Positions 1 to 64,000 of a stretch of DNA of 64,000 nucleotides are shown piece after piece. The first letter of the stretch is position 1. Each line of letters opens with the position of its first letter. The stretch is from Microthyrium microscopicum (lineage: Eukaryota), in contig MU004242.1 in the NCBI GenBank assembly GCA_010405405.1, forward strand, positions 97,751 through 161,750, given 5' to 3'. The notes under the pieces were generated by a model, which ran no database searches, was not told where the DNA came from, and saw only the letters and a list, made by a program, of their open reading frames with translations. A program made the position numbers and the translations under genes.

Positions 1-313
1 GCTGTAGCGTTCGTGGACACTTCACCTGCAATTTGTCATACATATCAGTATTTGAGAACGGACGAAAGGCGCTGTGGAGGACATATCTTATGTACCTGCT
101 ATGAGTATAATAGGCATGGACGCCTGTCAGTGGGTTGTCGTCAATTTATACTACATTTTGATACTGTATCATTACACTTGCGTGTAAGTTGAGCGAGACT
201 GTGAGACCTAACAAACTAAACATGGTAAATACAAATTCTGTCAGTCTGGACTCTGAAGACATCGTGGGCCAGAACAGATCTTTAATAAAAAATGCCGAAA
301 ACGCACTCGTCTT

Positions 314-938
314 TCACCAATAATATTTAGCCATTTCGATGAGCCTGTTCCAGGCTTTTGCTGCAGTCCCTTTTGAAATCGTCCATCCCCATTCAGCCTT
401 GTCATCGTTGCGCTAACTCTAAAGCATCAACGAACAGCGAATGAGATCGAGAGTTGAGCTTAAGGCTGCCCAAAGGAGCGAAAGCTGAATTCTAGCCAAG
501 AGAATGGATCCAACTTCTGGCAGAGTTGAAGCCAATCTTATCGTGAGAAAGGGTCTTCGATCCCAACTGGTTATGTTAAGCTTTTCAGTGGCGCTCTTAG
601 CGGGCGATGAGTCGATGACAGGACGCCAGCTACGTCGGTGGTGAGATTTGAAATGCAGAGGGGCATTCTTCATCAGGCACATCAGATACGGTAACGCTGC
701 TTGGCTGCGTAATATCGAACAATCCGGGCAACTTTTGCCCGCAACTAGACTCTGAAATCTGCAAGGCTATCGCATCAAACAGCAGATCGAGTGCTGGAAA
801 ACTTGCGATGCTTGCTAAAGTTGCGATAGTGTTGACGCAGTGATCGGCAATAAGGTACGCCACGAACGCTATTGGTACTTCGGAACCATCATGAACCGGC
901 TGCGCGGGCTCAGCCTGGCCAGATTGCTGTGAAAGCAC
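314..938 (-). pseudogene. Possible degraded ORF of unknown function
   Basis: The frame of ORF 419..682 continues past two TAG stops (419-421, 413-415) as RNDDKAEWGWTISKGTAAKAWNRLIEMAKYYW*. ORF 630..938 overlaps in another frame. No family recognised. Confidence 0.2.
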
Positions 939-1122
939 TGCAAAGAAGACTCAAAACTCAGGCTGTTGTTTGGTTCTGGTGGGGAGCCCTTCTCGAAAGC
1001 TACCCATGATTGAACTTGAGCTCTCTCGCTACCCCTGAGATAGCTTGCAAGCTATTCGTACATGCTCGGTACTATTATACCTTTATTATCACCCTTTAAG
1101 CAGCCAGGAGACCTTTATATTC

Positions 1123-2484
1123 ATGAAAGCGACAGGAAAGAAGCCAAAGAAAGCTCGCCGGATAACCTCAGTTCTCAAGACCTTCATGGATCTCCTTCGA
1201 TTGAAAAGATGGTCATACACAGCAATTCCGCAGACTTCACATGACAAGTGGAATGAATCAACCACTTCCTTCTCCGACGATCACATCGAATCCACAGTCA
1301 ATTACTTTTCCAAGCTACCAGAAGAAGTAGTCACAGATATCCTCGTGTCCCTTTTAGATGACTTGACATTAGACCAGATGGTTGATACCATCTTGACCTC
1401 AAAATCATGGTATCACTTAGGTCTTCCACTTCTCAGGCACTACGAAATCGCTGCGAGCAACAACCCAGATGATGACAGTGACCGATTGTCATTACCCTTC
1501 TGTAATCCATGGTTCGATGCGCCATGCCTTTTCTCGCATATGTCCAATTCGAGATTGGAAAGCCTCCACAATCTGACACTAGATCTCGATTGCACAAACA
1601 CATCTTGGTTCTCCAGTGAATCCTGGCCGCCCTGGCCTAGTAGTCTCGAAGCAAAGCCTGGAACTCTTACCGCACTCACTACACTTTCCTTGACGGTACG
1701 AAACTGCGCATCAGTGGACTTGGAATCTCCTTCGTCAACATCAGAATTGCTTCAAGATATACTCATGCTCTTCAACCACAAGGATGTACCTCTAGAGAAC
1801 ATAGAGCTTAATCTCGATGGAGTAAGCTGTCTTCCAGCAACAATGGCAGCCGTCACGAGCAATGCAAGATTTGAGGCCAACAGAGTTGAAGAGGCCAAAT
1901 CAAGTTTCCAAATGTTGGTCGAACGACTAAAGCTCCAACTGCGCATGATACAGATTCGAGGCAAGATCCGCAACTTTTCATTGCGTTGGATTGTCGATTC
2001 TGCGGTTCATGAACATCTATACGGACTAAATCGAGGGTTGAACAACGGTCTGATAGAGAGATACCGATCACGAATTGGCTCTGGCAATCGATTGCTAGCA
2101 ACAATACCAACGTCCGACGATATTGCAAGCCCACAAGTTACACTCATTCACTACGAAATACTCGCACCCTCAGGAGCCGATGCGCCTGCCCCAGCATCAA
2201 TCGTCAAAGTCCACAACAACCAAAAGAAATTCCGAAGTCAACGAAGCCTCAGCAATTGGAACATAGAACTTGCGCCCGAGGCCATCACGCCTGCCATAGT
2301 GGCCAGACTAGACGGAGACCTGCGATGGGTCTGGCGTCGAGGAGTTCGAGTACCGCCAGTGAGCGCACACCAAAAGCTCTCAGACGCCGTGAGTCGGAGA
2401 AACAAAGTACGCCAGTCTTGGGCTGGCTGGAAAAGTACTGTAGCGTCTACATCTCGTAGATTTTCGATCGCGAGTACTACCTAA
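1123..2484 (+). CDS. F-box-like hypothetical protein (~453 aa)
   Basis: Long intronless ORF, first in-frame ATG at 1123 (MKATGKK). F-box-like motif FSKLPEEVVTDILVSL...SKSWY followed by Leu-rich segments. Confidence 0.65.
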   Translation: MKATGKKPKKARRITSVLKTFMDLLRLKRWSYTAIPQTSHDKWNESTTSFSDDHIESTVNYFSKLPEEVVTDILVSLLDDLTLDQMVDTILTSKSWYHLGLPLLRHYEIAASNNPDDDSDRLSLPFCNPWFDAPCLFSHMSNSRLESLHNLTLDLDCTNTSWFSSESWPPWPSSLEAKPGTLTALTTLSLTVRNCASVDLESPSSTSELLQDILMLFNHKDVPLENIELNLDGVSCLPATMAAVTSNARFEANRVEEAKSSFQMLVERLKLQLRMIQIRGKIRNFSLRWIVDSAVHEHLYGLNRGLNNGLIERYRSRIGSGNRLLATIPTSDDIASPQVTLIHYEILAPSGADAPAPASIVKVHNNQKKFRSQRSLSNWNIELAPEAITPAIVARLDGDLRWVWRRGVRVPPVSAHQKLSDAVSRRNKVRQSWAGWKSTVASTSRRFSIASTT

Positions 2485-3845
2485 AAGTTTGGACGGCGGT
2501 TTACTGATGATAGCGGTGGCTTGCGTTGTGCTTTTATACCCACCTATTAGATACCTGATTTACATAGTCGAATGATATCCACGAGCATTATACACACTGG
2601 CCTCTTGTGAGCTGAATAAGATACTAATCTGTACCCAGATAGCTGAAGTGCAAATATATTATGCTGTGACATTTACAGTTGTACCTCCCTAACACTACAG
2701 TAGATCAGATCTAGGCATACTCGATTGATAGGAGCGCTATGCCGAGCAAGCATTATCCATGGATTGTTACCTGAAGTAGTTCATTGTTGAAATCATGATG
2801 CTTTTATGGGATACGACGGAATCTCTCCACGAGAATTCTTCGTTTGCCTATGGTCCAATCAACGTTGGTGATGGGTTGCAACAACATGGGGGAAGTGTAC
2901 ATAAGAGTTTGTATTTTCCCCAGAAAGATGCTAGTAGCAGGTTTGAATATTTGCAGTATGGTATTCTGAGTGCTATGATCCGAATTCTTGATCGGTGAAC
3001 TTTATTATCGAGCACAAAAAACAACATATCACTGTTATCAGGCTGAAGCCTAGAATAGATGCAACAGAATATTCAGGATTATCATGTTTCTTTCATTTTG
3101 TCTAGCTACGCATTTTACTTCCGAACCCCACAAAGAAGCTTTAGCCAAGCTCTATATTTGGTTGCATCGACTGAATCATCTTGAAAAGCTCATGAATTAC
3201 TAAATAGTACGTAAATCTATCGTTACTCAGTACCTCTACGATAGTCAGGATTGCGAACGTGGTCGCTCTTTATCTTCTCTAAATCTTTTATTACGTACAT
3301 TTAGACTCTAGAGCCAGCGACGGCGATTCCAAGTGGCCAACGCCGGGCTTTAACAATTGCCAAAAAGTTGGAAATAGTAGGAAATGTAGGCCGTTTCAAC
3401 TTTGTTTTTCGCTACACCACCTAACTTTTTGGATTGGCTTATTCTAAGTTGCTGAAATAGCGTCCCGTGCCGGCGCTAACTGCAGATCTCCTCCACGTTA
3501 GGCTTTCGGCGATGATAACTGGATGCAACAAAGATCTCCAATTTCAAGCCGTTGCTGTTAGCGGACGTCCTGTTCATCTTACCTACCCTATTCATCATAG
3601 TTGACCCTGCTCGCCCCCGGCTTGTGAGCCGTGTGGTGGGATAAGGCGAAATGATACGAAGGATTCACCAGAGGATTTACATGTGTATTACTACAATGGT
3701 TACATCCCCACAAGAATCAGGAACATAAGGTTATATTTGGATTTGTATAAAGAGGGACCTGAATCCTTCTGTTGATACCCCGGAAAAAGGATCTACACCA
3801 AGTTCTTAACAACTCGTTCCCCCTGATCTGCATCGCATCTAGATC

Positions 3846-5547
3846 ATGGCTCTTACTTTGATCGCTTTGGGCCTGCTCGGCCCAGCGCTTCTTGTTCAAG
3901 GTGCTTCAGAATCATGTCCTGCGAACTCGCAAGTGAGTTGCAAGAACACTACCATGGTTGCAGATCTCTGCTGCTTCAATGCTCCAGGAGGTTCTCTGCT
4001 TCAGACTCAATTCTGGGATACTAGGTGAGTTATTCTCATGCGCTTTCATTATGCGCTAGACGACTTTTATCTTGAGTAAGATGAGGTGACAGAAGTTGCG
4101 GACTAGAGACACTGTGCATGTATGATATCGTAGAGTTAGAACTTACTGATGAAATTTAGTCCTTCCACTGGACCAACCAATTCATGGACCATCCATGGAC
4201 TTTGGCCAGATCACTGCGATGGAACTTATTCCTCCAATTGCGACTCGAGCAGAGCTTACACAAACATTGCCGGCATCTTGACATCATTTGGCCAAACCTC
4301 TACTTTGAGCTATATGCAGACATACTGGAAGAACGATCCAGATGATGGTACGGATGAAGAATTCGTAAGTATCCAACTCTGCTGCATTCGGATTGAGAAA
4401 CTAACTTCTGATAGTGGGTAAGAACCTATTCGTCTCTGGCTATAACACCTTTCCGATATTTGACTGAGCTTGGTTTTGATAATCCAACATCAAAGCCAAG
4501 TTCAACGTGTGGATGGAAGTTCTGTACTCTGGTGCTAACGTTAATCAGGAGCATGAATGGGCACAACACGGTACCTGCATTAGTACCCTCAATCCCAGTT
4601 GCTATAGTGGGTATCAATCCAAACAAGAAGCATCAGACTTCTTCGTCAAGGTTGTCAGTCTTTTCCAAACCTTGCCCACATACACAGTAAGTTTTCATCC
4701 AACAGCCGGCTTTACCAAAACCTAATTCCACCTCTTCAGTGGCTTGCAAATGCCGGTATCACTCCTTCTACTACGAAAACATACACTTCTGCCCAGATAC
4801 AAAGCGCACTGAGCTCATCTCGAGGTCACCAAGCCGCAATCGTGTGTGTGAACGGCGCCCTCAACGCGGTCTACTATTACTTCAACGTTCAAGGCTCAGT
4901 ACAAACCGGGAACTTCATTGCTGCAGATCCAGATTCATCTGCTTCCAACTGCCCATCTACTGGTATCAAGTACCTTCCAAAGACTGGCTCAACTGCTCCC
5001 ACTGGCACCACAACTACTACGAGTACCGCTCCTACTGGCACGGGTGGAGCAATATCAGGATCCGGAACCATCAATGTTCTGAATGGCTCCACTCAGGACG
5101 GTTGTGTCATTAGCGCTGGAACTTGGTATACGACTGGTAAGCTCCTCGAATCCAGAGATGTGTTGCGCTCTGAGCGCGGTCAGAAGTCGTTCTTTTTTGT
5201 CCACAGGGCACTAGAAAGAATTGAAGACGCACCAAATTGCAACTGATCCATTCTTTCAATGCGGCGACTAACTTCGATTAGGCACTTGTGCGACCTTCAC
5301 CGCCACACCAAGCGGTAGTGGATTTACTTTAACTTCGAGCAAAGGCAAATGTGCCATTTCAAGTGGAGCTTTGACGTGCGCTTCCAGCGTCACCACTGCT
5401 ACAGTGTTCACCTCCTCGGGCGGTCAGATTGCCTATAGCGGCTCCACTTCGTTCTATGCACCAGCTGTGGCATCTGGCTCTACACAAGAAACCATATACA
5501 CCACCTCCAAATCTGTGGCATTGAAGCTGGTTTGGGCGGCTGCATAA
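3846..5547 (+). CDS. Secreted ribonuclease T2 (Rny1/RNase Rh family) with Ser/Thr linker and C-terminal extension domain
   Basis: Signal peptide, CCFNAPGG..LQTQFWD, CAS I WTIHGLWPD, CAS II F|W|EHEWAQHGTC. Exons 3846-4024, 4160-4364, 4415-4417, 4549-4686, 4740-5136, 5282-5547, all GT-AG and in frame. Confidence 0.95.
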
Positions 5548-6852
5548 GCGGTTAGACCGTCTGCCTTACAAGGTATCTGACTGTGTGGACTGTTTCGTAT
5601 ATGAAAGTTTTGATAGATTCTAAGGGAGTCAATCATCAATACAGGACCTTGCTTCAAATAGTGTTTCCTAGAGAATATTATCGACGTTCAAGTTTGGAAA
5701 AGGTACTCGACGTACTGTCTTCATACTGATGACCATCTTCATCGTCCATGAGGCGCCACTCTTAATGTGCTTGTCACGTTGCATCTCAATCTATCGCACC
5801 CAAAGGATTGAAACAATCATTGATGGTCTTCATTGAGGGCTGCTGAGAACACGCTCGTGGATGTCTGCTGAGATGATGTGCATTTACGTCGTCTGCGGCT
5901 TCTTTTGAAGACCAGTTTTGTACAAGGAATCTCCAAGCTTGAAGTCAAAACGAAAGTGACGCGTATTGCACGAACAGACGCGACGAGCAATCAGTGTGGC
6001 AGCACGCGTCCATTATTGGCTCGGTATGACGGCCAGCGAATCCGAACCTGGCTTGTGGCGTTGTGACATTGCCTGGGGCAGGGAGGGATTTAAATGGGAA
6101 TCGCCGCGAAGGATTTCGAACTTTTCTCATTCCTCTTTCTCTTTTTCAGCATGCTCAATGCTTTCTACGTTCAAGTCTGACAGAATTGAAGTAGCTGTTC
6201 TTTGTGAATGGCGTATAACGGTGTGGTCACGATCTTGAGGTAGAAGTTTTTGCTGGAAGTTGTTTGTTGATGCTTTACCACGAAGACAGACTCTATGCTC
6301 TTCCTTTGTATTATTCAGGTACGACTGTACGAGGTTGTTGACTTACATTGACGCACTACGTAATTGCTTTAGCGGTGCTCCAAGTGCTGCTCCTCCACAT
6401 GCAACGGTCGGGGTTGGTTGTAACCTTGGGTGGCTTGAAGTCACTTTCTGGCAACAAAAGATTGATTCGTGCAACATTTCCTAATGGCGTAACGATCTGA
6501 CAGCTTTGCCAATCAAGATTAAAGCAGCTGTGAGGAGCTTGCATCTACGAGACCTGCTTGGCCTGCCTGCCACCGGAAGATCCCTTCAGTCGGGCTCTTG
6601 ATTCTGCGGTTATCAGTCGAGTATTCGCGCGCTTGAAATTTCGACTTTGATGATCTTCCTTCATTTCCCAGCCTGAATTTAGATGATTTTTATGATCTCC
6701 TCTTCCTCGAATACTACGCCAAAACCTCCTCGCGATACGCCCGACCAAGAGAAGATTCCTTCCAGTCGTCTCGAGAATCAGTACCAAGACCTTACGCGGT
6801 GGTCGGAAACAATCAAGGCCGCTAAATGTAGTTTCACTATTAGCGCCATCGC

Positions 6853-8115
6853 ATGGCTGTCGACATTGTTCCCCTCGCGGAGGGGGGCATACAACTGATA
6901 TCAGTCTGTTTGTTAATGATAGTCCTGGCATCCATTTTTGTTTCTCTACGCTTCTATTCTCGAACAATTCGAAAAGTGCCATATCAACCGGAAGACTACA
7001 CGATTCTCGCCGCGTTACTGATGCTATGGTTTGAAGGCAGCTTCATTATTGCCAGTACGCATTTGAGCACTCATGATGGACTCATGTTGGCTAACACAAG
7101 CTAGTGACGCTCCTGGGTGGTATCGGGCACCATATGGTAGATCTCAAACCAGAGAATATCACGCAGATGTTCAAGGTATACTCCGAACTCATTTCCACTT
7201 GTATTCAATCATTAATTACTGGCATAAGCTTTCCTACGGTATGCAGTTCGGCTATGCCATAGGTATCGGGTTGGTCAAATGCAGTCTTTGTATGACTCTA
7301 GCAAGAATATTATTCTATCAACCTTATCGAACTGCAGCGATTGTAGCCGGAATATTGGCGATATGCTGGTCAATATCAACAATCTTGGTTGGGATTCTGA
7401 TTTGCACACCTATCTCAATGTTCTGGAATCCACTCGTCAATGGAGGCCACTGTGGAAATCAAAACCTTGCATTCGCTGCTGCTGGCACTACGGATGTAAT
7501 CATTGACTTTTTCATAATGATCATTCCATTACCTGGAGTATTCAAACTACAGATTCCGCTGGCGAACAAACTTGCTGTTGCCAGTATCTTTCTACTCGGA
7601 CTATGGTATGTACTCCAGTCAGGAAACCACTCTGGGCTATTAAAGCTGATCAGTCTAGTACGATCGCCGTCGGTTCCCTTCGCGTCGTTAGTATCGTAAA
7701 ACTCAGCTTCGAAGACGCCTCATACTCTGGAAAGATCCCAGATATGCTCACAATACTAGAGCTTGGTGTCGCAATCATAGTTACAAGTTGTCCGATTCTA
7801 CGACCAGTATTTGACAAATTTGTTCATGCGACACTTCCTAGCGCATTACCGAACCGCAGCTGTATGGAAGCGATCGAGGATATTCATGGAAAGCACCAGG
7901 CGCAGTGCGTCTCACATACAAAAAGAAGACCTCAATGGTTAAATGCTCTGTCCGGGAGACAGATCGATGAAGAAAGCGGGACCGATAGCCTCACAAGGTT
8001 GGAACAAGAATCTCTTGATGAAGATAGGATCTGGCTGGAGCGCAACGGGCGTAATGGAACAACGCCGAGGTCGTATACTTCAGATCCTTCACCTGAGTCG
8101 AGTCACTCACGATGA
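6853..8115 (+). CDS. PTH11-like / fungal rhodopsin-domain integral membrane protein (no CFEM)
   Basis: FVSLRFYSR, EDYTILAA, VKCSLCMTLARI, ICTPISMFW, DVIIDFFIMIIPLP, ELGVAIIVTSCPILRP. Exons approx. 6853-7054, 7105-7175, 7229-7605, 7659-8115. Confidence 0.85.
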
Positions 8116-8750
8116 TTCTGGTTACGATGATTGCGAAGCCCCCGTACTTCAGTCGGGGCCGATTGAGTGGATATTGAAGCCACCGAGATGGATGTTTCAA
8201 CGACTCTCCGTTTCTATACAAGATATAAATAGATGGAAAGAGGTCATCCTCGAACAAAAAAACAATTTTCGGATTGTACAAGACAATATAAATCATGAAA
8301 GATAGAGTCTAGAGATCACTACAGAATTTTGAAGCTACTCAACGAGTCAACAACCCATCGTAGAGTACTTGGTAGCAGTCAAATCGGGTCCGCGGGGAGA
8401 CATCTGAGTGGTTCATTCTTTGGCTTGCCTGCGCGTAAACCCGCCTCTTAATTAAACATGCGCAAGCCTGCAAAGGACACTTTTGTTCTTTTCTTTTAGC
8501 GAATCGTTCGTAGGTAAGCGAAACTCCCTCCAGTCGGGACTGATGCACATCGAAGCAAAAGGAAGACTTGAGTCGTTTGTTCCTTCCATCGCGGCAAAAT
8601 ACCCTGCACTTGCATAAGAATTGATTGGTATCGTTCTGGGATCCGAGCTCATGCTCGAATACTTCTAACTTCTTGTATCTTGCTTGACCTTCTCCTGCTT
8701 CCTCTTTCACATCTGCGGAGGGATTGTGATTTCAGCCCACCAGCTACACC

Positions 8751-10578
8751 ATGGCTATCGCGGCCTTTCTTTCCACCAGCAATGTGGCGTTGGGCCTAGT
8801 GATCTCAACTGTAGCGTATAGCGTTTACACGGCGATCTATCGTCTATACTTTCATCCTCTAGCCAAGTTTCCAGGACCTAAGTTGGCTGCACTCACGGAC
8901 TGCTATGAGTTGTACTACGACGTTGTGCAACAAGGAATGTGGATCTGGGAAATTAACAGAATGCATGATCAATATGGTAAGCTGATTCCTTTCATGAGAG
9001 AACTGGAGGAGAGCTATTCGAGCAATATATAGCCTAATCTAGCTTAAGGCTGTTGACATAGAGATTGAACTAATTCCTAGCTTAGGACCGATTGTTCGGA
9101 TAAACACTGATGAGCTGCACATACGAGATCCCGAATTCTATGATGAAATTTATACCACTGGAAATAAGAAACGCGACAAATACTCCAAATGGTACGTTTT
9201 ACTTTCGGCTCCGGATCTGATCAAATGAAATGTATTGACTTCAATCAGGGCGAAAACGGCTGGCACTCCAACATCGACCGCCACAACCGTCGAGCATGAT
9301 CTCCATCGCAGTAGGCGAGCAGCAATAAATCCATTCTTCTCAACTCGCTCAGTTGGCAAACTAGAACCCAAGATTCAGCAAAAGATCGATACGCTATGCA
9401 CCCGCTTCGAAGAGCTGGCCAAAACTGGAGAACCATTCAGATTAGACGCCGCATTCAGTGCGTTAACCACTGACGTGATAACCGAATACTGCTATGGTCA
9501 TACATATGACTATCTCTTGGAGCCAGACTTCAAACTGGAATGGAAAACAGCAATGGACGTTGTCTTTTCCGGCTCAGCTTTTCGACGAGCAACACCATGG
9601 CTCACAGAGCTGATGCAGAAGTTTCCTGACAAGTATATTTTGCAAATGGCACCACAATTGGGAGCATTGATCAATTTTCAGAACGACATCAAAGTGGAAG
9701 CCAAAAAGTCACTACAGGACCAGGAAGAGAAGCGGAAGATTGAACCTTCAATCTTTAGTTCACTTCTAGAGAGTGATATAGTGCCTGCTTATGAAAAGAA
9801 TGAGGCTCACTTGGTTGATGAAGGAACTACAATAGTAGCCGCTGGAGTGGAGACTACTGCTAAAGCATTGGCGACTACGGTCTTCTATGTTCTGACGACT
9901 CCGAGTGTTCTTACGAAGCTTCGAGAGGAACTTGAAACAGTTATGCCCAATAGATCTTCGAAACCGTCTTGGATGCAGCTTCAACAGCTGCCGTACTTGG
10001 TATGTTTCTGAGCGCTGCATCTCGTACCTTAATCTAACCTTCATCACAGTCGGCAGTCATTTCAGAAGGTATCAGACTTTCGCACGGCGTAACAACTAGA
10101 TCTCCACGTCTACTCGATGAGCCTCTCCAATACAAAGAATGGGTCATTCCACCAAAGGTCTGTCCATCAACACATCTTTATCCAGTGCTAACGAGAGCCA
10201 GACTCCCATCAGTGAGATCTCGTATTTCGTTACTATGAACCCCGGCATATTTCCAGAGCCAGAATCATTCAGACCGGAAAGATGGATGCAAAATGAGCGA
10301 CTGGACAAATATCTAGCCAATTTCGGCAAAGGAAGTCGCATATGTCTAGGAATCAAGTATGTCTATACCTTTCAGTGATTGAGGAACAAGCTCATGAATC
10401 TTCTAGTCTCGCTTACGCCGAAATGTTTCTCACTTTGGCAGCATTGTTTCGCAACTTCGACATTGAGCTGTACGAAACGACGATTGATGATATCAAATTT
10501 GAGCGGGATTTGTTTGTAGCGACTCCGATGCTGACTTCGAAGGGAGTTCGTGCTTTTATTGCTGGAACGCGTTCGTGA
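8751..10578 (+). CDS. Cytochrome P450 monooxygenase (trichodiene oxygenase/CYP58-like clan by appearance)
   Basis: [10 protein letters not shown]-helix AGVETT, EGIR (ExxR), PERW, heme motif [10 protein letters not shown]. Six exons approx. 8751-8976, 9086-9191, 9249-9999, 10050-10157, 10202-10356, 10407-10578. Confidence 0.95.
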
Positions 10579-10820
10579 ACTACATTCATGTTGTACTTTC
10601 ATGAAGATATCAATAACATTACAGCATTTTCCCCATTGAGAGCATGGGCATTTAATCAGATAGAACGATTAAAAGTAAAATTCCAGTTCGATATAATCGC
10701 AGTATGTCGATACCAAAGTCCTGCAAAGTGTAGGAGCAAGCACTGTATATTTTGTAGTTGACGAATTTGCGATGTTAAGGGGACAAAAGTGGTCAAACAT
10801 TAAATAAAACAATTGTTTCT

Positions 10821-10992
10821 GCGTTGAAGATCAGCGTAGCCTGAAGGGGCTAGCTTTTGTATATTGTGGTCTAGCTCATTCCAATGTTTGCCCTAGTGCC
10901 GCCGCTTACGGAACGCTAGTGTGGGTTGGTTTGTCTATGATAATGCAAAAGTTGAGCGCTCTCGCTCGAATCCCTTTTTGCTCTTCACATAT
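10821..10992 (+). ncRNA. Candidate structured ncRNA (possibly H/ACA-type snoRNA)
   Basis: Four consecutive hairpins, a terminal ACA at 10987-10989 followed by 3 nt, a T-run at 11001-11007 and upstream TAAATAAAA. No family recognised and no clearly placed H box. Confidence 0.35.
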
Positions 10993-11224
10993 CATGCATC
11001 TTTTTTTAATGGTATCATATTTTTATGTCGGTAGTATCTACTACTAAGGTCTATCTTTGGTTTTTTATTAAATGAGCTGCCTGTTATCAAGGGCTCAGTT
11101 TTGAAGTTGAAGGTGAAAGAAATTGCTGACTCAGTGTCGCCACTTACCTTGATCATCGACATGATCTTTTCCTCCATCATCGATTGTACAATCAATCCAT
11201 AATTTGACCTATCCGCTATAAAAA

Positions 11225-12262
11225 ATGGCAGGTCAATCAAAACGACAACAGCAACAAGTCCAAGATGACTCCAATCCAACCCAGGAAGACGAGCTGATAG
11301 ACCTCACCCAAAAGCTAGTTCTCCGCTCCAAGCGTACCGAACGCCTCCTCAAAAGAGCCAAAGTCAAAGCAAAAAAACCAAGAACAGGCATAGCAACCAT
11401 CCATGATCTCCCAGCAGAGCTTCTACTCGACATATTAACCTGGTCTCGGCCCAGCGATGTCCTCGCCCTGTCGCAGACATGCAAGTGGTTCCAAGACTTC
11501 ATATCGCACGAAGAGGCAACCATCGCCAAAAGCATCATTCGCTGGCGTTACCCTTGCCTCGAGAAATGTTTCAGGCTGCCAAAGTTGATCGCGGACATTG
11601 ACACAAGTCTTCATCCGACGATCCAGGATCCGCAGAGACAGGAGATACAGCAGATTCACAAGAAGCCTTATCAGCATATAAAATCACCGGATCCGATGGT
11701 CGTATGTACATGTCTTACCTGTCTGCTGCGCTGGAATGGACTTTGCTTGATATTGGATTTTGCGTTTTGGCAGGCCAATTTGGATAAGGGCGATCCGATT
11801 CCTATTATTCCACGAGGGAGATATCCGGCTTGGAATCAGAAGCTTATTGAACACAATGCGGCTACCGTCTCACACGCGCTATACCATCCGCTGTGGTATG
11901 CGAGGATTTTGGAGAAGCATCTACAGTCGACGGTAGGATCTATTCGACGGCATGCGCAGAATAAAGGCAACAAGAGAAAACGTTTTCGCATGACGGAAGA
12001 AGATGCTGCGGCGGGGACTGACTTGTTTCTTGAAGCCAAGGGTCCTGTCACCTTTGACTTTCCGTACATGAGAGACAATTACTACATGCTGGAAGCATAT
12101 CTACCGAGTCGATCTTGGATTTCGGAGAGGGGAGGATGGATTTATATGCCGGCGGATCATGAGCGCGATATGCAGATGTTGGTTCGCTGGCAAGAATGGC
12201 GGAAAAGGAAACAGCTTGGGGACTTGAAAGAGGTCTCTCAGAGCAAAAGAAGGGCCGGGTGA
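11225..12262 (+). CDS. F-box domain protein (345 aa)
   Basis: IHDLPAELLLDILTWSRPSDVLALSQTCKWF is a clear F-box. A CTCLTC motif follows. Intronless ORF. Confidence 0.85.
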   Translation: MAGQSKRQQQQVQDDSNPTQEDELIDLTQKLVLRSKRTERLLKRAKVKAKKPRTGIATIHDLPAELLLDILTWSRPSDVLALSQTCKWFQDFISHEEATIAKSIIRWRYPCLEKCFRLPKLIADIDTSLHPTIQDPQRQEIQQIHKKPYQHIKSPDPMVVCTCLTCLLRWNGLCLILDFAFWQANLDKGDPIPIIPRGRYPAWNQKLIEHNAATVSHALYHPLWYARILEKHLQSTVGSIRRHAQNKGNKRKRFRMTEEDAAAGTDLFLEAKGPVTFDFPYMRDNYYMLEAYLPSRSWISERGGWIYMPADHERDMQMLVRWQEWRKRKQLGDLKEVSQSKRRAG

Positions 12263-14297
12263 GTAGATGTACACTTGCACTATCTGTTCCAAGAACTGGA
12301 TTGTGTGAATTGTAAGGGAGAATCTGGAAGAGATCGGCTTGCTTTGGTTGGAAGGTCTTCAGCGTTGAGTTTAGAGATGCGCCAAATGGAGAGAGGTAGC
12401 TTGCAAGGTCAAGAATTGTTCTGGAAATGATCCTTCTTGGGTTGATACATCTATACGACAAAGATCCTTTGTGTAGCTATATCTCACTTAACTGTTCTTC
12501 TTTTTACAACGCGGGCACACCCAAAACATAATGGAGGTGCTTTCTTAGAGTTAATCAGGCTGATAGTAGCCGGCTTCAACTGCCGTAGAAATTGCTGAGG
12601 CTCGAAATAGAGGCCAAATATCATAGTGTAATAGTCCGTTTCAGTATTCAGCCTCATTGGGCCAAAAATCAAGGCAATTAGCAAGGAGAATAATGGCTTG
12701 CAGCTAGCTATTTTAGCGATTGTGATTCCTGTTTGAAGCGGCCCAGCATCATGATCCAGGCCATGAAGTTGCAATTTTCCAGAAATGCAACATGATTCAG
12801 CTGTGTTGAAGTAGGCTAAGAAGATATTAATAGCCTGGCATTGGTTGAGGGACCAATATTGACAATTCCAGTCATTGATGCATTCGCTAAGCCGCGCGGC
12901 CCAGTTTCTTGGAATATCTTCATGCCAGATGTCAGTTCGTAGTTCGGCAAATCGTCGATATCTTTCTCTCAAAGTGGATATAGCGACAGATTTTGTAGGT
13001 TATCGGATGGGCTCATGTACAGATGGCACTTGACGATGACGCGTGATGGCTCGCATGGCACTAATCTGACGGATCACGACCGAGGCATCCAAGTTGCATA
13101 CAAGTGGCATCCACCAAGTGTTCAAGTGTCTACAAGTGTCTACAAACCCTTGACAAGTATTGTACGGTATGATACCCAAACGACTCTTAAAAGTGAAGCT
13201 GGGCGACCATGCGATCCCCCTGTCATGAACCAGTTTCCAAACCTTGCGGCCCGGCCGGGATTGCCAGCCCAAAGGGGGGAGAACTGGTGGATCAAGAGGG
13301 TGACACACTGCCAATCAGATGGCGATACTGCAATAGCTCGGATTTGGCCGCACAACCTTGATCTTATTCTTCTTTTAGCCTCTGTCACTCTTGAACGGAA
13401 AAGTATTGCTGATATTTCAGAAATTGAGATCATGTCGGGCATAGCGAGCGCATTTGTTACGATACCCCTATTCGGGACAAGAATAGATCCCCAACCCACT
13501 GCGACTATCAACATCATTGTACTGCACGCTACAACTGACAAGCAGCCAGTACCGACAGTCAATGTACATTCGGGTGACCCCGCTGCAAATGCAATGCACA
13601 TTGCTGGCCTTGCAGCTTTTTGATGAAACGAGACTGGAGGATTGTGGCTTGCGGCGGCCTGGTCATGCGATGCTGCGAATGGGATATCCTCCACACCATC
13701 TTTGGCTTACTGGCTGCCACTGGTGATAGCCCATGATAGTCCAAGGTTCCCAATTCTTCAAAGCTAGGCCTTTTGACTCTCTCATTCGACAGTTTCAAAC
13801 CCCGCTCATGCATTTCCTGGGAACTTCTCCCTGGCCTCTCTCTCAAACTCCTCCATCCGGCCCATCCACGCCATCCCACCCCGGCTACACTGGCTTCATT
13901 GCCGGTTGGATTCTTGGAAACTCATCTCACTCTTGGGGACATTGGTGACCTTGTTCTCACCCTTTCCACCACCATGTTGAGCCTGTTCGTCACTCGTCTT
14001 CAAGCCTATCGCCCTGCGCCCTCCCCCTCTACACTAGGCTTGTCTGTGAGTGGCTCTTGATGCACTGCCGTCTCATCATCATCTCAGCAACCTGAAATCA
14101 AGAAAATATCACGAGCTATGCCTCTCCACCGCCCGACTATCGGAGTGGCCTCACCTGGTTCCTGCATTAAATCCCGGTGATGCCCTTGCGATTATCTCTC
14201 TGTCTACAACCTCTCAGAGTGTGACACGTCAGTTACCATATCCTTTTTGCGCAATCTCCCGTACGTTTGACAGCTCCCCCCTCATAAACACCCAACC

Positions 14298-15020
14298 ATG
14301 TGTCTGTACCTCTTTCCACCACGACCAAAGAAGCATCGGCCTTCAGCATCCTACTTTGAAGATCCACGGCCTAGCAAACGCAGACGAACCTATCAACGCA
14401 TTCCATCTTCGTCATCGTCAGAGGCGTCTTCACCGGTGCGGTACGAGCCGCTGCGTGGACATGGTCTTAGACCGGAAAGTCGACTTGTTACTGCTGTGCC
14501 TGTGAGTGGAGTGCTGCGAGGCCGTGGAACGAAAAGAGATCCGCCAATCACCTCTTTACACGGAAATGGAATTAAACGAACTTCATCTCGTCGATCATCA
14601 GAGTATGTTTTTTGGGAAATCTCCTACATGCCATACTAATCTCTTCGCAGACGACCTGTTATAAGAGAGCCTGTAATGATGTCTACCAAGAGGCGTTCAT
14701 CAAGTACGAGAGAATCAAGGCCAAGTGAAATGAGAACAAGACCACAATATGTTCCAGCAGTACCGCAAGCATTTCCCGACTACTATCAACAACTTTCTCA
14801 ATCAGCAAGAGGACATCCTTTGCGCCATGCGCAACCGTCAATAGCGCAAACGTATAGAACTCGTCCGGACGATTACTTTAGTTATCTGGACATATCAACA
14901 GTTCGAGCAGCTACCAATCAAGCATTACAGGCCACGATATACGAAACCACTCGGCCAGCGCGAACTTCAGTCAGGCGCGACTTGAGGAGAAGACCTGCTC
15001 GTAATTGTCTTCAGTGTTGA
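14298..15020 (+). CDS. Basic, Ser/Arg/Pro-rich hypothetical protein (~224 aa)
   Basis: ORFs 14298.. and 14676.. are joined in frame by a GTATGT...TACTAAT...GCAG intron at 14603-14650. Confidence 0.55.
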
Positions 15021-15241
15021 TACTTTAATTTTCGTTGCATCATGGGTCGGCGCATGATGGGTTATACAGGACACGGGGTTTCACCGTACATATGCTTGCA
15101 TTCATATTCTTGCATTTCTAACCTTTAGACTCTAAATCTAATGAACCCTGGCGGTTCACTTCATCACTTCATACACAAATTATCAGAAAACCAACAGATT
15201 CGTTCAATCAGTGTCATGATACAGCATTCTTTTCTAACAGA

Positions 15242-17010
15242 TTACATACCAAGCACCGTCTGCAACTCCTCCCCAAGAAACAAATCATCCCTCCCAGGAA
15301 CATAAGGATAAATATACGGCCTCACACCCACAACCCCCGTCTCCACCAAAACCTTCCCATCACCATCCAAACTCCTCGCATAAAAGCCACTCCAATCCGA
15401 CCCACTAAATACATAAAACGACGTCTCAAATCCCTCTCTTTCAACTTTCCCCAGCCAAACATGTCTCTTCTTCGATTCCCCATCCTCCCCACTACTTCTG
15501 TCCATGCCAGTGCCATTGAACCGTACGCCAAAGAACTCCCAAACCCGCGTCTCCGTATCCCCATTCCAACTAACATACAACACAGTACTCTCTCCATGCC
15601 CCAACGCCACAAACGCTGGATCCTCATGCGGTGTTCCTGTCCAATTGAATTTGAATGCGCGGTAGTTTTGTACGGCGCCGTTGGTGTAGAGGTCGCCACT
15701 ATCTAGATAGGCGTGGAAGACGACTGAGCCGTTCGACGAATACTCAGTGACGGCGCCTGCTGAGCCCCAATTTATGAAGGCGTTCCCGTTGAGAAGGATT
15801 TGTGTGGAGCCTTGGTTTGCGGCGAAGATGGGAGATTGTGGGCTGTCGGGCGGAGAGAAGCCTTGGAGGAGAGTGGCTGTCCAGCTATCTGTGTTGAGGG
15901 ATATGATTTTACCGCTAGATTTGTTTGCATAGGTTCCGTGTTTTTCGCTAGCTGGGCCAGAGTTGTCGAAGATGCTGATGATTTCGTCTCCATCGTCGGA
16001 ACGGCTTATGAAGCGCGCGTGATGTTGGAGGCCAAACTCTACGCCCTCTTTGAGGGTGAAGTTTGAATGTTTACCTCCGAGGCGCCAGATGACGTCGCCA
16101 GTGGTTCCGTTGATTTTGTAGATTGTTGATGTATGGCGTGCGGAGATCAAGTAGTTGTGCTCGGAGTCACGGTCTACAGAGTTGATGTGGAAGTAATCCA
16201 GGGCGTCTGTACTGTTGTGTCCTGTTCCGAACTTGCCTGAAGATATCGACTCTACGGACTCTGCACCCCCATCAATACGTCTTCAATCGATTCATAGAAC
16301 TTAGCATCATACCGTCAACGCCAACATGATCTAAGCTCCGCCACTCGAACACCAATTTTCCCGAGTTTATATCAACCTGTACTTACAATCAGCTCATAAC
16401 CTTCACCAGACTTGTTAGACAACATATCTTGAAAAACTCCCTCCACAACCCACTGACTAGCCGGTCCAGCTCCATACGCTCTCAAATCATACGGACGCGG
16501 CTCATAACTCTCCACCAACGCCGTCTTCCCATCCAGAACATGGAATTCATGAATATCCAATAATCTATGCCCCGCCGCCCGCACTTCTTTGATCGCTCGA
16601 TAACTTTTATCCCAGATCTTAACATAGCCATGTCCATGAACATGCCTTACGTTCCGGCGAGATTCGATTGCGAATAACACGTCCTGGCCGTTGATGTTGG
16701 CAGCTTGGAAGTTAGTCACAAAACCGACAGCATAGCTGAAGCCGGACCAGACGAGTTCGCCGGAAGTTGTGAATATGTATGGACCTGGTTGAAGCGGGCC
16801 ATGGTTGAGTGGATTGGTTTTGACAGTTGAATAGGGCGCCACGAATATGTAGCCTGGAGATAAATGTTGAGGGTGTGAGATGGTTATGTTTAGTGTTGGT
16901 GGGGATAGGTCTGGTCGTGATTTGTATTGCCAGTTGGCTTGGACTCCATGGGATATTATATTGAGATAGGCTATGAGGTAAAGAAAGCGGCTGGTTGGGG
17001 GAAGGAGCAT
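15242..17010 (-). CDS. Secreted arylsulfotransferase (ASST, Arylsulfotrans_2-like)
   Basis: Signal peptide, YKSRPDLSPP, DIHEF, FEWRSLDHV, DYFHINSV, LISARHTSTIYKI, QHHARF, QGSTQIL, YVSWNGDT. Introns 16379-16427 (AT-AC) and 16261-16312 (GT-AG). Confidence 0.9.
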
Positions 17011-17566
17011 CTTTGAGGCCGCGGCGTCACTGGTAATTATCTCAGCTAATGCGCGATTTGTATGCTCTAAAATACTTTCGAGGTATACATCTAGATCCGA
17101 AATACTGAAAGATATTAATAATTAGATGTTCGGCTTCCAGTTGTAGTTGTTGTTGATGTGATGGGGAATACACGATCGCGCAATCATGTACATGAAGTAC
17201 GAAACCCGAGGCTAGCTTCCGCAGTGTATGAAACTCTTTATGTTTACGAGAAAATACTTCTTCTCAATGTTCTCTATACTGTATTGAAGAAGCATAATTC
17301 AATTCTTTTGTGAACTTACCATTTGTAAATGAGAAACATAACAAAGGATAAGGAAGTGCATTATGGCCTACCCGACCACATCACAATCCCCGTTTTCCAA
17401 ATCAATCGATTCAACTAGCGCTTCAAAGCTCAACTAGACTTCTAATGGCAGCAGTCATAAAAGCCTTTTATCACTTAGCACGATATTTCATGGCGAATGG
17501 CAAACTCCACTTACAGCTGGGAGTGAAATATAAAAGTTGATTACCCGATTAGAAATGCCTAGACTT

Positions 17567-19455
<1,889 letters not shown>

Positions 19456-20469
19456 CTAACAGCTTACAATATAAACATTATCTCAATCAGAAATATCTTG
19501 ATCAATTATCTGAACCAGTTCGCCTCGATATAATGAGACGTGGTCACCAAATGCGTGACTCGAAAGCTAAATTGCGTGCTATCATACATCTCACAAGGCC
19601 GTTTGCGTAAACGGCTCACTGACTTTCAAAAGAACCTGCCTCCTCTATACTTATAGAGAAGTTGGCGTTAGGCTTTTTTCTCCGTGATCTAGTAGTTTCT
19701 GCATTTTATTGGTAAAAACGCAGGCTATACAGTAGATCCACCTGTAATCCAATGGACGCTAGCATTGTCCATGTAGCAGGTCACTGGATAATATATTAAT
19801 CAAATGCAAGAACAAAAACTACATCCATTCTCCACATTATAACACCTGAATTACTTTCGACGCTTGATCTGGATGTCTCTCGATATGCCACGGGATCAGC
19901 GACTCAGCGATCGTATTTCAAATGACTTTGACCACCAATACTCAGCAAACACACGTCCTCAGCGTTCCCTCGTATCTCCACAATCTGCAACCTACAAGAT
20001 TAAGTATATTAATCCACGCGGAACTTGTGGGGTCCCCGGCTACCCCAGATCTAGCTTGATCTAGGTAAGGAAACAGTCGCGAATCTCATACAAGCTTCTT
20101 ACGACGGTCGGTGGTCAAACCCTACACTTCCGATAGAACCTTCCAAAATCAAACACACTAGCAGCCAATATATATTAAAAAGTGACCAAATGACCAATGG
20201 GAATTCAGGTACCGGAGTTTAGAGGTCGCATGGCACGTTAGGCTTGATAAGTCTTGTCATGCGAGCTATAGGATATTAAACTGGTCGATATAAGAGCTGC
20301 ATGGTGCACCTGAAAGCAACGACTCTTTTGTGCCAACATTGATATAATCGCTATTTGCCATTGTAACTTCAATCGGTAAGTTCAGCATATACTCGATTTG
20401 CAGTTCAGCATACTAATTGATCTCTCTAGTTTCACATTCTTTAGAACACGAACATCATCAATCGCAATC

Positions 20470-20769
20470 ATGAAGCTCACTCTCTTCACCCTCATTGTCA
20501 GCGCTACTCTTGCTCTAGCTGCTCCAACTCCAGCTCCCCCAGCAGACGCCGCGCCCCAGTCATGCACATTCAGCGCAAACGAGAAGTCCAACTTGGGTCA
20601 CATGCACGATGTCAACACCGGAAAGATAAAGATTGGCGGAAAGATCAGCGGCAAGGCGCCTCAGATTTTCGGAAGCGGATGCTCCCCAGCCTGGGCGAAC
20701 GGTGGAAAGATTGATGATAACTCACCACAAAAGACACGCCCAGAGTGCACACACGGAAAAGAGTGCTAG
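20470..20769 (+). CDS. Small secreted cysteine-containing protein (99 aa), effector/antimicrobial-like candidate
   Basis: MKLTLFTLIVSATLALAAP signal peptide, Pro/Ala-rich propeptide-like stretch, 4 Cys, Lys/Gly-rich mature part. Confidence 0.75.
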   Translation: MKLTLFTLIVSATLALAAPTPAPPADAAPQSCTFSANEKSNLGHMHDVNTGKIKIGGKISGKAPQIFGSGCSPAWANGGKIDDNSPQKTRPECTHGKEC

Positions 20770-20870
20770 TTTACATGATAGCCGAGAAAATCGATTGAAT
20801 AATAATCCTACATCCTCTTACTGTTACAATACATGCTCAACATATCCACTTCTTTTGTAAGCCTCAGTGC

Positions 20871-23800
20871 TCACTCCTCGAGGAATTCGTGCTGCTCCAA
20901 CAACTCTCCATCTAGCACCTTGCCCATATGTGTTTTTTTAATGTTGTCGCCGTTGCGACGGATCTTTGTCATCAGGACGGAGAGAAATTTGACTGGACTG
21001 TTTTTGAAGGTACTAGATCCGTTCGGGATGAATCCATCAAGTTGTGTGGCGATATCTCTACCCAGTGCTCGCCACGATAATCCTAGAGTTTCGCAAACTT
21101 CGGTGTAATCCACAAAGGAGTTGAAGTACAACTGACCGGCAAAGAGGTTCAATTGAATAATGAGCTCGGGGGCCACTGGCTGATCGATCGACTTGCCAAT
21201 CGTAAAAAGATCCAGGCGGTCCAATGCAACATAATCCACGTTTGGTCGAGGTTGGTAAGTATGTAATGTTACACGGTTGTGCTTCTTGATATCTGGATAA
21301 AGCTGATCGGCTTCGAAAGGGCTGATGATCAACAGCTGGGTATAATTTTCAGCCTCATTGTAGCTGGAGAGAATCCACTGCACAGATCGAACATAGTTGT
21401 CGATGGCGCCGTCGGCAGAGATTTTGACCGTCCGAACAAAGTCAGCAGTGACAAGTATGTCTGCAGGAAATTGCCAGACATCGAAGCTTTTCGCAGCTGA
21501 TGATTTCTCCAAAGATCCAAAGGCGGAGATGAATGCAGGGGACCGCTTTCTCACCTTCCCAGACATGACGAAGGACTGAACATCGGGGTGGATGGAATGA
21601 GGTTCAGCCGGTAAAGGCTTCGGATTTTCAACTTGGCGCTCCTGTTCAATTTCAGGTGCCAATTCCCTCTCCTGTTCCTCTTCTAATGCAGCGGATGAAA
21701 AGTTGAGAACATCAAAGTCGTCGCAACGCTTGGCTATTGCTTTCATTGTCTTGTTGTTGAGATTCCAAGTTGCTGTTGACGATTGCTGACCAGGACGGTA
21801 TCTACGCTCCACAGATTGGGCTTCGTTCTGGAGGAATTGGCTCGCGATTTCTGTGGTCATGCTGAAGCCATTCTTTCTTGCTGACTTCTTCCATAGTTTG
21901 CTCTGAGAGTCAAAGACCTGGCCTTGACTTGCCCATAGAGGCATCTTGCGCCGAAGGTCTTTGAAAGTTTCTGAAATGCTCCACTGAAGAACATCAGCAA
22001 CGGTCAATTGAGCATCTGTGTCGTGGCTGAGAAGTTCGAAAATTTTCAACTTGATTTCATCTGGTATACAGAACACAAGAGATTGGCCTTTGCCGAGTTT
22101 TCTCATTCTCATACAGGCTGGACAGATTAGTAAACTGCAATGATGGCGAACACCAAGTCACTTACCTTGCACAAGAGTGTCCTTTGTCAAATCTGCACCA
22201 AGGGTCACTGCAGCGCGGTAGTCAGCAGGAAGCTTGAGATCGGTTCCCCTAGTATGAGCTTCATCAAGAAATACTAGACAAGTATCTAGCTGGTTCATAT
22301 AAGAGGACGTCTGAAGCAGCTCGAGTTTGCCATCACGATCAATGACTGATAGCTCATCATTATCATCAAAGAATATAGCAGCATGGGGTCGATTTGCGTC
22401 GTAAAGAGTCAACCATTTCTCTGCTACCTGCTGATTGTTGAGTTCGAGGATCTGCGCTCCAACGTCCAGAATAACGCGAACAGCGGGTGTCATGCTCGTG
22501 ACCATGTTCAGAAGTGACTCTGCATCCGAAGAACCGGCTTTTCGCGAGGGCATTACCGCAAGAGTATTTTCTGTTTGCAAAATATATTTTAGCACTAAAG
22601 CGTTGGTATGTCTCTGGCTCTCCAAGTCGATATGATGCACATCGAGCGGCAAAAGATGACGGGAGTCTATAGTCCCGCTGAATCCAGTCGTGATATTTGG
22701 TTTCGTGCGACCTAGATCCCAGCCAGACGCGGAAATCTTGGATGGAAACTCTCTCATGGCTTTCGGAAATACCACGCTAGACAGGAAAAAGTCGATGGCG
22801 CCTTTGGAGTATCGTAGAGCAGGAAAGACATCTTTCTTGCACTGGAGGGAATCTTTAAGATTGATACCTGAGAGTCTACTGAAGTTCTCAGCAAGGTCAG
22901 GTGCACATTGAGGATCCGTCCATTGTCTATATTCTGACGCTGCCTGATCCGACTTTTGTAGCTGGTCGAAGGACGCAAACAAATCGTCATCATGCAGTCC
23001 ACCATAGTAGAAGCAAAGACAGGTAAGTATGATAATGACATCAGTGTGGCTGAACTCCGAACGCGATCTTGGGTTATCTTTAGCTCTGAACGGAACTGCA
23101 AGTTTGCTCTGAGCTCGCTGAGGATCAAGACCATAGTTGACTCGCCATCGTTTATTGCTGAACACATGCGAGAGCACCCCTCCAGCAATAAGACCTCTAG
23201 TTAGGAGTAAGGGACCGCGAGTTGACTTGGTCCATATTTTCCCATCACTATCGTCTTCAACGAGTGTGACATCTTCCTGTGATAGATCCAGTTCTGTAAT
23301 ATAGCGAAGCACTAATTGTTTCGAAGAGTTTGACAAATGCGCGACTGGTAGCCCAGGAAGCCCGAAAGCACAAATATGGGTGGCGACTTTCTTGAAGAGC
23401 GCTGCCTGGCCTTCGGGTCGAAGGAATCGAATTCGCGGAAATCTCCCAGGCCATCGCGAGTCTACTTCAATTACGTGATGGCCCAGCTCCGCTTTGACTT
23501 CTATGGCGAATCGAGCTACCAGAGCTAGAACTCGCTGAATAATGATCCATCGATCCGGGCTAAGTTCGATCGGTTGCTGTAGTCCCATCGTATACACCAA
23601 TTCGAATTTGACGCTGAAGTTCTCGTCGCTTTCATCAATGACATCCCGAGATCTTGAATCGAACAAATGTTGAGTTTTGAGGAGTCTAGCTGCCAGATCA
23701 AGATTGCCGTTGATACTGTGCTCCACAGCCATGAGCTTGAAAGAAAGAATATGCTCCGGCTGAAGGAGCAGGATGCCGCCAGTCTTGATGCATTCAACAT

Positions 23801-26800
23801 ACATGTCGTATATTGCGTCCGCTTCGGTGCTTCCAAGTCGTAAAGATCGAGAAAATGGCATATGATAAACGCGGCGGTCAATCAAACCGCCGACCTTGGA
23901 GATGAGCATTTGAAACATCTGCTTAGACTGTGGTCGAGCAGTGATGATTCGAACAAGCTTTTTCCCATTTGCTAGCACTGCACAAACCGCAGGTACAATG
24001 CATGTAGATTTTCCTTCACCCATATTCAGCTGCATCACGGAGTTGAGCTTAGATTCTGGGCAAAGCATCTGCTGCGCAATATCGGTTTGGACGCTACGCA
24101 TCACAATTCGACTTTCGACTTCCAGGAGCAACCATTCAGGAAACTCCATTGGGTTCCAATTATTGTGTCCGACATTTGCAAGCTCATTGACTAGATCTGA
24201 ACCTCGTAGTTTAACAAGTCGTTGGGCTCGCTGGAGGGCGCACAACGCCAAGGCATATTCGACGATGCAGGGTTTCCATTCATCAGGAAGGAGCTGCCAG
24301 CGGCGATGTGACAGTTGCTGAAGAAGGAATTCAGTAGATACCCGAGGCACATGCTGCACTGCATGGCTCGTTTTACAATTTCGAACGATGGCCTCTGTCA
24401 TGGAATTCATAAGCGACTGTACCCGCGAGGTGCAGTCGACAAGATACTGTGCGAGCGACTGAGTGAGGGCTTCTTTTGTGAGAATGAGTTCATGTTGCTG
24501 GGTTTGACGATCAAGGCAAGACAGACTCTCTCGTAGTTCGTTGACGTAGCGAGTCTCGTACGCAGCCACGGCCTTAGCATCCAGCCGATCCAAGAGCACC
24601 TCAAGTTGAGCACTAGATTGCCCAACTCCGTTCTCCCTGCGCAAAAGAGATGATAGATCATCTGGCGATGTTCCATTGCAGTTGGGGGCTGCCACACTAA
24701 ACATATCACCAATGCTAATAAAGCACCGTCGTGCCAGCTCCATAGATTCGCCAGAATCCAGCTCATATTCTGTTATTTCGAAGGGTGACACTGCAGGATG
24801 ACTTGCTAGTTTCGCTTCAATCTCATCGAGGTATTCATGAAATTGGCGATTCTGAAACCACATGGTCCACTTGCGACGAATTTCTTTCATAACTGTGCCG
24901 GTATCTATGTAGTCACTGAATGTTTGTCCAGGGGGAATTCGAGGTTTCTCACAAGGCCATTGCTGCTTTAGAGACTGAGCGAAAGCGCTTGCAACTTCAC
25001 TAGTTTTCTGGTTGTAGGCTTGCAATCTTCGGTTGTTGTACTGCGAGCTGGTCTCGCCGCTTCGACGAGGGGCCGCGAACTCAGAGCTGTCCGAGGGTGA
25101 TCGAAACTTGGCGGACGCAAGCGTGAGAAGGTCGCTGGGACAATCTCCGTGGCCAAGGTGAAAACTGGGAATTTCAGGAATAGTGATTTCTGACCAATCT
25201 CCTATACAGTAGAATGCGGCAAGGCATTGAACTAACGTCATGTCTGCTCGATTCGCAAAGGCAATGGTGGAAAGCCACATCATAAGCTGAAACTGGTTTA
25301 GTGAGCGTCGAGAGGTTGCATCAAGAACAAGGATTTGATGAAGACTACACCAACTGCTGCCAACAACCGATGCGGTTTCACCTAGCAGAGCGTTCTTATA
25401 CAGCATCCATGTCGCGTGTAATGCTGTGTCTGGTCCCTGAATGATGGGGCAGCCGCGAAGCTTCCTCCAAAGCTGGCCATCAAGTTCTCTCATGGTAGTA
25501 TCAATGAGAGCATCATTCTTTTCATATAGACAGCGAGCTATGGTGAGAGATCGGTTTGCTCGTTCGGAATTCTGACCACGGTCACGGGATTGATACAACA
25601 GATCCAGTTCGGTAGTGTGCTCTTCGGCTCCGAAGCCAGATATACGGAATACTGCTGAGCGAATGAGACTACGCCGAACAAGATGTGGTTCGGTGTATTG
25701 AACAGAAGGAACATCGATACATTCGGGGTGAAATATTCTCGAAGTCTTGGCCTGAGCAAAAATCTGCTGAACCGCAGTGTAGAAGTAATCATGCTGGGCG
25801 AGGAAGCCAAGTGCAGGGTCCCAGCGAACTGACTGCATGGCATGCAAGTGTCGTGGGTAGAAAGATCGTTGTGGAGCTAATTTGGCTATTCGAACCAGGA
25901 CATCAATGTTGGCTTGATCAAGGACCTGAAAGGACCGCACCGCGGCGGACTGCAGTATAAACAGTGCTTGTTCCGTGCCAGTACGCTTGGTAAGTTGATC
26001 GCAGAGGCAGTGCGAAGTTAACGCATGCAAAAGGCAAATGTAAAGCATAGTTTGCATGTTTCCATTGTGCGTGAGGCGTCCAAGTTGTTCATCAATGCTG
26101 TAGGCATGAATCTTCATCACTGTGGCCTTGTCAACCTCCACTGAAACATGGTCGCCGTGTGGAGAATGAGAAACGGCGCCCTCAGGAACGATGACCTGCC
26201 GAGCGGTATTGCCAAGCTCGCCTTTCAGCACCAGCTTGGAGTACAGTCCAACAAGAGTACCAATTTTCTGATCGTGGTCAATATGCATTCCCCGGTATTC
26301 CAAAGACTGAAGTTGATCGGTCCCCAGTGCCAAAGAAAAGTTGAGACTGAGTCTAGGGAGGCTGATTATGAGGGATTTCGTCGTCTCGTGGAAGAGTATG
26401 TGCGTGTAAAAGTCATCCTCAAGGGGGGCGAAGATGCTTCCAATACATTTCCCGGATGGACTAGCAAGGTCAACTAGAAAGATGCGGTCTTTTTTCTTAA
26501 GCTTCCAACCACTTCCAGATTTCACCAGTCGCCAATTACCGGGATCAAACATCCAGGGTGTGGTAGAGGGGACGAATTCTACTTCTCCAGATTGATGGTT
26601 GTACCAATGAACATAATCGTTGACAAAAGCACATGGCATAAGTCCATTCAGCAGCCTCGAAGGGATGACGCTGAGCTTCTGGTCGTCCTTTAGAGCAAGA
26701 AGAAGAAGGTCGTGATCTGTTGTACTCGGGATGAGCAGCATTCTAAAATGAACCGCGTATCCTAAATAACCTGACTTGGCAGAATACTCGTATCCTGTTT

Positions 26801-29800
26801 GATTCGATGGCACTGCCTGTAAAGGCGCCTCACCAAAGAAGCGTCCGTAAGTAGGATGGCTTTCGAATTGCTTTGGGAGTCGAGAAAGAGGGGAGTTGTT
26901 GACAAGGAGCTCAGCAGTTAGGAGATTGAAATGTATGTAAAGCACATTTCCACTATCAGGATTTGTCATTGTTGTTCTGATCCAGTGTAGATGCGGTGTC
27001 TCGAGTTGGTGCCATGATCCTCTGACATAATCTACCCAGTGATCTTTTAAAGCGAAGTCCAGACAAGGATTGCCTAACTGCACAATTGCTTGCAGGAGAA
27101 GGGGAAATGCTCGGTGCATTAATTTTTTCCACTGCTCAAGTAAAGCTACGGTCAGCATGCTATAATCTCCACTCTTTGTGACCATCAACTCTTGAATAGC
27201 CATGGAGATCTTGAGAAACATAGCAGCATTTTGAGTGCGCTTCAGAACTGGAATCAAATGGATGTGTTCGAGGTTGAAGCTGACCATACAGATCAATGCG
27301 ACCTCGACAGCTTGAGATGCATACTCTGCTCGTTCTGTATTATTGGTGGAAGCCTGGACTTTAGCTCGAAGCTGGATAACCCATTCGGAAACCAAGGAGC
27401 GGCAAGATGATAAAAAAGATAAAATGTTCGATTGCTTGGAGCGCGTCAACGAGAGGAGTCGTGATGCTAGATGTATCAGCACGCCAACAACTTGGAAGAA
27501 CTCCCAATTTCTTCCCACTCGTCTCTTTGCCTCAATGAGTTGCTCCAGCAAAGCAGTGACGAAACTGTCGCGTTCAAGATCGGCATGACTGAATCTTAGC
27601 GTGTTTTGGCCAGCCGGACCGGCTTGGTGAATTACTTGCAAGAGCAAAATGGTTGTATCAACCTTGGACAGATTGAGGGAGGGCACTGCAAGTTGAGTGA
27701 GAATATTGGTCCACTGAATGTTGCAGCCAAGAGGAAGGGTGCAGAAAGCATGAAATTCATTTAGCGACATATGCCGCGGGCAATCGAATTGATTGGCGAG
27801 GACTTCATTCGGCGGCAAACCATTTGGCTCTGCCGGCGGTCTCTCAATAAACTTTTGCAGTTGCTTCGATCGGGTTGGAAGCTGAAACGAACACAACCGA
27901 TGGACTTTGTCGGTGGTCGCGAATGGAAGTATCAGCAGATGGTTCTGTATGTCATAATAACGATACTGTAAACCATTGGCGAGGCAAACAGCGCTTTCTG
28001 TTGCCGGAATAACCACCTTGGCTCTATGTGTGGCTAAGTGCGGTTTGGTTTGCGACGAGAGGCCAACTCGATAAGTCATAGAGATGAAGAACATTTTGAG
28101 ACCCGGATCATTAGAAGGCGTGTATGAAGTCGCGGAGCCATGCTTAGTTGTGTATCCATTACCGAGGACCATCGTAAGCAAAAAATGAGTCGAATCACGC
28201 CATGCTCCAAAAGAAGCTGGCACAGAGAGCTCGAAGACAGTAGCTTTAGCTTCATCACGATTCGCAGAAAGCGGCCATTCGTGAACGCGAATTCCGATCT
28301 TTGCCACGGCATTAGCACTGGTGTAGAAGGCGCATCTCTTGCAATTTGTGCTATGTGGCGATTCGTAAAGTTGCGCTACTTCATCAATGCAAACTCTGTC
28401 ATATTCACAGGTAAACGCCTGGTAACTGTTCATGTAATCGTGGTAAACTTTGTTGCATTGCGAGAGCTCTTGGCACTTTGCTTTTCGATCGTCGATTGCC
28501 TTCTTCTCAATTTTGTCGTAAAGTTTTTTGTGTCGAGGAGACTGGTCGAAATATCGTACAGCAAATGATGATCGGTGGCCGAAATCGCGAAAGATTGATG
28601 GCAGGCCCTTTCTTGACCCTGCTTCACGATCCTTAAGATAGGATTCAACTTTGGAGAGACGTTTCATCTGAGATCGAAGTGGCAGGAGAAGCGAAGAGAA
28701 AAGATTTGAGGTGATTTCTGGGTCGTACTCTGGCACGAGAGGGTAGGTACAGCATGCGGACTTGTCGCAAGCGACCCAAAGCTCCAAGGCCGTAAGGATC
28801 ATGACTGATGATGCCATGGGATTGCCTGCATAATGAGGGCAGGCAAACTTGTAGTATTGATGAAGCAGAAACTTGATGTAATTACAAGTATCATTCCCGC
28901 TCTTATGTTCCTCTATCCAGGTTTCAAGGTGTTGTTCAACCCAAGCCTCAATTGCGGCCAGGCCAAAACTGGCATCAAGACTGCCAATATCAAGTGGAAA
29001 AGTGGGCAGACCATCCGGTGAAAAACGCGGAAACTTTTCGTCCGTGGAAAACGTCGCAGTGTTTCTATTTGTAGAGACTTGGCCTAGAGTATTGAGGAAA
29101 TTATTGAAGTTTGTCAAATGATGCACGGAGTCTTGCTCGGGTCGAATTGACGTGAGTGCAGCCAGATCTGGTGCTGTAGAGCTCTGAACAGCAGTTGATT
29201 GCCACTGCGTCTCTATCGTATGGTGTGCCAGGAGCATAGTAGCTTGAACTTTCTGCAGCCATGGATCTTCATTAACAATTCCGAGTTTCGTCAGGCGCCG
29301 AGAGATCTTGGCATTCATGGAGTAGATAACGTCAGCTTCCAGGTCCAGGCCGATACAGTTTGTCAGAATTCGTGACATGAAGAAGATCATAAACGTCTTG
29401 TACAATGAGTCGTTGCCAGACAATCGACCAAATATCAGCTGAAGAACTACACGAATCAATAGCCATATAGGGGACCGGCGCCAAGGAAGATCGGCCTTAG
29501 TCCACATAACTTCATCTCGGGTATTTTTTGAGAGAGTTGAGACTGCGACAGGTTGGCCAACAGCGCGTAGGAAGCTCATCAAATGCTCCGTCACCATGTG
29601 CGGCATGGTAGAATTACGGGCTTCACTGATAGTCTGCCCTGCCTTTGACACTTGAGGTTGCATTTCATCAACAGGTTGATAGCTCATGGTAGCAATAGCT
29701 TGAGCCAACGTGTTCCGAAAATCTTGATCATAGAATGTCATATACGGTATTGTAATGGCGGCGGCGGGAAATGATCTTTTTAGCCGTCCTTGTGTCGAAA

Positions 29801-30209
29801 CTACAGACTCGTTGTCTGGAGATAGCTCGAAGATCTCAATGTTGACAAAGCTGCCCTTTCCATCGCCTGTTGGGGTGATAAGCAGGCCTGCGTTTTGCGC
29901 CTTGACAGGTACGACAACGTGTGCGGACGACAAGGATTGAAAAACGGCTTTCAACTTTGCTTCTTTGATAGCACCAGTCTTGTCGCGGGAGGCCAAAAGA
30001 TTCTTGATCATAGCCCGTCCTTTATCGATGACATCTTCGCTTGTTCTGTAGAGAGTCTTGAATTCTTGAAGAGCGTGGATGACTGCGTCTATCAGCGCCT
30101 TCTCCAAGCTTGGGTCGTCGTCGTTCTCTTGTGGCAGCTTCGGGGGGAGGAAGACATGGTGAAAGAGATACGAAGCAGCATGTGAGGATACGGCTGGCAT
30201 GTGTGCCAT
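20871..30209 (-). CDS. Giant DUF3638/DUF3645 P-loop NTPase-like protein (~3096 aa)
   Basis: N-terminal HHVFLPPKLPQ and WRRSPIWL, QLNMGEGKS (Walker A-like), DESDE (Walker B-like), LAVPFRAKDNP..RSEFSH.DV, LDEAHTRGTDLKLP, QACMRMRKLG, EEQERE. One 48-nt intron (22118-22165) joins the two ORFs in frame. Confidence 0.9.
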
Positions 30210-30258
30210 TGCGAAGCGACTGCAGCTGAACAGTAGAGAAGAGTTATGTTCAATCCAG

Positions 30259-30293
30259 CGAGAGAGAGAGAGGAAGAGAGAGAAAGAGAGAAA
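30259..30293. repeat. (GA)n-rich purine tract, i.e. a CT-rich leader of the DUF3638 gene
   Basis: gagagagagagaggaagagagagaaagagagaaa about 50-85 nt upstream of the ATG at 30209. Confidence 0.6.
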
Positions 30294-31527
30294 TGCGCAA
30301 TAGCGGCAAAAAGGCGCGATATGAACAGGTGCGCCTAAGTGGGGCAGTTTGAAATTTCCAGTGGTGCTAGCCAGTCGATTTGAGGAAGGCGCGTTGCGGA
30401 AAACTGAGTTGAGTCGGATGAGGAAGTGGCGAACCTAGAGATTCGCAAAATCGTGGAAGGAGCACCTGGTGGCCTTTAAGAGCGAGGAAGGAGCATACTG
30501 ACATTGAGCTAGTGAGCAACACCAGAAAGTAAACAATGTCTCAAATATATCTGGTATTGCTTCCTGCTAGCAGTGCAACAGCAATTATACAACACAGTTG
30601 ACATAATCATGAAGGTTGCTGTCAGACATTGAATGCTGAAAGTGGTTGCCTACGATCTGCCTAGCAGGTTGCAAACAGCCAGGTGGATTGCACTGCATTC
30701 TGAAGTGTTGATAGTACCGGATGTTTATGCAGGCTTCCAGAGACAGGAGTGCTGTTCGCCATATCGGTTGAGATGATCTTCCGTGTCCATACAATTGATC
30801 AGATCGCCCTAGGAGGGCATCGGATGACCCATCGCTACATGCGGCGTTTTCAATCATGTCAGTGAGTCTTGACCCAATATTTGGGGTCTAGTCCATGCGC
30901 TTTCTATGTCTGGTCTCTCACCAAAGGACGGCGCCATACAAGGGGACGCAGTCATTAGGCATTGTTGCCAGATTTCCACATTACGGATAGCCTCTTGACA
31001 TCCAGCACTATCAGCACGTTGCATTCGAACTGTACAACACCGGAGGAGCAAAGAAGTACGCACTGCACCTAAAGAAGAGGATTTGGCGGATTGACATAGC
31101 AAGGCTGTATTCCTAGGTGTGATATGGCGTTGTTCGTACAAGCCAAACAATTTGAGATCAAAGAGTCAGCTTAAAGAATTCTTTTCCCATCTAGTCAGCA
31201 GCAAGATGCACGAAGCAATGCTTTCGAGGAAAACAAGTTTTTATTCGTTGGAAATTCGTTGGAGACGAAGCCGTGAAGTAGGACTTTCATCTGACACTAG
31301 TCTCAATATAGTTAGATCAATGGCAACGCGACTTTTTAGCCACGCGACTTAAGCTCCACAACCAATAACGCGTTTTACAACTTCTACTCCTCCACCTTCA
31401 ATCTCCAGCCATCCAATATCTCCAAAACCGTACGCTGCCCACGGTTTATTCTTTGATATTCCCACCAACAAGATACCAGTTATCCAAACACCAATTCTTA
31501 CAATTCTTACAACAATCCTAAGCCATC

Positions 31528-33310
31528 ATGGCTGACACCGAGAAGAGTCAATGCGACATTCTCAAGTCCCAGATCAAGGACTGGGAACATAGCTTTAGAG
31601 CCACGAATGGCAACAAACCGGGCCGCAAAGACATCGGTGCTGATCCAAAAATCAGTATGTCTCTATATGTGCCCCAGGACCTCAGTCCATACTAACTGTC
31701 CACTAGAAGCACTATATGTCGAATACGAACAACTCAGAACCAAGACCAAGGCAGACCATCAATCTCGAAAGCGAAAGGCTACCGGTCACGAAAACTCGCC
31801 TGCTCCCAAGAAACACGATCAACACACCGCTGCCTTCCAAGGAACCCCTCCCAAACTCGACAATACATCCAAGCCCGAATCCTCTCGCAAGCGAAAAGCT
31901 ACTGAAGTCCTCGAGTCCTCTACACCCAAGAAATCCAGCACGCGGCACACCTTCTCAACGCCGCAAAAACAACCGCAAGACGTTGAAAACTTCCCAGAAT
32001 CACTCACACCCTGCCAATTCGAAGCCACACCCCAAAAAAATGGCATTCCCATAGGAATATTTGGTAAGACCACCGGGTGTGAAATCAAATTCCTGACAAC
32101 CTTCGCATTATGCTAAATAAGTGGTGGCTGCAATTGCGTTCGATGGCTCCCATCAGACGCGATGGCAGCTGGAACGTGTTTTATGGTTTCAGTCTTTTCG
32201 GCTTTATACTGACAGTTTGTAGATCACATCCCACCAGAACTCCTCACCGCCACACCAACGACCGCACGTATCGCCCTCGCAGCGCTGAATGGTAACATCA
32301 TTACCCGCACGCCGATCAAAAACGTCATCCCCGCCACTCCCACCACCAACCGTCGAAAGAATGAACGCACACCAATGTCCAGTGCTCGCCGCTTCATGCT
32401 AGATCAGTTTGTCACACCCGGGCATCGTAAGAAGCGTTCCGAACAAACAACTCCCAGCTCGCTGGATAAACAATTCCAAACTCCCGCGTTCCTGAAACGA
32501 TATATCGAGCCACAGGCAGTCGAGGAAGAGGATGAGACAGTTATTCGGAGATTGCCTTGGCAAAGACCGCGGTATGGACGGTCGCTGAGCAGTATGATCA
32601 AAGAGATGAGAGATAATGAGGAAGATAAAGCGGACCAGGAGTTGGATATTTTACGAGAACTGGAAGAAGAGGCAGAAAATCCTGGTCAAAAGCCAAAGCC
32701 AAAGAAAACGGTCATGTTTGAGGATATCACGCCAGTCAAGGAGACGCAAGAAGAGGAAGGTGGGCTTGATCAGGATGGATTCATTCCCTCTGCATTTGCA
32801 GATCAATTGAAACAAATTGATGATGAGGAAGCTGCTGCTGCTGAAAAATCTGGAGTACAGCGTAGAGTTTACAAGAAGAAGGGCTTAAAGCGACAAACAA
32901 AGCGAGTGAATATGCGTCCTGTCCGAACTCGAGCAGCCAAACCCGCGGAAGTGGAACCTGTGGTTGACTCGGATGGCAGTGGAGACGAATCAGATGAGGT
33001 CATCCCGGAGACTCAACTTGACGATGAGCTTTTGGATGCAAGCTTTTTGGCCGAAGCTGGCGACGACGACGCAGATTTCGAGCCCTCAAATGGAAGTCCC
33101 AAGCCTACTCCTAGCACTATACAGCCATCGCCATCGCCAAAAGTGGCAGGCAAGAAGCAGAAGAATGCCGAAAAGGAAAGTGAAAAGACTGCGACGAAAA
33201 AGGCTGCTCCGAAAAAGAAGACTGCCGACCGCAACAACTATCGAAAACTCAAGATCAAGAGCAAGAACGCAAAACCGAAAGGACGCGGTGGTCGATTTGG
33301 ACGTCGTTAA
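31528..33310 (+). CDS. SLD2: DNA replication regulator Sld2/Drc1
   Basis: N-terminal LKSQIKDWEHSF...KPGRKDI..DPKI..LY.EY, many S/T-P CDK-type sites, TPQKNG...GIFD, YKKKGLKRQTKRVNMRP, NYRKLKIK, C-terminal GRFGRR. Introns approx. 31655-31707 and 32063-32222. Confidence 0.9.
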
Positions 33311-33945
33311 AAATGAAAATTCGTCGATGGGAGCCATAAAAGTTGTTGGGAAATATTAGAATTCAGCGGAAATCTCTACTCCTTGCACTTTTACGGGCTC
33401 GAGTAGGGATTTTGAGTGGAACTCAATTGGGACCTTGGACTTGACATCGGACTGGGAGATATACTTCCACTGTCAACCATTATTGCTTCACGATTAAAAA
33501 AATTTGCATGGAAGGCCTCGAGATATTGCTACATTGCATCATTGCAAAGTGGAAGACATGACGCGTACACGAATTTAGCATTAGCGAGCGAGCATACAAT
33601 AGATGTTTTATTGGATATAAGTACTCAATCTTGTGTTTTCATTTGGCTGATCTCGTATACAGATTGCAGGTTTAACATGGACTTTTCTAACTCAGGATTT
33701 TCAGATTCATGGTCGTTATTTATTTTCCCAGCTCGCATCTCCATCAACTACAAAGCCCAGCATACACTATGTACATTTCGTAGCGCTTTATCTATTGTCG
33801 AGGCCTCAAATCTTTACCAAACTATTGGACCAGATGGGGGTCAAAAAACCTCCCTCCATCCGAATCGTCATAGGAAACATATATTCAATGGAAGCGACGT
33901 CCAAATGCTTGTAGTACTGAAACCATATACAAGCGAGAAACCCCA

Positions 33946-34488
33946 TCACCATTCCCACATCGTCTCATAAGGAAACTCCATCTTCTCCGGCACAAACCCC
34001 CAATCCCCCTCCGTCCAGTCCATAAGCCTCACATACAGCCAACTAACACACAAGCTCCACCCATACAGGCAGCCAACCGCCACGGCCGCCCACACTACAC
34101 TGAACACCCAGTAGATGCACAAAGTAAGAATATACAAAAGAAACATACTAACACTCCAAATTCTTCGCTCCTCATCGGGAACCTCGCCAGTGACGTGGAA
34201 GAAGAACCAATCATGATATCTTGTATAGTACGTGCCTAGTGCCAGAATTGGGAAGATAATGGGAATGATAAGGATACGATTGCCTTGGATGCGGGTGCTA
34301 TGGAGGTAGAAGGAGCGTGTGATGAGCCGGCGGAACGTCACGCAAAGTACTTGGGCAGTGCCGATGAGGAGGAGGAAGGCTGTGAAGGATTGGAGGACGA
34401 GCCATTGGGTTAGTTGCGGGAGGGTCATTTCGCGGATGGAGGAGCGCCAGGGAAGTTGGATTGTGATTGTAGGCCTGGAAAATGACAT
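33946..34488 (-). CDS. Hypothetical multi-pass membrane protein (180 aa)
   Basis: ATG-initiated ORF with 3-4 hydrophobic segments; no family recognised. Confidence 0.55.
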   Translation of the reverse strand: MSFSRPTITIQLPWRSSIREMTLPQLTQWLVLQSFTAFLLLIGTAQVLCVTFRRLITRSFYLHSTRIQGNRILIIPIIFPILALGTYYTRYHDWFFFHVTGEVPDEERRIWSVSMFLLYILTLCIYWVFSVVWAAVAVGCLYGWSLCVSWLYVRLMDWTEGDWGFVPEKMEFPYETMWEW

Positions 34489-35264
34489 AATGGCGTTTGT
34501 GACGATATGGGTGAGCTGGATCTATAGGGATTTCGGGTAAATTTTTGGTTTGCGCGATAGGAAGCTGCAGAGTACATGAGACTGCATTTACAAATGGGTT
34601 GTGAAAGCAGGTGCTGAGAACGGTCTTGTAGCAGTTGGCCTGTAAGTTCGTTTGGAGTTGTTCTGAAATGATGGCTTTGTTCAGATTTGATAGGAAAGAC
34701 ATTGTCTGAACTATCTATGGACACAGCGCATAGCGCAAAGTCACCGTCTTATGACTTAATGAGATAATTAGATACACTTCTTGCGATCTTTCGCCAGTTA
34801 TTCTATCAGAGCCAAGCATGGAGGACGGAAGGTTCTACATTCAATCTCTCGGCGACAAAATGCTGTTATAGTTGTCCTCCCAGTTTACAACCTCAGGTCC
34901 CGCAGCTTGAATAATGGTCCTGACAGGATTCGCATGAAATGTCTCCTTGTTTTCACAGAATCAATCAGCTCAAACACTCACCAAGGATCGGCTTAGAACT
35001 AGATCAGAGCGAAGACTCGCCATAACGCGGTAGAAAATTAATAACGCACGTGTTATATACCGCTACAGTTCATCTTGGACTTATGAGTAAGAACACGACG
35101 AATGCGATGAATAGTAAGTTCCAATCGGGTTGTATTCATCAATCAAGAGAACATTGAGTGGTATTTGGGTAAAAATACTTGATTGTATTGTCGTCATTTT
35201 CTACATATTTAAACCTGGACACCAACACTACCCTCCAACGCTACACCTAACACACCATCAACCC

Positions 35265-35618
35265 CTAGCCTCTATAATAACGGAAAGCGTCGCACTCGAA
35301 ATTGGTGAACCCACGGCACATTGGCCCATACTTGATAACCTGACGGTCATCATAAGGTAACTGGTTGAGGTAGAACACGAAGTAGAAGATGCCGAGGTAT
35401 CCCACCCACAAGCAGCCAATTGCCCGAGTGATTAGAGTCGAAGGAAAATGGCCAGTGTTGAAGATTGAGAGTGCGGTAATGGCCATGAGAAGTTTGAGAG
35501 CAGTGAAGGCTAGGCCATGGAATGGAGTGAGCCACATGTAGAGTGTAGAGACGAGGACGACTGGAAGCATGATTTTGCGCCAGAGAGATGCCATCTCTGC
35601 GCTGAATTGAGAGGCCAT
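35265..35618 (-). CDS. Hypothetical small membrane protein (117 aa)
   Basis: ATG-initiated ORF with three hydrophobic segments and a C-terminal Cys pair. Confidence 0.5.
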   Translation of the reverse strand: MASQFSAEMASLWRKIMLPVVLVSTLYMWLTPFHGLAFTALKLLMAITALSIFNTGHFPSTLITRAIGCLWVGYLGIFYFVFYLNQLPYDDRQVIKYGPMCRGFTNFECDAFRYYRG

Positions 35619-36281
35619 GAGGAAGGTCGTTTTCGTAAGTGGCAGAAAGACTTTGGTTCGTCGATCAGTCGGTAGAGAAATGCCGTTGGGGACGCAGTGT
35701 TTGTGGATTTGGAGGTTGGAGGATGGTAATTGGCATATTGAAGAGTAGTCTGCTACATGTACATAACGACTCTTGGTAATAAGTTTTGGTGAATGCTCTG
35801 GGAGGTGTGCTCAAGTGAATTGTTCTGGAACTAGTGTACTTGAGGTGTCGTCTATCAATGTCTTGACTTGGAAGCAACACAGGGCTGTTCGCGATTAATG
35901 GATCCAAAGGAGACAAAGCCTTTGTTTCGAGCGCGACAAAGGGGAAGAAGTTTATAGATCATTAGACTCTAGCATGAGCGATACCAAAATCTGAAGTTGT
36001 CTAACTAGAAATGGTCAAGGTTCACGATTTAAGGAAGAACGTCACGTTGCAAGATTGGAAATTATGTTAAAGTTCAAATATGTTAAATTTGAGGATAAGA
36101 CTTTAAATTTTCCTGAACGCCTAGACAAAAGAAATGCAGAGCGGTACTTAGAAAATGGTTACTAGGATTCTAGTAGAGATTGTTGAAGTAACAAAAGAAA
36201 TTGGGTTAACGAGCATTACCTGGAGAACTAAGTTCCAGGTTCTTGACAAGAGTTTTTGGTGTGTGAGCCATATGATGATAC

Positions 36282-36617
36282 TTACACCTGGGAAGCTTCA
36301 GCTGCTGCAGCTCTGCGGGCTTTGCGGGCATGGTGTCTTTCTATGCAGATCCACATGCTGACTGGAGAAGACATACAGCAGAGCGCCATTAGAGAGTAGA
36401 CCACAACTACAGCGATGACTACTGGGAGCCATCCCCAGATGTCGGAGTGGTTACCAGCGTCATTTGCGGTGGTGCTGGAGGAGTTACTGGCCATGGAGAC
36501 GTTACCAACGATGGTAGAGTTACCAACGAGAGTGGAATTACCAGGCATGGTGGAGTTGGCGCACAGGATTGGGTTGATCGCAGCTCGGAGCAAAGCAGTT
36601 CCGTTGACGCAAGGCAT
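36282..36617 (-). CDS. Small single-pass membrane protein with N-glycosylation-rich N-terminus
   Basis: Repeated sequons (NGT, NSTMPG-NSTLVG-NSTIVG-NVS, NSS, NHS), TM WLPVVIAVVVVYSLMAL, juxtamembrane CC and a basic tail. Confidence 0.6.
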   Translation of the reverse strand: MPCVNGTALLRAAINPILCANSTMPGNSTLVGNSTIVGNVSMASNSSSTTANDAGNHSDIWGWLPVVIAVVVVYSLMALCCMSSPVSMWICIERHHARKARRAAAAEASQV

Positions 36618-38531
36618 TGCGGAGGATGGTATGTTGTTGTTGTTTTTTGTTGGTAGTGGAGCTCGGCTTGATAGAAGGCTTGAAAAAGTTTAAACTTGGG
36701 AGGCAACCTTATGATATTACTGTTGTAATAATTGCCGCGAAAGCTAACTGATTTGATGTTTCTTCTAACTCTCAGATTTGAGGCCTATGAATGCTTTCCT
36801 GGCATCAATGCTGAAAGGCTTCCAACATCATCCCTCGAGACCCAGCCTAAAGTATGGTAATGGCCGAGTTCATTTTAGGCTACATCAGAGGTTTTGTCTT
36901 CTCAAAATACAGGGTCATTGTATTTGGCCATCAATGGTATTGTTGCTAACAAAGAAATCGATGAAGCATTAGCGGTGGCCACCATCTTTCTGAGAGTTAT
37001 TTCTCTGTTTCTCAAGTATGGTTTAAATGGATTTGACAGTTTTTCACTTGAGCAGAATTACAGACATTCAAAATGGTGATATCACCTAGTTATGTCTTTC
37101 TTTCATATGGAATGCTCCTAAGGCTGCGAATTGAATTGCCCGTTGTATAAGTCCTTTGAACCCTGATTGCAGTTCTGTAGCATTTATAATCTTATTTGCA
37201 AATCCCTGGCAAACAATCTTGGCTATCCTGTGCCAGCCTTAAGGAGCCTTCGATTTCACTGATCCGATATGCCGTCCACATCACAGCAAGGGAAACTCAG
37301 AGAAAAGCACACAACCACTCATTAGTTTAGTGTTCTTGTCCTACCTTCAGGCTTTCTGAAAAGAATTTTCAGATATGTGGTCACTGACAAGGCTGAAAAG
37401 ATGGGACAAGGCTGATGGCAAGGCTGAAAACCGATTTCGTGGAAAGTGGAGATTTTGATGTGCAGAGATATTCGTTAGACGAGGGTCCAGGCTTCCAAAG
37501 ATCTATAATATTGAGGAAAAACTAATTATAAGCTTGCAAGCATAACTCTTTCAATGAATATGAAGGTTTCTAATCTCACAGCCTTGCTGGAGTGTTGGGT
37601 GGTGTTGGTAGCTATGGGGAGCTGGAAGGCACGACAGCTCTCGTTTAGATACTGACGAAGGCAATCTTCGTTCAAACTCTCTTACAATCAAGGTTGTAAT
37701 TCAAACCTTGGACTTTCTTCTTTCACAGCAAAATTCTGCGTTTCTTGTCTCAGGTTTCCTCATCGTCATTTTAGATCTTGACATGACGACAGTGCCGTAT
37801 CGCCTTTTGACGCAGGTTAGCCCCTGGAAATGACGAATATCCGTAGTACATGCTTTCCCATGATAGAAATATAGTACTTTAAATATCTTTCCGCGATCAT
37901 TGTGTCCCAAGGTCCTGTCAAAACAGGAGAGGAAGAGGTAGACGACGATAAAGTTTGTCTAGCGGAACGGGCCGGTGGACTTTAACCATAATAGGAAAAG
38001 CGGGTGAACATCCAGCGGCCAGTTGGCGCTAAAATGGCAGTGCCAACTGGGCTCGAGTTCAGCCATCTTAAGCTCCCTTGTTTTCGGTCTGATATGCATC
38101 TTCATGAATTTTGACTGGTCCTCTCCTCGGTCAGTTAACCAGTTGGACCTAAAATTGCAGTGCAAGAGTCAGCTCTCAATGAGTATCAGGATGCGCGGGT
38201 AAGACTTTGTCGCATCCAGTCAGCCGAAACTAGAAAATATATGAACCAGCAGATGCAAAATCTTCAGTGCAATTTTTGGCAGTAAGCTCTGGACCTTGAG
38301 TTCCTTTAATCCTCTGGAAACAATGGTGTTTGCCCTCGTCCACAGATCTCCAATAGCATAGCCCGCTCAGATCGGTGTCCTGATAGGCTCGCTGCTCACA
38401 GCCATAGGTGGTCACGGCGATCTACAACGAATGCAGTAGCAATCGCTTGTCAACTGCCAAGACAAGTATCATTCAAATAAAAGACAAAAATCATCGTTAC
38501 TCTTTCATTTGCACCCTAAAGTAAACCCCAT

Positions 38532-39746
38532 CTAATTAACGGGCGTCTGACAGAAATCCGGGCCTCCATCCGTCGCCGCACAGTACTCATAACAATCATC
38601 CGGCAAATCCTTCGGATCAACATTCAAATTCCAACAATAATCCTCGAACGCCTGATCAGGCACAATGATCACCGTCGGCTGGCCTCCCGTCGGTTGTGGC
38701 TGTGGATCCTGCTGCCAGGGAGGCGGTTGGCTCGCAGTGACGGTTACAGGATCCCAAGCAGGTTGGCTCGTATACCACGGATCAGGAACGTAGGATGTCA
38801 CCGTAGGCGCTGGATTCCATCCGCCACCGCCACCGAAGTAAGGTGGTGGAATGGGCACGACGATGGGGATGGGGACGATTTCGGGGATTATGCCTTGGTT
38901 TCCTGTTAGAAATAACATTTCAAGGGGACAGCGTTTAGCCAACACAACACTTGAGCAAACACTACTCTGTTGAAATGCTACATTGTATAATCTCATCATT
39001 GTAACATCTCAGTAGAGTACCAGCTTGCTCAAGCCTGTTCGATAATTTTGCACAGGAAGATTCTTACGGGGTGCTGTGGCATAAGGCTCCCAGGAGGTGC
39101 GTGTTTGCGTTCGCCAGGAAGTTTCTGTGCGGTAATTCGTTGTCGTGTATGGCGGAGGTCTGTTGATTATTGTGCTGGTGTGCGTTGGGCGTGTGACCGT
39201 GATTGGACGGGTTGTCGTTGGGCGGTAAGTGTGCGTGATATCGCGAGTGGTGGTTCGCGGTGGGCGGGGATGGTCAATGGTACTGCGAGAGGTGCTTCGA
39301 GAAGTGCTCCAACCGGGATCGCCGCGAGAAGTGGTGCGCGTGCTCCATGTTGAAGTGTAGCGAGTACTGGAGGTATGTGATGGTTCCCATCCACCGCCAC
39401 GCGAAGACGTAGGAGTGAAGCGGCTAGTAGAACTGTACGGCGGCGTGTAATGGCTGGTTGGCGCAGTGTAATGCGAGGTAGACGAGTAGTGAGTGCTTGT
39501 TGGGCGGAAAGTTTCGCGCGGAGGAGTTTGACGAGTCTCACGTGGCGGTGGTGCTCTGGTCTCTCGCGGGGGAGGGGCTCTGGTCTCTCGAGCAGGAGCA
39601 GGCGCTTGATGGCTAGCTGGTGGTGGTTGAGCTGCCTCGCTGAGCTCTATGTCTGCAATGTCTGCCACATCTGCCTCGGCATCAATAGCAAGAGAGTTGA
39701 CCGCGGCAGCAGAGCCCAGAAGCAAAAGTAAGAACCTAGGCTTCAT
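38532..39746 (-). CDS. Secreted Ser/Thr/Pro-rich (mucin-like) protein with small C-terminal 4-Cys domain
   Basis: Signal peptide MKPRFLLLLLGSAAA, RETRAPPP repeats, Thr/Ser-rich body. Intron 38903-39067 joins in frame to the exon ending YCWNL...DCYEYC...FCQTPVN. Confidence 0.75.
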
Positions 39747-40578
39747 CGTGGCGTTTGAAGGAGCGACTGATAGAAAGAACAGCTAAAAGAGTGTATGGAC
39801 GTCAGTTTCTGGGAACCCCCTCGAGGACATCACTGCTCTTTATCGAGACGGCTATGGCTACCAGCTTGCGCAAGAGGTCATTATCCACAGACCTCGAGTT
39901 GCTCGTAACTCCCATGAGAAAATCAACGTAAACTCGCCAAGCACCCGGATCTAGACCTGACAAGTGGTGGCATCTCGTTGTTATCGCAAGGGGATCTACG
40001 GTTGACGCTAGCATTGAGATGAGCTTGAAATGAGGTTAATTAGCCTCAACCTGACAAACCGGGGCAATGATCAGCCAGTAGCCAGGGGTAATTTACTATA
40101 GCATTTGACGTGTGAGGTAGCGTCAATTTGTCTGCCTTTTTGGGGTCCAGGCGATAGAGATGGCGTTAATGCCCTAGGTGGGCGAGCTTTTCATAGGATA
40201 GGGGTCGACAGTAAGGTCTATTCGAGATTAGGTCGTTGAGTTTGGCACAAGACGTGAAACCCTGTATCGGATCCTTCAAAATAGAAAAGGCAAGAAGAGC
40301 GAATTGTTGGCAGAGACTTGCGGATTCCTGCTCTGCATTGGGACATATTAATGATGCGACACAGATTCGAAGGATTTCCAGAGCCGAGCAAGTTTTTCAA
40401 TATTAGATTCATTGAGTTAACATGGTGGTATCTTGCCTGAACGCCGAAGTACGTTATGCACCCCTTTCGCTGATATGCTCCAGACTTTATAAACCGCCTG
40501 TATTCAAAACGCCTTTCAATGCATGATTTTCAACAGACATCCAAATGGAAAGTCCTATGAATTTGTTGGTCCAGCAAA

Positions 40579-41378
40579 TTACTGGCAGGTTCGATAAGTC
40601 GCGTAACGACCAGCAGTAACAGAGGCGCGAATAATCTTGACAATGTCTCCGCGACGCAGAGCCAAATAGCGCGCAACTGGATCTTCTTTGAGGATACGAG
40701 GGAGCTGATTGTGTTTGAGACGATAACGCTCAAGTAGAGCTTGCTTCTCTTCTGGGCTCAGCATGATATGCTTAGGAACAAGCTCATGTTGAGTGATGTT
40801 GACAATAAGATCCGTCTCTTCAAAGAGCTCCATGACTTTAGGAAATGTTGCCTGGGCAATCTTGTGGCAGGCGCTACTAACGGAGACTGCGGTGACAAGA
40901 ATTCCAGAATATACGCTGTTTTGTTCCATAGTATGGGCGAAGTTGCGGACAGTCTTGACTCCGATCTGGGTATCGCCATTAAATTCCACCCGGATGGTGC
41001 CAATCTCGGGCTCCTTCTTGTTGCCGTGCCGGTCGGACTTTGTATATCTCGCGATCATTTCTAGAGATGGTTTGAGAGTGTAGGCCATGTGGTTGCGACT
41101 GGTAACAATTAGTATCAGACGCGTTCTGCGAACGGAATGTACCTACTCAATCTCGATATTTTCTCCGGCAGGACCATGAAAGCGGGCGCGAAAGTCATCA
41201 AGAGAGACTTCGACTTCTTCTTCAAGTATTTCGTAGCCCTTGATTCAAGTTAGCTACGATACAAGTCGACGTGTTCACGGTGAGAGCGTACGCGATCCCT
41301 CAACATCTGACGAGTAGTACGCCATATGCGCCAGAGGCGGACAGTCTCTTTCGATGCTGGAGCAATTGAATCTGCCAT
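40579..41378 (-). CDS. RPB5: RNA polymerases I/II/III shared subunit RPB5
   Basis: RLWRIWRT..QMLRDRGY, NITQHELVPKH, QLPRI..DPVARY, VKIIRAS.TAGRYATYR; two GT-AG introns. Confidence 0.97.
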
Positions 41379-41695
41379 TTTGATATCTCGTGTAGTCGTA
41401 TTAGGATGGTGGTATAAGGAGGGATTCGAGATGAGGCTATGCCTTGGGGGAAACGTAGAAGAGGCTCTTGAGTCTTTCACTTGACAAGGTGAAGCTTAGG
41501 AATTCGACGGAGTCAAAGATTTTCCATTCCGCAGGGCCAAAGCTTTTGAAGGTGACAAGGAAGATGCGCCATGCTTTTGGTGGGGCTAGATATGCAGGAG
41601 GTTTGCGCGGGAACTAACCACAAAGAGCCTAGTTTTGTTGAAGCTTAACATCATCGGAATTGGCGGTTTCTCAACACCAAAAGTTCACGAACACA

Positions 41696-42856
41696 ATGAC
41701 TGCACCTTCTATACCAAACTTGAGCTCTTTGCTTCGAGGAAGAGGTAGAGGTCGTGGTAGAGGGAGAGGAAGAGGCTCAAGCTCAGGACCACCCGGTTTC
41801 AGAGATGACGATCCAATAGCACGCGACCGCATTGTACAACATACAGATCAAGATGCGGCAGGTTCGCGACTAAGTGCTGTAAACCTACAGTACTTAGACG
41901 ATCCATACGCACAGTTTTTCTATAAAGATGCCGCTCCCCCGCGACGGTTTCCCATTATTAATAGAGGTAAGTATCGCAGAGATCAACCAATACTACCCAC
42001 TAACACATCAGGAACATATGTCCGCACTGCCGCCCTTGATCAATTAATCGCCAGATTCCTCGCCTCCGACCCTTCAACTCTCCACCAGATCATCTCCCTC
42101 GGTGCTGGCACCGATACCCGGCCCTTCCGACTCCTGACACAGACTCCACGCCCAAATCTCATCTATCACGAGCTCGACTTCGCAACCAACACCACTTGCA
42201 AAATCAGCACCATCAAAGAAACCCCGTCCCTTCTCCGTGCTCTCACCACGCACATGGACGCAGATGCTCTCGTATTCGGCTCCAATGGCGCCTCAATAGA
42301 AAGCCCAATGTACAACGTCCATCCAATTGACCTCCGCACTATCACGCCAACCACCCTCCCAAACCTTCCCAATCTCGATCCAAGCGCACCAACCCTCGTC
42401 CTTTCTGAGTGCTGTCTCTGCTATCTCTCTCCCACCGACGGCTCAGCCATCTTGACCGCATTCACATCTCATCTCCTCGCCAGCGCACCAGTTGGCCTCA
42501 TTCTCTACGAGCCCGTGCATCCCAACGATGCGTTCGGACGAACCATGGTGTCCAACCTCGCGTCAAGAGGAATACATATGCAGACATTGCAGCAATACGA
42601 GGACATCAGCGCTCAAACAGCCCGTTTGCGTGCCGCAGGACTCGGAGAAGTGGTGGGTGGAGCAGATATTGAGTTTGCGTGGGAGCGGTGGGTGGATAAT
42701 GCGGAGAAGGATCGCGTTGGAAGGTGTGAGATGCTAGATGAGATTGAGGAGTGGGTACTGTTAGCCAGACATTATTGTGTGGTGTGGGGAGGTAGGGGAG
42801 ACGTGTTCAAGAGTGCTTGGGGAAGCGTGGAGGCGCAACAGGGGTTTGAGGTATGA
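41696..42856 (+). CDS. PPM1: Leucine carboxyl methyltransferase 1 (PP2A methyltransferase)
   Basis: VQHTDQDA..SRLSAV...YL.DPY, PIINRGTYVRT (after removing the in-frame intron 41967-42011), QIISLGAGTDTR, SECCLCYL, DAFGRTMVSNL, DEIEEW.LLARHY. Confidence 0.95.
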   Translation: MTAPSIPNLSSLLRGRGRGRGRGRGRGSSSGPPGFRDDDPIARDRIVQHTDQDAAGSRLSAVNLQYLDDPYAQFFYKDAAPPRRFPIINRGKYRRDQPILPTNTSGTYVRTAALDQLIARFLASDPSTLHQIISLGAGTDTRPFRLLTQTPRPNLIYHELDFATNTTCKISTIKETPSLLRALTTHMDADALVFGSNGASIESPMYNVHPIDLRTITPTTLPNLPNLDPSAPTLVLSECCLCYLSPTDGSAILTAFTSHLLASAPVGLILYEPVHPNDAFGRTMVSNLASRGIHMQTLQQYEDISAQTARLRAAGLGEVVGGADIEFAWERWVDNAEKDRVGRCEMLDEIEEWVLLARHYCVVWGGRGDVFKSAWGSVEAQQGFEV

Positions 42857-43438
42857 TCAGAGGACGGCAGACGATACGATACCCACGGGAAAAACTAGAC
42901 TTTGGGCGAGAATCACATACGTTACTCATGTGGCTGATTGGTTTATTATTCACCACATCGCTATACATGGACGAAAACAACTCATGAACAGATGAAATAC
43001 GGTGCTCTCGTCAGATCAGCGGCGACGTCCGATGCTGCGATCTCATGATGAAGTTACCTGGAACATCTTATGAACCATTCGTCTATTTCAACATACCTGC
43101 CCCAACAAATCACCGATGACTATGCGTGGTAAGGAGCGAGCATCGCACTGGAAAACTGCACTATTCTACTGCGCTAGGAAAGTGAAGGTATATAAACGAT
43201 TTGGTAAGATGCTTGGACCTGGGACCGAATGGTCTCTCAACCCGTGCATAACTTTGGTAAGCCATGACAACAGTGTTCAAGGCAACAGTACCTGATTCTC
43301 GTCGTGGCTCAAGGCCTTAGCATCAAAATTTGTACAGTCGATTTGAAGATCCTTTCCGCCAAAATCGTGGTCTCCATTACACTAGTCACCACACACAATA
43401 TAATCATTACCCAGATCTCATGGTCATTCTCAACAATA

Positions 43439-43769
43439 ATGTCAGCCTGTCTCCTGGGCACCATGCACAGTAACATGCAAAGGTAGAAGCGATGTTTGTA
43501 GCAAAAACTGCGCGAGGTAGAACTCCAGATCCAAGAAAGAGAGACACAGATCCAACAGAAAAGAGCACAGAAACTAGAGAGTAAGAACCTAATCGACCAG
43601 CTGGAAGCAGTGCTAAGGATCCGAGAGGACAAACATCTCCCCAGAACAAACAGCTGCTTGGGAAGGAAGAGCAAGATCGGGAGGGCTATGAGCGAGATGT
43701 CGAAAACAAGAATAAAGAATATGAATCTGCCTCGCTGAGAACGATGCTGGTGGGTGGTTATGGTCTTGA
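43439..43769 (+). pseudogene. Pseudogenised small coiled-coil gene (array member A)
   Basis: MSACLLGTMHSNMQR*KRCL*QKLREVELQIQERETQIQQ..., with TAG at 43484 and 43499 and frameshifts. Ends GGG TGG TTA TGG TCT TGA (GWLWS*), matching member B. Confidence 0.6.
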
Positions 43770-44062
43770 TGAAGTACCAATGAATGTTATCGAAGGAAAC
43801 CTAATAAGATAACAGACTTGACAGACATCCTACTACATATACAATGATCCAAATTTGGTACAGCATCCCGTAGTGATCCGACTTCACAGCCGGCAATGCA
43901 ACCATAAGTCCTACCGTGACCGACTCCCATATAAAAACACAGTTTCAACAATATTTCTCCACAAACAACTTCAAATCCAACACTAATCATCAACCCACAT
44001 CAACCGACAACACCTTACCATCTCTTCAAATTAAACATACTCATCATCCTCTCGACTACAAT

Positions 44063-44443
44063 ATGGCAGCAGCAATTCTGCTCTTGCAACAGGAACAACA
44101 ACTGCGGCGACACAAGTTCTCCGATGCAGAGCTTGATCAACTAGAGAAACAAATGCACAACCTAGGGAAAGAAATGCACATCCTAGGGAAAGAAATGCAC
44201 ATCCTAGGGAAAGAAATGCATATCCTAGGGAAAGAAATACACATCCTAGAGAAACAAACACACATCCTAGAGAAACAAACGCACATCCTAACGAACAAAG
44301 TAGTTGCTAAAGAGAAACAGCGTCAAGAGAAAGAAAAACAGGAAAGTGAGCGAGTTGAAGACAAAATTAGGCGCAAGGAAGAAGCTAGCAAATCCACATC
44401 ACTGAAGCCTACCTCGTGGGTCTCTGGGTGGTTTTGGGCTTAA
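44063..44443 (+). CDS. Small coiled-coil protein with expanded heptad minisatellite (array member B, 126 aa)
   Basis: ATG at 44063, TATAAAA at 43930, (LGKEMHI)-type repeat x7, C-terminus KSTSLKPTSWVSGWFWA. Confidence 0.65.
   Translation: MAAAILLLQQEQQLRRHKFSDAELDQLEKQMHNLGKEMHILGKEMHILGKEMHILGKEIHILEKQTHILEKQTHILTNKVVAKEKQRQEKEKQESERVEDKIRRKEEASKSTSLKPTSWVSGWFWA
44141..44287 (+). repeat. 21-bp coding minisatellite, 7 copies
   Basis: Consensus CTAG(G/A)GAAA(G/C)AAA(T/C)(G/A)CACATC; units start at 44141, 44162, 44183, 44204, 44225, 44246, 44267. Confidence 0.95.
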
Positions 44444-44683
44444 GAGGATACTATGGAAGATTATCTGCACACAGTCAAATAAGTCAACCATGTTTCTTAT
44501 CATGACTCAGCCATAAACCAAATCTTCGTTGGTATAAATTCTATCTCCCCTAAAAGCCTCATGTCTAAACTTAGCATCACATGATCGCCGATTCAAGCGA
44601 TAGTATTGACCTTTCGACCGGAACATACTCATCAACACTACTCTATCAAATACAATCTTAACAGCAGCCATGTTGATCACTCT

Positions 44684-45054
44684 ATGGCCGCTGCGGCTGT
44701 AGTCAACCTCAACGCCTCGCAACGTCAGCAGCAGCTTCAGATGATCAGAGCAAAGCTGCATGATCGGCATCACGAAAGTAAGAACATGAAGAATATGAGG
44801 CGTGGCAGCAAGACTGGCATAAGGAAAGGCAAAAACAGCATGAGATGGACATACAGCTATATGACCTGCGTATCCAAATCCGAAACGGCTCATAGATGTT
44901 AGAGAAACAAGCTGCCGAAAAGAAACAGCTCACTCGAACAGAGAAGCCGCAAGGCATCATGCCCGAGAAATATGTCGAACAGAAGAAAGAAGCAGATGGA
45001 CCTGCCTCACTAAAGCCAACTTAGCCAGGCTCTGGGTGGTTCTTGACCGGCTAG
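44684..45054 (+). pseudogene. Pseudogenised paralog of member B (array member C)
   Basis: MAAAAVVNLNASQRQQQLQ start, a frameshift near 44780, TAG at 44893 and 45022. Tail GPASLKPT*PGSGWFLTG* resembles member B at the DNA level. Confidence 0.65.
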
Positions 45055-45288
45055 GAAACGTCGAAAGTGTATTCTCCCGTCTATCAAAGCCTATAACGTC
45101 CCTCACGGTCTGTACCGTAACAGGTATCTGTTATGGTTAGCTCTAAAATCAACCATGGTTCTCATCGTGACTGGAGATGTAGCATAATTCTTTCAGCATA
45201 TCAATCCCCAAGCTTCCACACAACTCATCACAAGTCTAAGAAACATATCCATCAACCTGCCCATATCTACCCAATAACAACAAACACG

Positions 45289-45765
45289 ATGTCGCCCATC
45301 CTACCCTCTACAGAAAAACCCACCTACGAAGCCAGCATAGCCAGCATAACCAGCATAACCAGCATAACCAAAGAACAATGGGAGATGTCACAAGCCAAGA
45401 ATCGCCATAGGGACGTCAAAAGCCTCCAGCTAAAGTACGAAAGCGCAATGTTACAAATCTCAAGATATAACCTGAAATTGATGGTCGAAATAAGCCAGAT
45501 CGACGCTGAGCAATTCGCGCTACAACCCGAACTACAGACCGAGCTAAAACACAAGAAGCAACAAGTAGATTGCTTAGCGCAGAAAGTATCGCGGCTTGAA
45601 ACGCAAATTGGACAGCAGGCTCAGACTCGAAAGAAGGCAGAGAAATCACAGAAGATACAAGGACTAAGAAGAAGCACAAGAAGCAATTTTGGCATATCTA
45701 GACAGCAAGCTGAGCATCAAGCCGCAGATAGACGGCAGAGAAACCTCAGAAATACCGACAGTTAG
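45289..45765 (+). CDS. Small coiled-coil hypothetical protein (array member D)
   Basis: ATG at 45289 after a CA-rich leader, 9-bp repeat encoding SIASITSITSIT, Q/K/E-rich heptads. Confidence 0.5.
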   Translation: MSPILPSTEKPTYEASIASITSITSITKEQWEMSQAKNRHRDVKSLQLKYESAMLQISRYNLKLMVEISQIDAEQFALQPELQTELKHKKQQVDCLAQKVSRLETQIGQQAQTRKKAEKSQKIQGLRRSTRSNFGISRQQAEHQAADRRQRNLRNTDS

Positions 45766-46049
45766 GAAGAAGCATGATAAGAAACTTTGGGGGTAGGAAG
45801 TATCTCAGCGACCAAGGCGTAGCTACGGTCGTGGATGCCTAGGTACAAATGGTAGCTTTGGTACACCAGACTCTACAGTAGCTATAGTTATAACCAAACA
45901 CTGCAAAATATTCCACTAAGAATATAACTGTTCGGATATATGAATCCCAGACTACTTTTCCATCGTTTCATCGTTCTATCAACAGCCCACCCAGTATACA
46001 TTAACACATTATACAACCTACACTCATCTCCCGGGCATACAACACAGCA

Positions 46050-46289
46050 ATGTTACCATCCCCAGCTCACGTAGGCAAACGCATCGCCGGCACCATAGCC
46101 AGTATGCTATACACGACCGACCTTGCACTCCTCAAAGCCCAAGCACTGGGACTACAGCTCGAGTTTCTGCGAATTCTATGTTCAGCAGTCACAGATGCAG
46201 ATTACGTAGGATCAGCTATGGTACAACCAAGAGAAGCTACGAAATTTTTCAACACGATTTTTGGGTTTAAAGGAACTGAAAGAGCATGA
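46050..46289 (+). CDS. Short ORF paralogous to the N-terminus of member F (array member E, possibly truncated)
   Basis: AGTIASMLYTTDLALLKAQ aligns with ASALANIIYTTQQQILQTE of 46654..47151. Confidence 0.4.
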   Translation: MLPSPAHVGKRIAGTIASMLYTTDLALLKAQALGLQLEFLRILCSAVTDADYVGSAMVQPREATKFFNTIFGFKGTERA

Positions 46290-46653
46290 GATGTTTGAGA
46301 TGAGAGTTAGAGTAAGCTACAGATTCAGCTTTTCCTTGCTCAAGAGAGGTAGCATGGAAGTGATGAAGAAGTTAAGCTGATTCGGCTCTCTGCGTGGTTG
46401 AAGCTCAACTAAGAATATGGCCATACTCAACATCGGTACATTTTGTTAAATCAACTACGGTACTCACTCAATACCTTCAAACCGCTTCTTAAAAGGTTGA
46501 ATCCCCAAGAAAGCATTCTCATCAAACTCATTATTCCATCACTCCCTCCTCCAATCCCTGCAGAATCTTCAGCTCCTGATCCGCCAGATCCTTCGAACCA
46601 TCAGAGATCCCCCAAAAGCAGCACTCATCTCACATCTCACAACCCCATCCACA

Positions 46654-47151
46654 ATGTCAACAACCACAAACCCAGTCTCAATGACGACATCAGCGAGCGC
46701 TCTGGCGAATATAATCTACACAACTCAACAGCAAATTCTTCAAACCGAGCACTCCCTCCTAGCAGCCAGGCAAGAAGAACTAAAAGCCGAGATCACGCAA
46801 GCACAACTCCAGATCTCGCAAGCCCAACTAGAACAAGAGCAACTAGTAGTCGTCAACGACTTAGTGCAAACAGCAAGGCGGAACCTAGAAATTGAGAGCC
46901 AGAGACTAGACTATAAGAAAAGTCAGCTAGCAATCGAACAACGAGTACTATGCACTGTAAAGAACGAACTGGAGTCTGGAAGAAGATTGCTTGATGTGGA
47001 GAAGATACAGTTAGATATGAAGGAGTCCCAGCTACGGAAGAAAGAGTCGCAACTACGAGCGCGGGAGCAAAGACTGCAGGCTAAAGAAGAGATACAGGGG
47101 AGGAAAGAGGTACGCAGGGAGGTCGAGGGGGAATATTGGTCTGGGGGATGA
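46654..47151 (+). CDS. Small coiled-coil protein (array member F, 165 aa)
   Basis: Continuous heptads (QRLDYKKSQL, KESQLRKKESQLR). Ends YWSGG* followed in frame by WWAS*. Confidence 0.65.
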   Translation: MSTTTNPVSMTTSASALANIIYTTQQQILQTEHSLLAARQEELKAEITQAQLQISQAQLEQEQLVVVNDLVQTARRNLEIESQRLDYKKSQLAIEQRVLCTVKNELESGRRLLDVEKIQLDMKESQLRKKESQLRAREQRLQAKEEIQGRKEVRREVEGEYWSGG

Positions 47152-47246
47152 TGGTGGGCTTCGTGAATAGGATATGTATTTAACAAACACAACACGGTGA
47201 CATTGATGCATATTATATTTTCTAACTATTGTAGCATAATACAGCC

Positions 47247-48586
47247 CTACTCAAGCAAACTGGCCTGATTGGAATACAGCAAATCGACCACACTGCTCAG
47301 CTTATCAATCGTGTTGAGCGCCGCATCGAATCCTTGATCACGGCCTTGTTCTTCATACACGATCAAGCAGCCACTGCCTTGATCGAGCACACCCACAATG
47401 ACTTTGTCTAGGATCATCTGGCTCAGCTTGCGCTCCACCTGTTGCGTGTCGAGTCCAACCATCTTGGCTACATGGGCTAGCTCTACACGGGAGAATGGCT
47501 CAATGACCTTGATCAAGTTCTGTTCCAGCATGGCATCGTAGAGACGTCTGAGATGATTGGCGATGAAGCGGTCACTGCCTAGTTCGTAGCGATATGTGCC
47601 GAGCGCACGCTCATATTCTTCTAATGAGCGGTGCGTGTGAGCGTTGGCAACGGCTTTCATGGCGTCGAGACCGGTGCCGGCGTATTTGATGGCGTGTTTG
47701 GAAGCGAGGAGGTTCGTCACGTCATCGCCGAGATTGAGCATGATCTTGCAGAGCAGCATGTATTGGAAGGCACAGCTAGCTTTTGGTGCAGCATCTTGTG
47801 ATGCGTAACCTTCGAGCGCTTCGATGAAATAACTGAAGGCGGTGCCAAAGTCCTGGTCTTCGGCGTGAAGCATACCGGATTGCATGTCGAGACCAGCTTG
47901 AAGGAGAGGCGGCGTGTAGACGGATGCAGCGGAGGTTCGGGCAGATGTGAGAGCGGCGCGGCCTTTGGGGATGTTGCCGAGGGCATGATAGACGCGGGAT
48001 TCGAGGAGTTGGACCTCGACTAGGCGGAGCTTATCATCGAGACGCTTGAGCTCTTTGAGGAGGCCGTTGATGAGTGTGAGAGCTTCGTAGTATGATTGCT
48101 TAGACATATGGAGGCTGACGAGGCGGGTTTCGAGATCTTGGCGGAGGAAGCCACGGCGTGTTGAGATGGCCCATTCGATACATTGTTTGGTGGTTGTGAT
48201 TTGGATATCGGTGGTTTTGGGGATGGTGGTGAAGAGATCAAGGAGTTGTCGCACTATTTTAGAAAGTCAGCAATGCTAGCGGATGATAGTCATAGATATT
48301 ACAAACCTAGTTTGGCGGTCTTTGCCTTTGCGAGTGCTGATAGCGCATCGCGAGTCTGAAGAATCAACGTAGACAGCTCATCCGTCCTCCGTTGCTCAGC
48401 ATAAAGCTCTCCCAAGCTCACGAGAGCAACCTCAAGGTTCTTCAAAGCTGCCTCATTGGTTCCCGGTGGTTGTGTGAGGATTTCCTTGTAAACCTTCTCG
48501 GCCTTGGAGGGGTCCGACTTTTTGACCTTGTTGGCTTCTTGGAGCTTCGTAGCGTTTTCCGCAGGAGTGGCGGGAGTTGCGGCCAT
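47247..48586 (-). CDS. RPN6: 26S proteasome lid subunit Rpn6
   Basis: AKAKTAKLVRQLLD, LLKELKRLDDK, LLESRVYHAL, ALTSARTSA, DMQSG.LHAE, PCI domain LLEQNL-like ...VERKLSQMILD. Intron 48254-48306. Confidence 0.97.
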
Positions 48587-48918
48587 TGTCGAAGCTTTGC
48601 TGCTATTCTTCGTATTTGCAGAGTGATTCCAAAGGCAACAGGCTTTGTGTGATGGGATGGTGGAGGAGAGTTTTAGCTGATGGAGTGGTGATGCTTTGGA
48701 TGGTGTTGAGTTGTTGAGGGCAGTTGCAATGGAAGGCGGAAGGCAAGTGCGCGGCTGGTTCCTGCCTGATTTGATTGGTCGCACCTTCCCTGCTTCAGCC
48801 TCTTCTTCTTGGTACCTAGCAACTTCCTCTTTTGTCCCAACATCATTCTCTCTTTCTGATACTCCAACTACATCGCCATTGTCATACACCAAACTTACTC
48901 TCTCTCAAATCGCGCTTG

Positions 48919-49773
48919 ATGAATACGAAAACCGCTGTCCGGTTGACTCGTCAGCTTAGACACCCACTGCCGCTCCAAAGAACCACCATTATATCTCGAA
49001 GACAAGTCGTGCCATCATCAACATCATCATACCACTCTTACGATCATCCGACTCCTCCTCCATACTCCGATACAGCCAAATCAATACTCTCAGCTTCACT
49101 CAACCATATACCAGAACATGGCTTTACGCGAAAATCCTTAAGTCTAGGCGCAAAGGACGCTGGATACCTCTCAATATCAACAAACCTCTTTCCTCAAGGA
49201 GCTTTTGATCTAATACTCTATTACCTCGCAACCAGCAGATTGAAGCTTCAAGATTCAGTACATGGCAGAGACGGCCATGAGCAACAATGGGCGTCCGGCA
49301 AAATAGACGTGAAAGAACGAGTCAAGACTCTGGTATTTGATCGATTGAGGTTCAATAAAGAGTCTGGAGTGATCAAGCGATGGCCAGAGGTAGATATATC
49401 CCAGAACCCTTGCCCGTGCCCACGTTCTAACTGATTATAGGCTCTCGCTGTAATGGCACAACCCACATACGTCCCACAATCCTTCGCCGAGCTTTCCAGA
49501 CTGGCAGACGATATATATTTCCTGGCGGGCGACACCAGCGTTGACACTACATGGTATACCAAACGCGCCAGTCTAGCCGCCATATATGCCGCAGCAGAGG
49601 TATACCAAACACAAGACCAATCAGCTCAGAATGCGGATACGAGAGTCTTCGTAGACAGCAGATTCAAAGAGCTTGAATCGGCGCAAACAGGAGTCAGTTC
49701 AGTAGCTGAATGGGTCGGATATACGACACACAGCTTCATCAACGTCCTACGAAGTAAAGGCGCCCAAATATGA
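48919..49773 (+). CDS. COQ9: Ubiquinone biosynthesis protein COQ9, mitochondrial
   Basis: Arg/Ser-rich presequence, YHSYDHP, ILSASLNHIPEHGFT, ELSRLADDIYFLAGDTSVDTTWYTKRASL. Intron 49390-49440. Confidence 0.93.
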
Positions 49774-49882
49774 TATTCACCTTGCTGCGCTTCAAGTAGT
49801 AGTCATGATCTTGTATTCTAGTCCATCATATGCCATATACCCAAACAAATATATCATACATAATAAGCATACACCATTTTCA

Positions 49883-51806
49883 TCAGCTTGGTCTGTTCAA
49901 CCCCCTAACCTCCACCTTCGCCTCAACCTTCCCCTTGAACCCACTCGTCCTAATAACAAGCATATCCAACCTCTCCCTCGGAAACATCGTCATAGTGCCT
50001 GCCTTCAACCCACCATTGAGGAACATTTCCAGCACACTATGATCCACCACCGCACTAATCTCCAACGCATTCACCGCATTTTCGTCTCGTGGAATGTCCG
50101 TAACACTCATCGTCTCCATCGCATCACCCAACTCCTCACCAACCAGCGCAAAACCCGCCGCACTCCGTCTATCACACGATATCGCCGGACCAGCAGCCTT
50201 CCAGCTGATGGTACACTTCACTTCCTCGCCGGATTTTGATGCGCGCCAGATGAGGGATACGTGAGAGCCAGCTTCATATGCAGCGCGATCGTCTCCAACG
50301 ATATTGAAACTCATATCCAACTGTATCGCACCACTAGCCACCTGGCTATAATTCACCGTATGCGTCCCATCTTTATCAACAACGGCACTCAACAGCTTCT
50401 CACCAACCCACTCCTCCAACCCAACCGGCGGACTCCAATAGTGAATATCGCCCGCCGTTCTAACCAACGCACCAAGACGTGGCAATGTCATCAGGCCGCG
50501 CCAGCCTTCCCTTGGACCGGACGGTGGATATGCGCAGTTGCGGAGGTTTGCTGCCCAGCCGATGGTGGTGGGGATGGTAGATGGATCTGATGAGTGTATT
50601 GAGGTTTCGGGAGTGTTGGCGAAGAATTGCGTGGCGTAGTTATCAGGGCCAAAGTCGATGATACGGTCGGCGCGCGAATCGATGGGACTGAAATGCGTAC
50701 CGTTGAAGGAGCCAGGGAAATACCGTGTTAGGGAACCGCCGTTGTAGGGTGAGCCGGAGCCGGAGGAGAGGAGGAGAATGTAGGTGCTGTTTGACTCTGG
50801 GAGCGTCGGCGCGGTTGGAGGGGACGCGGGATCGTAGGTTTCGGGGGGTGTGGGGAAGGGGTATGCGGGTGTGCTGTTGTAGAGGGGGACTTGTACGAGG
50901 TTTGGACATTCGAAGGTTGGTTCGGTGGAGGTTAGGTATGGGTTTGTGAAAACGGAGCGATAATCCCATTCGATGAGGTTGGAGGAGGTGTATATTGCGA
51001 TCTTTTGTTCGTGGGCGTATGCGACAATCATCACCCAGCGGCCCGTCTCCTTGTGCCAGAACACTTTGGGGTCGCGAAAGTTTAAGCTTGCGCCGGAGCG
51101 TCTTAGGACGGGATTTTGTGCGTATAGTTCGAATGTGTAGCCGCCGTCGAGGGAGTAGGCGAGTGCTTGTTCCTCGCTACGGCTGGCCAGATCATGCTGG
51201 GTGAAAATAGCAACTACTTTGTCGCCTATATGATCAGATGGGAAGAGGCCAGATGTGTTATTGGTGTCGAGGACTATGCTGCCAGACCACATGCCGTATT
51301 TGTGACATTTGAGGGCGATTGCATGATCAGTCCAGTTATAGAGATCGGGGGAGGTGGAGTGTGCCCAGCTCTTGCAATCGCTGGGTTCGTAGGAGGGAAG
51401 ATCTATCAAATACGTTCATGAGTTCTTGTTTCTACTTTCTTGTAGAATGGGACCTACGTTGCCAGTACATATGCCATAGTCCATTGGAGTCCTGGAACAA
51501 TCCATTGGGGTCATTGAGCCATCCTTCAGCTTTCGGCGCATAATGTATTGCAGGTCGCAGATGGCCATTCGATGTGCGCGAAGAAAAGGGACTTCGAAAG
51601 AAAACGTTGAAGAATAGAATGAGAATGAGAAACCCGGCTATAAATCTAAAAGATGTGTTGCTTATTATGGAGCTCCATGCTCTCAATCCTCGCGGTCTTC
51701 GTCGGCGCCCCTGAGCCCGTCGTTTGGCAGCGTCGAGGGGGATATCGTCTTCGTAGAACGGATCTTCCTCTTGGATGAGTTGTAATTCTTCTCCGTGGTC
51801 CTTCAT
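49883..51806 (-). CDS. Glycoside hydrolase family 32 (invertase/inulinase-like) with N-terminal membrane anchor
   Basis: LRPAIHY, WLNDPNG, WSGS, FRDPKVFW, FECP, DFGPDNYA, VDHSVLEMF. TM segment FIAGFLILILFFNVFF. Intron 51403-51457. Confidence 0.93.
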
Positions 51807-52237
51807 TGTGTCATTTGCGTCGCGAGATTATTTTCTGAACTGTTGAAGTGGCAGACAGATCAAGTGTTGAATGTGGAGAGACTGAGTTACCCCTTGATTT
51901 GGGGGGTGGCTTACGGCTTTGTTCTGGGCCCACCATCCATCCCCATTTGATCCTTCAGCCAAGCCAACCACTTGTAGACTTTTATGTCTTGTCATTCCAT
52001 CTTTGCATCACCAGAAATAGCATACAAAGAGTTAGATCGATCGACTTGGGTTACAGCCTTATGTGCTACTGGACAAGTGCTACAGTACCACTACCTGCGG
52101 TTCTTAACGCCCTCCTCAGCCTTGGAATGTCAACCACAGCTGCCTTGGACAACATCATACAACATAAAACTAACCAGAAATGAAGATATATTCACCAAAT
52201 CGTGTTGACTTCAGTCATAAATACCTAAGTATCATAA

Positions 52238-53989
52238 TCATAAATTCCTAACCGTCAGCCCCCTCCTAGACCTCCTCGGATACTCCTCACTCCAATCACT
52301 TTCCCCAGTCAATTCACTTGCGCCAATTCCATCGCCCTCGCCTTCAACCTCACTCTCCTTCTTCTTTTCCCACTTCAACCACGTAGTCATCCCACTCATC
52401 CGTCTCAGATCCGCCGCCGTCGAACCATCAATCGTCTGACTCCCAGTACTCGTCCCACTACCTCTTGACCGTGGTCTCTTATCCTCCACCGGCACAGGCA
52501 ACACGCCAGAACTACTCTTCGGCGGCCTTGGAAAGAAAAAGCTCATCGGCCCAGCCATCTGCTCCCCCGTGATAGTATTCTGTCTTGACCGGCCCGCCCA
52601 AGAACCATGGCCACTACTCTGATGTCCAGAAAGCGAGCCCATTCGCGGTGACCGTGTACGCCAAGTCATCCAGCTCATTCTCGAATTCCGCTTTCCTGAA
52701 TTCCACATTCCCGAATTCCGCTTTCCTGAATTCCACATTCCCGAATTCCGCGTCGTCAGTCGAGCGACATAGCTTTCCGGCAAGCCATCGAGTCCTAAAT
52801 CTCGTGACCAGCGGTCCAGAAACGATGGCTCAATCTCTATTGCGTTCGGTGCCTTGATTGTGCCGTGGATGGAGTGCAGGTTCGTCACCGTACTGTGCGC
52901 TGTTCCAGAAGTGGCGCTAATTATCGGATATCTGTGCTGCGCGGTAGTGACTGCTCGGTTGCTATGCATCCGTCTGATACGTTTTGTTATGGCGGTCGGC
53001 AGGAGGGAGGTGGCGATGTTGAGGAGGCGGTAGATGGTTGGGCAGCAGGCGGCGATGATGGTTAGGGAAGTATCGATAGAAGCAAGGATGGCGAGAACGG
53101 CGCCGGGCGGGTGGGTGAAGCGCGTGCCGGTGGCGAGACGGAGGTGGATTATTAGACGGCCTAGGGCGGCGAGACTGGCGAGGAGACCGGAGGTGACTAG
53201 GAAGATTGCGATGAGGGTTTCGCGGAGAGGACGGCGGGAGAAGAGGAAGAGGAGGGGTGGGATTGTTAGGATGATGTTGGATGATAAGAAGATCACTGTA
53301 GGTTGTCAGAGTTGTTGAGTTTGTCGGTGAGTGCTTAAGTATTGATACCTGCTATGCCGACGAGGAGACCGTTTTGGGTCTCTAGATGTGGTTGTAAGTT
53401 TGCTAAACCTCCCATGACGATGCTTGGAATCCAGAGAGCCAGGACTGAAATAGGGAGAATGGCGACGAAGGTCGACATGATAGCGCGAGTTGCTGTGGAA
53501 AGCTTGATGCGGATGATGGTTATTCCTAGGGACATCTTGACAAAAACTGATGCCCAAAGCCATAATGAATGAGCGACTGCTCTACTTGACGTAAGTATGT
53601 TGAAGTGTATTGTACAGATGGACTTACATCCAAGTATGAATAACCACAAATTGCTCCCTGGTTATATCGGCCGCATCTTCTCCAAACCCGTCATTGATGG
53701 CGACGATAGTGGAAACAAATGCTACTGCGCTGAAGAGCTATGTTTTGATCAGAAAGTGTAAAACCACGGCATCAACATGACTTACTGCAGCAAAAAGAAG
53801 AAAGAAGTCATCCCACAGGCCAGAAATTCCATGTATGATTAGCGATCTTAGCCGCCTCGACAGTTGAACCACTGCCAAAATAGTCGATACTGCAAATAGA
53901 GGAGATATTGTCGCTATTAACAAAATCGCGTGCGAGGTAAGTGCATCTTGCCTCTTTGATATCGTAAAATCATGGCTGTTGTTAGCCAT
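52238..53989 (-). CDS. PTH11-like / rhodopsin-domain membrane protein with long Ser/Gly/Arg-rich cytosolic tail
   Basis: WDDFFLLFAA, GFG, VKMSLGITIIRI, LAALGRL, IDTSLTIIAACCPTI. Four exons joined by GT-AG introns (approx. 53738-53785, 53582-53627, 53296-53348). Confidence 0.75.
52682..52751 (-). repeat. 30-bp coding tandem repeat (~2.3 copies) encoding RNSGMWNSGK
   Basis: cgaattccgctttcctgaattccacattcc occurs twice exactly, plus a partial third copy. Confidence 0.9.
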
Positions 53990-55043
53990 TAAAGGAAGGA
54001 AATAGTTTTCGATGTGGCCAACAACAATTCGGCATGTTCATGTCACGATGATAGTAAGACAAAGGAGGTAATGCAATTCGCTCTTCCATAGCTTTGCAAG
54101 GTTGTGTCTCGATTCTTGGTCTTGCCTCTGAGATAGGGGTTATCAAGTTGAGCTTGGTACTTCTCCAGACGATGCTCAAGCTTGAGGTATAGTCTACCTG
54201 ACTACTGGCGGTTGAGGTCTAACATAAATGCGGAGACCAATGAGAGCCTGTGAGCACATACCTGCGGTGCTAAGCTTCAAATAGCAATTGGCAGTTGAAG
54301 TCGAGTTATAATCTGGTTCCGTAGCAAGTATCCATAAGAGCTAAGCAGACTAAGCAAGCTACGGTGTTCGGTCCCACAGTGTGCATGGTATTGATATAAG
54401 AACATCAGACTGGGAATGCCCAAATCAAACAAAAGTTCGTTCATTTTTGTAGATGGACATAAGTGGTACTGCGTTGACTCGATCAATTTGGAGCTTCAAG
54501 GTGGAGGAACCACTGCTAATGGAGAGCTTGGCCACTCTCCACGGTCTCTCCAATTGGGCCAGATGTAGTCAAGTATCTTGACACTATTGGGATACAATTC
54601 TTCATCAAGGATTGGCATTGGTCGATTGGAATGTTTTATGGTTTTGCCGACACTTTCCTGAACACTGTTGATGATGGAGCACAAAGTTCTCTTGACACAG
54701 AATAAACCTAGAAGTTGCTCAAGAAGGATCCGCCACTATCACCTTAGATGCTCATAGCAGGCTGCTGTTGAAAACGGCTGCTATGGCTCCCAACCGATAG
54801 ACAAAATAAATGGCGTGCGCCCATCTACTTCGATGGCTCCCACACAACACGGTCTGGTATCGAGTGCTTTATTTACCATCTAGGGCGTTTAGACTCGGCT
54901 ATTTTATGAAATGCGAGGGAAAAATTTAGCACCTCTTGATTAGAAGCCTTCGTGGGAGCCAGCGAAGTTGATGGGAGAACGCCAGTTATTTTGACATGCG
55001 GTTGGGCTCCCTACGACATAATGCCACATGTTTTGCTCGACGA

Positions 55044-56954
55044 CTATTGAAGATCCCACACCTGATGAAGACTTACTAATTGCTCGACTATTATCTCGTG
55101 AGAATGAGTATCTCTCAAATCGTAGTAAACCCGAAAAGAGTTTTCCTGTTTGTCGGCGAGATGATAGAACGTGAGCTGGTCAAGTTGTCGTAGGTCGTCG
55201 TCTTCCTTGGCTTCGGCGGTCTTGGTTGATAAGACTTGGAGAGGGCATGCCGTTGCAGATTTGCCTTCCGAGATGGCCGCAAAGATGGCTCGGGCGAGAG
55301 ACTCATCCAAGTTCCGATTGATGAGGTATTGCATCGCGTACTTCGTTCGAGGCTCACAAATATCGTACGTATAATTAATCCATCGGTCCGGCTCAATGTC
55401 CTTCTCGTCAGACCAATCGATTTCAATGTTCAATGCATGTATAGTGAGGTTGAGATTCAAAAGATCGTGTAAAGAACCAAGCGTTCTGTACAGTTGTACT
55501 TCATTAGCATCGCCCAGGGAGCGAGCAAAGTCCAATGATAAGTCTATCAAACTCGGACATGCGGTGGCTAGTCTCTCCACTGCTTTCCGGTCAAATACGA
55601 CCCCATTCTCGCCCGGTTCATATTGTGAAAGAGCGAGGGACTTTAAGGTTGATCCGTGGCGCTCATATATGCTCTCTATAATGCGCGGATGCAACTCACC
55701 ATTAATGCTAAGAGCTTTGATGGGCGGGATCGCAAACAAAAAGTCAACAACACAATCGAGATTGTTGTCTGGTGGAGCTACGTTATCCTCATCTAGTTTG
55801 TCCAATGTCAGAGAGAGCGTTGTGAGCGACGGGAAGGAGCTAATTGATAACAAATATGTCAGAGTCTCTGCAGTGATACGTTGTGTTGACAGCTCTAGCG
55901 GTTTCAATTCGAGCGTTTGCAGAACGTTCCAATCAATTTGAGTCCTATAATCAGGGTCTTGGCTCCAATACGTAAGAATTTTGCAATCTAGTCCCCAAAC
56001 AAGCGTTTTCAAGGACACTGTCGAAACTGTGTGATTAGGATCGCATAGAGCATTTTGGCAGCTAGCTCGGCTGCAGTGTTTCCAAGGTTTTCGGATCGCT
56101 TGCTCGCCGTTCGCATCATATTCTGTGGCGCTCTGGGTGAAGACTTCTTGCAGATTGGGAGCAAGCCTTAGGACAGTACGAGGGACTGCCCTTAAGAGAG
56201 TGCTCGGGCGTGTTCGCCTATCCATTTCGACATGACCATGCATATGTGAGTCACAGTAGACTGAGATGCTGTATAGGCGTGGTGAGCTCGCAATGGCTAT
56301 CTCGTGAGGATCAGGTCGACATGTGTGTAGCGTGCGAAATCGCAAGTCGTTGATGTGCAGCCGGCACTTTGATCGAATCTGAACAGCAGCTAAGATGCAC
56401 GGCGGTAATTGAGTCCAGCAAGCAAATATGAGATCGTAGAGCGAAGATAGACTGCGAATCCAAATGGCTAACGGTAACCAAGCCGCATCGTCCTCCTTTG
56501 TATCACTTGCTTCGCTATACTCTGAACGCTCATTGCGCCTGGCGTTACTGGCTTCTTTCGTGTGATACCGTGACAATGCTGCTGCCGAAGAAAAAGAATA
56601 TTGGAAGCCGGTATGATGTGGAGCATACGCGTGAAGATTGTCGCTTAATCTACTTTTTTTGTTGTCTTGCTTGTCGTCTTCGTCCTCCTGAAGTTTCATG
56701 CCTCCTTCAATGACAAGACAGCGTACATTTTCGACCCGGACGCACGCGGACAGCGTAGCGAGGTCCTGAACTAGCCGACTTGGTGTTTTGACCGTGAGCT
56801 TGATCGTATTGTAAACTAAAGGACCAGCAATGGAGTTGAGTTGCTTGTTGACTAAAGCGAGTGATCGCAAGCTGGGGCTGTGGATCTCCTGAACTAGCTT
56901 GGAAATGCTCAACAACAATTCGTAGGGAAGAGAAAGCAGCGCGACATCAGCCAT
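55044..56954 (-). CDS. F-box/LRR-like hypothetical protein (~636 aa)
   Basis: LLSLPYELLLSI...LRSLALVNKQL F-box-like start followed by LxxLxL repeats (FPSLTTLSL, TLKSLAL, CPSLIDLSL). Confidence 0.8.
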   Translation of the reverse strand: MADVALLSLPYELLLSISKLVQEIHSPSLRSLALVNKQLNSIAGPLVYNTIKLTVKTPSRLVQDLATLSACVRVENVRCLVIEGGMKLQEDEDDKQDNKKSRLSDNLHAYAPHHTGFQYSFSSAAALSRYHTKEASNARRNERSEYSEASDTKEDDAAWLPLAIWIRSLSSLYDLIFACWTQLPPCILAAVQIRSKCRLHINDLRFRTLHTCRPDPHEIAIASSPRLYSISVYCDSHMHGHVEMDRRTRPSTLLRAVPRTVLRLAPNLQEVFTQSATEYDANGEQAIRKPWKHCSRASCQNALCDPNHTVSTVSLKTLVWGLDCKILTYWSQDPDYRTQIDWNVLQTLELKPLELSTQRITAETLTYLLSISSFPSLTTLSLTLDKLDEDNVAPPDNNLDCVVDFLFAIPPIKALSINGELHPRIIESIYERHGSTLKSLALSQYEPGENGVVFDRKAVERLATACPSLIDLSLDFARSLGDANEVQLYRTLGSLHDLLNLNLTIHALNIEIDWSDEKDIEPDRWINYTYDICEPRTKYAMQYLINRNLDESLARAIFAAISEGKSATACPLQVLSTKTAEAKEDDDLRQLDQLTFYHLADKQENSFRVYYDLRDTHSHEIIVEQLVSLHQVWDLQ

Positions 56955-57749
56955 GGTCAATAGATTTTTCGAATTCAGCTGTTTGATATCATGAAAAGAG
57001 AAAGCTTAAGAAGGTCGCGGTTACAGTGCTGTAAGGGACCTAGTGTCCCTTTTGAACTTTTGTTGAACTTTGGACGCGTTGATTGGTCTGAAAGCAAGCC
57101 ATCTTGGCTCTTTCTGGTCTAGTAGGAAGAAGTTTGGGCGATCAAGACATCTTTAATTGAGGACTCATTTTTAGCCAGTCGCAAGACTACGGTTCAGAAT
57201 AGCCTTACAAGCATCCCATTCTCGAATGAGATTGCGGAATTCATCTATGTCTGGTCCGCACATTGAAGATTACCGAGTGTGGTTGCTATTGTACTCCCAG
57301 GCCATTAGGCTGAGGCTCCAGCCCTCTGCAGCCAATGAACGTCAGTTCCAAAAGCTAGGCGGCCAATCAGAAAGTGCTTCTCATACGACTGATTGTGACT
57401 GGATAATTTTTCTGCTCTATGACTGACATTCGGAACGCGCGGCAGAGAGGAAATGGTTAGTCTTTGTGAATTTACCTGTGAGTGACACTGAATGGCTTTT
57501 GATGACACCGCCAATAGCGAGAAAGCAGAAGGTAACCTGGCACGATTACTCGATTAGTAGTGATTACGATGAAATTGAATGTCGTAATCTGTAAAGGCAA
57601 TCATAGTGAGATAACATTTTATGAAACTTTACCGAAAAACACTGTTTTTGTATCCTTATAAGGTTATAATCAGCCTTACTGTAGTCTCTGCAAACTAGCA
57701 TCATCGTGTCAATGGGAGACATAGAGAGCACACTTTGAGAACAAGCCCT

Positions 57750-58195
57750 TCACCAAGCAATCATCCTCCTCTCTGAAGCTTCAATTCTCCTACCCTTTTC
57801 ATCAGCCTTGCTACTGTAAGCAGCAGCCGCATTCTTCTTCCCCGCACTAGCAAAAACCATTCCATTTCCTACGGCAATCTGTCCATTGCCTTTGGTTTTG
57901 TATCTTGTCGTCTTTCCATCCGTAGAGACGGATGCGGTGCCTTTGCTGCTTTTGGCCATAGCGACAGCGGTTTTGTTGTTATTGATTAGGTGGGCCTGAG
58001 CATCGCCGCGAGAGTAGGTGAAGTTAGAGGCTGCGGTATCCGTTAGATAGGGAGATTGACAGTGACAGAAATGGACTGGAAAAGGATGAAGGTCGAGGGT
58101 TCGGGAGGCTTACAATTATTACTTCTGCTGGAGAAGGAATTGACTTCTCTCTGAATCTCGCGTTCTTGTCTTTCTGTTGAGGAAGAGTTGCCCAT
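57750..58195 (-). CDS. Small orphan protein (120 aa) with N-myristoylation-like start
   Basis: Exon 58195-58114, intron 58113-58031 (GTAAGC...CTAAC...CAG), exon 58030-57750 in frame. Begins MGNSSS. TATA-like element near 58312. Confidence 0.6.
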
Positions 58196-59631
58196 ATTTG
58201 AAGATGTTTGAGTTATGATGATAGAATCAGAGCAGATTTCGGAAAAAAAGCGTACAGGTGGATTGGGAAGACTTCAAAGGAATGATGAAAAAGCGGTAGT
58301 GTACGGGCATATTATAAAATGGAAGGTCTTCACTGTAATCGAGCAATTTGCAAGACCAGGCTGACACAAGGTTGACTCGCCTAGCTACGAAGGTTCATCG
58401 GAACTAGAAACATGGCTTATCACGCAGAACACTCGTCTATCTGTGAGTGGATGGCAATAGGTAGCTGGACGAATACAGATATCGTCGACTAAATCCGGCA
58501 GATAGAGGGTGCATTAGTTCCTGACGCTGGTTTGTTCTACGATTATAGCAAAATCACAAGGCTGAGATTTCGCCGGATCAGGTATGGTCAAAAAAGATTC
58601 ATTCAGGTCAAGGAGACCTTTTTCGGGCCGCGCGGTCGTCATGAATTGCTAATTTGAAATCAAAGGAGGTCTCTGGTGCCATGTTCATACTAGATAGAAG
58701 TGAACGGCCAATACCGTCAGAGAATAATTTGACAATGAATCCGATGAAAGGAGTACAACCCGCCCTGACACACCTGATCAGACTTAGCCACTCGGCGACA
58801 ACTCTCATAAACTGGGGCTTTGGGAAGAATAATGTCCTTCATACAAGGGTTCCTTTCCAAAGTCATGATCGACAAGATTGAAAGCATAGGGAACGGGTGG
58901 ACCCGATCACTAACCAAATTGCAAATTAGGAGTGAAAGTAGTTCGTACGATCGTTCGGCTTAGCTCTATTTGACCTCACAGAACAGGTAATTGCTTCACC
59001 AAAAGAGGAATGATCAAAGGTTTGTCAAGGGCTTATCGAATAGGCTGCTTGAAAAGCTGTTTCTTTCTACTATATGCACAACATTGAATCTACTATACTT
59101 TGGTCACATAACCCTGGCTTTCGGAGTAGGTTTTAAAACTACACCTACCATTGACAGTGTGGCTTTATCATGATCTCTTGGATGTTCAAGAAATTATCAT
59201 TTGATACAAATCAAGTACTCAATAATACAAGATATGTCTCTTCTCTATAATCTTTTCCCTTGGCCATTGCCATCCTCAAAATGCAAGTCTTGACTTTTGC
59301 TTGACTTGCTTGAAAAGCTGCATCCAAGAATCCAAGATTCATGCCCCAGAGTGCCCTACAGGTTGAATCGGTACAACATACTTTGAACTGGCTCCACAAT
59401 TGTTCAATAAAAAGAGGGCATTACTAGTGAAACCTATGTCGATGTGCAGCTTCACTCGTGAAACCCTAAACGACTTCGTTTGTGGTGGCCAAGTCGATAT
59501 CCAAGAAACCCCCGTATCGCTAACTCTAGAAATATATACCTTGAGAAAAGCTACTCGAAAAGTATAACTATCCTGGATCCCTGAATCTCCATCCCAAGAA
59601 TCATCCTCCAGTACCAAACTCTTAAACGAAC

Positions 59632-60585
59632 ATGGCCTACGACGAAAATCAAGTCCCCAAGAAGCGACGATCCCTTCGGGAGTCTGTCAAGGTCGTCCTA
59701 AAGCCCAAGAAATACCATGAAGCCAAAGAAAATCTCGAAGTCTCGCAAGGTCACCTCCGCCAAACCCGCGAGGAAGTAGTCAAATACGAAAAAGACCTCA
59801 AAAAGGCTCGCGCAGAACAACAAAATGCCAATGACGAGCTCGCACGCGCCAAGCGAGAGATCACTCAAGCTCACGAAGAGCTTGAAAACATGCATCAAGA
59901 ACTCGAAATGCTCAAGGCCGAGCTCCTGGAGACGCAGAAAGACCTCCGCAACACCAAAAAAGAAGTCATCACCCACAAGAGCAACCACGACAGCCTTTCA
60001 GAGCAACATCGCGCCGGCCAAGGCGAAATCAGACAGCTCAAGAGCAACCATGACAGCCTTTCAGAGCAACACCGTGCTGGCCAAGACGAAATTAGACAGC
60101 TCAAGAAAGACTACAGCGAATCGGAGCGAAACCACCAACAGGTGCAGCAGGATCACTACCGTACGAAAGATGAGCTCGCCCACGCGAGACAGGAGCACGC
60201 ACTGACAAGGAACCATCTCGACACCGCACAGACAGCACTCTCTGAGAAGATCATTGTGATGAAAGCGCTGCAGAAAGAGAACGATGAGATGCACACCGAG
60301 AACACCTGGCTCCGCGAAACTAATTCAACAGATATAGCCAAGATCATCAACCACCTGCATGAGCTTAACAAGAAGACAGGCATTGGAGGGTCCGATGCGG
60401 AATTTGGCGAGGCAAGGTCACATACCTCTCATGAGTCTCACCATCCGCATGTATCGCCACCGCAGCTGTCCAGAGCGCGCTCGCGTGGGTCTCGGATGTC
60501 GAGAAATTCGCAGATTTTGACTGCTGCAGCCAAGTATCCAGAGATCCATGAACATTACAGTTCGCCGCCAATGGCTATGGCGTGA
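59632..60585 (+). CDS. Coiled-coil hypothetical protein (317 aa)
   Basis: Long E/K/Q/H-rich heptad region with a disordered His/Ser tail; intronless. Confidence 0.75.
   Translation: MAYDENQVPKKRRSLRESVKVVLKPKKYHEAKENLEVSQGHLRQTREEVVKYEKDLKKARAEQQNANDELARAKREITQAHEELENMHQELEMLKAELLETQKDLRNTKKEVITHKSNHDSLSEQHRAGQGEIRQLKSNHDSLSEQHRAGQDEIRQLKKDYSESERNHQQVQQDHYRTKDELAHARQEHALTRNHLDTAQTALSEKIIVMKALQKENDEMHTENTWLRETNSTDIAKIINHLHELNKKTGIGGSDAEFGEARSHTSHESHHPHVSPPQLSRARSRGSRMSRNSQILTAAAKYPEIHEHYSSPPMAMA
59976..60105 (+). repeat. 63-bp coding tandem duplication (21 aa, three heptads)
   Basis: KSNHDSLSEQHRAGQ(G/D)EIRQL occurs twice; copies start at 59976 and 60039. Confidence 0.9.
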
Positions 60586-61233
60586 CTGTCCGACGAGTTG
60601 TTGTGGATGGGGAAGTGAAACAGAGGTGGTCATTGTCGTTGGAGTTATGATGCAAATCGAGATCTTCTGTAGAATACGATGGCAGCTAGTTTGATGTTCT
60701 GTATGTATTTTTGGTTGTTGGTACATATATTTGAAAGTACGATTCTCTTACAAAGGTTCTGTCACTTCATGATTGTCACTCTTACAACGAATCTATGAAT
60801 TCTTTCTTCTCAAAATACGTTGACATTTGATTACGAGTTGCACTCTGAAAAGGTTTAAAATGAGGTTCTCGGGTATCATGTGCTCATATATCTGACAAAT
60901 TAATCATGCTAAATAGCACTCGTCGGTAAACTGAGATGGCTGTGAACTGGGGTGTGCTTTGGGAAAGTCAAAATCTCATTTCAGGGCTGCCAGGTTACCT
61001 CCTCAGAAAATAACGCATAGAGTTGATGATGAGCTCGTTGAATCTGATAATTCGATAGGCAAGTGCCCGTTAGTTACCAGGCACGTTACCGAACATCACA
61101 ACAGAAGTGGCGGTGAAGCTGCATGATAGTACAACCTTGGAGGATATTCGTTTTTCCCTCCTCTATAATTACTACTACTGATTTATTCAGTCGATTCTGG
61201 AGTCTGGGAGCGCATTTTGCACAAATACTTATC

Positions 61234-62128
61234 ATGGTCAGTCAGGATTTCTATTGGATCTTATAGTAGTATGAACAATCGACTAATAATAGGTACCTTA
61301 ACAGCAGTCTATCGAACACGAAGAGCTCTATAACTATTTCGATGAAGATGTCTTCAACAAGACCGCCAAAAGTGTCAAAAGCTTAGGCTACACAATGTCG
61401 CAAATCATGGCACGATATGTGCGCGATACCCACAAGTCGTTGGACCAAATTCAATCCCAGATGTACGTGACAATCGCAAGGACCTCCTTTTCTTCCAGCT
61501 GTTCTTGAACGTATCTAACTAAATAGGTAGCTTGGTCGAGAATTGGGCCGTGGTTTATCAGACTGCAGTTAATTTCATCGAAAGCACAGCTCCAATTGGT
61601 GGTGACGAGATTCCCTATAGACTTAATTTGGTCAAGATCCAGGCGGAACAGGTCCATAGTATCAAAAAGTTAAACCTGAACAATAGTGGGCGCTCATATG
61701 AAGAGAACGTGGAGAGAATCAACCAAAATCTCAGAGAAGCCTATGAATACTTGGATAAGTCGGTCGTGTTTCTCACAAAGCTTTACAGTTGGCCTGCCGC
61801 CGTCCCCAACAAGACCAAGATTGTCGATATGTCTGAGCGCCGCGCCACAAAGTCTCCAGTGGCTGTCGATGTAGGAGACAGTGAATATAACGGTGATGAG
61901 TCTGCAGTCAGTGCCAGTGTCAACTCTTCCTGGAGCCCGCTGGAGAAGGAAAAGAGTGGCAATGCCCCAGGGCATCAAGGCACAAAATGTCGAAGAGAGG
62001 TCGATGGGGAAGAAGATGACCAAAGTTATAATAGTGAAGCCCTCTGCCGTCCGTTCAAGAGGCAGAAGATTGGAGGTATTGATATGAACGTACTCGACTG
62101 GATCTTAGGTGGTGAAATGAAATCATGA
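61234..62128 (+). CDS. Ypd1/HPt-like protein lacking the phospho-acceptor His (copy 1), with acidic/disordered C-tail; 5' end uncertain
   Basis: Exon ~61305/61308-61462, intron 61463-61530, exon 61531-62128 give YFDEDVF...LDQIQSQILVENWAVVYQTAVNFIESTAPIGG...LTKLY. Confidence 0.55.
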
Positions 62129-62342
62129 ACATTAACCCGCCTGGTCGCAAATAACTGAGTATTCGAGATATTATGCACATGCCAAAGTGTTTCTTTCTTT
62201 GGTAATGAATCCGAATTTTTCACAAGTGTACCGCTATAACTTACCATCTTCGTGAAGGGTGAGCATCAAGGTCATCCTTCTCTTGTCTATCCTAACTACA
62301 TCACGTATTGTTAATATTTCATATCCAAAGAGCAAGTCAAAC

Positions 62343-62908
62343 ATGGCTAGTAATGTACATCTTTCAACTGACTCACATTCTATAAGTATAAACTGACCAT
62401 TGCTCAACTTTTAGGCTTTTCCTGAGAAATTCAGCGATCTCTTCAATGAAGACGCTTTCTACGAGGCACTACGACAGAGCCGAATCATCAACGGCACTGG
62501 GCAGTCATTTATACAACGGATAGAGAAGTGTCTAGCAGATATTCAGGCAGGAATGTACGTAGCATTGCTCCCCTACATCCATCATTTCTCGTCTTGTACC
62601 TATCTATAATTCCCTGGCTCACTCTTCGCAGAATACTCAAGCGTTGGGAACAAGCTAGCCAATCCGCAGACAATCTGATCAACGAAGCGCAGGCAATTGG
62701 AGCACGATTACTGATGATAGCTGCAATAGATATCAGATTGTACGCATCTATGGCTCGTGAGGTCCAAAATGTCAAGAAACATATGGATGAACGGCTTGGA
62801 AATCTGGTTTGCATTGAAATGCAGGAAAGGGTCGAATCTGTGAGTTCAGATGCGATAGATATCTTTCAAAACTCGAGGACCGTGCTGGTAAATATGGGAT
62901 TTCTGTAG
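62343..62908 (+). CDS. Ypd1/HPt-like protein lacking the phospho-acceptor His (copy 2, 142 aa)
   Basis: Exons 62343-62354, 62415-62554, 62632-62908 give LFNEDAF...FIQRIEKCLADIQAGIILKRWEQASQSADNLINEAQAIGARLL. Same intron position and phase as copy 1. Confidence 0.6.
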
Positions 62909-62975
62909 CAAACGAACGGAACTTGTTGCAAGATCGTGCTGATCAGAACAACCACTCAAAAGTCAAATAGCTGCA

Positions 62976-63386
62976 ATGGATTCAATCTCCGAATATCTAC
63001 ACAATGATGTACAATTCCCATCACAAAGTTCATCCATCCAAGCTTCCACCACACCGATCCAACAACAACCACTCGGAAATTTCACCCTTGCACCACAACT
63101 CCACCACCATCTCGCAGCCCTGCAACCATCCCTTTGGATCCTTCCAGAACGCCCAAAAGAATATTTTTCCAAATATTTTTCCAAAGGTGCGTTTTTAACT
63201 TTTTACCCAGACAGTACAAGTAAGGTACCGTCGCGGAAGCGGGACAGACTTTCCGCTGTCTCACTATTGGCTCGCGGAAGTTTTGACAGTGGTTCCGGCA
63301 AGCCACGCTCCGGGACCGCGGGTTTGTGTTACGCTTGTTGGTTGGGGGCGTTTTGGCGATTCGGAAGGGTAAGAATCAAAATTTAA
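62976..63386 (+). CDS. Hypothetical ORF (136 aa)
   Basis: ATG-initiated ORF; shares a KGAF...LSAVS segment with the downstream ORF 63493..63822. Confidence 0.3.
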   Translation: MDSISEYLHNDVQFPSQSSSIQASTTPIQQQPLGNFTLAPQLHHHLAALQPSLWILPERPKEYFSKYFSKGAFLTFYPDSTSKVPSRKRDRLSAVSLLARGSFDSGSGKPRSGTAGLCYACWLGAFWRFGRVRIKI

Positions 63387-64000
63387 AGATTCAGACTTAA
63401 GAGTTCATGATATTGCCTGAAAGTAAGCAAAGCAACGGTCTGTCTTCAACCTCTGATACAAGATATGGAGTTGAAATTCACTGTAAAAGTGTTTGCGTGG
63501 GGTATCTACAAGTTCAGATTATGAAGACCAGAAGTTAAGCAATGCAAGGCTAACCGATCAAGCTTGGGGAAACTTGAAAGCAAGGCAAAGCTCTCCCCAG
63601 ACTCCAGAGTTTCCAAGATCAGCCACGAACCCCAGCAGAGTGGACACCAAAGGGGCTTTTTTTGCCTGCTTTTCCCCCAGAAAGAATCGAGACAAACCTG
63701 GCTTGCTTTCTGCCGTGTCACCCCACGCAATGAAATACAACGGTAGAGAATGTCGAGATTGTCCAAGCGTGGGGAATTTTGATGCGTTTGATGCAAGGTG
63801 GATGGAGGTGTGGAGTGCATAAGTTGGGTTTGACTTTTGGGATGGAAAGTTAATCTATGACTGCTTGCAGCTTATCCAGCTCACGAGCTTGTCTCTTTTC
63901 TCATTGTTGATGCAAACTGCTGCGAGTCGTAGATCTTGTAGTTGTTTCGCAATGTTCTATTGACTCGTTGGCGCGTTGTTGATTCAGAGTGCGACGCTGA

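Follow-up and report, generated by a model that had tools for sequence, protein, structure and literature searches.

Orphan gene families that evolve by tandem birth and death are the closest described systems to the locus reported here. The likeness lies in short, weakly expressed genes without homologues, in intact copies having decayed ones as neighbors, and in a promoter-like region for every copy. However, in this locus the spacers are more recognizable than the coding parts, and the latter consist of heptad-length repeats. Spore killers such as rfk-1 of Neurospora and SKC1 of Fusarium are likewise small, species-restricted ORFs outside known families, but the proteins considered here have no sequence similarity to them, and those genes are not known to form six-copy arrays of helix proteins. 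A further parallel is provided by the antifreeze glycoprotein genes of codfish, the coding sequence of which is built by short-repeat expansion. In the present locus, too, we read a short in-frame DNA repeat as the dominant part of the coding sequence and the gene copies as multiplied locally, although neither the product nor the selective setting is comparable (here the repeat has 21 nt and encodes helix, and a selected function is without support). The codfish genes have been presented as an example of tandem gene duplication (PMC5850335).

The Array between PPM1 and RPN6

The locus is found in a 64,000-nt stretch of the genome of Microthyrium microscopicum (the whole of which we call the window), where the gap of ~4 kb between PPM1 and RPN6 holds six co-oriented units (A to F), all on the + strand. 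A sequence-only reading had described this arrangement, and it was recovered here, with the flanking genes identified by Pfam and each unit located.

41696..42856, + strand: left flank, leucine carboxyl methyltransferase, PPM1-type (Pfam PF04072 LCM, E 2.8e-22)
41965-42009, + strand: PPM1 intron, 45 nt (RNA joint 41964->42010, GT..AG ends)
47247..48586, - strand: right flank, RPN6, convergent with unit F (Pfam PCI, E 1.5e-21; RPN6_C_helix, E 6.9e-09)
48254-48306, - strand: RPN6 intron, 53 nt (RNA joint 48253->48307)

We read the locus, with a probability of about 0.6, as a lineage-restricted birth-and-death tandem array of six diverged orphan-gene copies remodelled by heptad-length slippage; "lineage-restricted" and "local array only" are meant here on the basis of protein collections and of one 64-kb window. 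In a unit of ~0.5–0.75 kb, a small ORF would be preceded by a 5' leader with ACTCATC, by a TATA-like box and, farther upstream, by the spacer element. As putatively preserved whole only in unit B, the ancestral product would have had a short N-terminal helix, a long helix of ~90 residues and a Trp-rich tail of 14 residues.

Coding Parts of the Units

43439..43772, + strand: unit A, pseudogene (stops and frame changes read; similarity to B)
43526-43571, + strand: 21-nt repeat in unit A, 2.2 copies
44063..44443, + strand: unit B, intact, 126 aa, sole copy with the full layout (ORF, predicted fold)
44141..44290, + strand: 21-nt tandem repeat in unit B, 7.1 copies, 92% matches, in frame (LGKEMHI heptads; lag-21 autocorrelation z 10.3)
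44684..45054, + strand: unit C, pseudogene (breaks read; similarity to B)
45289..45765, + strand: unit D, 158-aa ORF, predicted helices 13-24 and 28-155
45332-45370, + strand: 9-nt repeat in unit D, 4.3 copies
45629-45692 and 45727-45790, + strand: 98-nt duplication in unit D, frame-changing
46050..46289, + strand: unit E, 79-aa ORF, not Q/E/K-rich
46654..47166, + strand: unit F, 165-aa ORF (46654-47151) ending EYWSGG and TGA (47149-47151), then WWAS and TGA

Paralogy is clear for units A, B and C, with protein z values against shuffles of 12.1 for B-C, 5.7 for A-B and 2.9 for A-C. Their best conserved coding segment is the tail SLKPT..GW[FL]W, with TGGGTGGTT identical in all three, and the similarity of the tail DNA exceeded that of 1000 shuffles (A-B p 0.003, B-C p 0.001, A-C p 0.027). 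Two of the three are broken by stops and frameshifts, as had been claimed from the sequence. Unit A has two in-frame stops (43484, 43499) and frame changes near 43637-43641 and 43744-43745, its tail (GGWLWS and a stop) sitting in a third frame, while unit C has one frame change near 44780-44784 and two internal stops, a TAG at 44893 and another at 45022, directly ahead of the tail PGSGWFLTG and its stop.

For D, E and F the coding parts gave no comparable signal. All twelve protein pairs involving one of them had z of 3.1 or less, like the reversed-sequence controls, and nhmmer profiles built from A, B and C did not recover D, E or F. The motif A-x-(ML/II)-YTT, thought to be shared by E and F, was marginal only (z 3.1, p 0.014). 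Of the four aromatic tails that had been taken as related, all those quoted are present in the sequence and those of A, B and C are homologous, but that of F did not rise significantly above shuffles (B-F p 0.08, A-F p 0.07). The tail DNA of B and E gave p 0.005, and both D and E retain a remnant of FW plus a stop outside the frame of the ORF (in E it is FWV and a stop, at 46259).

These remnants, the broken units A and C and the 98-nt duplication in D support the earlier suggestion of a fast turnover. Copies would decay quickly, with A and C as pseudogenes, D carrying its frame-changing duplication, and C and F stopping just ahead of the tail. Since two copies are broken, the array gives the impression of young genes that arise and disappear, the function of which cannot be read. 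Readthrough of the stop preceding the tail in C and F, which would make the Trp tail a conditional addition, seems to us very improbable.

Repeats of 21 nt are present in A, B and F. At the protein level B and F have strong heptad repeats (lag-7 identities 45 vs. 8.7 and 35 vs. 12.4 ± 3.4, respectively), and F consists of degenerate 7-residue repeats (lag-21 z 7.1). The helix-coding part, made of these 21-nt (7-codon) repeats, may change fast through in-frame slippage, which would explain why the coding sequences are no longer recognizable as related while the short spacer elements can still be read.

Spacers and Upstream Elements

43189..43197, + strand: TATA-like box TATATAAAC, upstream of unit A (read directly; within the RNA contig running from PPM1 to 43257)
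43895..43921, + strand: spacer element, weakest copy, 67% to the reference copy (repeat family D3)
43930..43937, + strand: TATA-like box TATAAAAA, unit B (read directly)
44039..44045, also 44627, 45223, 46022 and 46623, + strand: ACTCATC 7-mer, ahead of B and of C, D, E and F
44481..44507, + strand: spacer element, reference copy, overlapping a TGACTCA site (44503-44509)
44533..44539, + strand: TATA-like box TATAAAT, unit C (read directly)
45146..45172, + strand: spacer element ahead of D, 85% to the reference copy
45203..45212 and 46500-46509, + strand: exact 10-mer AATCCCCAAG, no further exact match in the window
46448..46466, + strand: spacer element ahead of F, 3 mismatches in 19

Across units the spacer elements are kept better than the coding parts. 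The boxes proposed for the first three units were found at all three positions, and the spacer between B and C resembled both that between A and B (z 3.2, p 0.024) and that between C and D (z 6.0, p 0.002). The 19-nt element has three matches in the window (44481, 45146, 46448) against 0.10 expected, the third of them between E and F, so that spacer homology reaches as far as F, and the exact 10-mer lies 57 nt past the element at 45146 and 52 nt past that at 46448. ACTCATC is located 24 nt before the ATG of unit B and within 70 nt upstream of five out of five start codons (B to F). It is the sole 7-mer common to the five 70-nt upstream windows, any shared 7-mer being found in 0 of 1000 shuffles, and these five copies make up 5 of its 14 matches in the window. 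The D-E spacer contained only ACTCATC and a weak match to the element.

The proposal of one six-gene family has to be divided: coding similarity upholds it for A, B and C and not for D, E and F, while the collinear spacer elements favor it. A single origin of all six units is supported by the comparison of the spacers, the coding sequences giving no support. As homology of D, E and F to A-C is undetectable in the coding parts, the shared spacers could alternatively be a promoter cassette reused before unrelated ORFs.

The same order of elements bears on the idea that the array is what remains, in pieces, of a single larger gene or of a transposon. The units are adjacent, co-oriented and partly broken, as fragments would be, but in every one of them the spacer element is followed by the TATA-like box, the leader motif, the ATG and the stop, and no transposase or other domain was found. 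Only four inverted repeats were detected, short and imperfect (14-20 nt, 75-93% complementary), none of them flanking the array, and no further copy of the unit was found elsewhere in the 64-kb window. Repeats degraded by RIP have TpA/ApT above ~0.89 together with (CpA+TpG)/(ApC+GpT) below ~1.03. The indices of the array are 0.81 and 1.32 (0.68 and 1.32 for the whole window), i.e., the RIP signature is absent. We consider the fragment explanation the least probable of those weighed here, close to negligible.

Coding Potential and RNA Cover

A different view is that the array is non-coding, made up of duplicated promoter or UTR cassettes plus an A-rich minisatellite transcribed as UTRs of the neighbors or as lncRNA, with the ORFs as by-products. 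The better conservation of the spacers fits it, and so does the 3' TTTTGGG-type element, kept in D and E whatever the frame of the ORF. Moreover, the + strand of the array is T-poor (AT skew 0.20-0.31), which lengthens ORFs, and the length of the ORF of unit E is within chance (~1 ORF of at least 75 aa expected by composition). Against it, the + strand of the array has three ORFs of at least 120 aa, a number reached in 0 of 1000 composition-matched (dinucleotide) shuffles, and the tandem repeats within ORFs (21 and 9 nt) are all multiples of 3. A codon model also prefers the ORF frame of B, D, E and F, by 0.047-0.118 per codon (training range 0.014-0.169), and identity among A, B and C by codon position follows 2 > 1 > 3, a weak pattern in favor of the ORF frame that composition alone may produce. 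Neither Rfam families nor tRNAs were found.

Transcription of the array, the lack of which would have spoken against genes, was found, with RNA contigs over A, over E, over the 5' part of B and over the 3' part of D, all of them much shallower than the contigs of the flanking genes.

43256..43312, + strand: intron, 57 nt, GT..AG, joining the PPM1-contiguous contig to the contig over unit A (joint 43255->43313, depth 53.3)

The contigs are unstranded, and within the array only this intron marks the strand. Unit A is covered by a contig spanning 43313-43845 (depth 25.2), unit B by one at 43966-44188 and unit E by one at 46058-46304 (depth 5.8), the contigs being uninformative on transcript start; at unit F, positions 46700-47247 are within the RNA contig of RPN6. 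Since cover over A is continuous with PPM1 and cover over F with RPN6, both may be UTRs of the neighbors, as the non-coding view would have it. Overall we regard that view as improbable, though the most credible of the competing explanations that deny the genes or give their products a role.

Predicted Shape of the Proteins

Returning to the array as diverged orphan genes, monomer models of B and D share a common layout, a short N-terminal helix and one long helix, with pLDDT >90 in the long helices. In unit B (mean pLDDT 87.2) the predicted elements are a short helix 2-16, a long helix 21-111 and the tail SLKPTSWVSGWFWA, with pLDDT ~60 in the latter. The description of the proteins as rod-like is thus consistent with the predicted single long helices of B and D, and that of mostly Q/E/K-rich heptads fits B and F but neither D (no heptad repeat) nor E (18% Q/E/K/R). 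In their one long uninterrupted predicted helix B and D resemble coiled-coil and ER/K proteins. Unlike these, the array proteins have a low overall E+K+R content (0.14-0.32 for the whole protein, with 25-32% as the overall figure), and only the best 28-residue windows reach 57-68% (B residues ~83-110 and the C-terminal part of F). Opposite-charge pairs at i/i+4 are not enriched (B 10 vs. 7.2 ± 2.2, F 9 vs. 7.1 ± 2.3), and we rejected an ER/K single alpha-helix domain. Hydrophobic 3.5-residue (a/d) periodicity did not differ significantly from shuffles in any unit (p 0.197 for B, 0.078 for D, 0.443 for E and 0.126 for F).

Could these be working rod proteins, their helices pairing as coiled coils and bundling the Trp tails for a membrane interface, as the sequence-only reading had suggested, or for another hydrophobic surface? 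In A, B and C the tail is conserved better than any other coding segment, the models give the long helices high confidence, and by our own reading the unit B repeat MHILGKE can put M and L at core positions. But the Trp tail is intact only in B, helix and tail sharing one frame in one of the six units, the hydrophobic periodicity is that just given, and the ~9 apolar or aromatic residues of the poorly modelled tail are too few for a membrane span. A tail-anchored membrane protein, which needs ~20 apolar residues at the C-terminus, was rejected as well, the tail SWVSGWFWA having 9. We find working rods doubtful, somewhat more so than a non-coding array. If B acts at all, its helix is probably a rod presenting the aromatic tail.

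The turnover had also been taken as typical of genetic conflict (spore killing, allorecognition, host interaction), where it would reflect an arms race. The general pattern of small, lineage-specific, tandem genes with broken copies fits, and this is all that does. Known domains are absent, and an apolar run of at least six residues exists only in the first eight residues of B (MAAAILLL), modelled by AF2 as part of helix 2-16, D, E and F having none. We regard a conflict locus as a very unlikely explanation.

Distribution of the Family

The proteins of B and F have letter-for-letter entries in the ESM Atlas, and NCBI/UniRef contains the exact protein of D, which forms a singleton cluster and matches only itself. 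No homologues of the array proteins were found in collections of 5.8 billion and 1.84 billion proteins, in Pfam or in the PDB. One search for relatives produced 85 hits. In every one the best-matching stretch fell within query residues 7-113 (the helix part), and the 10 of them that we examined were unrelated ORFs with 7-residue repeats. In Pfam-A none of B, D, E and F had a match above the gathering threshold (the best was B to V_ATPase_I, 15.6 bits for a cut-off of 30.7), and in the PDB the matches of B were weak, to designed coiled coils (E 0.057-0.17). No family members were present in ~1 Mb around RPN6 from 80 environmental fungal loci. As far as these collections reach, the suggestion of a lineage-specific family holds, with B, D and F having no relatives and Pfam, the PDB and the 80 RPN6 loci being empty.

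Origin and Significance

We infer young, weakly constrained genes with a small fitness effect or none, among which B, D and F would be the likeliest to be translated. As to how they arose, we tentatively suggest a gene nursery, a scenario with clearly less than even odds: an A-rich transcribed stretch separating two housekeeping genes would have gained a 21-nt minisatellite that by chance encodes a helical heptad, in-frame slippage would have extended it to long-helix ORFs, the promoter-plus-ORF cassette would have been duplicated six times, and copies would be gained, remodelled and lost faster than promoters diverge. The locus would then show repeat expansion in the act of producing new proteins able to fold.

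The locus opens no long-standing question and we make no claim on function. It does advise caution in annotation, given that accepted copies (D in NCBI/UniRef; B and F in the ESM Atlas) adjoin pseudogenes of the same family. If the reading as an array of orphan-gene copies is true, it would illustrate a simple route to new folded proteins, in which a 21-nt repeat provides the heptad, slippage the long helix, and cassette duplication the family. As intact, remodelled and dead copies lie next to each other, these steps could be compared within one genome.

The array and its surroundings

Between a leucine carboxyl methyltransferase gene of the PPM1 type and RPN6, a 4-kb stretch carries six plus-strand units, A to F, which the sequence-only reading had described as a birth-and-death array of coiled-coil genes. 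The array is real, although that reading proved right only in part: all six units and the tails quoted for them were found at the positions claimed, and the three TATA boxes are present at 43189, 43930 and 44533.

Table. Features of the array and its neighbors (positions in the window).
Minus strand: Rpb5, part of the housekeeping block around the array
41696–42856, plus strand: leucine carboxyl methyltransferase, PPM1 type, left neighbor of the 4-kb stretch
43439–43772, plus strand: unit A, broken by a pair of early in-frame stops and by two changes of frame
44063–44443, plus strand: unit B, intact, 126 aa
44684–45054, plus strand: unit C, a single frame change; internal TAG stops interrupt it twice, the second time immediately before the tail
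45289–45765, plus strand: unit D, open, 158 aa
46050–46289, plus strand: unit E, open, 79 aa
46654–47166, plus strand: unit F, open, 165 aa, with the end EYWSGG-TGA-WWAS-TGA
47247–48586, minus strand: RPN6, right neighbor of the 4-kb stretch
Beyond RPN6: weak, sub-threshold COQ9_N match (21.7 bits against a cut-off of 27)

The plus strand between 43 and 47 kb is A-rich and T-poor (AT skew 0.20–0.31). Three plus-strand ORFs of at least 120 aa are found in the array, a number not reached in any of 1000 dinucleotide shuffles; chance alone would give one ORF of at least 75 aa, the class to which E belongs. RIP was rejected as the origin of the stops, the array being without its signature. The only minus-strand ORF of at least 75 aa in the array (44507–44893, 128 aa) is antisense to pseudogene C; neither this ORF nor a minus-strand one of 67 aa matched a Pfam family, and Rfam and tRNA scans of the array gave no match.

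Kinship of the coding parts

Judged by their sequences, A, B and C are clear paralogues. Compared with 500 shuffles, their protein scores reached z values of 12.1 (B-C), 5.7 (A-B) and 2.9 (A-C), and the DNA of the final 100 nt gave p values of 0.003 for A-B, 0.001 for B-C and 0.027 for A-C. Within the tail, the Trp-rich C-terminal segment of the type SLKPT..GW[FL]W carried by these three units, TGGGTGGTT was invariant in the three-way DNA alignment. The end of F had been likened to this tail as well; tested against shuffles, the likeness holds for A, B and C but not for F (B-F p 0.08, A-F p 0.07). None of the 12 protein pairs with D, E or F as a member exceeded z 3.1, and their scores were no better than against reversed sequences (B-F, for example, scores 57 forward and 72 reversed); nhmmer profiles built from A, B and C recovered these three alone in the whole window, D, E and F not being found. 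One of 15 tests of tail DNA, that of B against E, gave p 0.005. Taken by itself, the coding sequence would suggest a three-member family beside three unrelated small ORFs.

A probable common cassette in the spacers

The spacers give another picture. A repeated element of 27 nt sits 38–160 nt past the ends of A, B, C and E, with copies at 43895, 44481 and 45146, and in its 19-mer form (up to three mismatches) it occurs in the whole window just at 44481, 45146 and 46448, against 0.10 occurrences expected. An exact 10-mer, AATCCCCAAG, has its sole window copies at 45203 and 46500, that is, 57 and 52 nt after the element. The heptamer ACTCATC lies no more than 70 nt upstream of the ATG in B, C, D, E and F (five of its 14 matches in the 64 kb) and is the sole 7-mer common to the five upstream windows; a shared 7-mer appeared in none of 1000 shuffles. 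Finally, the spacer between B and C scored z 6.0 against that between C and D. Since element, 10-mer, ACTCATC and spacer score agree, the upstream cassettes of B, C, D and F are homologous. E is tied to the array only by ACTCATC, a weak match to the element and the match of its tail DNA to B. A pattern chosen post hoc, [FLW]W followed by zero to two residues and a stop, is found seven times on the plus strand of the array (about two expected from the window rate), six of them at the 3' ends of A, B, D (twice, once per copy of a 98-nt duplication that changes its frame), E and F, in the case of D and E in a frame other than that of the ORF. This pattern agrees with the common origin suggested by the spacers. 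Our conclusion is that all six units most likely derive from one cassette and that remodeling has taken the coding parts of D, E and F past recognition. Fragments of one gene or of a transposon, to which the broken units A and C might have pointed, are hardly credible beside six copies of a cassette, and Pfam has no family for the units.

At 44503–44509 the copy of the element after B holds a perfect TGACTCA, the sequence of AP-1/Gcn4-type sites. The copies that follow A and C have degenerate versions of it (GTGACCGA and GTGACTGG).

Predicted products and internal repeats

AlphaFold2 models from single sequences gave B and D the same layout. In B, helices at residues 2–16 and 21–111 (pLDDT mostly >90) are followed by an unstructured tail (about 60); in D the helices span 13–24 and 28–155. 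The model of F in the ESM Atlas has a pLDDT of 0.76, its nearest models being long-helix proteins. The rods proposed from the sequence are therefore supported as long helices, with coiled-coil pairing putative; a hydrophobic 3.5-residue periodicity is significant in no unit. An ER/K single helix would need more E+K+R than the units have overall, although local windows of B and F reach 0.57–0.68.

The helix-coding part is repetitive at the DNA level. In B, a 21-nt unit is repeated in frame 7.1 times (92% matches), and A and F have about two copies each of other 21-nt units. As a whole F is a decayed 7-residue repeat, with 35 identities at lag 7 (12.4±3.4 expected) and a DNA autocorrelation at lag 21 of z 7.1. 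No 7-residue or 21-nt repeat was found in D and E. D has instead a 9-nt repeat (45332–45370, 4.3 copies, in frame), which codes for (S/A)I(A/T) triplets within the short helix at the N-terminus. In E and F, a motif A-x-hydrophobic-hydrophobic-Y-T-T looks related to these triplets and occupies the same relative place. Long helices with an aromatic tail would suit a family of working rods that bind a membrane, as the sequence-only reading had considered, or some other surface; with helix and tail in one frame in B alone, we find this unlikely.

Evidence for genes and RNA

Cassettes and minisatellites could also make up a purely non-coding region, a reading that we consider rather improbable. Genes are favored by the excess of long ORFs and by a codon model that, after training on 15 ORFs from elsewhere in the window, prefers the ORF frame by 0.047–0.118 per codon (training range 0.014–0.169). 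Among A, B and C, identity declines from codon position 2 through position 1 to position 3 (0.53/0.61/0.43 for B-C and 0.51/0.67/0.46 for B-A at positions 1/2/3 of the 3' part), a weak signal that may be compositional. The protein of D has been deposited, and the ESM Atlas holds B and F letter for letter, but such entries tell no more than that gene callers accepted the ORFs.

One public sequencing run provided unstranded contigs that behave as RNA, as they skip the GT..AG introns of the flanking genes; these introns are short and mark the window as fungal. They cover A (43313–43845, depth 25.2), the leader and start of B (43966–44188, depth 4.8, beginning 36 nt past the TATA box), part of the 3' half of D (depth about 2) and E (46058–46304, depth 5.8), with depths of 233 for PPM1 and 611 for RPN6; such contigs give no strand, expression level, ranking or transcript start, and as they do not reach C or the 5' half of D they have no bearing on expression there. 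The PPM1 contig overruns the PPM1 stop by 400 nt, crossing the TATA box of A and ending at 43257, and a 57-nt GT..AG intron (43256–43312) joins the PPM1-contiguous contig to that over A. This intron shows a plus-strand, spliced RNA across pseudogene A, which would be either the 5' leader of A itself or a long PPM1 3' UTR. At the other end, the RPN6 contig extends 547 nt beyond the RPN6 stop (46700–47247), over nearly all of the opposite-strand F, and may represent the RPN6 3' UTR, the F mRNA or both merged. F and RPN6 are convergent, with stops only 80–95 nt apart, so that transcription of both would necessarily give overlapping RNAs. The window and the RNA contig disagree at one position, 48588 (G>T), which lies in the RPN6 5' exon region and 41 nt from the contig end.

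Search for relatives

None of the 49 candidate relatives of B and none of the 127 of F scored, and for D its own sequence was the only match among eight candidates. An exhaustive phmmer search gave 85 matches of B, which we rejected as homologues: their best stretch always lay within residues 7–113, the helix part, and the 10 examined were unrelated ORFs with 7-residue repeats, none extending into the tail past residue 113. Searches of the PDB returned nothing for F and four weak matches for B (E 0.057–0.51). ESM Atlas features gave a best value of 0.79 for F, within the stated noise of the tool, and none for B, the structure matches being generic long helices. For synteny we used 80 environmental fungal RPN6 loci (80–87% identity, about 1 Mb in total, many including 10 kb to either side). 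PPM1 matched at E ≤1e-10 in none of them, no window ORF from 34–58 kb other than RPN6 was found, and tblastn and nhmmer searches for the array family gave chance-level rows alone (E 0.32–0.82). With no shared neighbors, loci at 80–87% protein identity show no conservation of gene order around RPN6, and at such a distance in gene order they are silent on the age of the array and on past adjacency of PPM1 and RPN6. In the portions of the literature available to us, on the species and on fungal de novo, orphan, coiled-coil and tandem genes, no such family was described.

Probable origin and turnover of the array

We favor a birth-and-death array of orphan genes, with a probability of roughly 0.6, on the basis of the sixfold cassette duplication, the heptad-length in-frame repeats of the helix-coding part, the lack of a RIP signature and the lack of homologues among the sequences searched. 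The marks of decay are the breaks in A and C, the frame-changing duplication in D and the stops directly before the tail in C and F. The 21-nt repeats would allow slippage and unequal exchange to remodel the coding part rapidly, while the short promoter and leader elements would remain readable; the copies would be weakly constrained and lost about as fast as gained. The strongest candidate for a functional protein is B, predicted to form a helical rod, some 90 residues long and tipped with aromatic residues. Turnover of this kind had also suggested a conflict locus; no function is in sight for the array, and we consider that reading highly improbable.

The array belongs to no known family, none of the family tests that we ran having placed it in one. 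As a tandem family that is taxonomically restricted and subject to birth and death, it is of a well-known kind. The nearest analogy that we can name lies in the antifreeze glycoprotein genes (PMC5850335), which are repeat-built. What makes the array notable is coding sequence made from a heptad-length minisatellite, with spacers that outlast the ORFs between them.

Follow-up and report, generated by a model that had tools for sequence, protein, structure and literature searches.

A tandem gene pair of Microthyrium microscopicum, probably derived from YPD1, with predicted loss of the phospho-acceptor site

How specificity is achieved through a single Ypd1 is an open question in a pathway that is the target of fludioxonil-type fungicides. 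Fungal two-component signalling is built like an hourglass (PMC13452588, PMC11224324): the signals of several hybrid histidine kinases converge on Ypd1, the single HPt protein, and pass from there to two response regulators. The question raised by two adjacent genes of Microthyrium microscopicum is whether a fungus may also carry a Ypd1 look-alike that cannot be phosphorylated, which would, if true, add a component of a new kind to the neck of the hourglass. The genes are found in a window of 64,000 nucleotides (assembly GCA_010405405.1, contig MU004242.1) from this leaf-litter fungus, and were described in a first-pass annotation as Ypd1-like HPt genes without the His.

Both genes are on the + strand, gene 1 at 61234-62128 and gene 2 at 62343-62908, and on the window sequence they occupy the positions assigned to them as two adjacent spliced genes in that annotation. 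They are present in the databases as the hypothetical proteins BT63DRAFT_417823 (P0005, 251 aa) for gene 1 and BT63DRAFT_417824 (P0006, 150 aa) for gene 2, each 100% identical to the window. Among the flanking genes is a coiled-coil ORF at 59626-60585. The features are as follows, with a slash at exon boundaries.

61188-61236, + strand: gene 1 exon 1, ATG (61234-61236) preceded by 5' UTR up to the end of the contig; from an X1 contig joint
61237-61304, + strand: gene 1 intron 1, 68 nt, GT..AG, phase 0, NAGNAG acceptor; from an X1 contig joint
61305-61462, + strand: gene 1 exon 2, putative alpha-A/alpha-B equivalents of HPt, last 2 bases belonging to the split Ile codon; from alignment
61463-61530, + strand: gene 1 intron 2, 68 nt, CAG AT/GTACGT..TAG/C, phase 2, YPD1-type; from an X1 contig joint
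61531-61792, + strand: gene 1 exon 3, HPt-like part, putative alpha-C, alpha-D and alpha-E/G equivalents (P0005 residues 53-140)
61568-61570, + strand: gene 1 residue in the His column, GTT, Val66 of P0005; from the intron-anchored register and MAFFT
61793-62128, + strand: gene 1 C-terminal tail of ~110 residues with predicted disorder; stop TGA at 62126-62128
62343-62354, + strand: gene 2 exon 1, coding MASN; ATG at 62343-62345
62355-62414, + strand: gene 2 intron 1, 60 nt, GT..AG, phase 0; based solely on the database model
62415-62554, + strand: gene 2 exon 2, putative alpha-A/alpha-B equivalents, last 2 bases belonging to the split Ile codon
62555-62631, + strand: gene 2 intron 2, 77 nt, GGA AT/GTACGT..CAG/A, phase 2, within the codon also split in gene 1 and YPD1
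62632-62908, + strand: gene 2 exon 3 as in the first-pass model; stop TAG at 62906-62908
62669-62671, + strand: gene 2 residue in the His column, GAC, Asp64 of P0006; from the intron-anchored register and MAFFT

The exon model proposed for gene 1 is backed by a 748-nt contig of run X1 (only tentatively taken to be an RNA run), which joins 61188-61236, 61305-61462 and 61531-62049 and from which both intervening segments, 68 nt each and bounded by GT..AG, are absent. Exon 3 extends in full from 61531 to 62128, ending in the TGA stop. The acceptor of intron 1 used in this contig is 61304/61305 (MQSIEH...), whereas that of P0005 is the next AG, 61307/61308 (MSIEH...). The tail encoded by the end of exon 3 includes a short basic cluster near the C-terminus, and pLDDT was below 50 for most of P0005 residues 143-220.

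For gene 2, a 164-nt X1 contig covers 62617-62777 and is unspliced at its 5' end, reaching 15 nt into intron 2. No X1 contig was found on the remaining parts of the gene or the intergenic stretch, and none provides a joint across intron 1. The database model P0006 has a further 38 nt spliced out (62840-62877) and an end at ~62970, and this removal was seen in no X1 contig; an end at 62908 is no less plausible. The gene 1 last helix was also compared with the C-terminus of gene 2, but as the scores were reached by 524/2000 (unspliced version) and 1774/2000 (database version) shuffles, neither version is significantly similar and C-terminal similarity cannot select between them.

Alignment of P0005 with P0006 using BLASTP gave an E value of 1e-6, with 24% identity over 97 residues, and the Smith-Waterman score of 78 (shuffles 28.9 +/- 5.0, z 9.9) was reached by 0/2000 shuffles. 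When the exon-coded parts were aligned alone by the same method, z was 4.35 for exon 2 (5/2000 shuffles reach the score) and 3.6 for exon 3 (12/2000), and BLASTP returned no alignment for the exon-3 products alone. With 24-27% identity between their products, the two genes are significant yet distant paralogues. The first-pass annotation had called them diverged paralogs with a common intron, and this intron does split the same codon in phase 2, with AT/GTACGT in both genes. RIP was considered as a source of the divergence and set aside, as there is no present-day signature; across the pair TpA/ApT was 0.67-0.84 and (CpA+TpG)/(ApC+GpT) was 1.10-1.53, similar to values elsewhere in the window.

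The position of the common intron was compared with that in YPD1 genes. Reference loci were collected by scanning metagenome contigs with a degenerate HPt motif, which identified 118 loci (108 distinct); 20 had no interruption between the N-terminal motif and the His, 35 were not resolvable and 53 were. The intron is in phase 2 in all of these 53, and in 52 the split codon is 13 residues ahead of the phospho-His, the remaining locus having it 16 residues before the His together with a 3-residue insertion. In the window genes a phase-2 intron splits an Ile codon 13 residues ahead of the Val (gene 1) or the Asp (gene 2), so that both carry the YPD1-type intron at -13, the feature used here to recognise the YPD1 lineage. 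The strict HPt-motif pattern had no match in viral contigs. The first introns of the two genes are both in phase 0, at alignment positions three codons apart; in many YPD1 loci two exons meet 19-24 residues ahead of the N-terminal motif, and a correspondence with intron 1 of the window genes was not demonstrable.

The register fixed by this intron was scored without gaps against 42 non-redundant Ypd1 blocks. Gene 1 scored 7.7 (z 4.2), the best of 96 registers, and gene 2 scored 18.7 (z 4.8), the best of 88, with 2/20,000 and 0/20,000 shuffles, respectively, reaching these scores; the shuffles lack helical periodicity, which the register and real-ORF controls offset only partly. In the real-ORF control, which comprised 10,969 windows from other long ORFs of the 64,000-nt stretch, one reached the score of gene 1 and none that of gene 2, and a strongly helical neighbouring ORF scored at most 0.3. 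The gapless alignment to yeast Ypd1 proposed in the first-pass annotation is identical to this register. MAFFT, given no intron information, aligned the pair end to end with 20 Ypd1 sequences, at 8-17% identity, and gave Val66 and Asp64 the column of the His. In both proteins the hydrophobic positions of the bundle match those of Ypd1 in this register.

Sequence profiles did not recover this similarity. The four exon products and both full proteins gave no match to Pfam Hpt (PF01627) at E<=10, the sub-threshold matches to other families (Tom37_C, E 0.073; Gmx_para_CXXCG, E 0.21) being rejected as noise, whereas 20 of 20 metagenome Ypd1 sequences used as a positive control matched PF01627 (best E 3.2e-14). 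P0005, P0006 and profile A1 were compared with 20 fungal Ypd1 sequences using hhalign, and the probability was 0.1% (E 0.4-0.5); the best local match for P0005, of residues 109-140 to the last helix of Ypd1, lies where the expected alignment would put it yet falls short of significance. A purpose-built Ypd1 HMM (71 sequences) was run with hmmsearch --max on 1,004 sequences, made up of the two proteins, 1,000 shuffles (500 per protein) and 2 reversals, and the window proteins did no better than shuffles, gene 1 ranking 9 and gene 2 falling outside the top 12 of the 966 matches listed. Searches of the PDB with P0005 and P0006 (phmmer) and with profile A1 found no HPt at E<=10.

Relatives in other organisms were also sought. 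Exhaustive phmmer with P0005 against 1.84 billion representatives returned only P0005 itself and one 4066-aa repeat protein, which matches residues 131-196, in the tail. Word-seeded searches with exon 3 of each gene and with profile A3 (E<=10, 1028 candidates) returned only the two proteins, so that no relative in another organism was found by either approach.

Language-model comparisons pointed to the same family as the intron. In the ESM Atlas, the nearest feature clusters of P0005 (score 0.95, 184 shared features) and of P0006 (score 0.94, 162 shared features) are ascomycete clusters with PF01627, a set that accounts for 28/30 and 25/30 hits, respectively, though such neighbours are leads only, as shuffled proteins reach 0.95 in about 1 of 100 cases. 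Hpt clusters were also the first structural neighbours of the MSA-free models, with a TM by query of 0.56 for P0005 (residues 10-140) and 0.45 for P0006, both under the bar.

The AlphaFold2 model of P0005 made without relatives was unusable (pLDDT 36.8). With Ypd1 in the alignment pLDDT rose to 84-96 over residues 10-140, a result that is circular, and the model has helices at 5-11, 14-27, 31-54, 58-75, 79-99 and 103-137. Helical bundles readily yield middling structural matches. With this circular model the top 17 VIA rows were all HPt (8pbw, Z 14.5 over 127 residues, 3.1 A), and unrelated designed bundles reached up to 10.9. The first-pass annotation had suggested AlphaFold with Foldseek as a check; HPt proteins were indeed listed first by Foldseek, but none at E<=0.001 and for the circular model. 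Its reading of the genes as HPt is supported by gene structure, register and ESM Atlas neighbours and not by profile tests, the proposed check against PF01627 with tools of the HHpred/HMMER type having given no significant match.

As the phase-2 intron at -13, the significance of the register and the ESM Atlas neighbours agree, the pair probably represents YPD1-derived pseudo-HPt genes, old tandem duplicates of a fungal YPD1 copy. The homology was recovered from intron position and phase where it is invisible to sequence profiles. Under this reading, a YPD1 copy would have lost its active site and then been duplicated in tandem, the pair having retained the gene structure of YPD1 and probably also the helical bundle typical of HPt proteins, and both copies would have been retained since as open, spliceable genes. 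The ORFs and splice signals are intact in both genes although identity to Ypd1 is only about 10%.

The loss of the site itself was assessed in the intron-anchored alignment. The His codon is replaced by GTT in gene 1 and GAC in gene 2, at the exact positions, and the Lys and Gly that follow are gone in both, as the first-pass annotation had stated. Ile takes the place of Lys (H+3) in both proteins and Asn that of Phe (H+1), Gly (H+4) has become Glu in the first gene and Asn in the second, and the Ser-Ser of the Ypd1 motif is also replaced in both. With His, Lys and Gly replaced, the sequence itself implies that neither protein can be phosphorylated at the canonical position. Because several derived residues are common to both copies (Trp H-8, Gln H-3, Ala H-1, Asn H+1 and Ile H+3), the active-site loss appears to be older than the tandem duplication.

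What such proteins would do is less certain. The mode of action we favour, though tentatively, is that the pair would work without catalysis, as non-phosphorylatable HPt look-alikes docking on hybrid histidine kinase receivers or those of Ssk1/Skn7; phosphorelay through the only genuine Ypd1 would thereby be weakened or skewed, in the manner of AHP6 and the rice PHPs. The wider proposal, that fungi have, as plants have, evolved His-less HPt decoys and that this pair tunes flow at the Ypd1 bottleneck by receiver docking, is a little more doubtful still. It is counted against a decoy that the His-side surface is mostly unlike the Ypd1 face, nearly all residues around the former His differing from those of this strongly conserved surface, and that no relative was found elsewhere.

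Alternatively, the YPD1-derived pair may have kept the HPt fold for a use unrelated to the phosphorelay, such as a small helical adaptor, in which case HPt ancestry would be uninformative on present function. In both paralogues the entire His-side motif has been exchanged for a new common one, Q-[ST]-A-x-N-[FL]-I...I-G against LGHFLKGSSA-LG in Ypd1, and gene 1 has gained its tail of ~110 residues, which could be a new interaction module. No two-component gene was present among the 14 window ORFs scanned. On the other hand, the conserved residues, as judged from two sequences only, cluster at sites of HPt-receiver contact (F-x-E-D-x-F in alpha-A, and alpha-C). No direct counter-evidence to an adaptor was found, and we regard this use as possible, though unlikely.

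A considerably less likely explanation is that the genes are decaying YPD1 duplicates that are drifting, their frames and transcription being leftovers or lucky gene calls. The extreme divergence with loss of every catalytic residue, the lack of an orthologue in sequence searches, a GC content of 43-45% against 52-54% in conserved neighbours and the splice of gene 2 seen in no contig would all fit relics. However, neutral drift to this divergence should have broken the frames, and at ~0.058 stops per random codon at this GC content ORFs of 142 and 252 codons are each very unlikely (our own arithmetic). Both genes also retain an intact donor, acceptor and phase for the shared intron, which is used in gene 1 as the X1 contig indicates; the hydrophobic residues of the bundle still line up with those of Ypd1, and two copies have survived a duplication old enough for their present level of identity.

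That the proteins are not HPt but lineage-specific helical orphans, their likeness to Ypd1 arising from helical periodicity and a coincidental intron, would fit the negative outcome of every profile and HMM test, the standing of language-model neighbours as leads only and the circularity of the confident AlphaFold model, but is improbable given an intron codon and phase matching 52/53 YPD1 loci (by our own estimate a chance of ~1 in 300 per register), a register that is independently the best in each gene and that real-ORF windows almost never equal, the low score of the strongly helical neighbour and the fact that P0005 and P0006 separately point to ascomycete Hpt clusters.

If the wider proposal of fungal decoys holds, more fast-evolving copies may be hidden among fungal orphan genes, missed by Pfam and HMM searches, and could be found via the conserved YPD1 intron or language-model embeddings. 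Only a single species, itself little studied, is known to have the pair, whose function is no more than proposed.

Compared with yeast Ypd1 (PDB 1C02/1QSP/1OXB) and the HPt of Chaetomium thermophilum (PDB 8PBW), the pair appears alike in the size and order of its helices, judged from the circular, MSA-based model. In the C. thermophilum protein, which has helices alpha-A to alpha-E, the His is found 8 residues after the start of alpha-C (PMC11224324). An acidic-hydrophobic N-terminal motif is common to the pair (F-[DN]-E-D-x-F) and Ypd1 (ILEMDDD), as is the hydrophobic end of the last helix (L-x-K-L-Y in the pair, L-K-K-F-Y in Ypd1), and the Gly of the LG that closes the motif is the sole invariant column in all 22 aligned sequences. 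In contrast to Ypd1, the pair is without the His, Phe, Lys, Gly and Ser-Ser and is invisible to Pfam, and gene 1 has a tail of ~110 residues, predicted to be disordered and absent from Ypd1. Two tandem copies are present here, whereas one Hpt is reported for ascomycetes in PMC13452588.

Mutants of yeast Ypd1 with large or charged residues at G68 (H+4), the position occupied in the pair by Glu (gene 1) or Asn (gene 2), show experimentally how an HPt protein may still dock when transfer is lost. In these mutants phospho-acceptance is nearly abolished and binding to Sln1-R1 is only modestly lowered (PMC6341664), suggesting that a remodelled site need not block docking. Each of them, however, differs from native Ypd1 by one engineered substitution and retains the His.

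Plant pseudo-HPt proteins remain plainly recognisable as HPt, with the rest of the motif retained, whereas the fungal pair is without the entire motif and is missed by profile searches. His-less, or "dead", HPt proteins have so far been described in plants only; among the literature matches listed, judged by title and opening of the abstract, no fungal pseudo-HPt was found and the papers on pseudo-HPt concerned plants, in keeping with the first-pass annotation, which knew of no fungal example. The plant proteins (Arabidopsis AHP6/APHP1, rice PHP1-3) are HPt paralogues in which the His is replaced by Asn in dicots and Gln in monocots; they are not phosphorylatable in vitro, restrain the phosphorelay as negative regulators and have more than one origin (PMC11497342). 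The pair likewise is without the phospho-accepting His, though in another kingdom and in a pathway of the HOG/Skn7 type rather than that of cytokinin, and if its proposed nature is correct it would represent a further independent origin of pseudo-HPt proteins, the third after those of dicots and monocots.

Both genes are from Microthyrium microscopicum, a member of the Dothideomycetes, and their long exons share 100% identity with BT63DRAFT_417823 (251 aa; gene 1, protein P0005) and BT63DRAFT_417824 (150 aa; gene 2, protein P0006), each named just 'hypothetical protein' in the database. X1 is a public sequencing run with contigs over the pair.

61234-61236 (+): gene 1 ATG (DNA reading)
61237-61304 (+): gene 1 intron 1, 68 nt, GT..AG (DNA reading and X1 contig)
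61305-61462 (+): gene 1 exon 2 (DNA reading and X1 contig)
61463-61530 (+): gene 1 intron 2, 68 nt, GT..AG (DNA reading and X1 contig)
61531-62128 (+): gene 1 exon 3 (DNA reading; X1 contig to 62049)
62343-62354 (+): gene 2 exon 1 (DNA reading)
62355-62414 (+): gene 2 intron 1 (DNA reading)
62415-62554 (+): gene 2 exon 2 (DNA reading)
62555-62631 (+): gene 2 intron 2 (DNA reading)
62632-62908 (+): gene 2 exon 3 (DNA reading, first-pass annotation model)

A 748 nt X1 contig joins 61188-61236, 61305-61462 and 61531-62049, with two 68-nt GT..AG stretches absent. As both introns are missing at the exact splice sites, it is most simply read as a spliced transcript, though that X1 is an RNA run is only a guess, and it bears out the gene 1 exon model of the first-pass annotation. 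The acceptor of gene 1 intron 1 (61300-61310) is a NAGNAG, of which the contig takes the first AG (61304/61305, giving MQSIEH), whereas the database model uses 61307/61308 (MSIEH), its sole difference from the X1-supported model. In gene 2, a 164-nt X1 contig over 62617-62777 extends 15 nt into intron 2 and is unspliced there. The database model removes an extra 38 nt (62840-62877, GTGAGT...GAG) and continues in another frame to ~62970; the X1 contigs, none of which covers this region, give no support for this intron, and 38 nt is below the usual length of fungal introns. Reading through without this intron to a stop at 62908 is no less plausible than the database 3' end, and similarity comparison did not decide between them.

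The two genes, separated by 214 bp, had been described as diverged tandem paralogues sharing an intron codon and phase, and this description held: the second intron of each splits an Ile codon after its second base (donor AT/GTACGT in both), full-length BLASTP of P0005 against P0006 gave E 1e-6 with 24% identity across 97 residues, and the Smith-Waterman score of 78 lay 9.9 sd over shuffles and was equalled by 0 of 2000. The parts encoded by exon 2 (z 4.35; 5/2000 shuffles) and exon 3 (z 3.6; 12/2000) were also significantly alike when compared alone. The genes are distant paralogues, and the tandem duplication is old, as 24-27% identity is all that remains.

None of 14 scanned ORFs of the window was found to be a two-component gene. 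A single 2758-codon frame at 22158-30434 (-) with DUF6606, DUF3638 and DUF3645 (E 8e-91, 3e-96 and 1e-14) encodes a giant, functionally uncharacterised fungal protein. Directly upstream of the pair, an ORF of 319 codons at 59626-60585 (+) has a weak coiled-coil match to CENP-F_leu_zip (E 1.7e-4, below the cut-off) and is a possible synteny anchor for orthologues. Housekeeping or metabolic neighbours are:

32213-33310 (+): Sld2/Drc1
41642-42856 (+): leucine carboxyl methyltransferase
47247-48904 (-): proteasome subunit RPN6, two exons
49883-51415 (-): GH32 glycoside hydrolase

The first-pass annotation had proposed histidine-less relatives of Ypd1, the fungal HPt protein, and had set a profile or structure match as a test; in the profile half the result went against it, as Pfam returned no Hpt domain in either protein even at E<=10. 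No HPt in the PDB was retrieved by phmmer or by a two-sequence profile, and a profile of both proteins found only the pair itself among 1028 candidates at E<=10. Against 1.84 billion representatives, phmmer with P0005 retrieved only itself and one repeat protein of 4066 aa, which matches the low-complexity tail (residues 131-196). Local HMM search with Ypd1 fails because the invariant His-Phe-Leu-Lys-Gly-Ser-Ser columns, all mismatched in the pair, dominate the profile.

A set of real fungal Ypd1 sequences was obtained by scanning metagenome contigs with a degenerate HPt-motif pattern, which gave 118 loci (108 distinct), the majority clearly fungal YPD1. Five (L012, L028, L051, L090 and L112) are chance matches to the DNA pattern that encode an unrelated frame (..HHFLKGTSARFG..). 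Between the N-terminal FxQILEMD motif and the His, 20 of the 108 distinct loci are uninterrupted and 53 have a single intron, the other 35 being unresolvable (contig ends, chance matches or an unrecognisable upstream motif); PF01627, the Pfam Hpt family, matched 20/20 continuous loci. The intron is in phase 2 in all 53, which span several sequence classes, and the codon it splits precedes the His by 13 residues in 52 of them and by 16 in the remaining one, owing to a 3-residue insertion. In the pair, the Ile codon split by the phase-2 intron precedes Val (gene 1) and Asp (gene 2) by exactly 13 residues. The gapless alignment in the first-pass annotation, made to the intron-less yeast Ypd1, thus predicts where the intron falls in filamentous-fungal YPD1, in both codon and phase. 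Many YPD1 loci also have an exon boundary 19-24 residues before FxQILEMD, with the exon beginning (Q)SEEGS; gene 1 exon 2 begins QSIEHEE, a candidate likeness.

With the register set beforehand by the intron, gapless scoring against 42 non-redundant Ypd1 blocks (His-29 to His+10) gave 7.7 for gene 1 (shuffle mean -34.8 +/- 10.1; z 4.2; reached by 2/20,000 shuffles) and 18.7 for gene 2 (z 4.8; 0/20,000). This register ranks first among all 96 and all 88 registers, respectively, and the result persists without the five lost motif columns and within each exon's part separately. The gene 2 sequence used for scoring had exon 1 set one base too far to the right, which corrupts only the first four residues, all outside the scored blocks. 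Among 10,969 control windows drawn from the remaining long ORFs in the 64 kb, one reached the score of gene 1 and none that of gene 2, and a strongly helical neighbouring ORF reached a maximum of 0.3. MAFFT, blind to introns, also arrived at this register over the whole length, and the Gly closing the ...LG of the motif was the sole invariant column across all 22 sequences. That the likeness to HPt is pure chance, as the empty profile searches might suggest, is improbable.

In the ESM Atlas, ascomycete clusters with PF01627 were nearest to P0005 (score 0.95, 184 shared features, 28/30 matches in the family set) and P0006 (0.94, 162 and 25/30), and Hpt clusters were the first structural neighbours of the MSA-free models, with TM 0.56 (residues 10-140, P0005) and 0.45 (P0006), both under the Atlas naming bar; this neighbourhood is a lead to HPt rather than a test. 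AlphaFold2 with P0005 alone gave no usable model (pLDDT 36.8). With 20 Ypd1 sequences in the alignment, which makes the model circular, pLDDT was 84-96 over residues 10-140 with a disordered tail. VIA re-alignment of this circular model placed HPt structures in all top 17 positions (8pbw, the HPt of Chaetomium thermophilum, Z 14.5 over 127 residues at 3.1 A; P. aeruginosa HptB, 14.1; plant HPts, 12-13.7; yeast Ypd1, 11.6-12.3), with unrelated designed bundles next at 10.9, and Foldseek listed HPt proteins first, none at E<=0.001. By this model the pair is compatible with the HPt fold, which the model does not prove. Unlike Ypd1, gene 1 carries a tail of ~110 residues (61793-62125), predicted disordered and Ser/Asp/Glu-rich; the short basic cluster near its end could, as a guess, be a nuclear-localisation signal.

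Descent of the pair from YPD1 is quite probable. The His column holds Val in gene 1 (61568-61570) and Asp in gene 2 (62669-62671), the codons being as first reported. Counted from the His of Ypd1, Phe at H+1 is replaced by Asn and Lys at H+3 by Ile in both genes, and Gly at H+4 by Glu (gene 1) or Asn (gene 2); Trp at H-8, Gln at H-3 and Ala at H-1 are also common to both. The shared derived residues point to loss of the active site ahead of the tandem duplication, and neither predicted protein can be phosphorylated at the canonical site.

As non-phosphorylatable HPt look-alikes, the two proteins may bind receivers and act as docking competitors. AHP6 and the rice PHPs, plant proteins without the His, are described as negative regulators (PMC11497342), and bulky H+4 substitutions in yeast Ypd1 are reported to nearly abolish transfer while lowering receiver binding only modestly (PMC6341664), making docking competition, by analogy, the likeliest single mechanism, if a tentative one. 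A re-purposed helical bundle is possible and nearly as likely, as almost the whole alpha-C face of the pair departs from the receiver-contacting face, which is described as strongly conserved in fungal HPts (PMC11224324).

The alternative that the genes are decaying relics is unlikely. The GC content of the pair is 43-45%, against 52-54% in the conserved genes of the window. Old as the duplication is, both genes keep an open frame and every splice signal, and no RIP-like dinucleotide bias was found over the pair (61234-62908), which speaks for selective retention and against drift.

Most ascomycetes are stated to have only one Hpt, a bottleneck discussed in a 2026 review (PMC13452588), and the same is said to be often true of fungi (PMC4709007). 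Full-text literature searches found no paper describing a fungal pseudo-HPt. The pair would be an independent fungal case of a kind so far known in plants, but far more diverged than the plant pseudo-HPts and recognisable only via the intron and embeddings.
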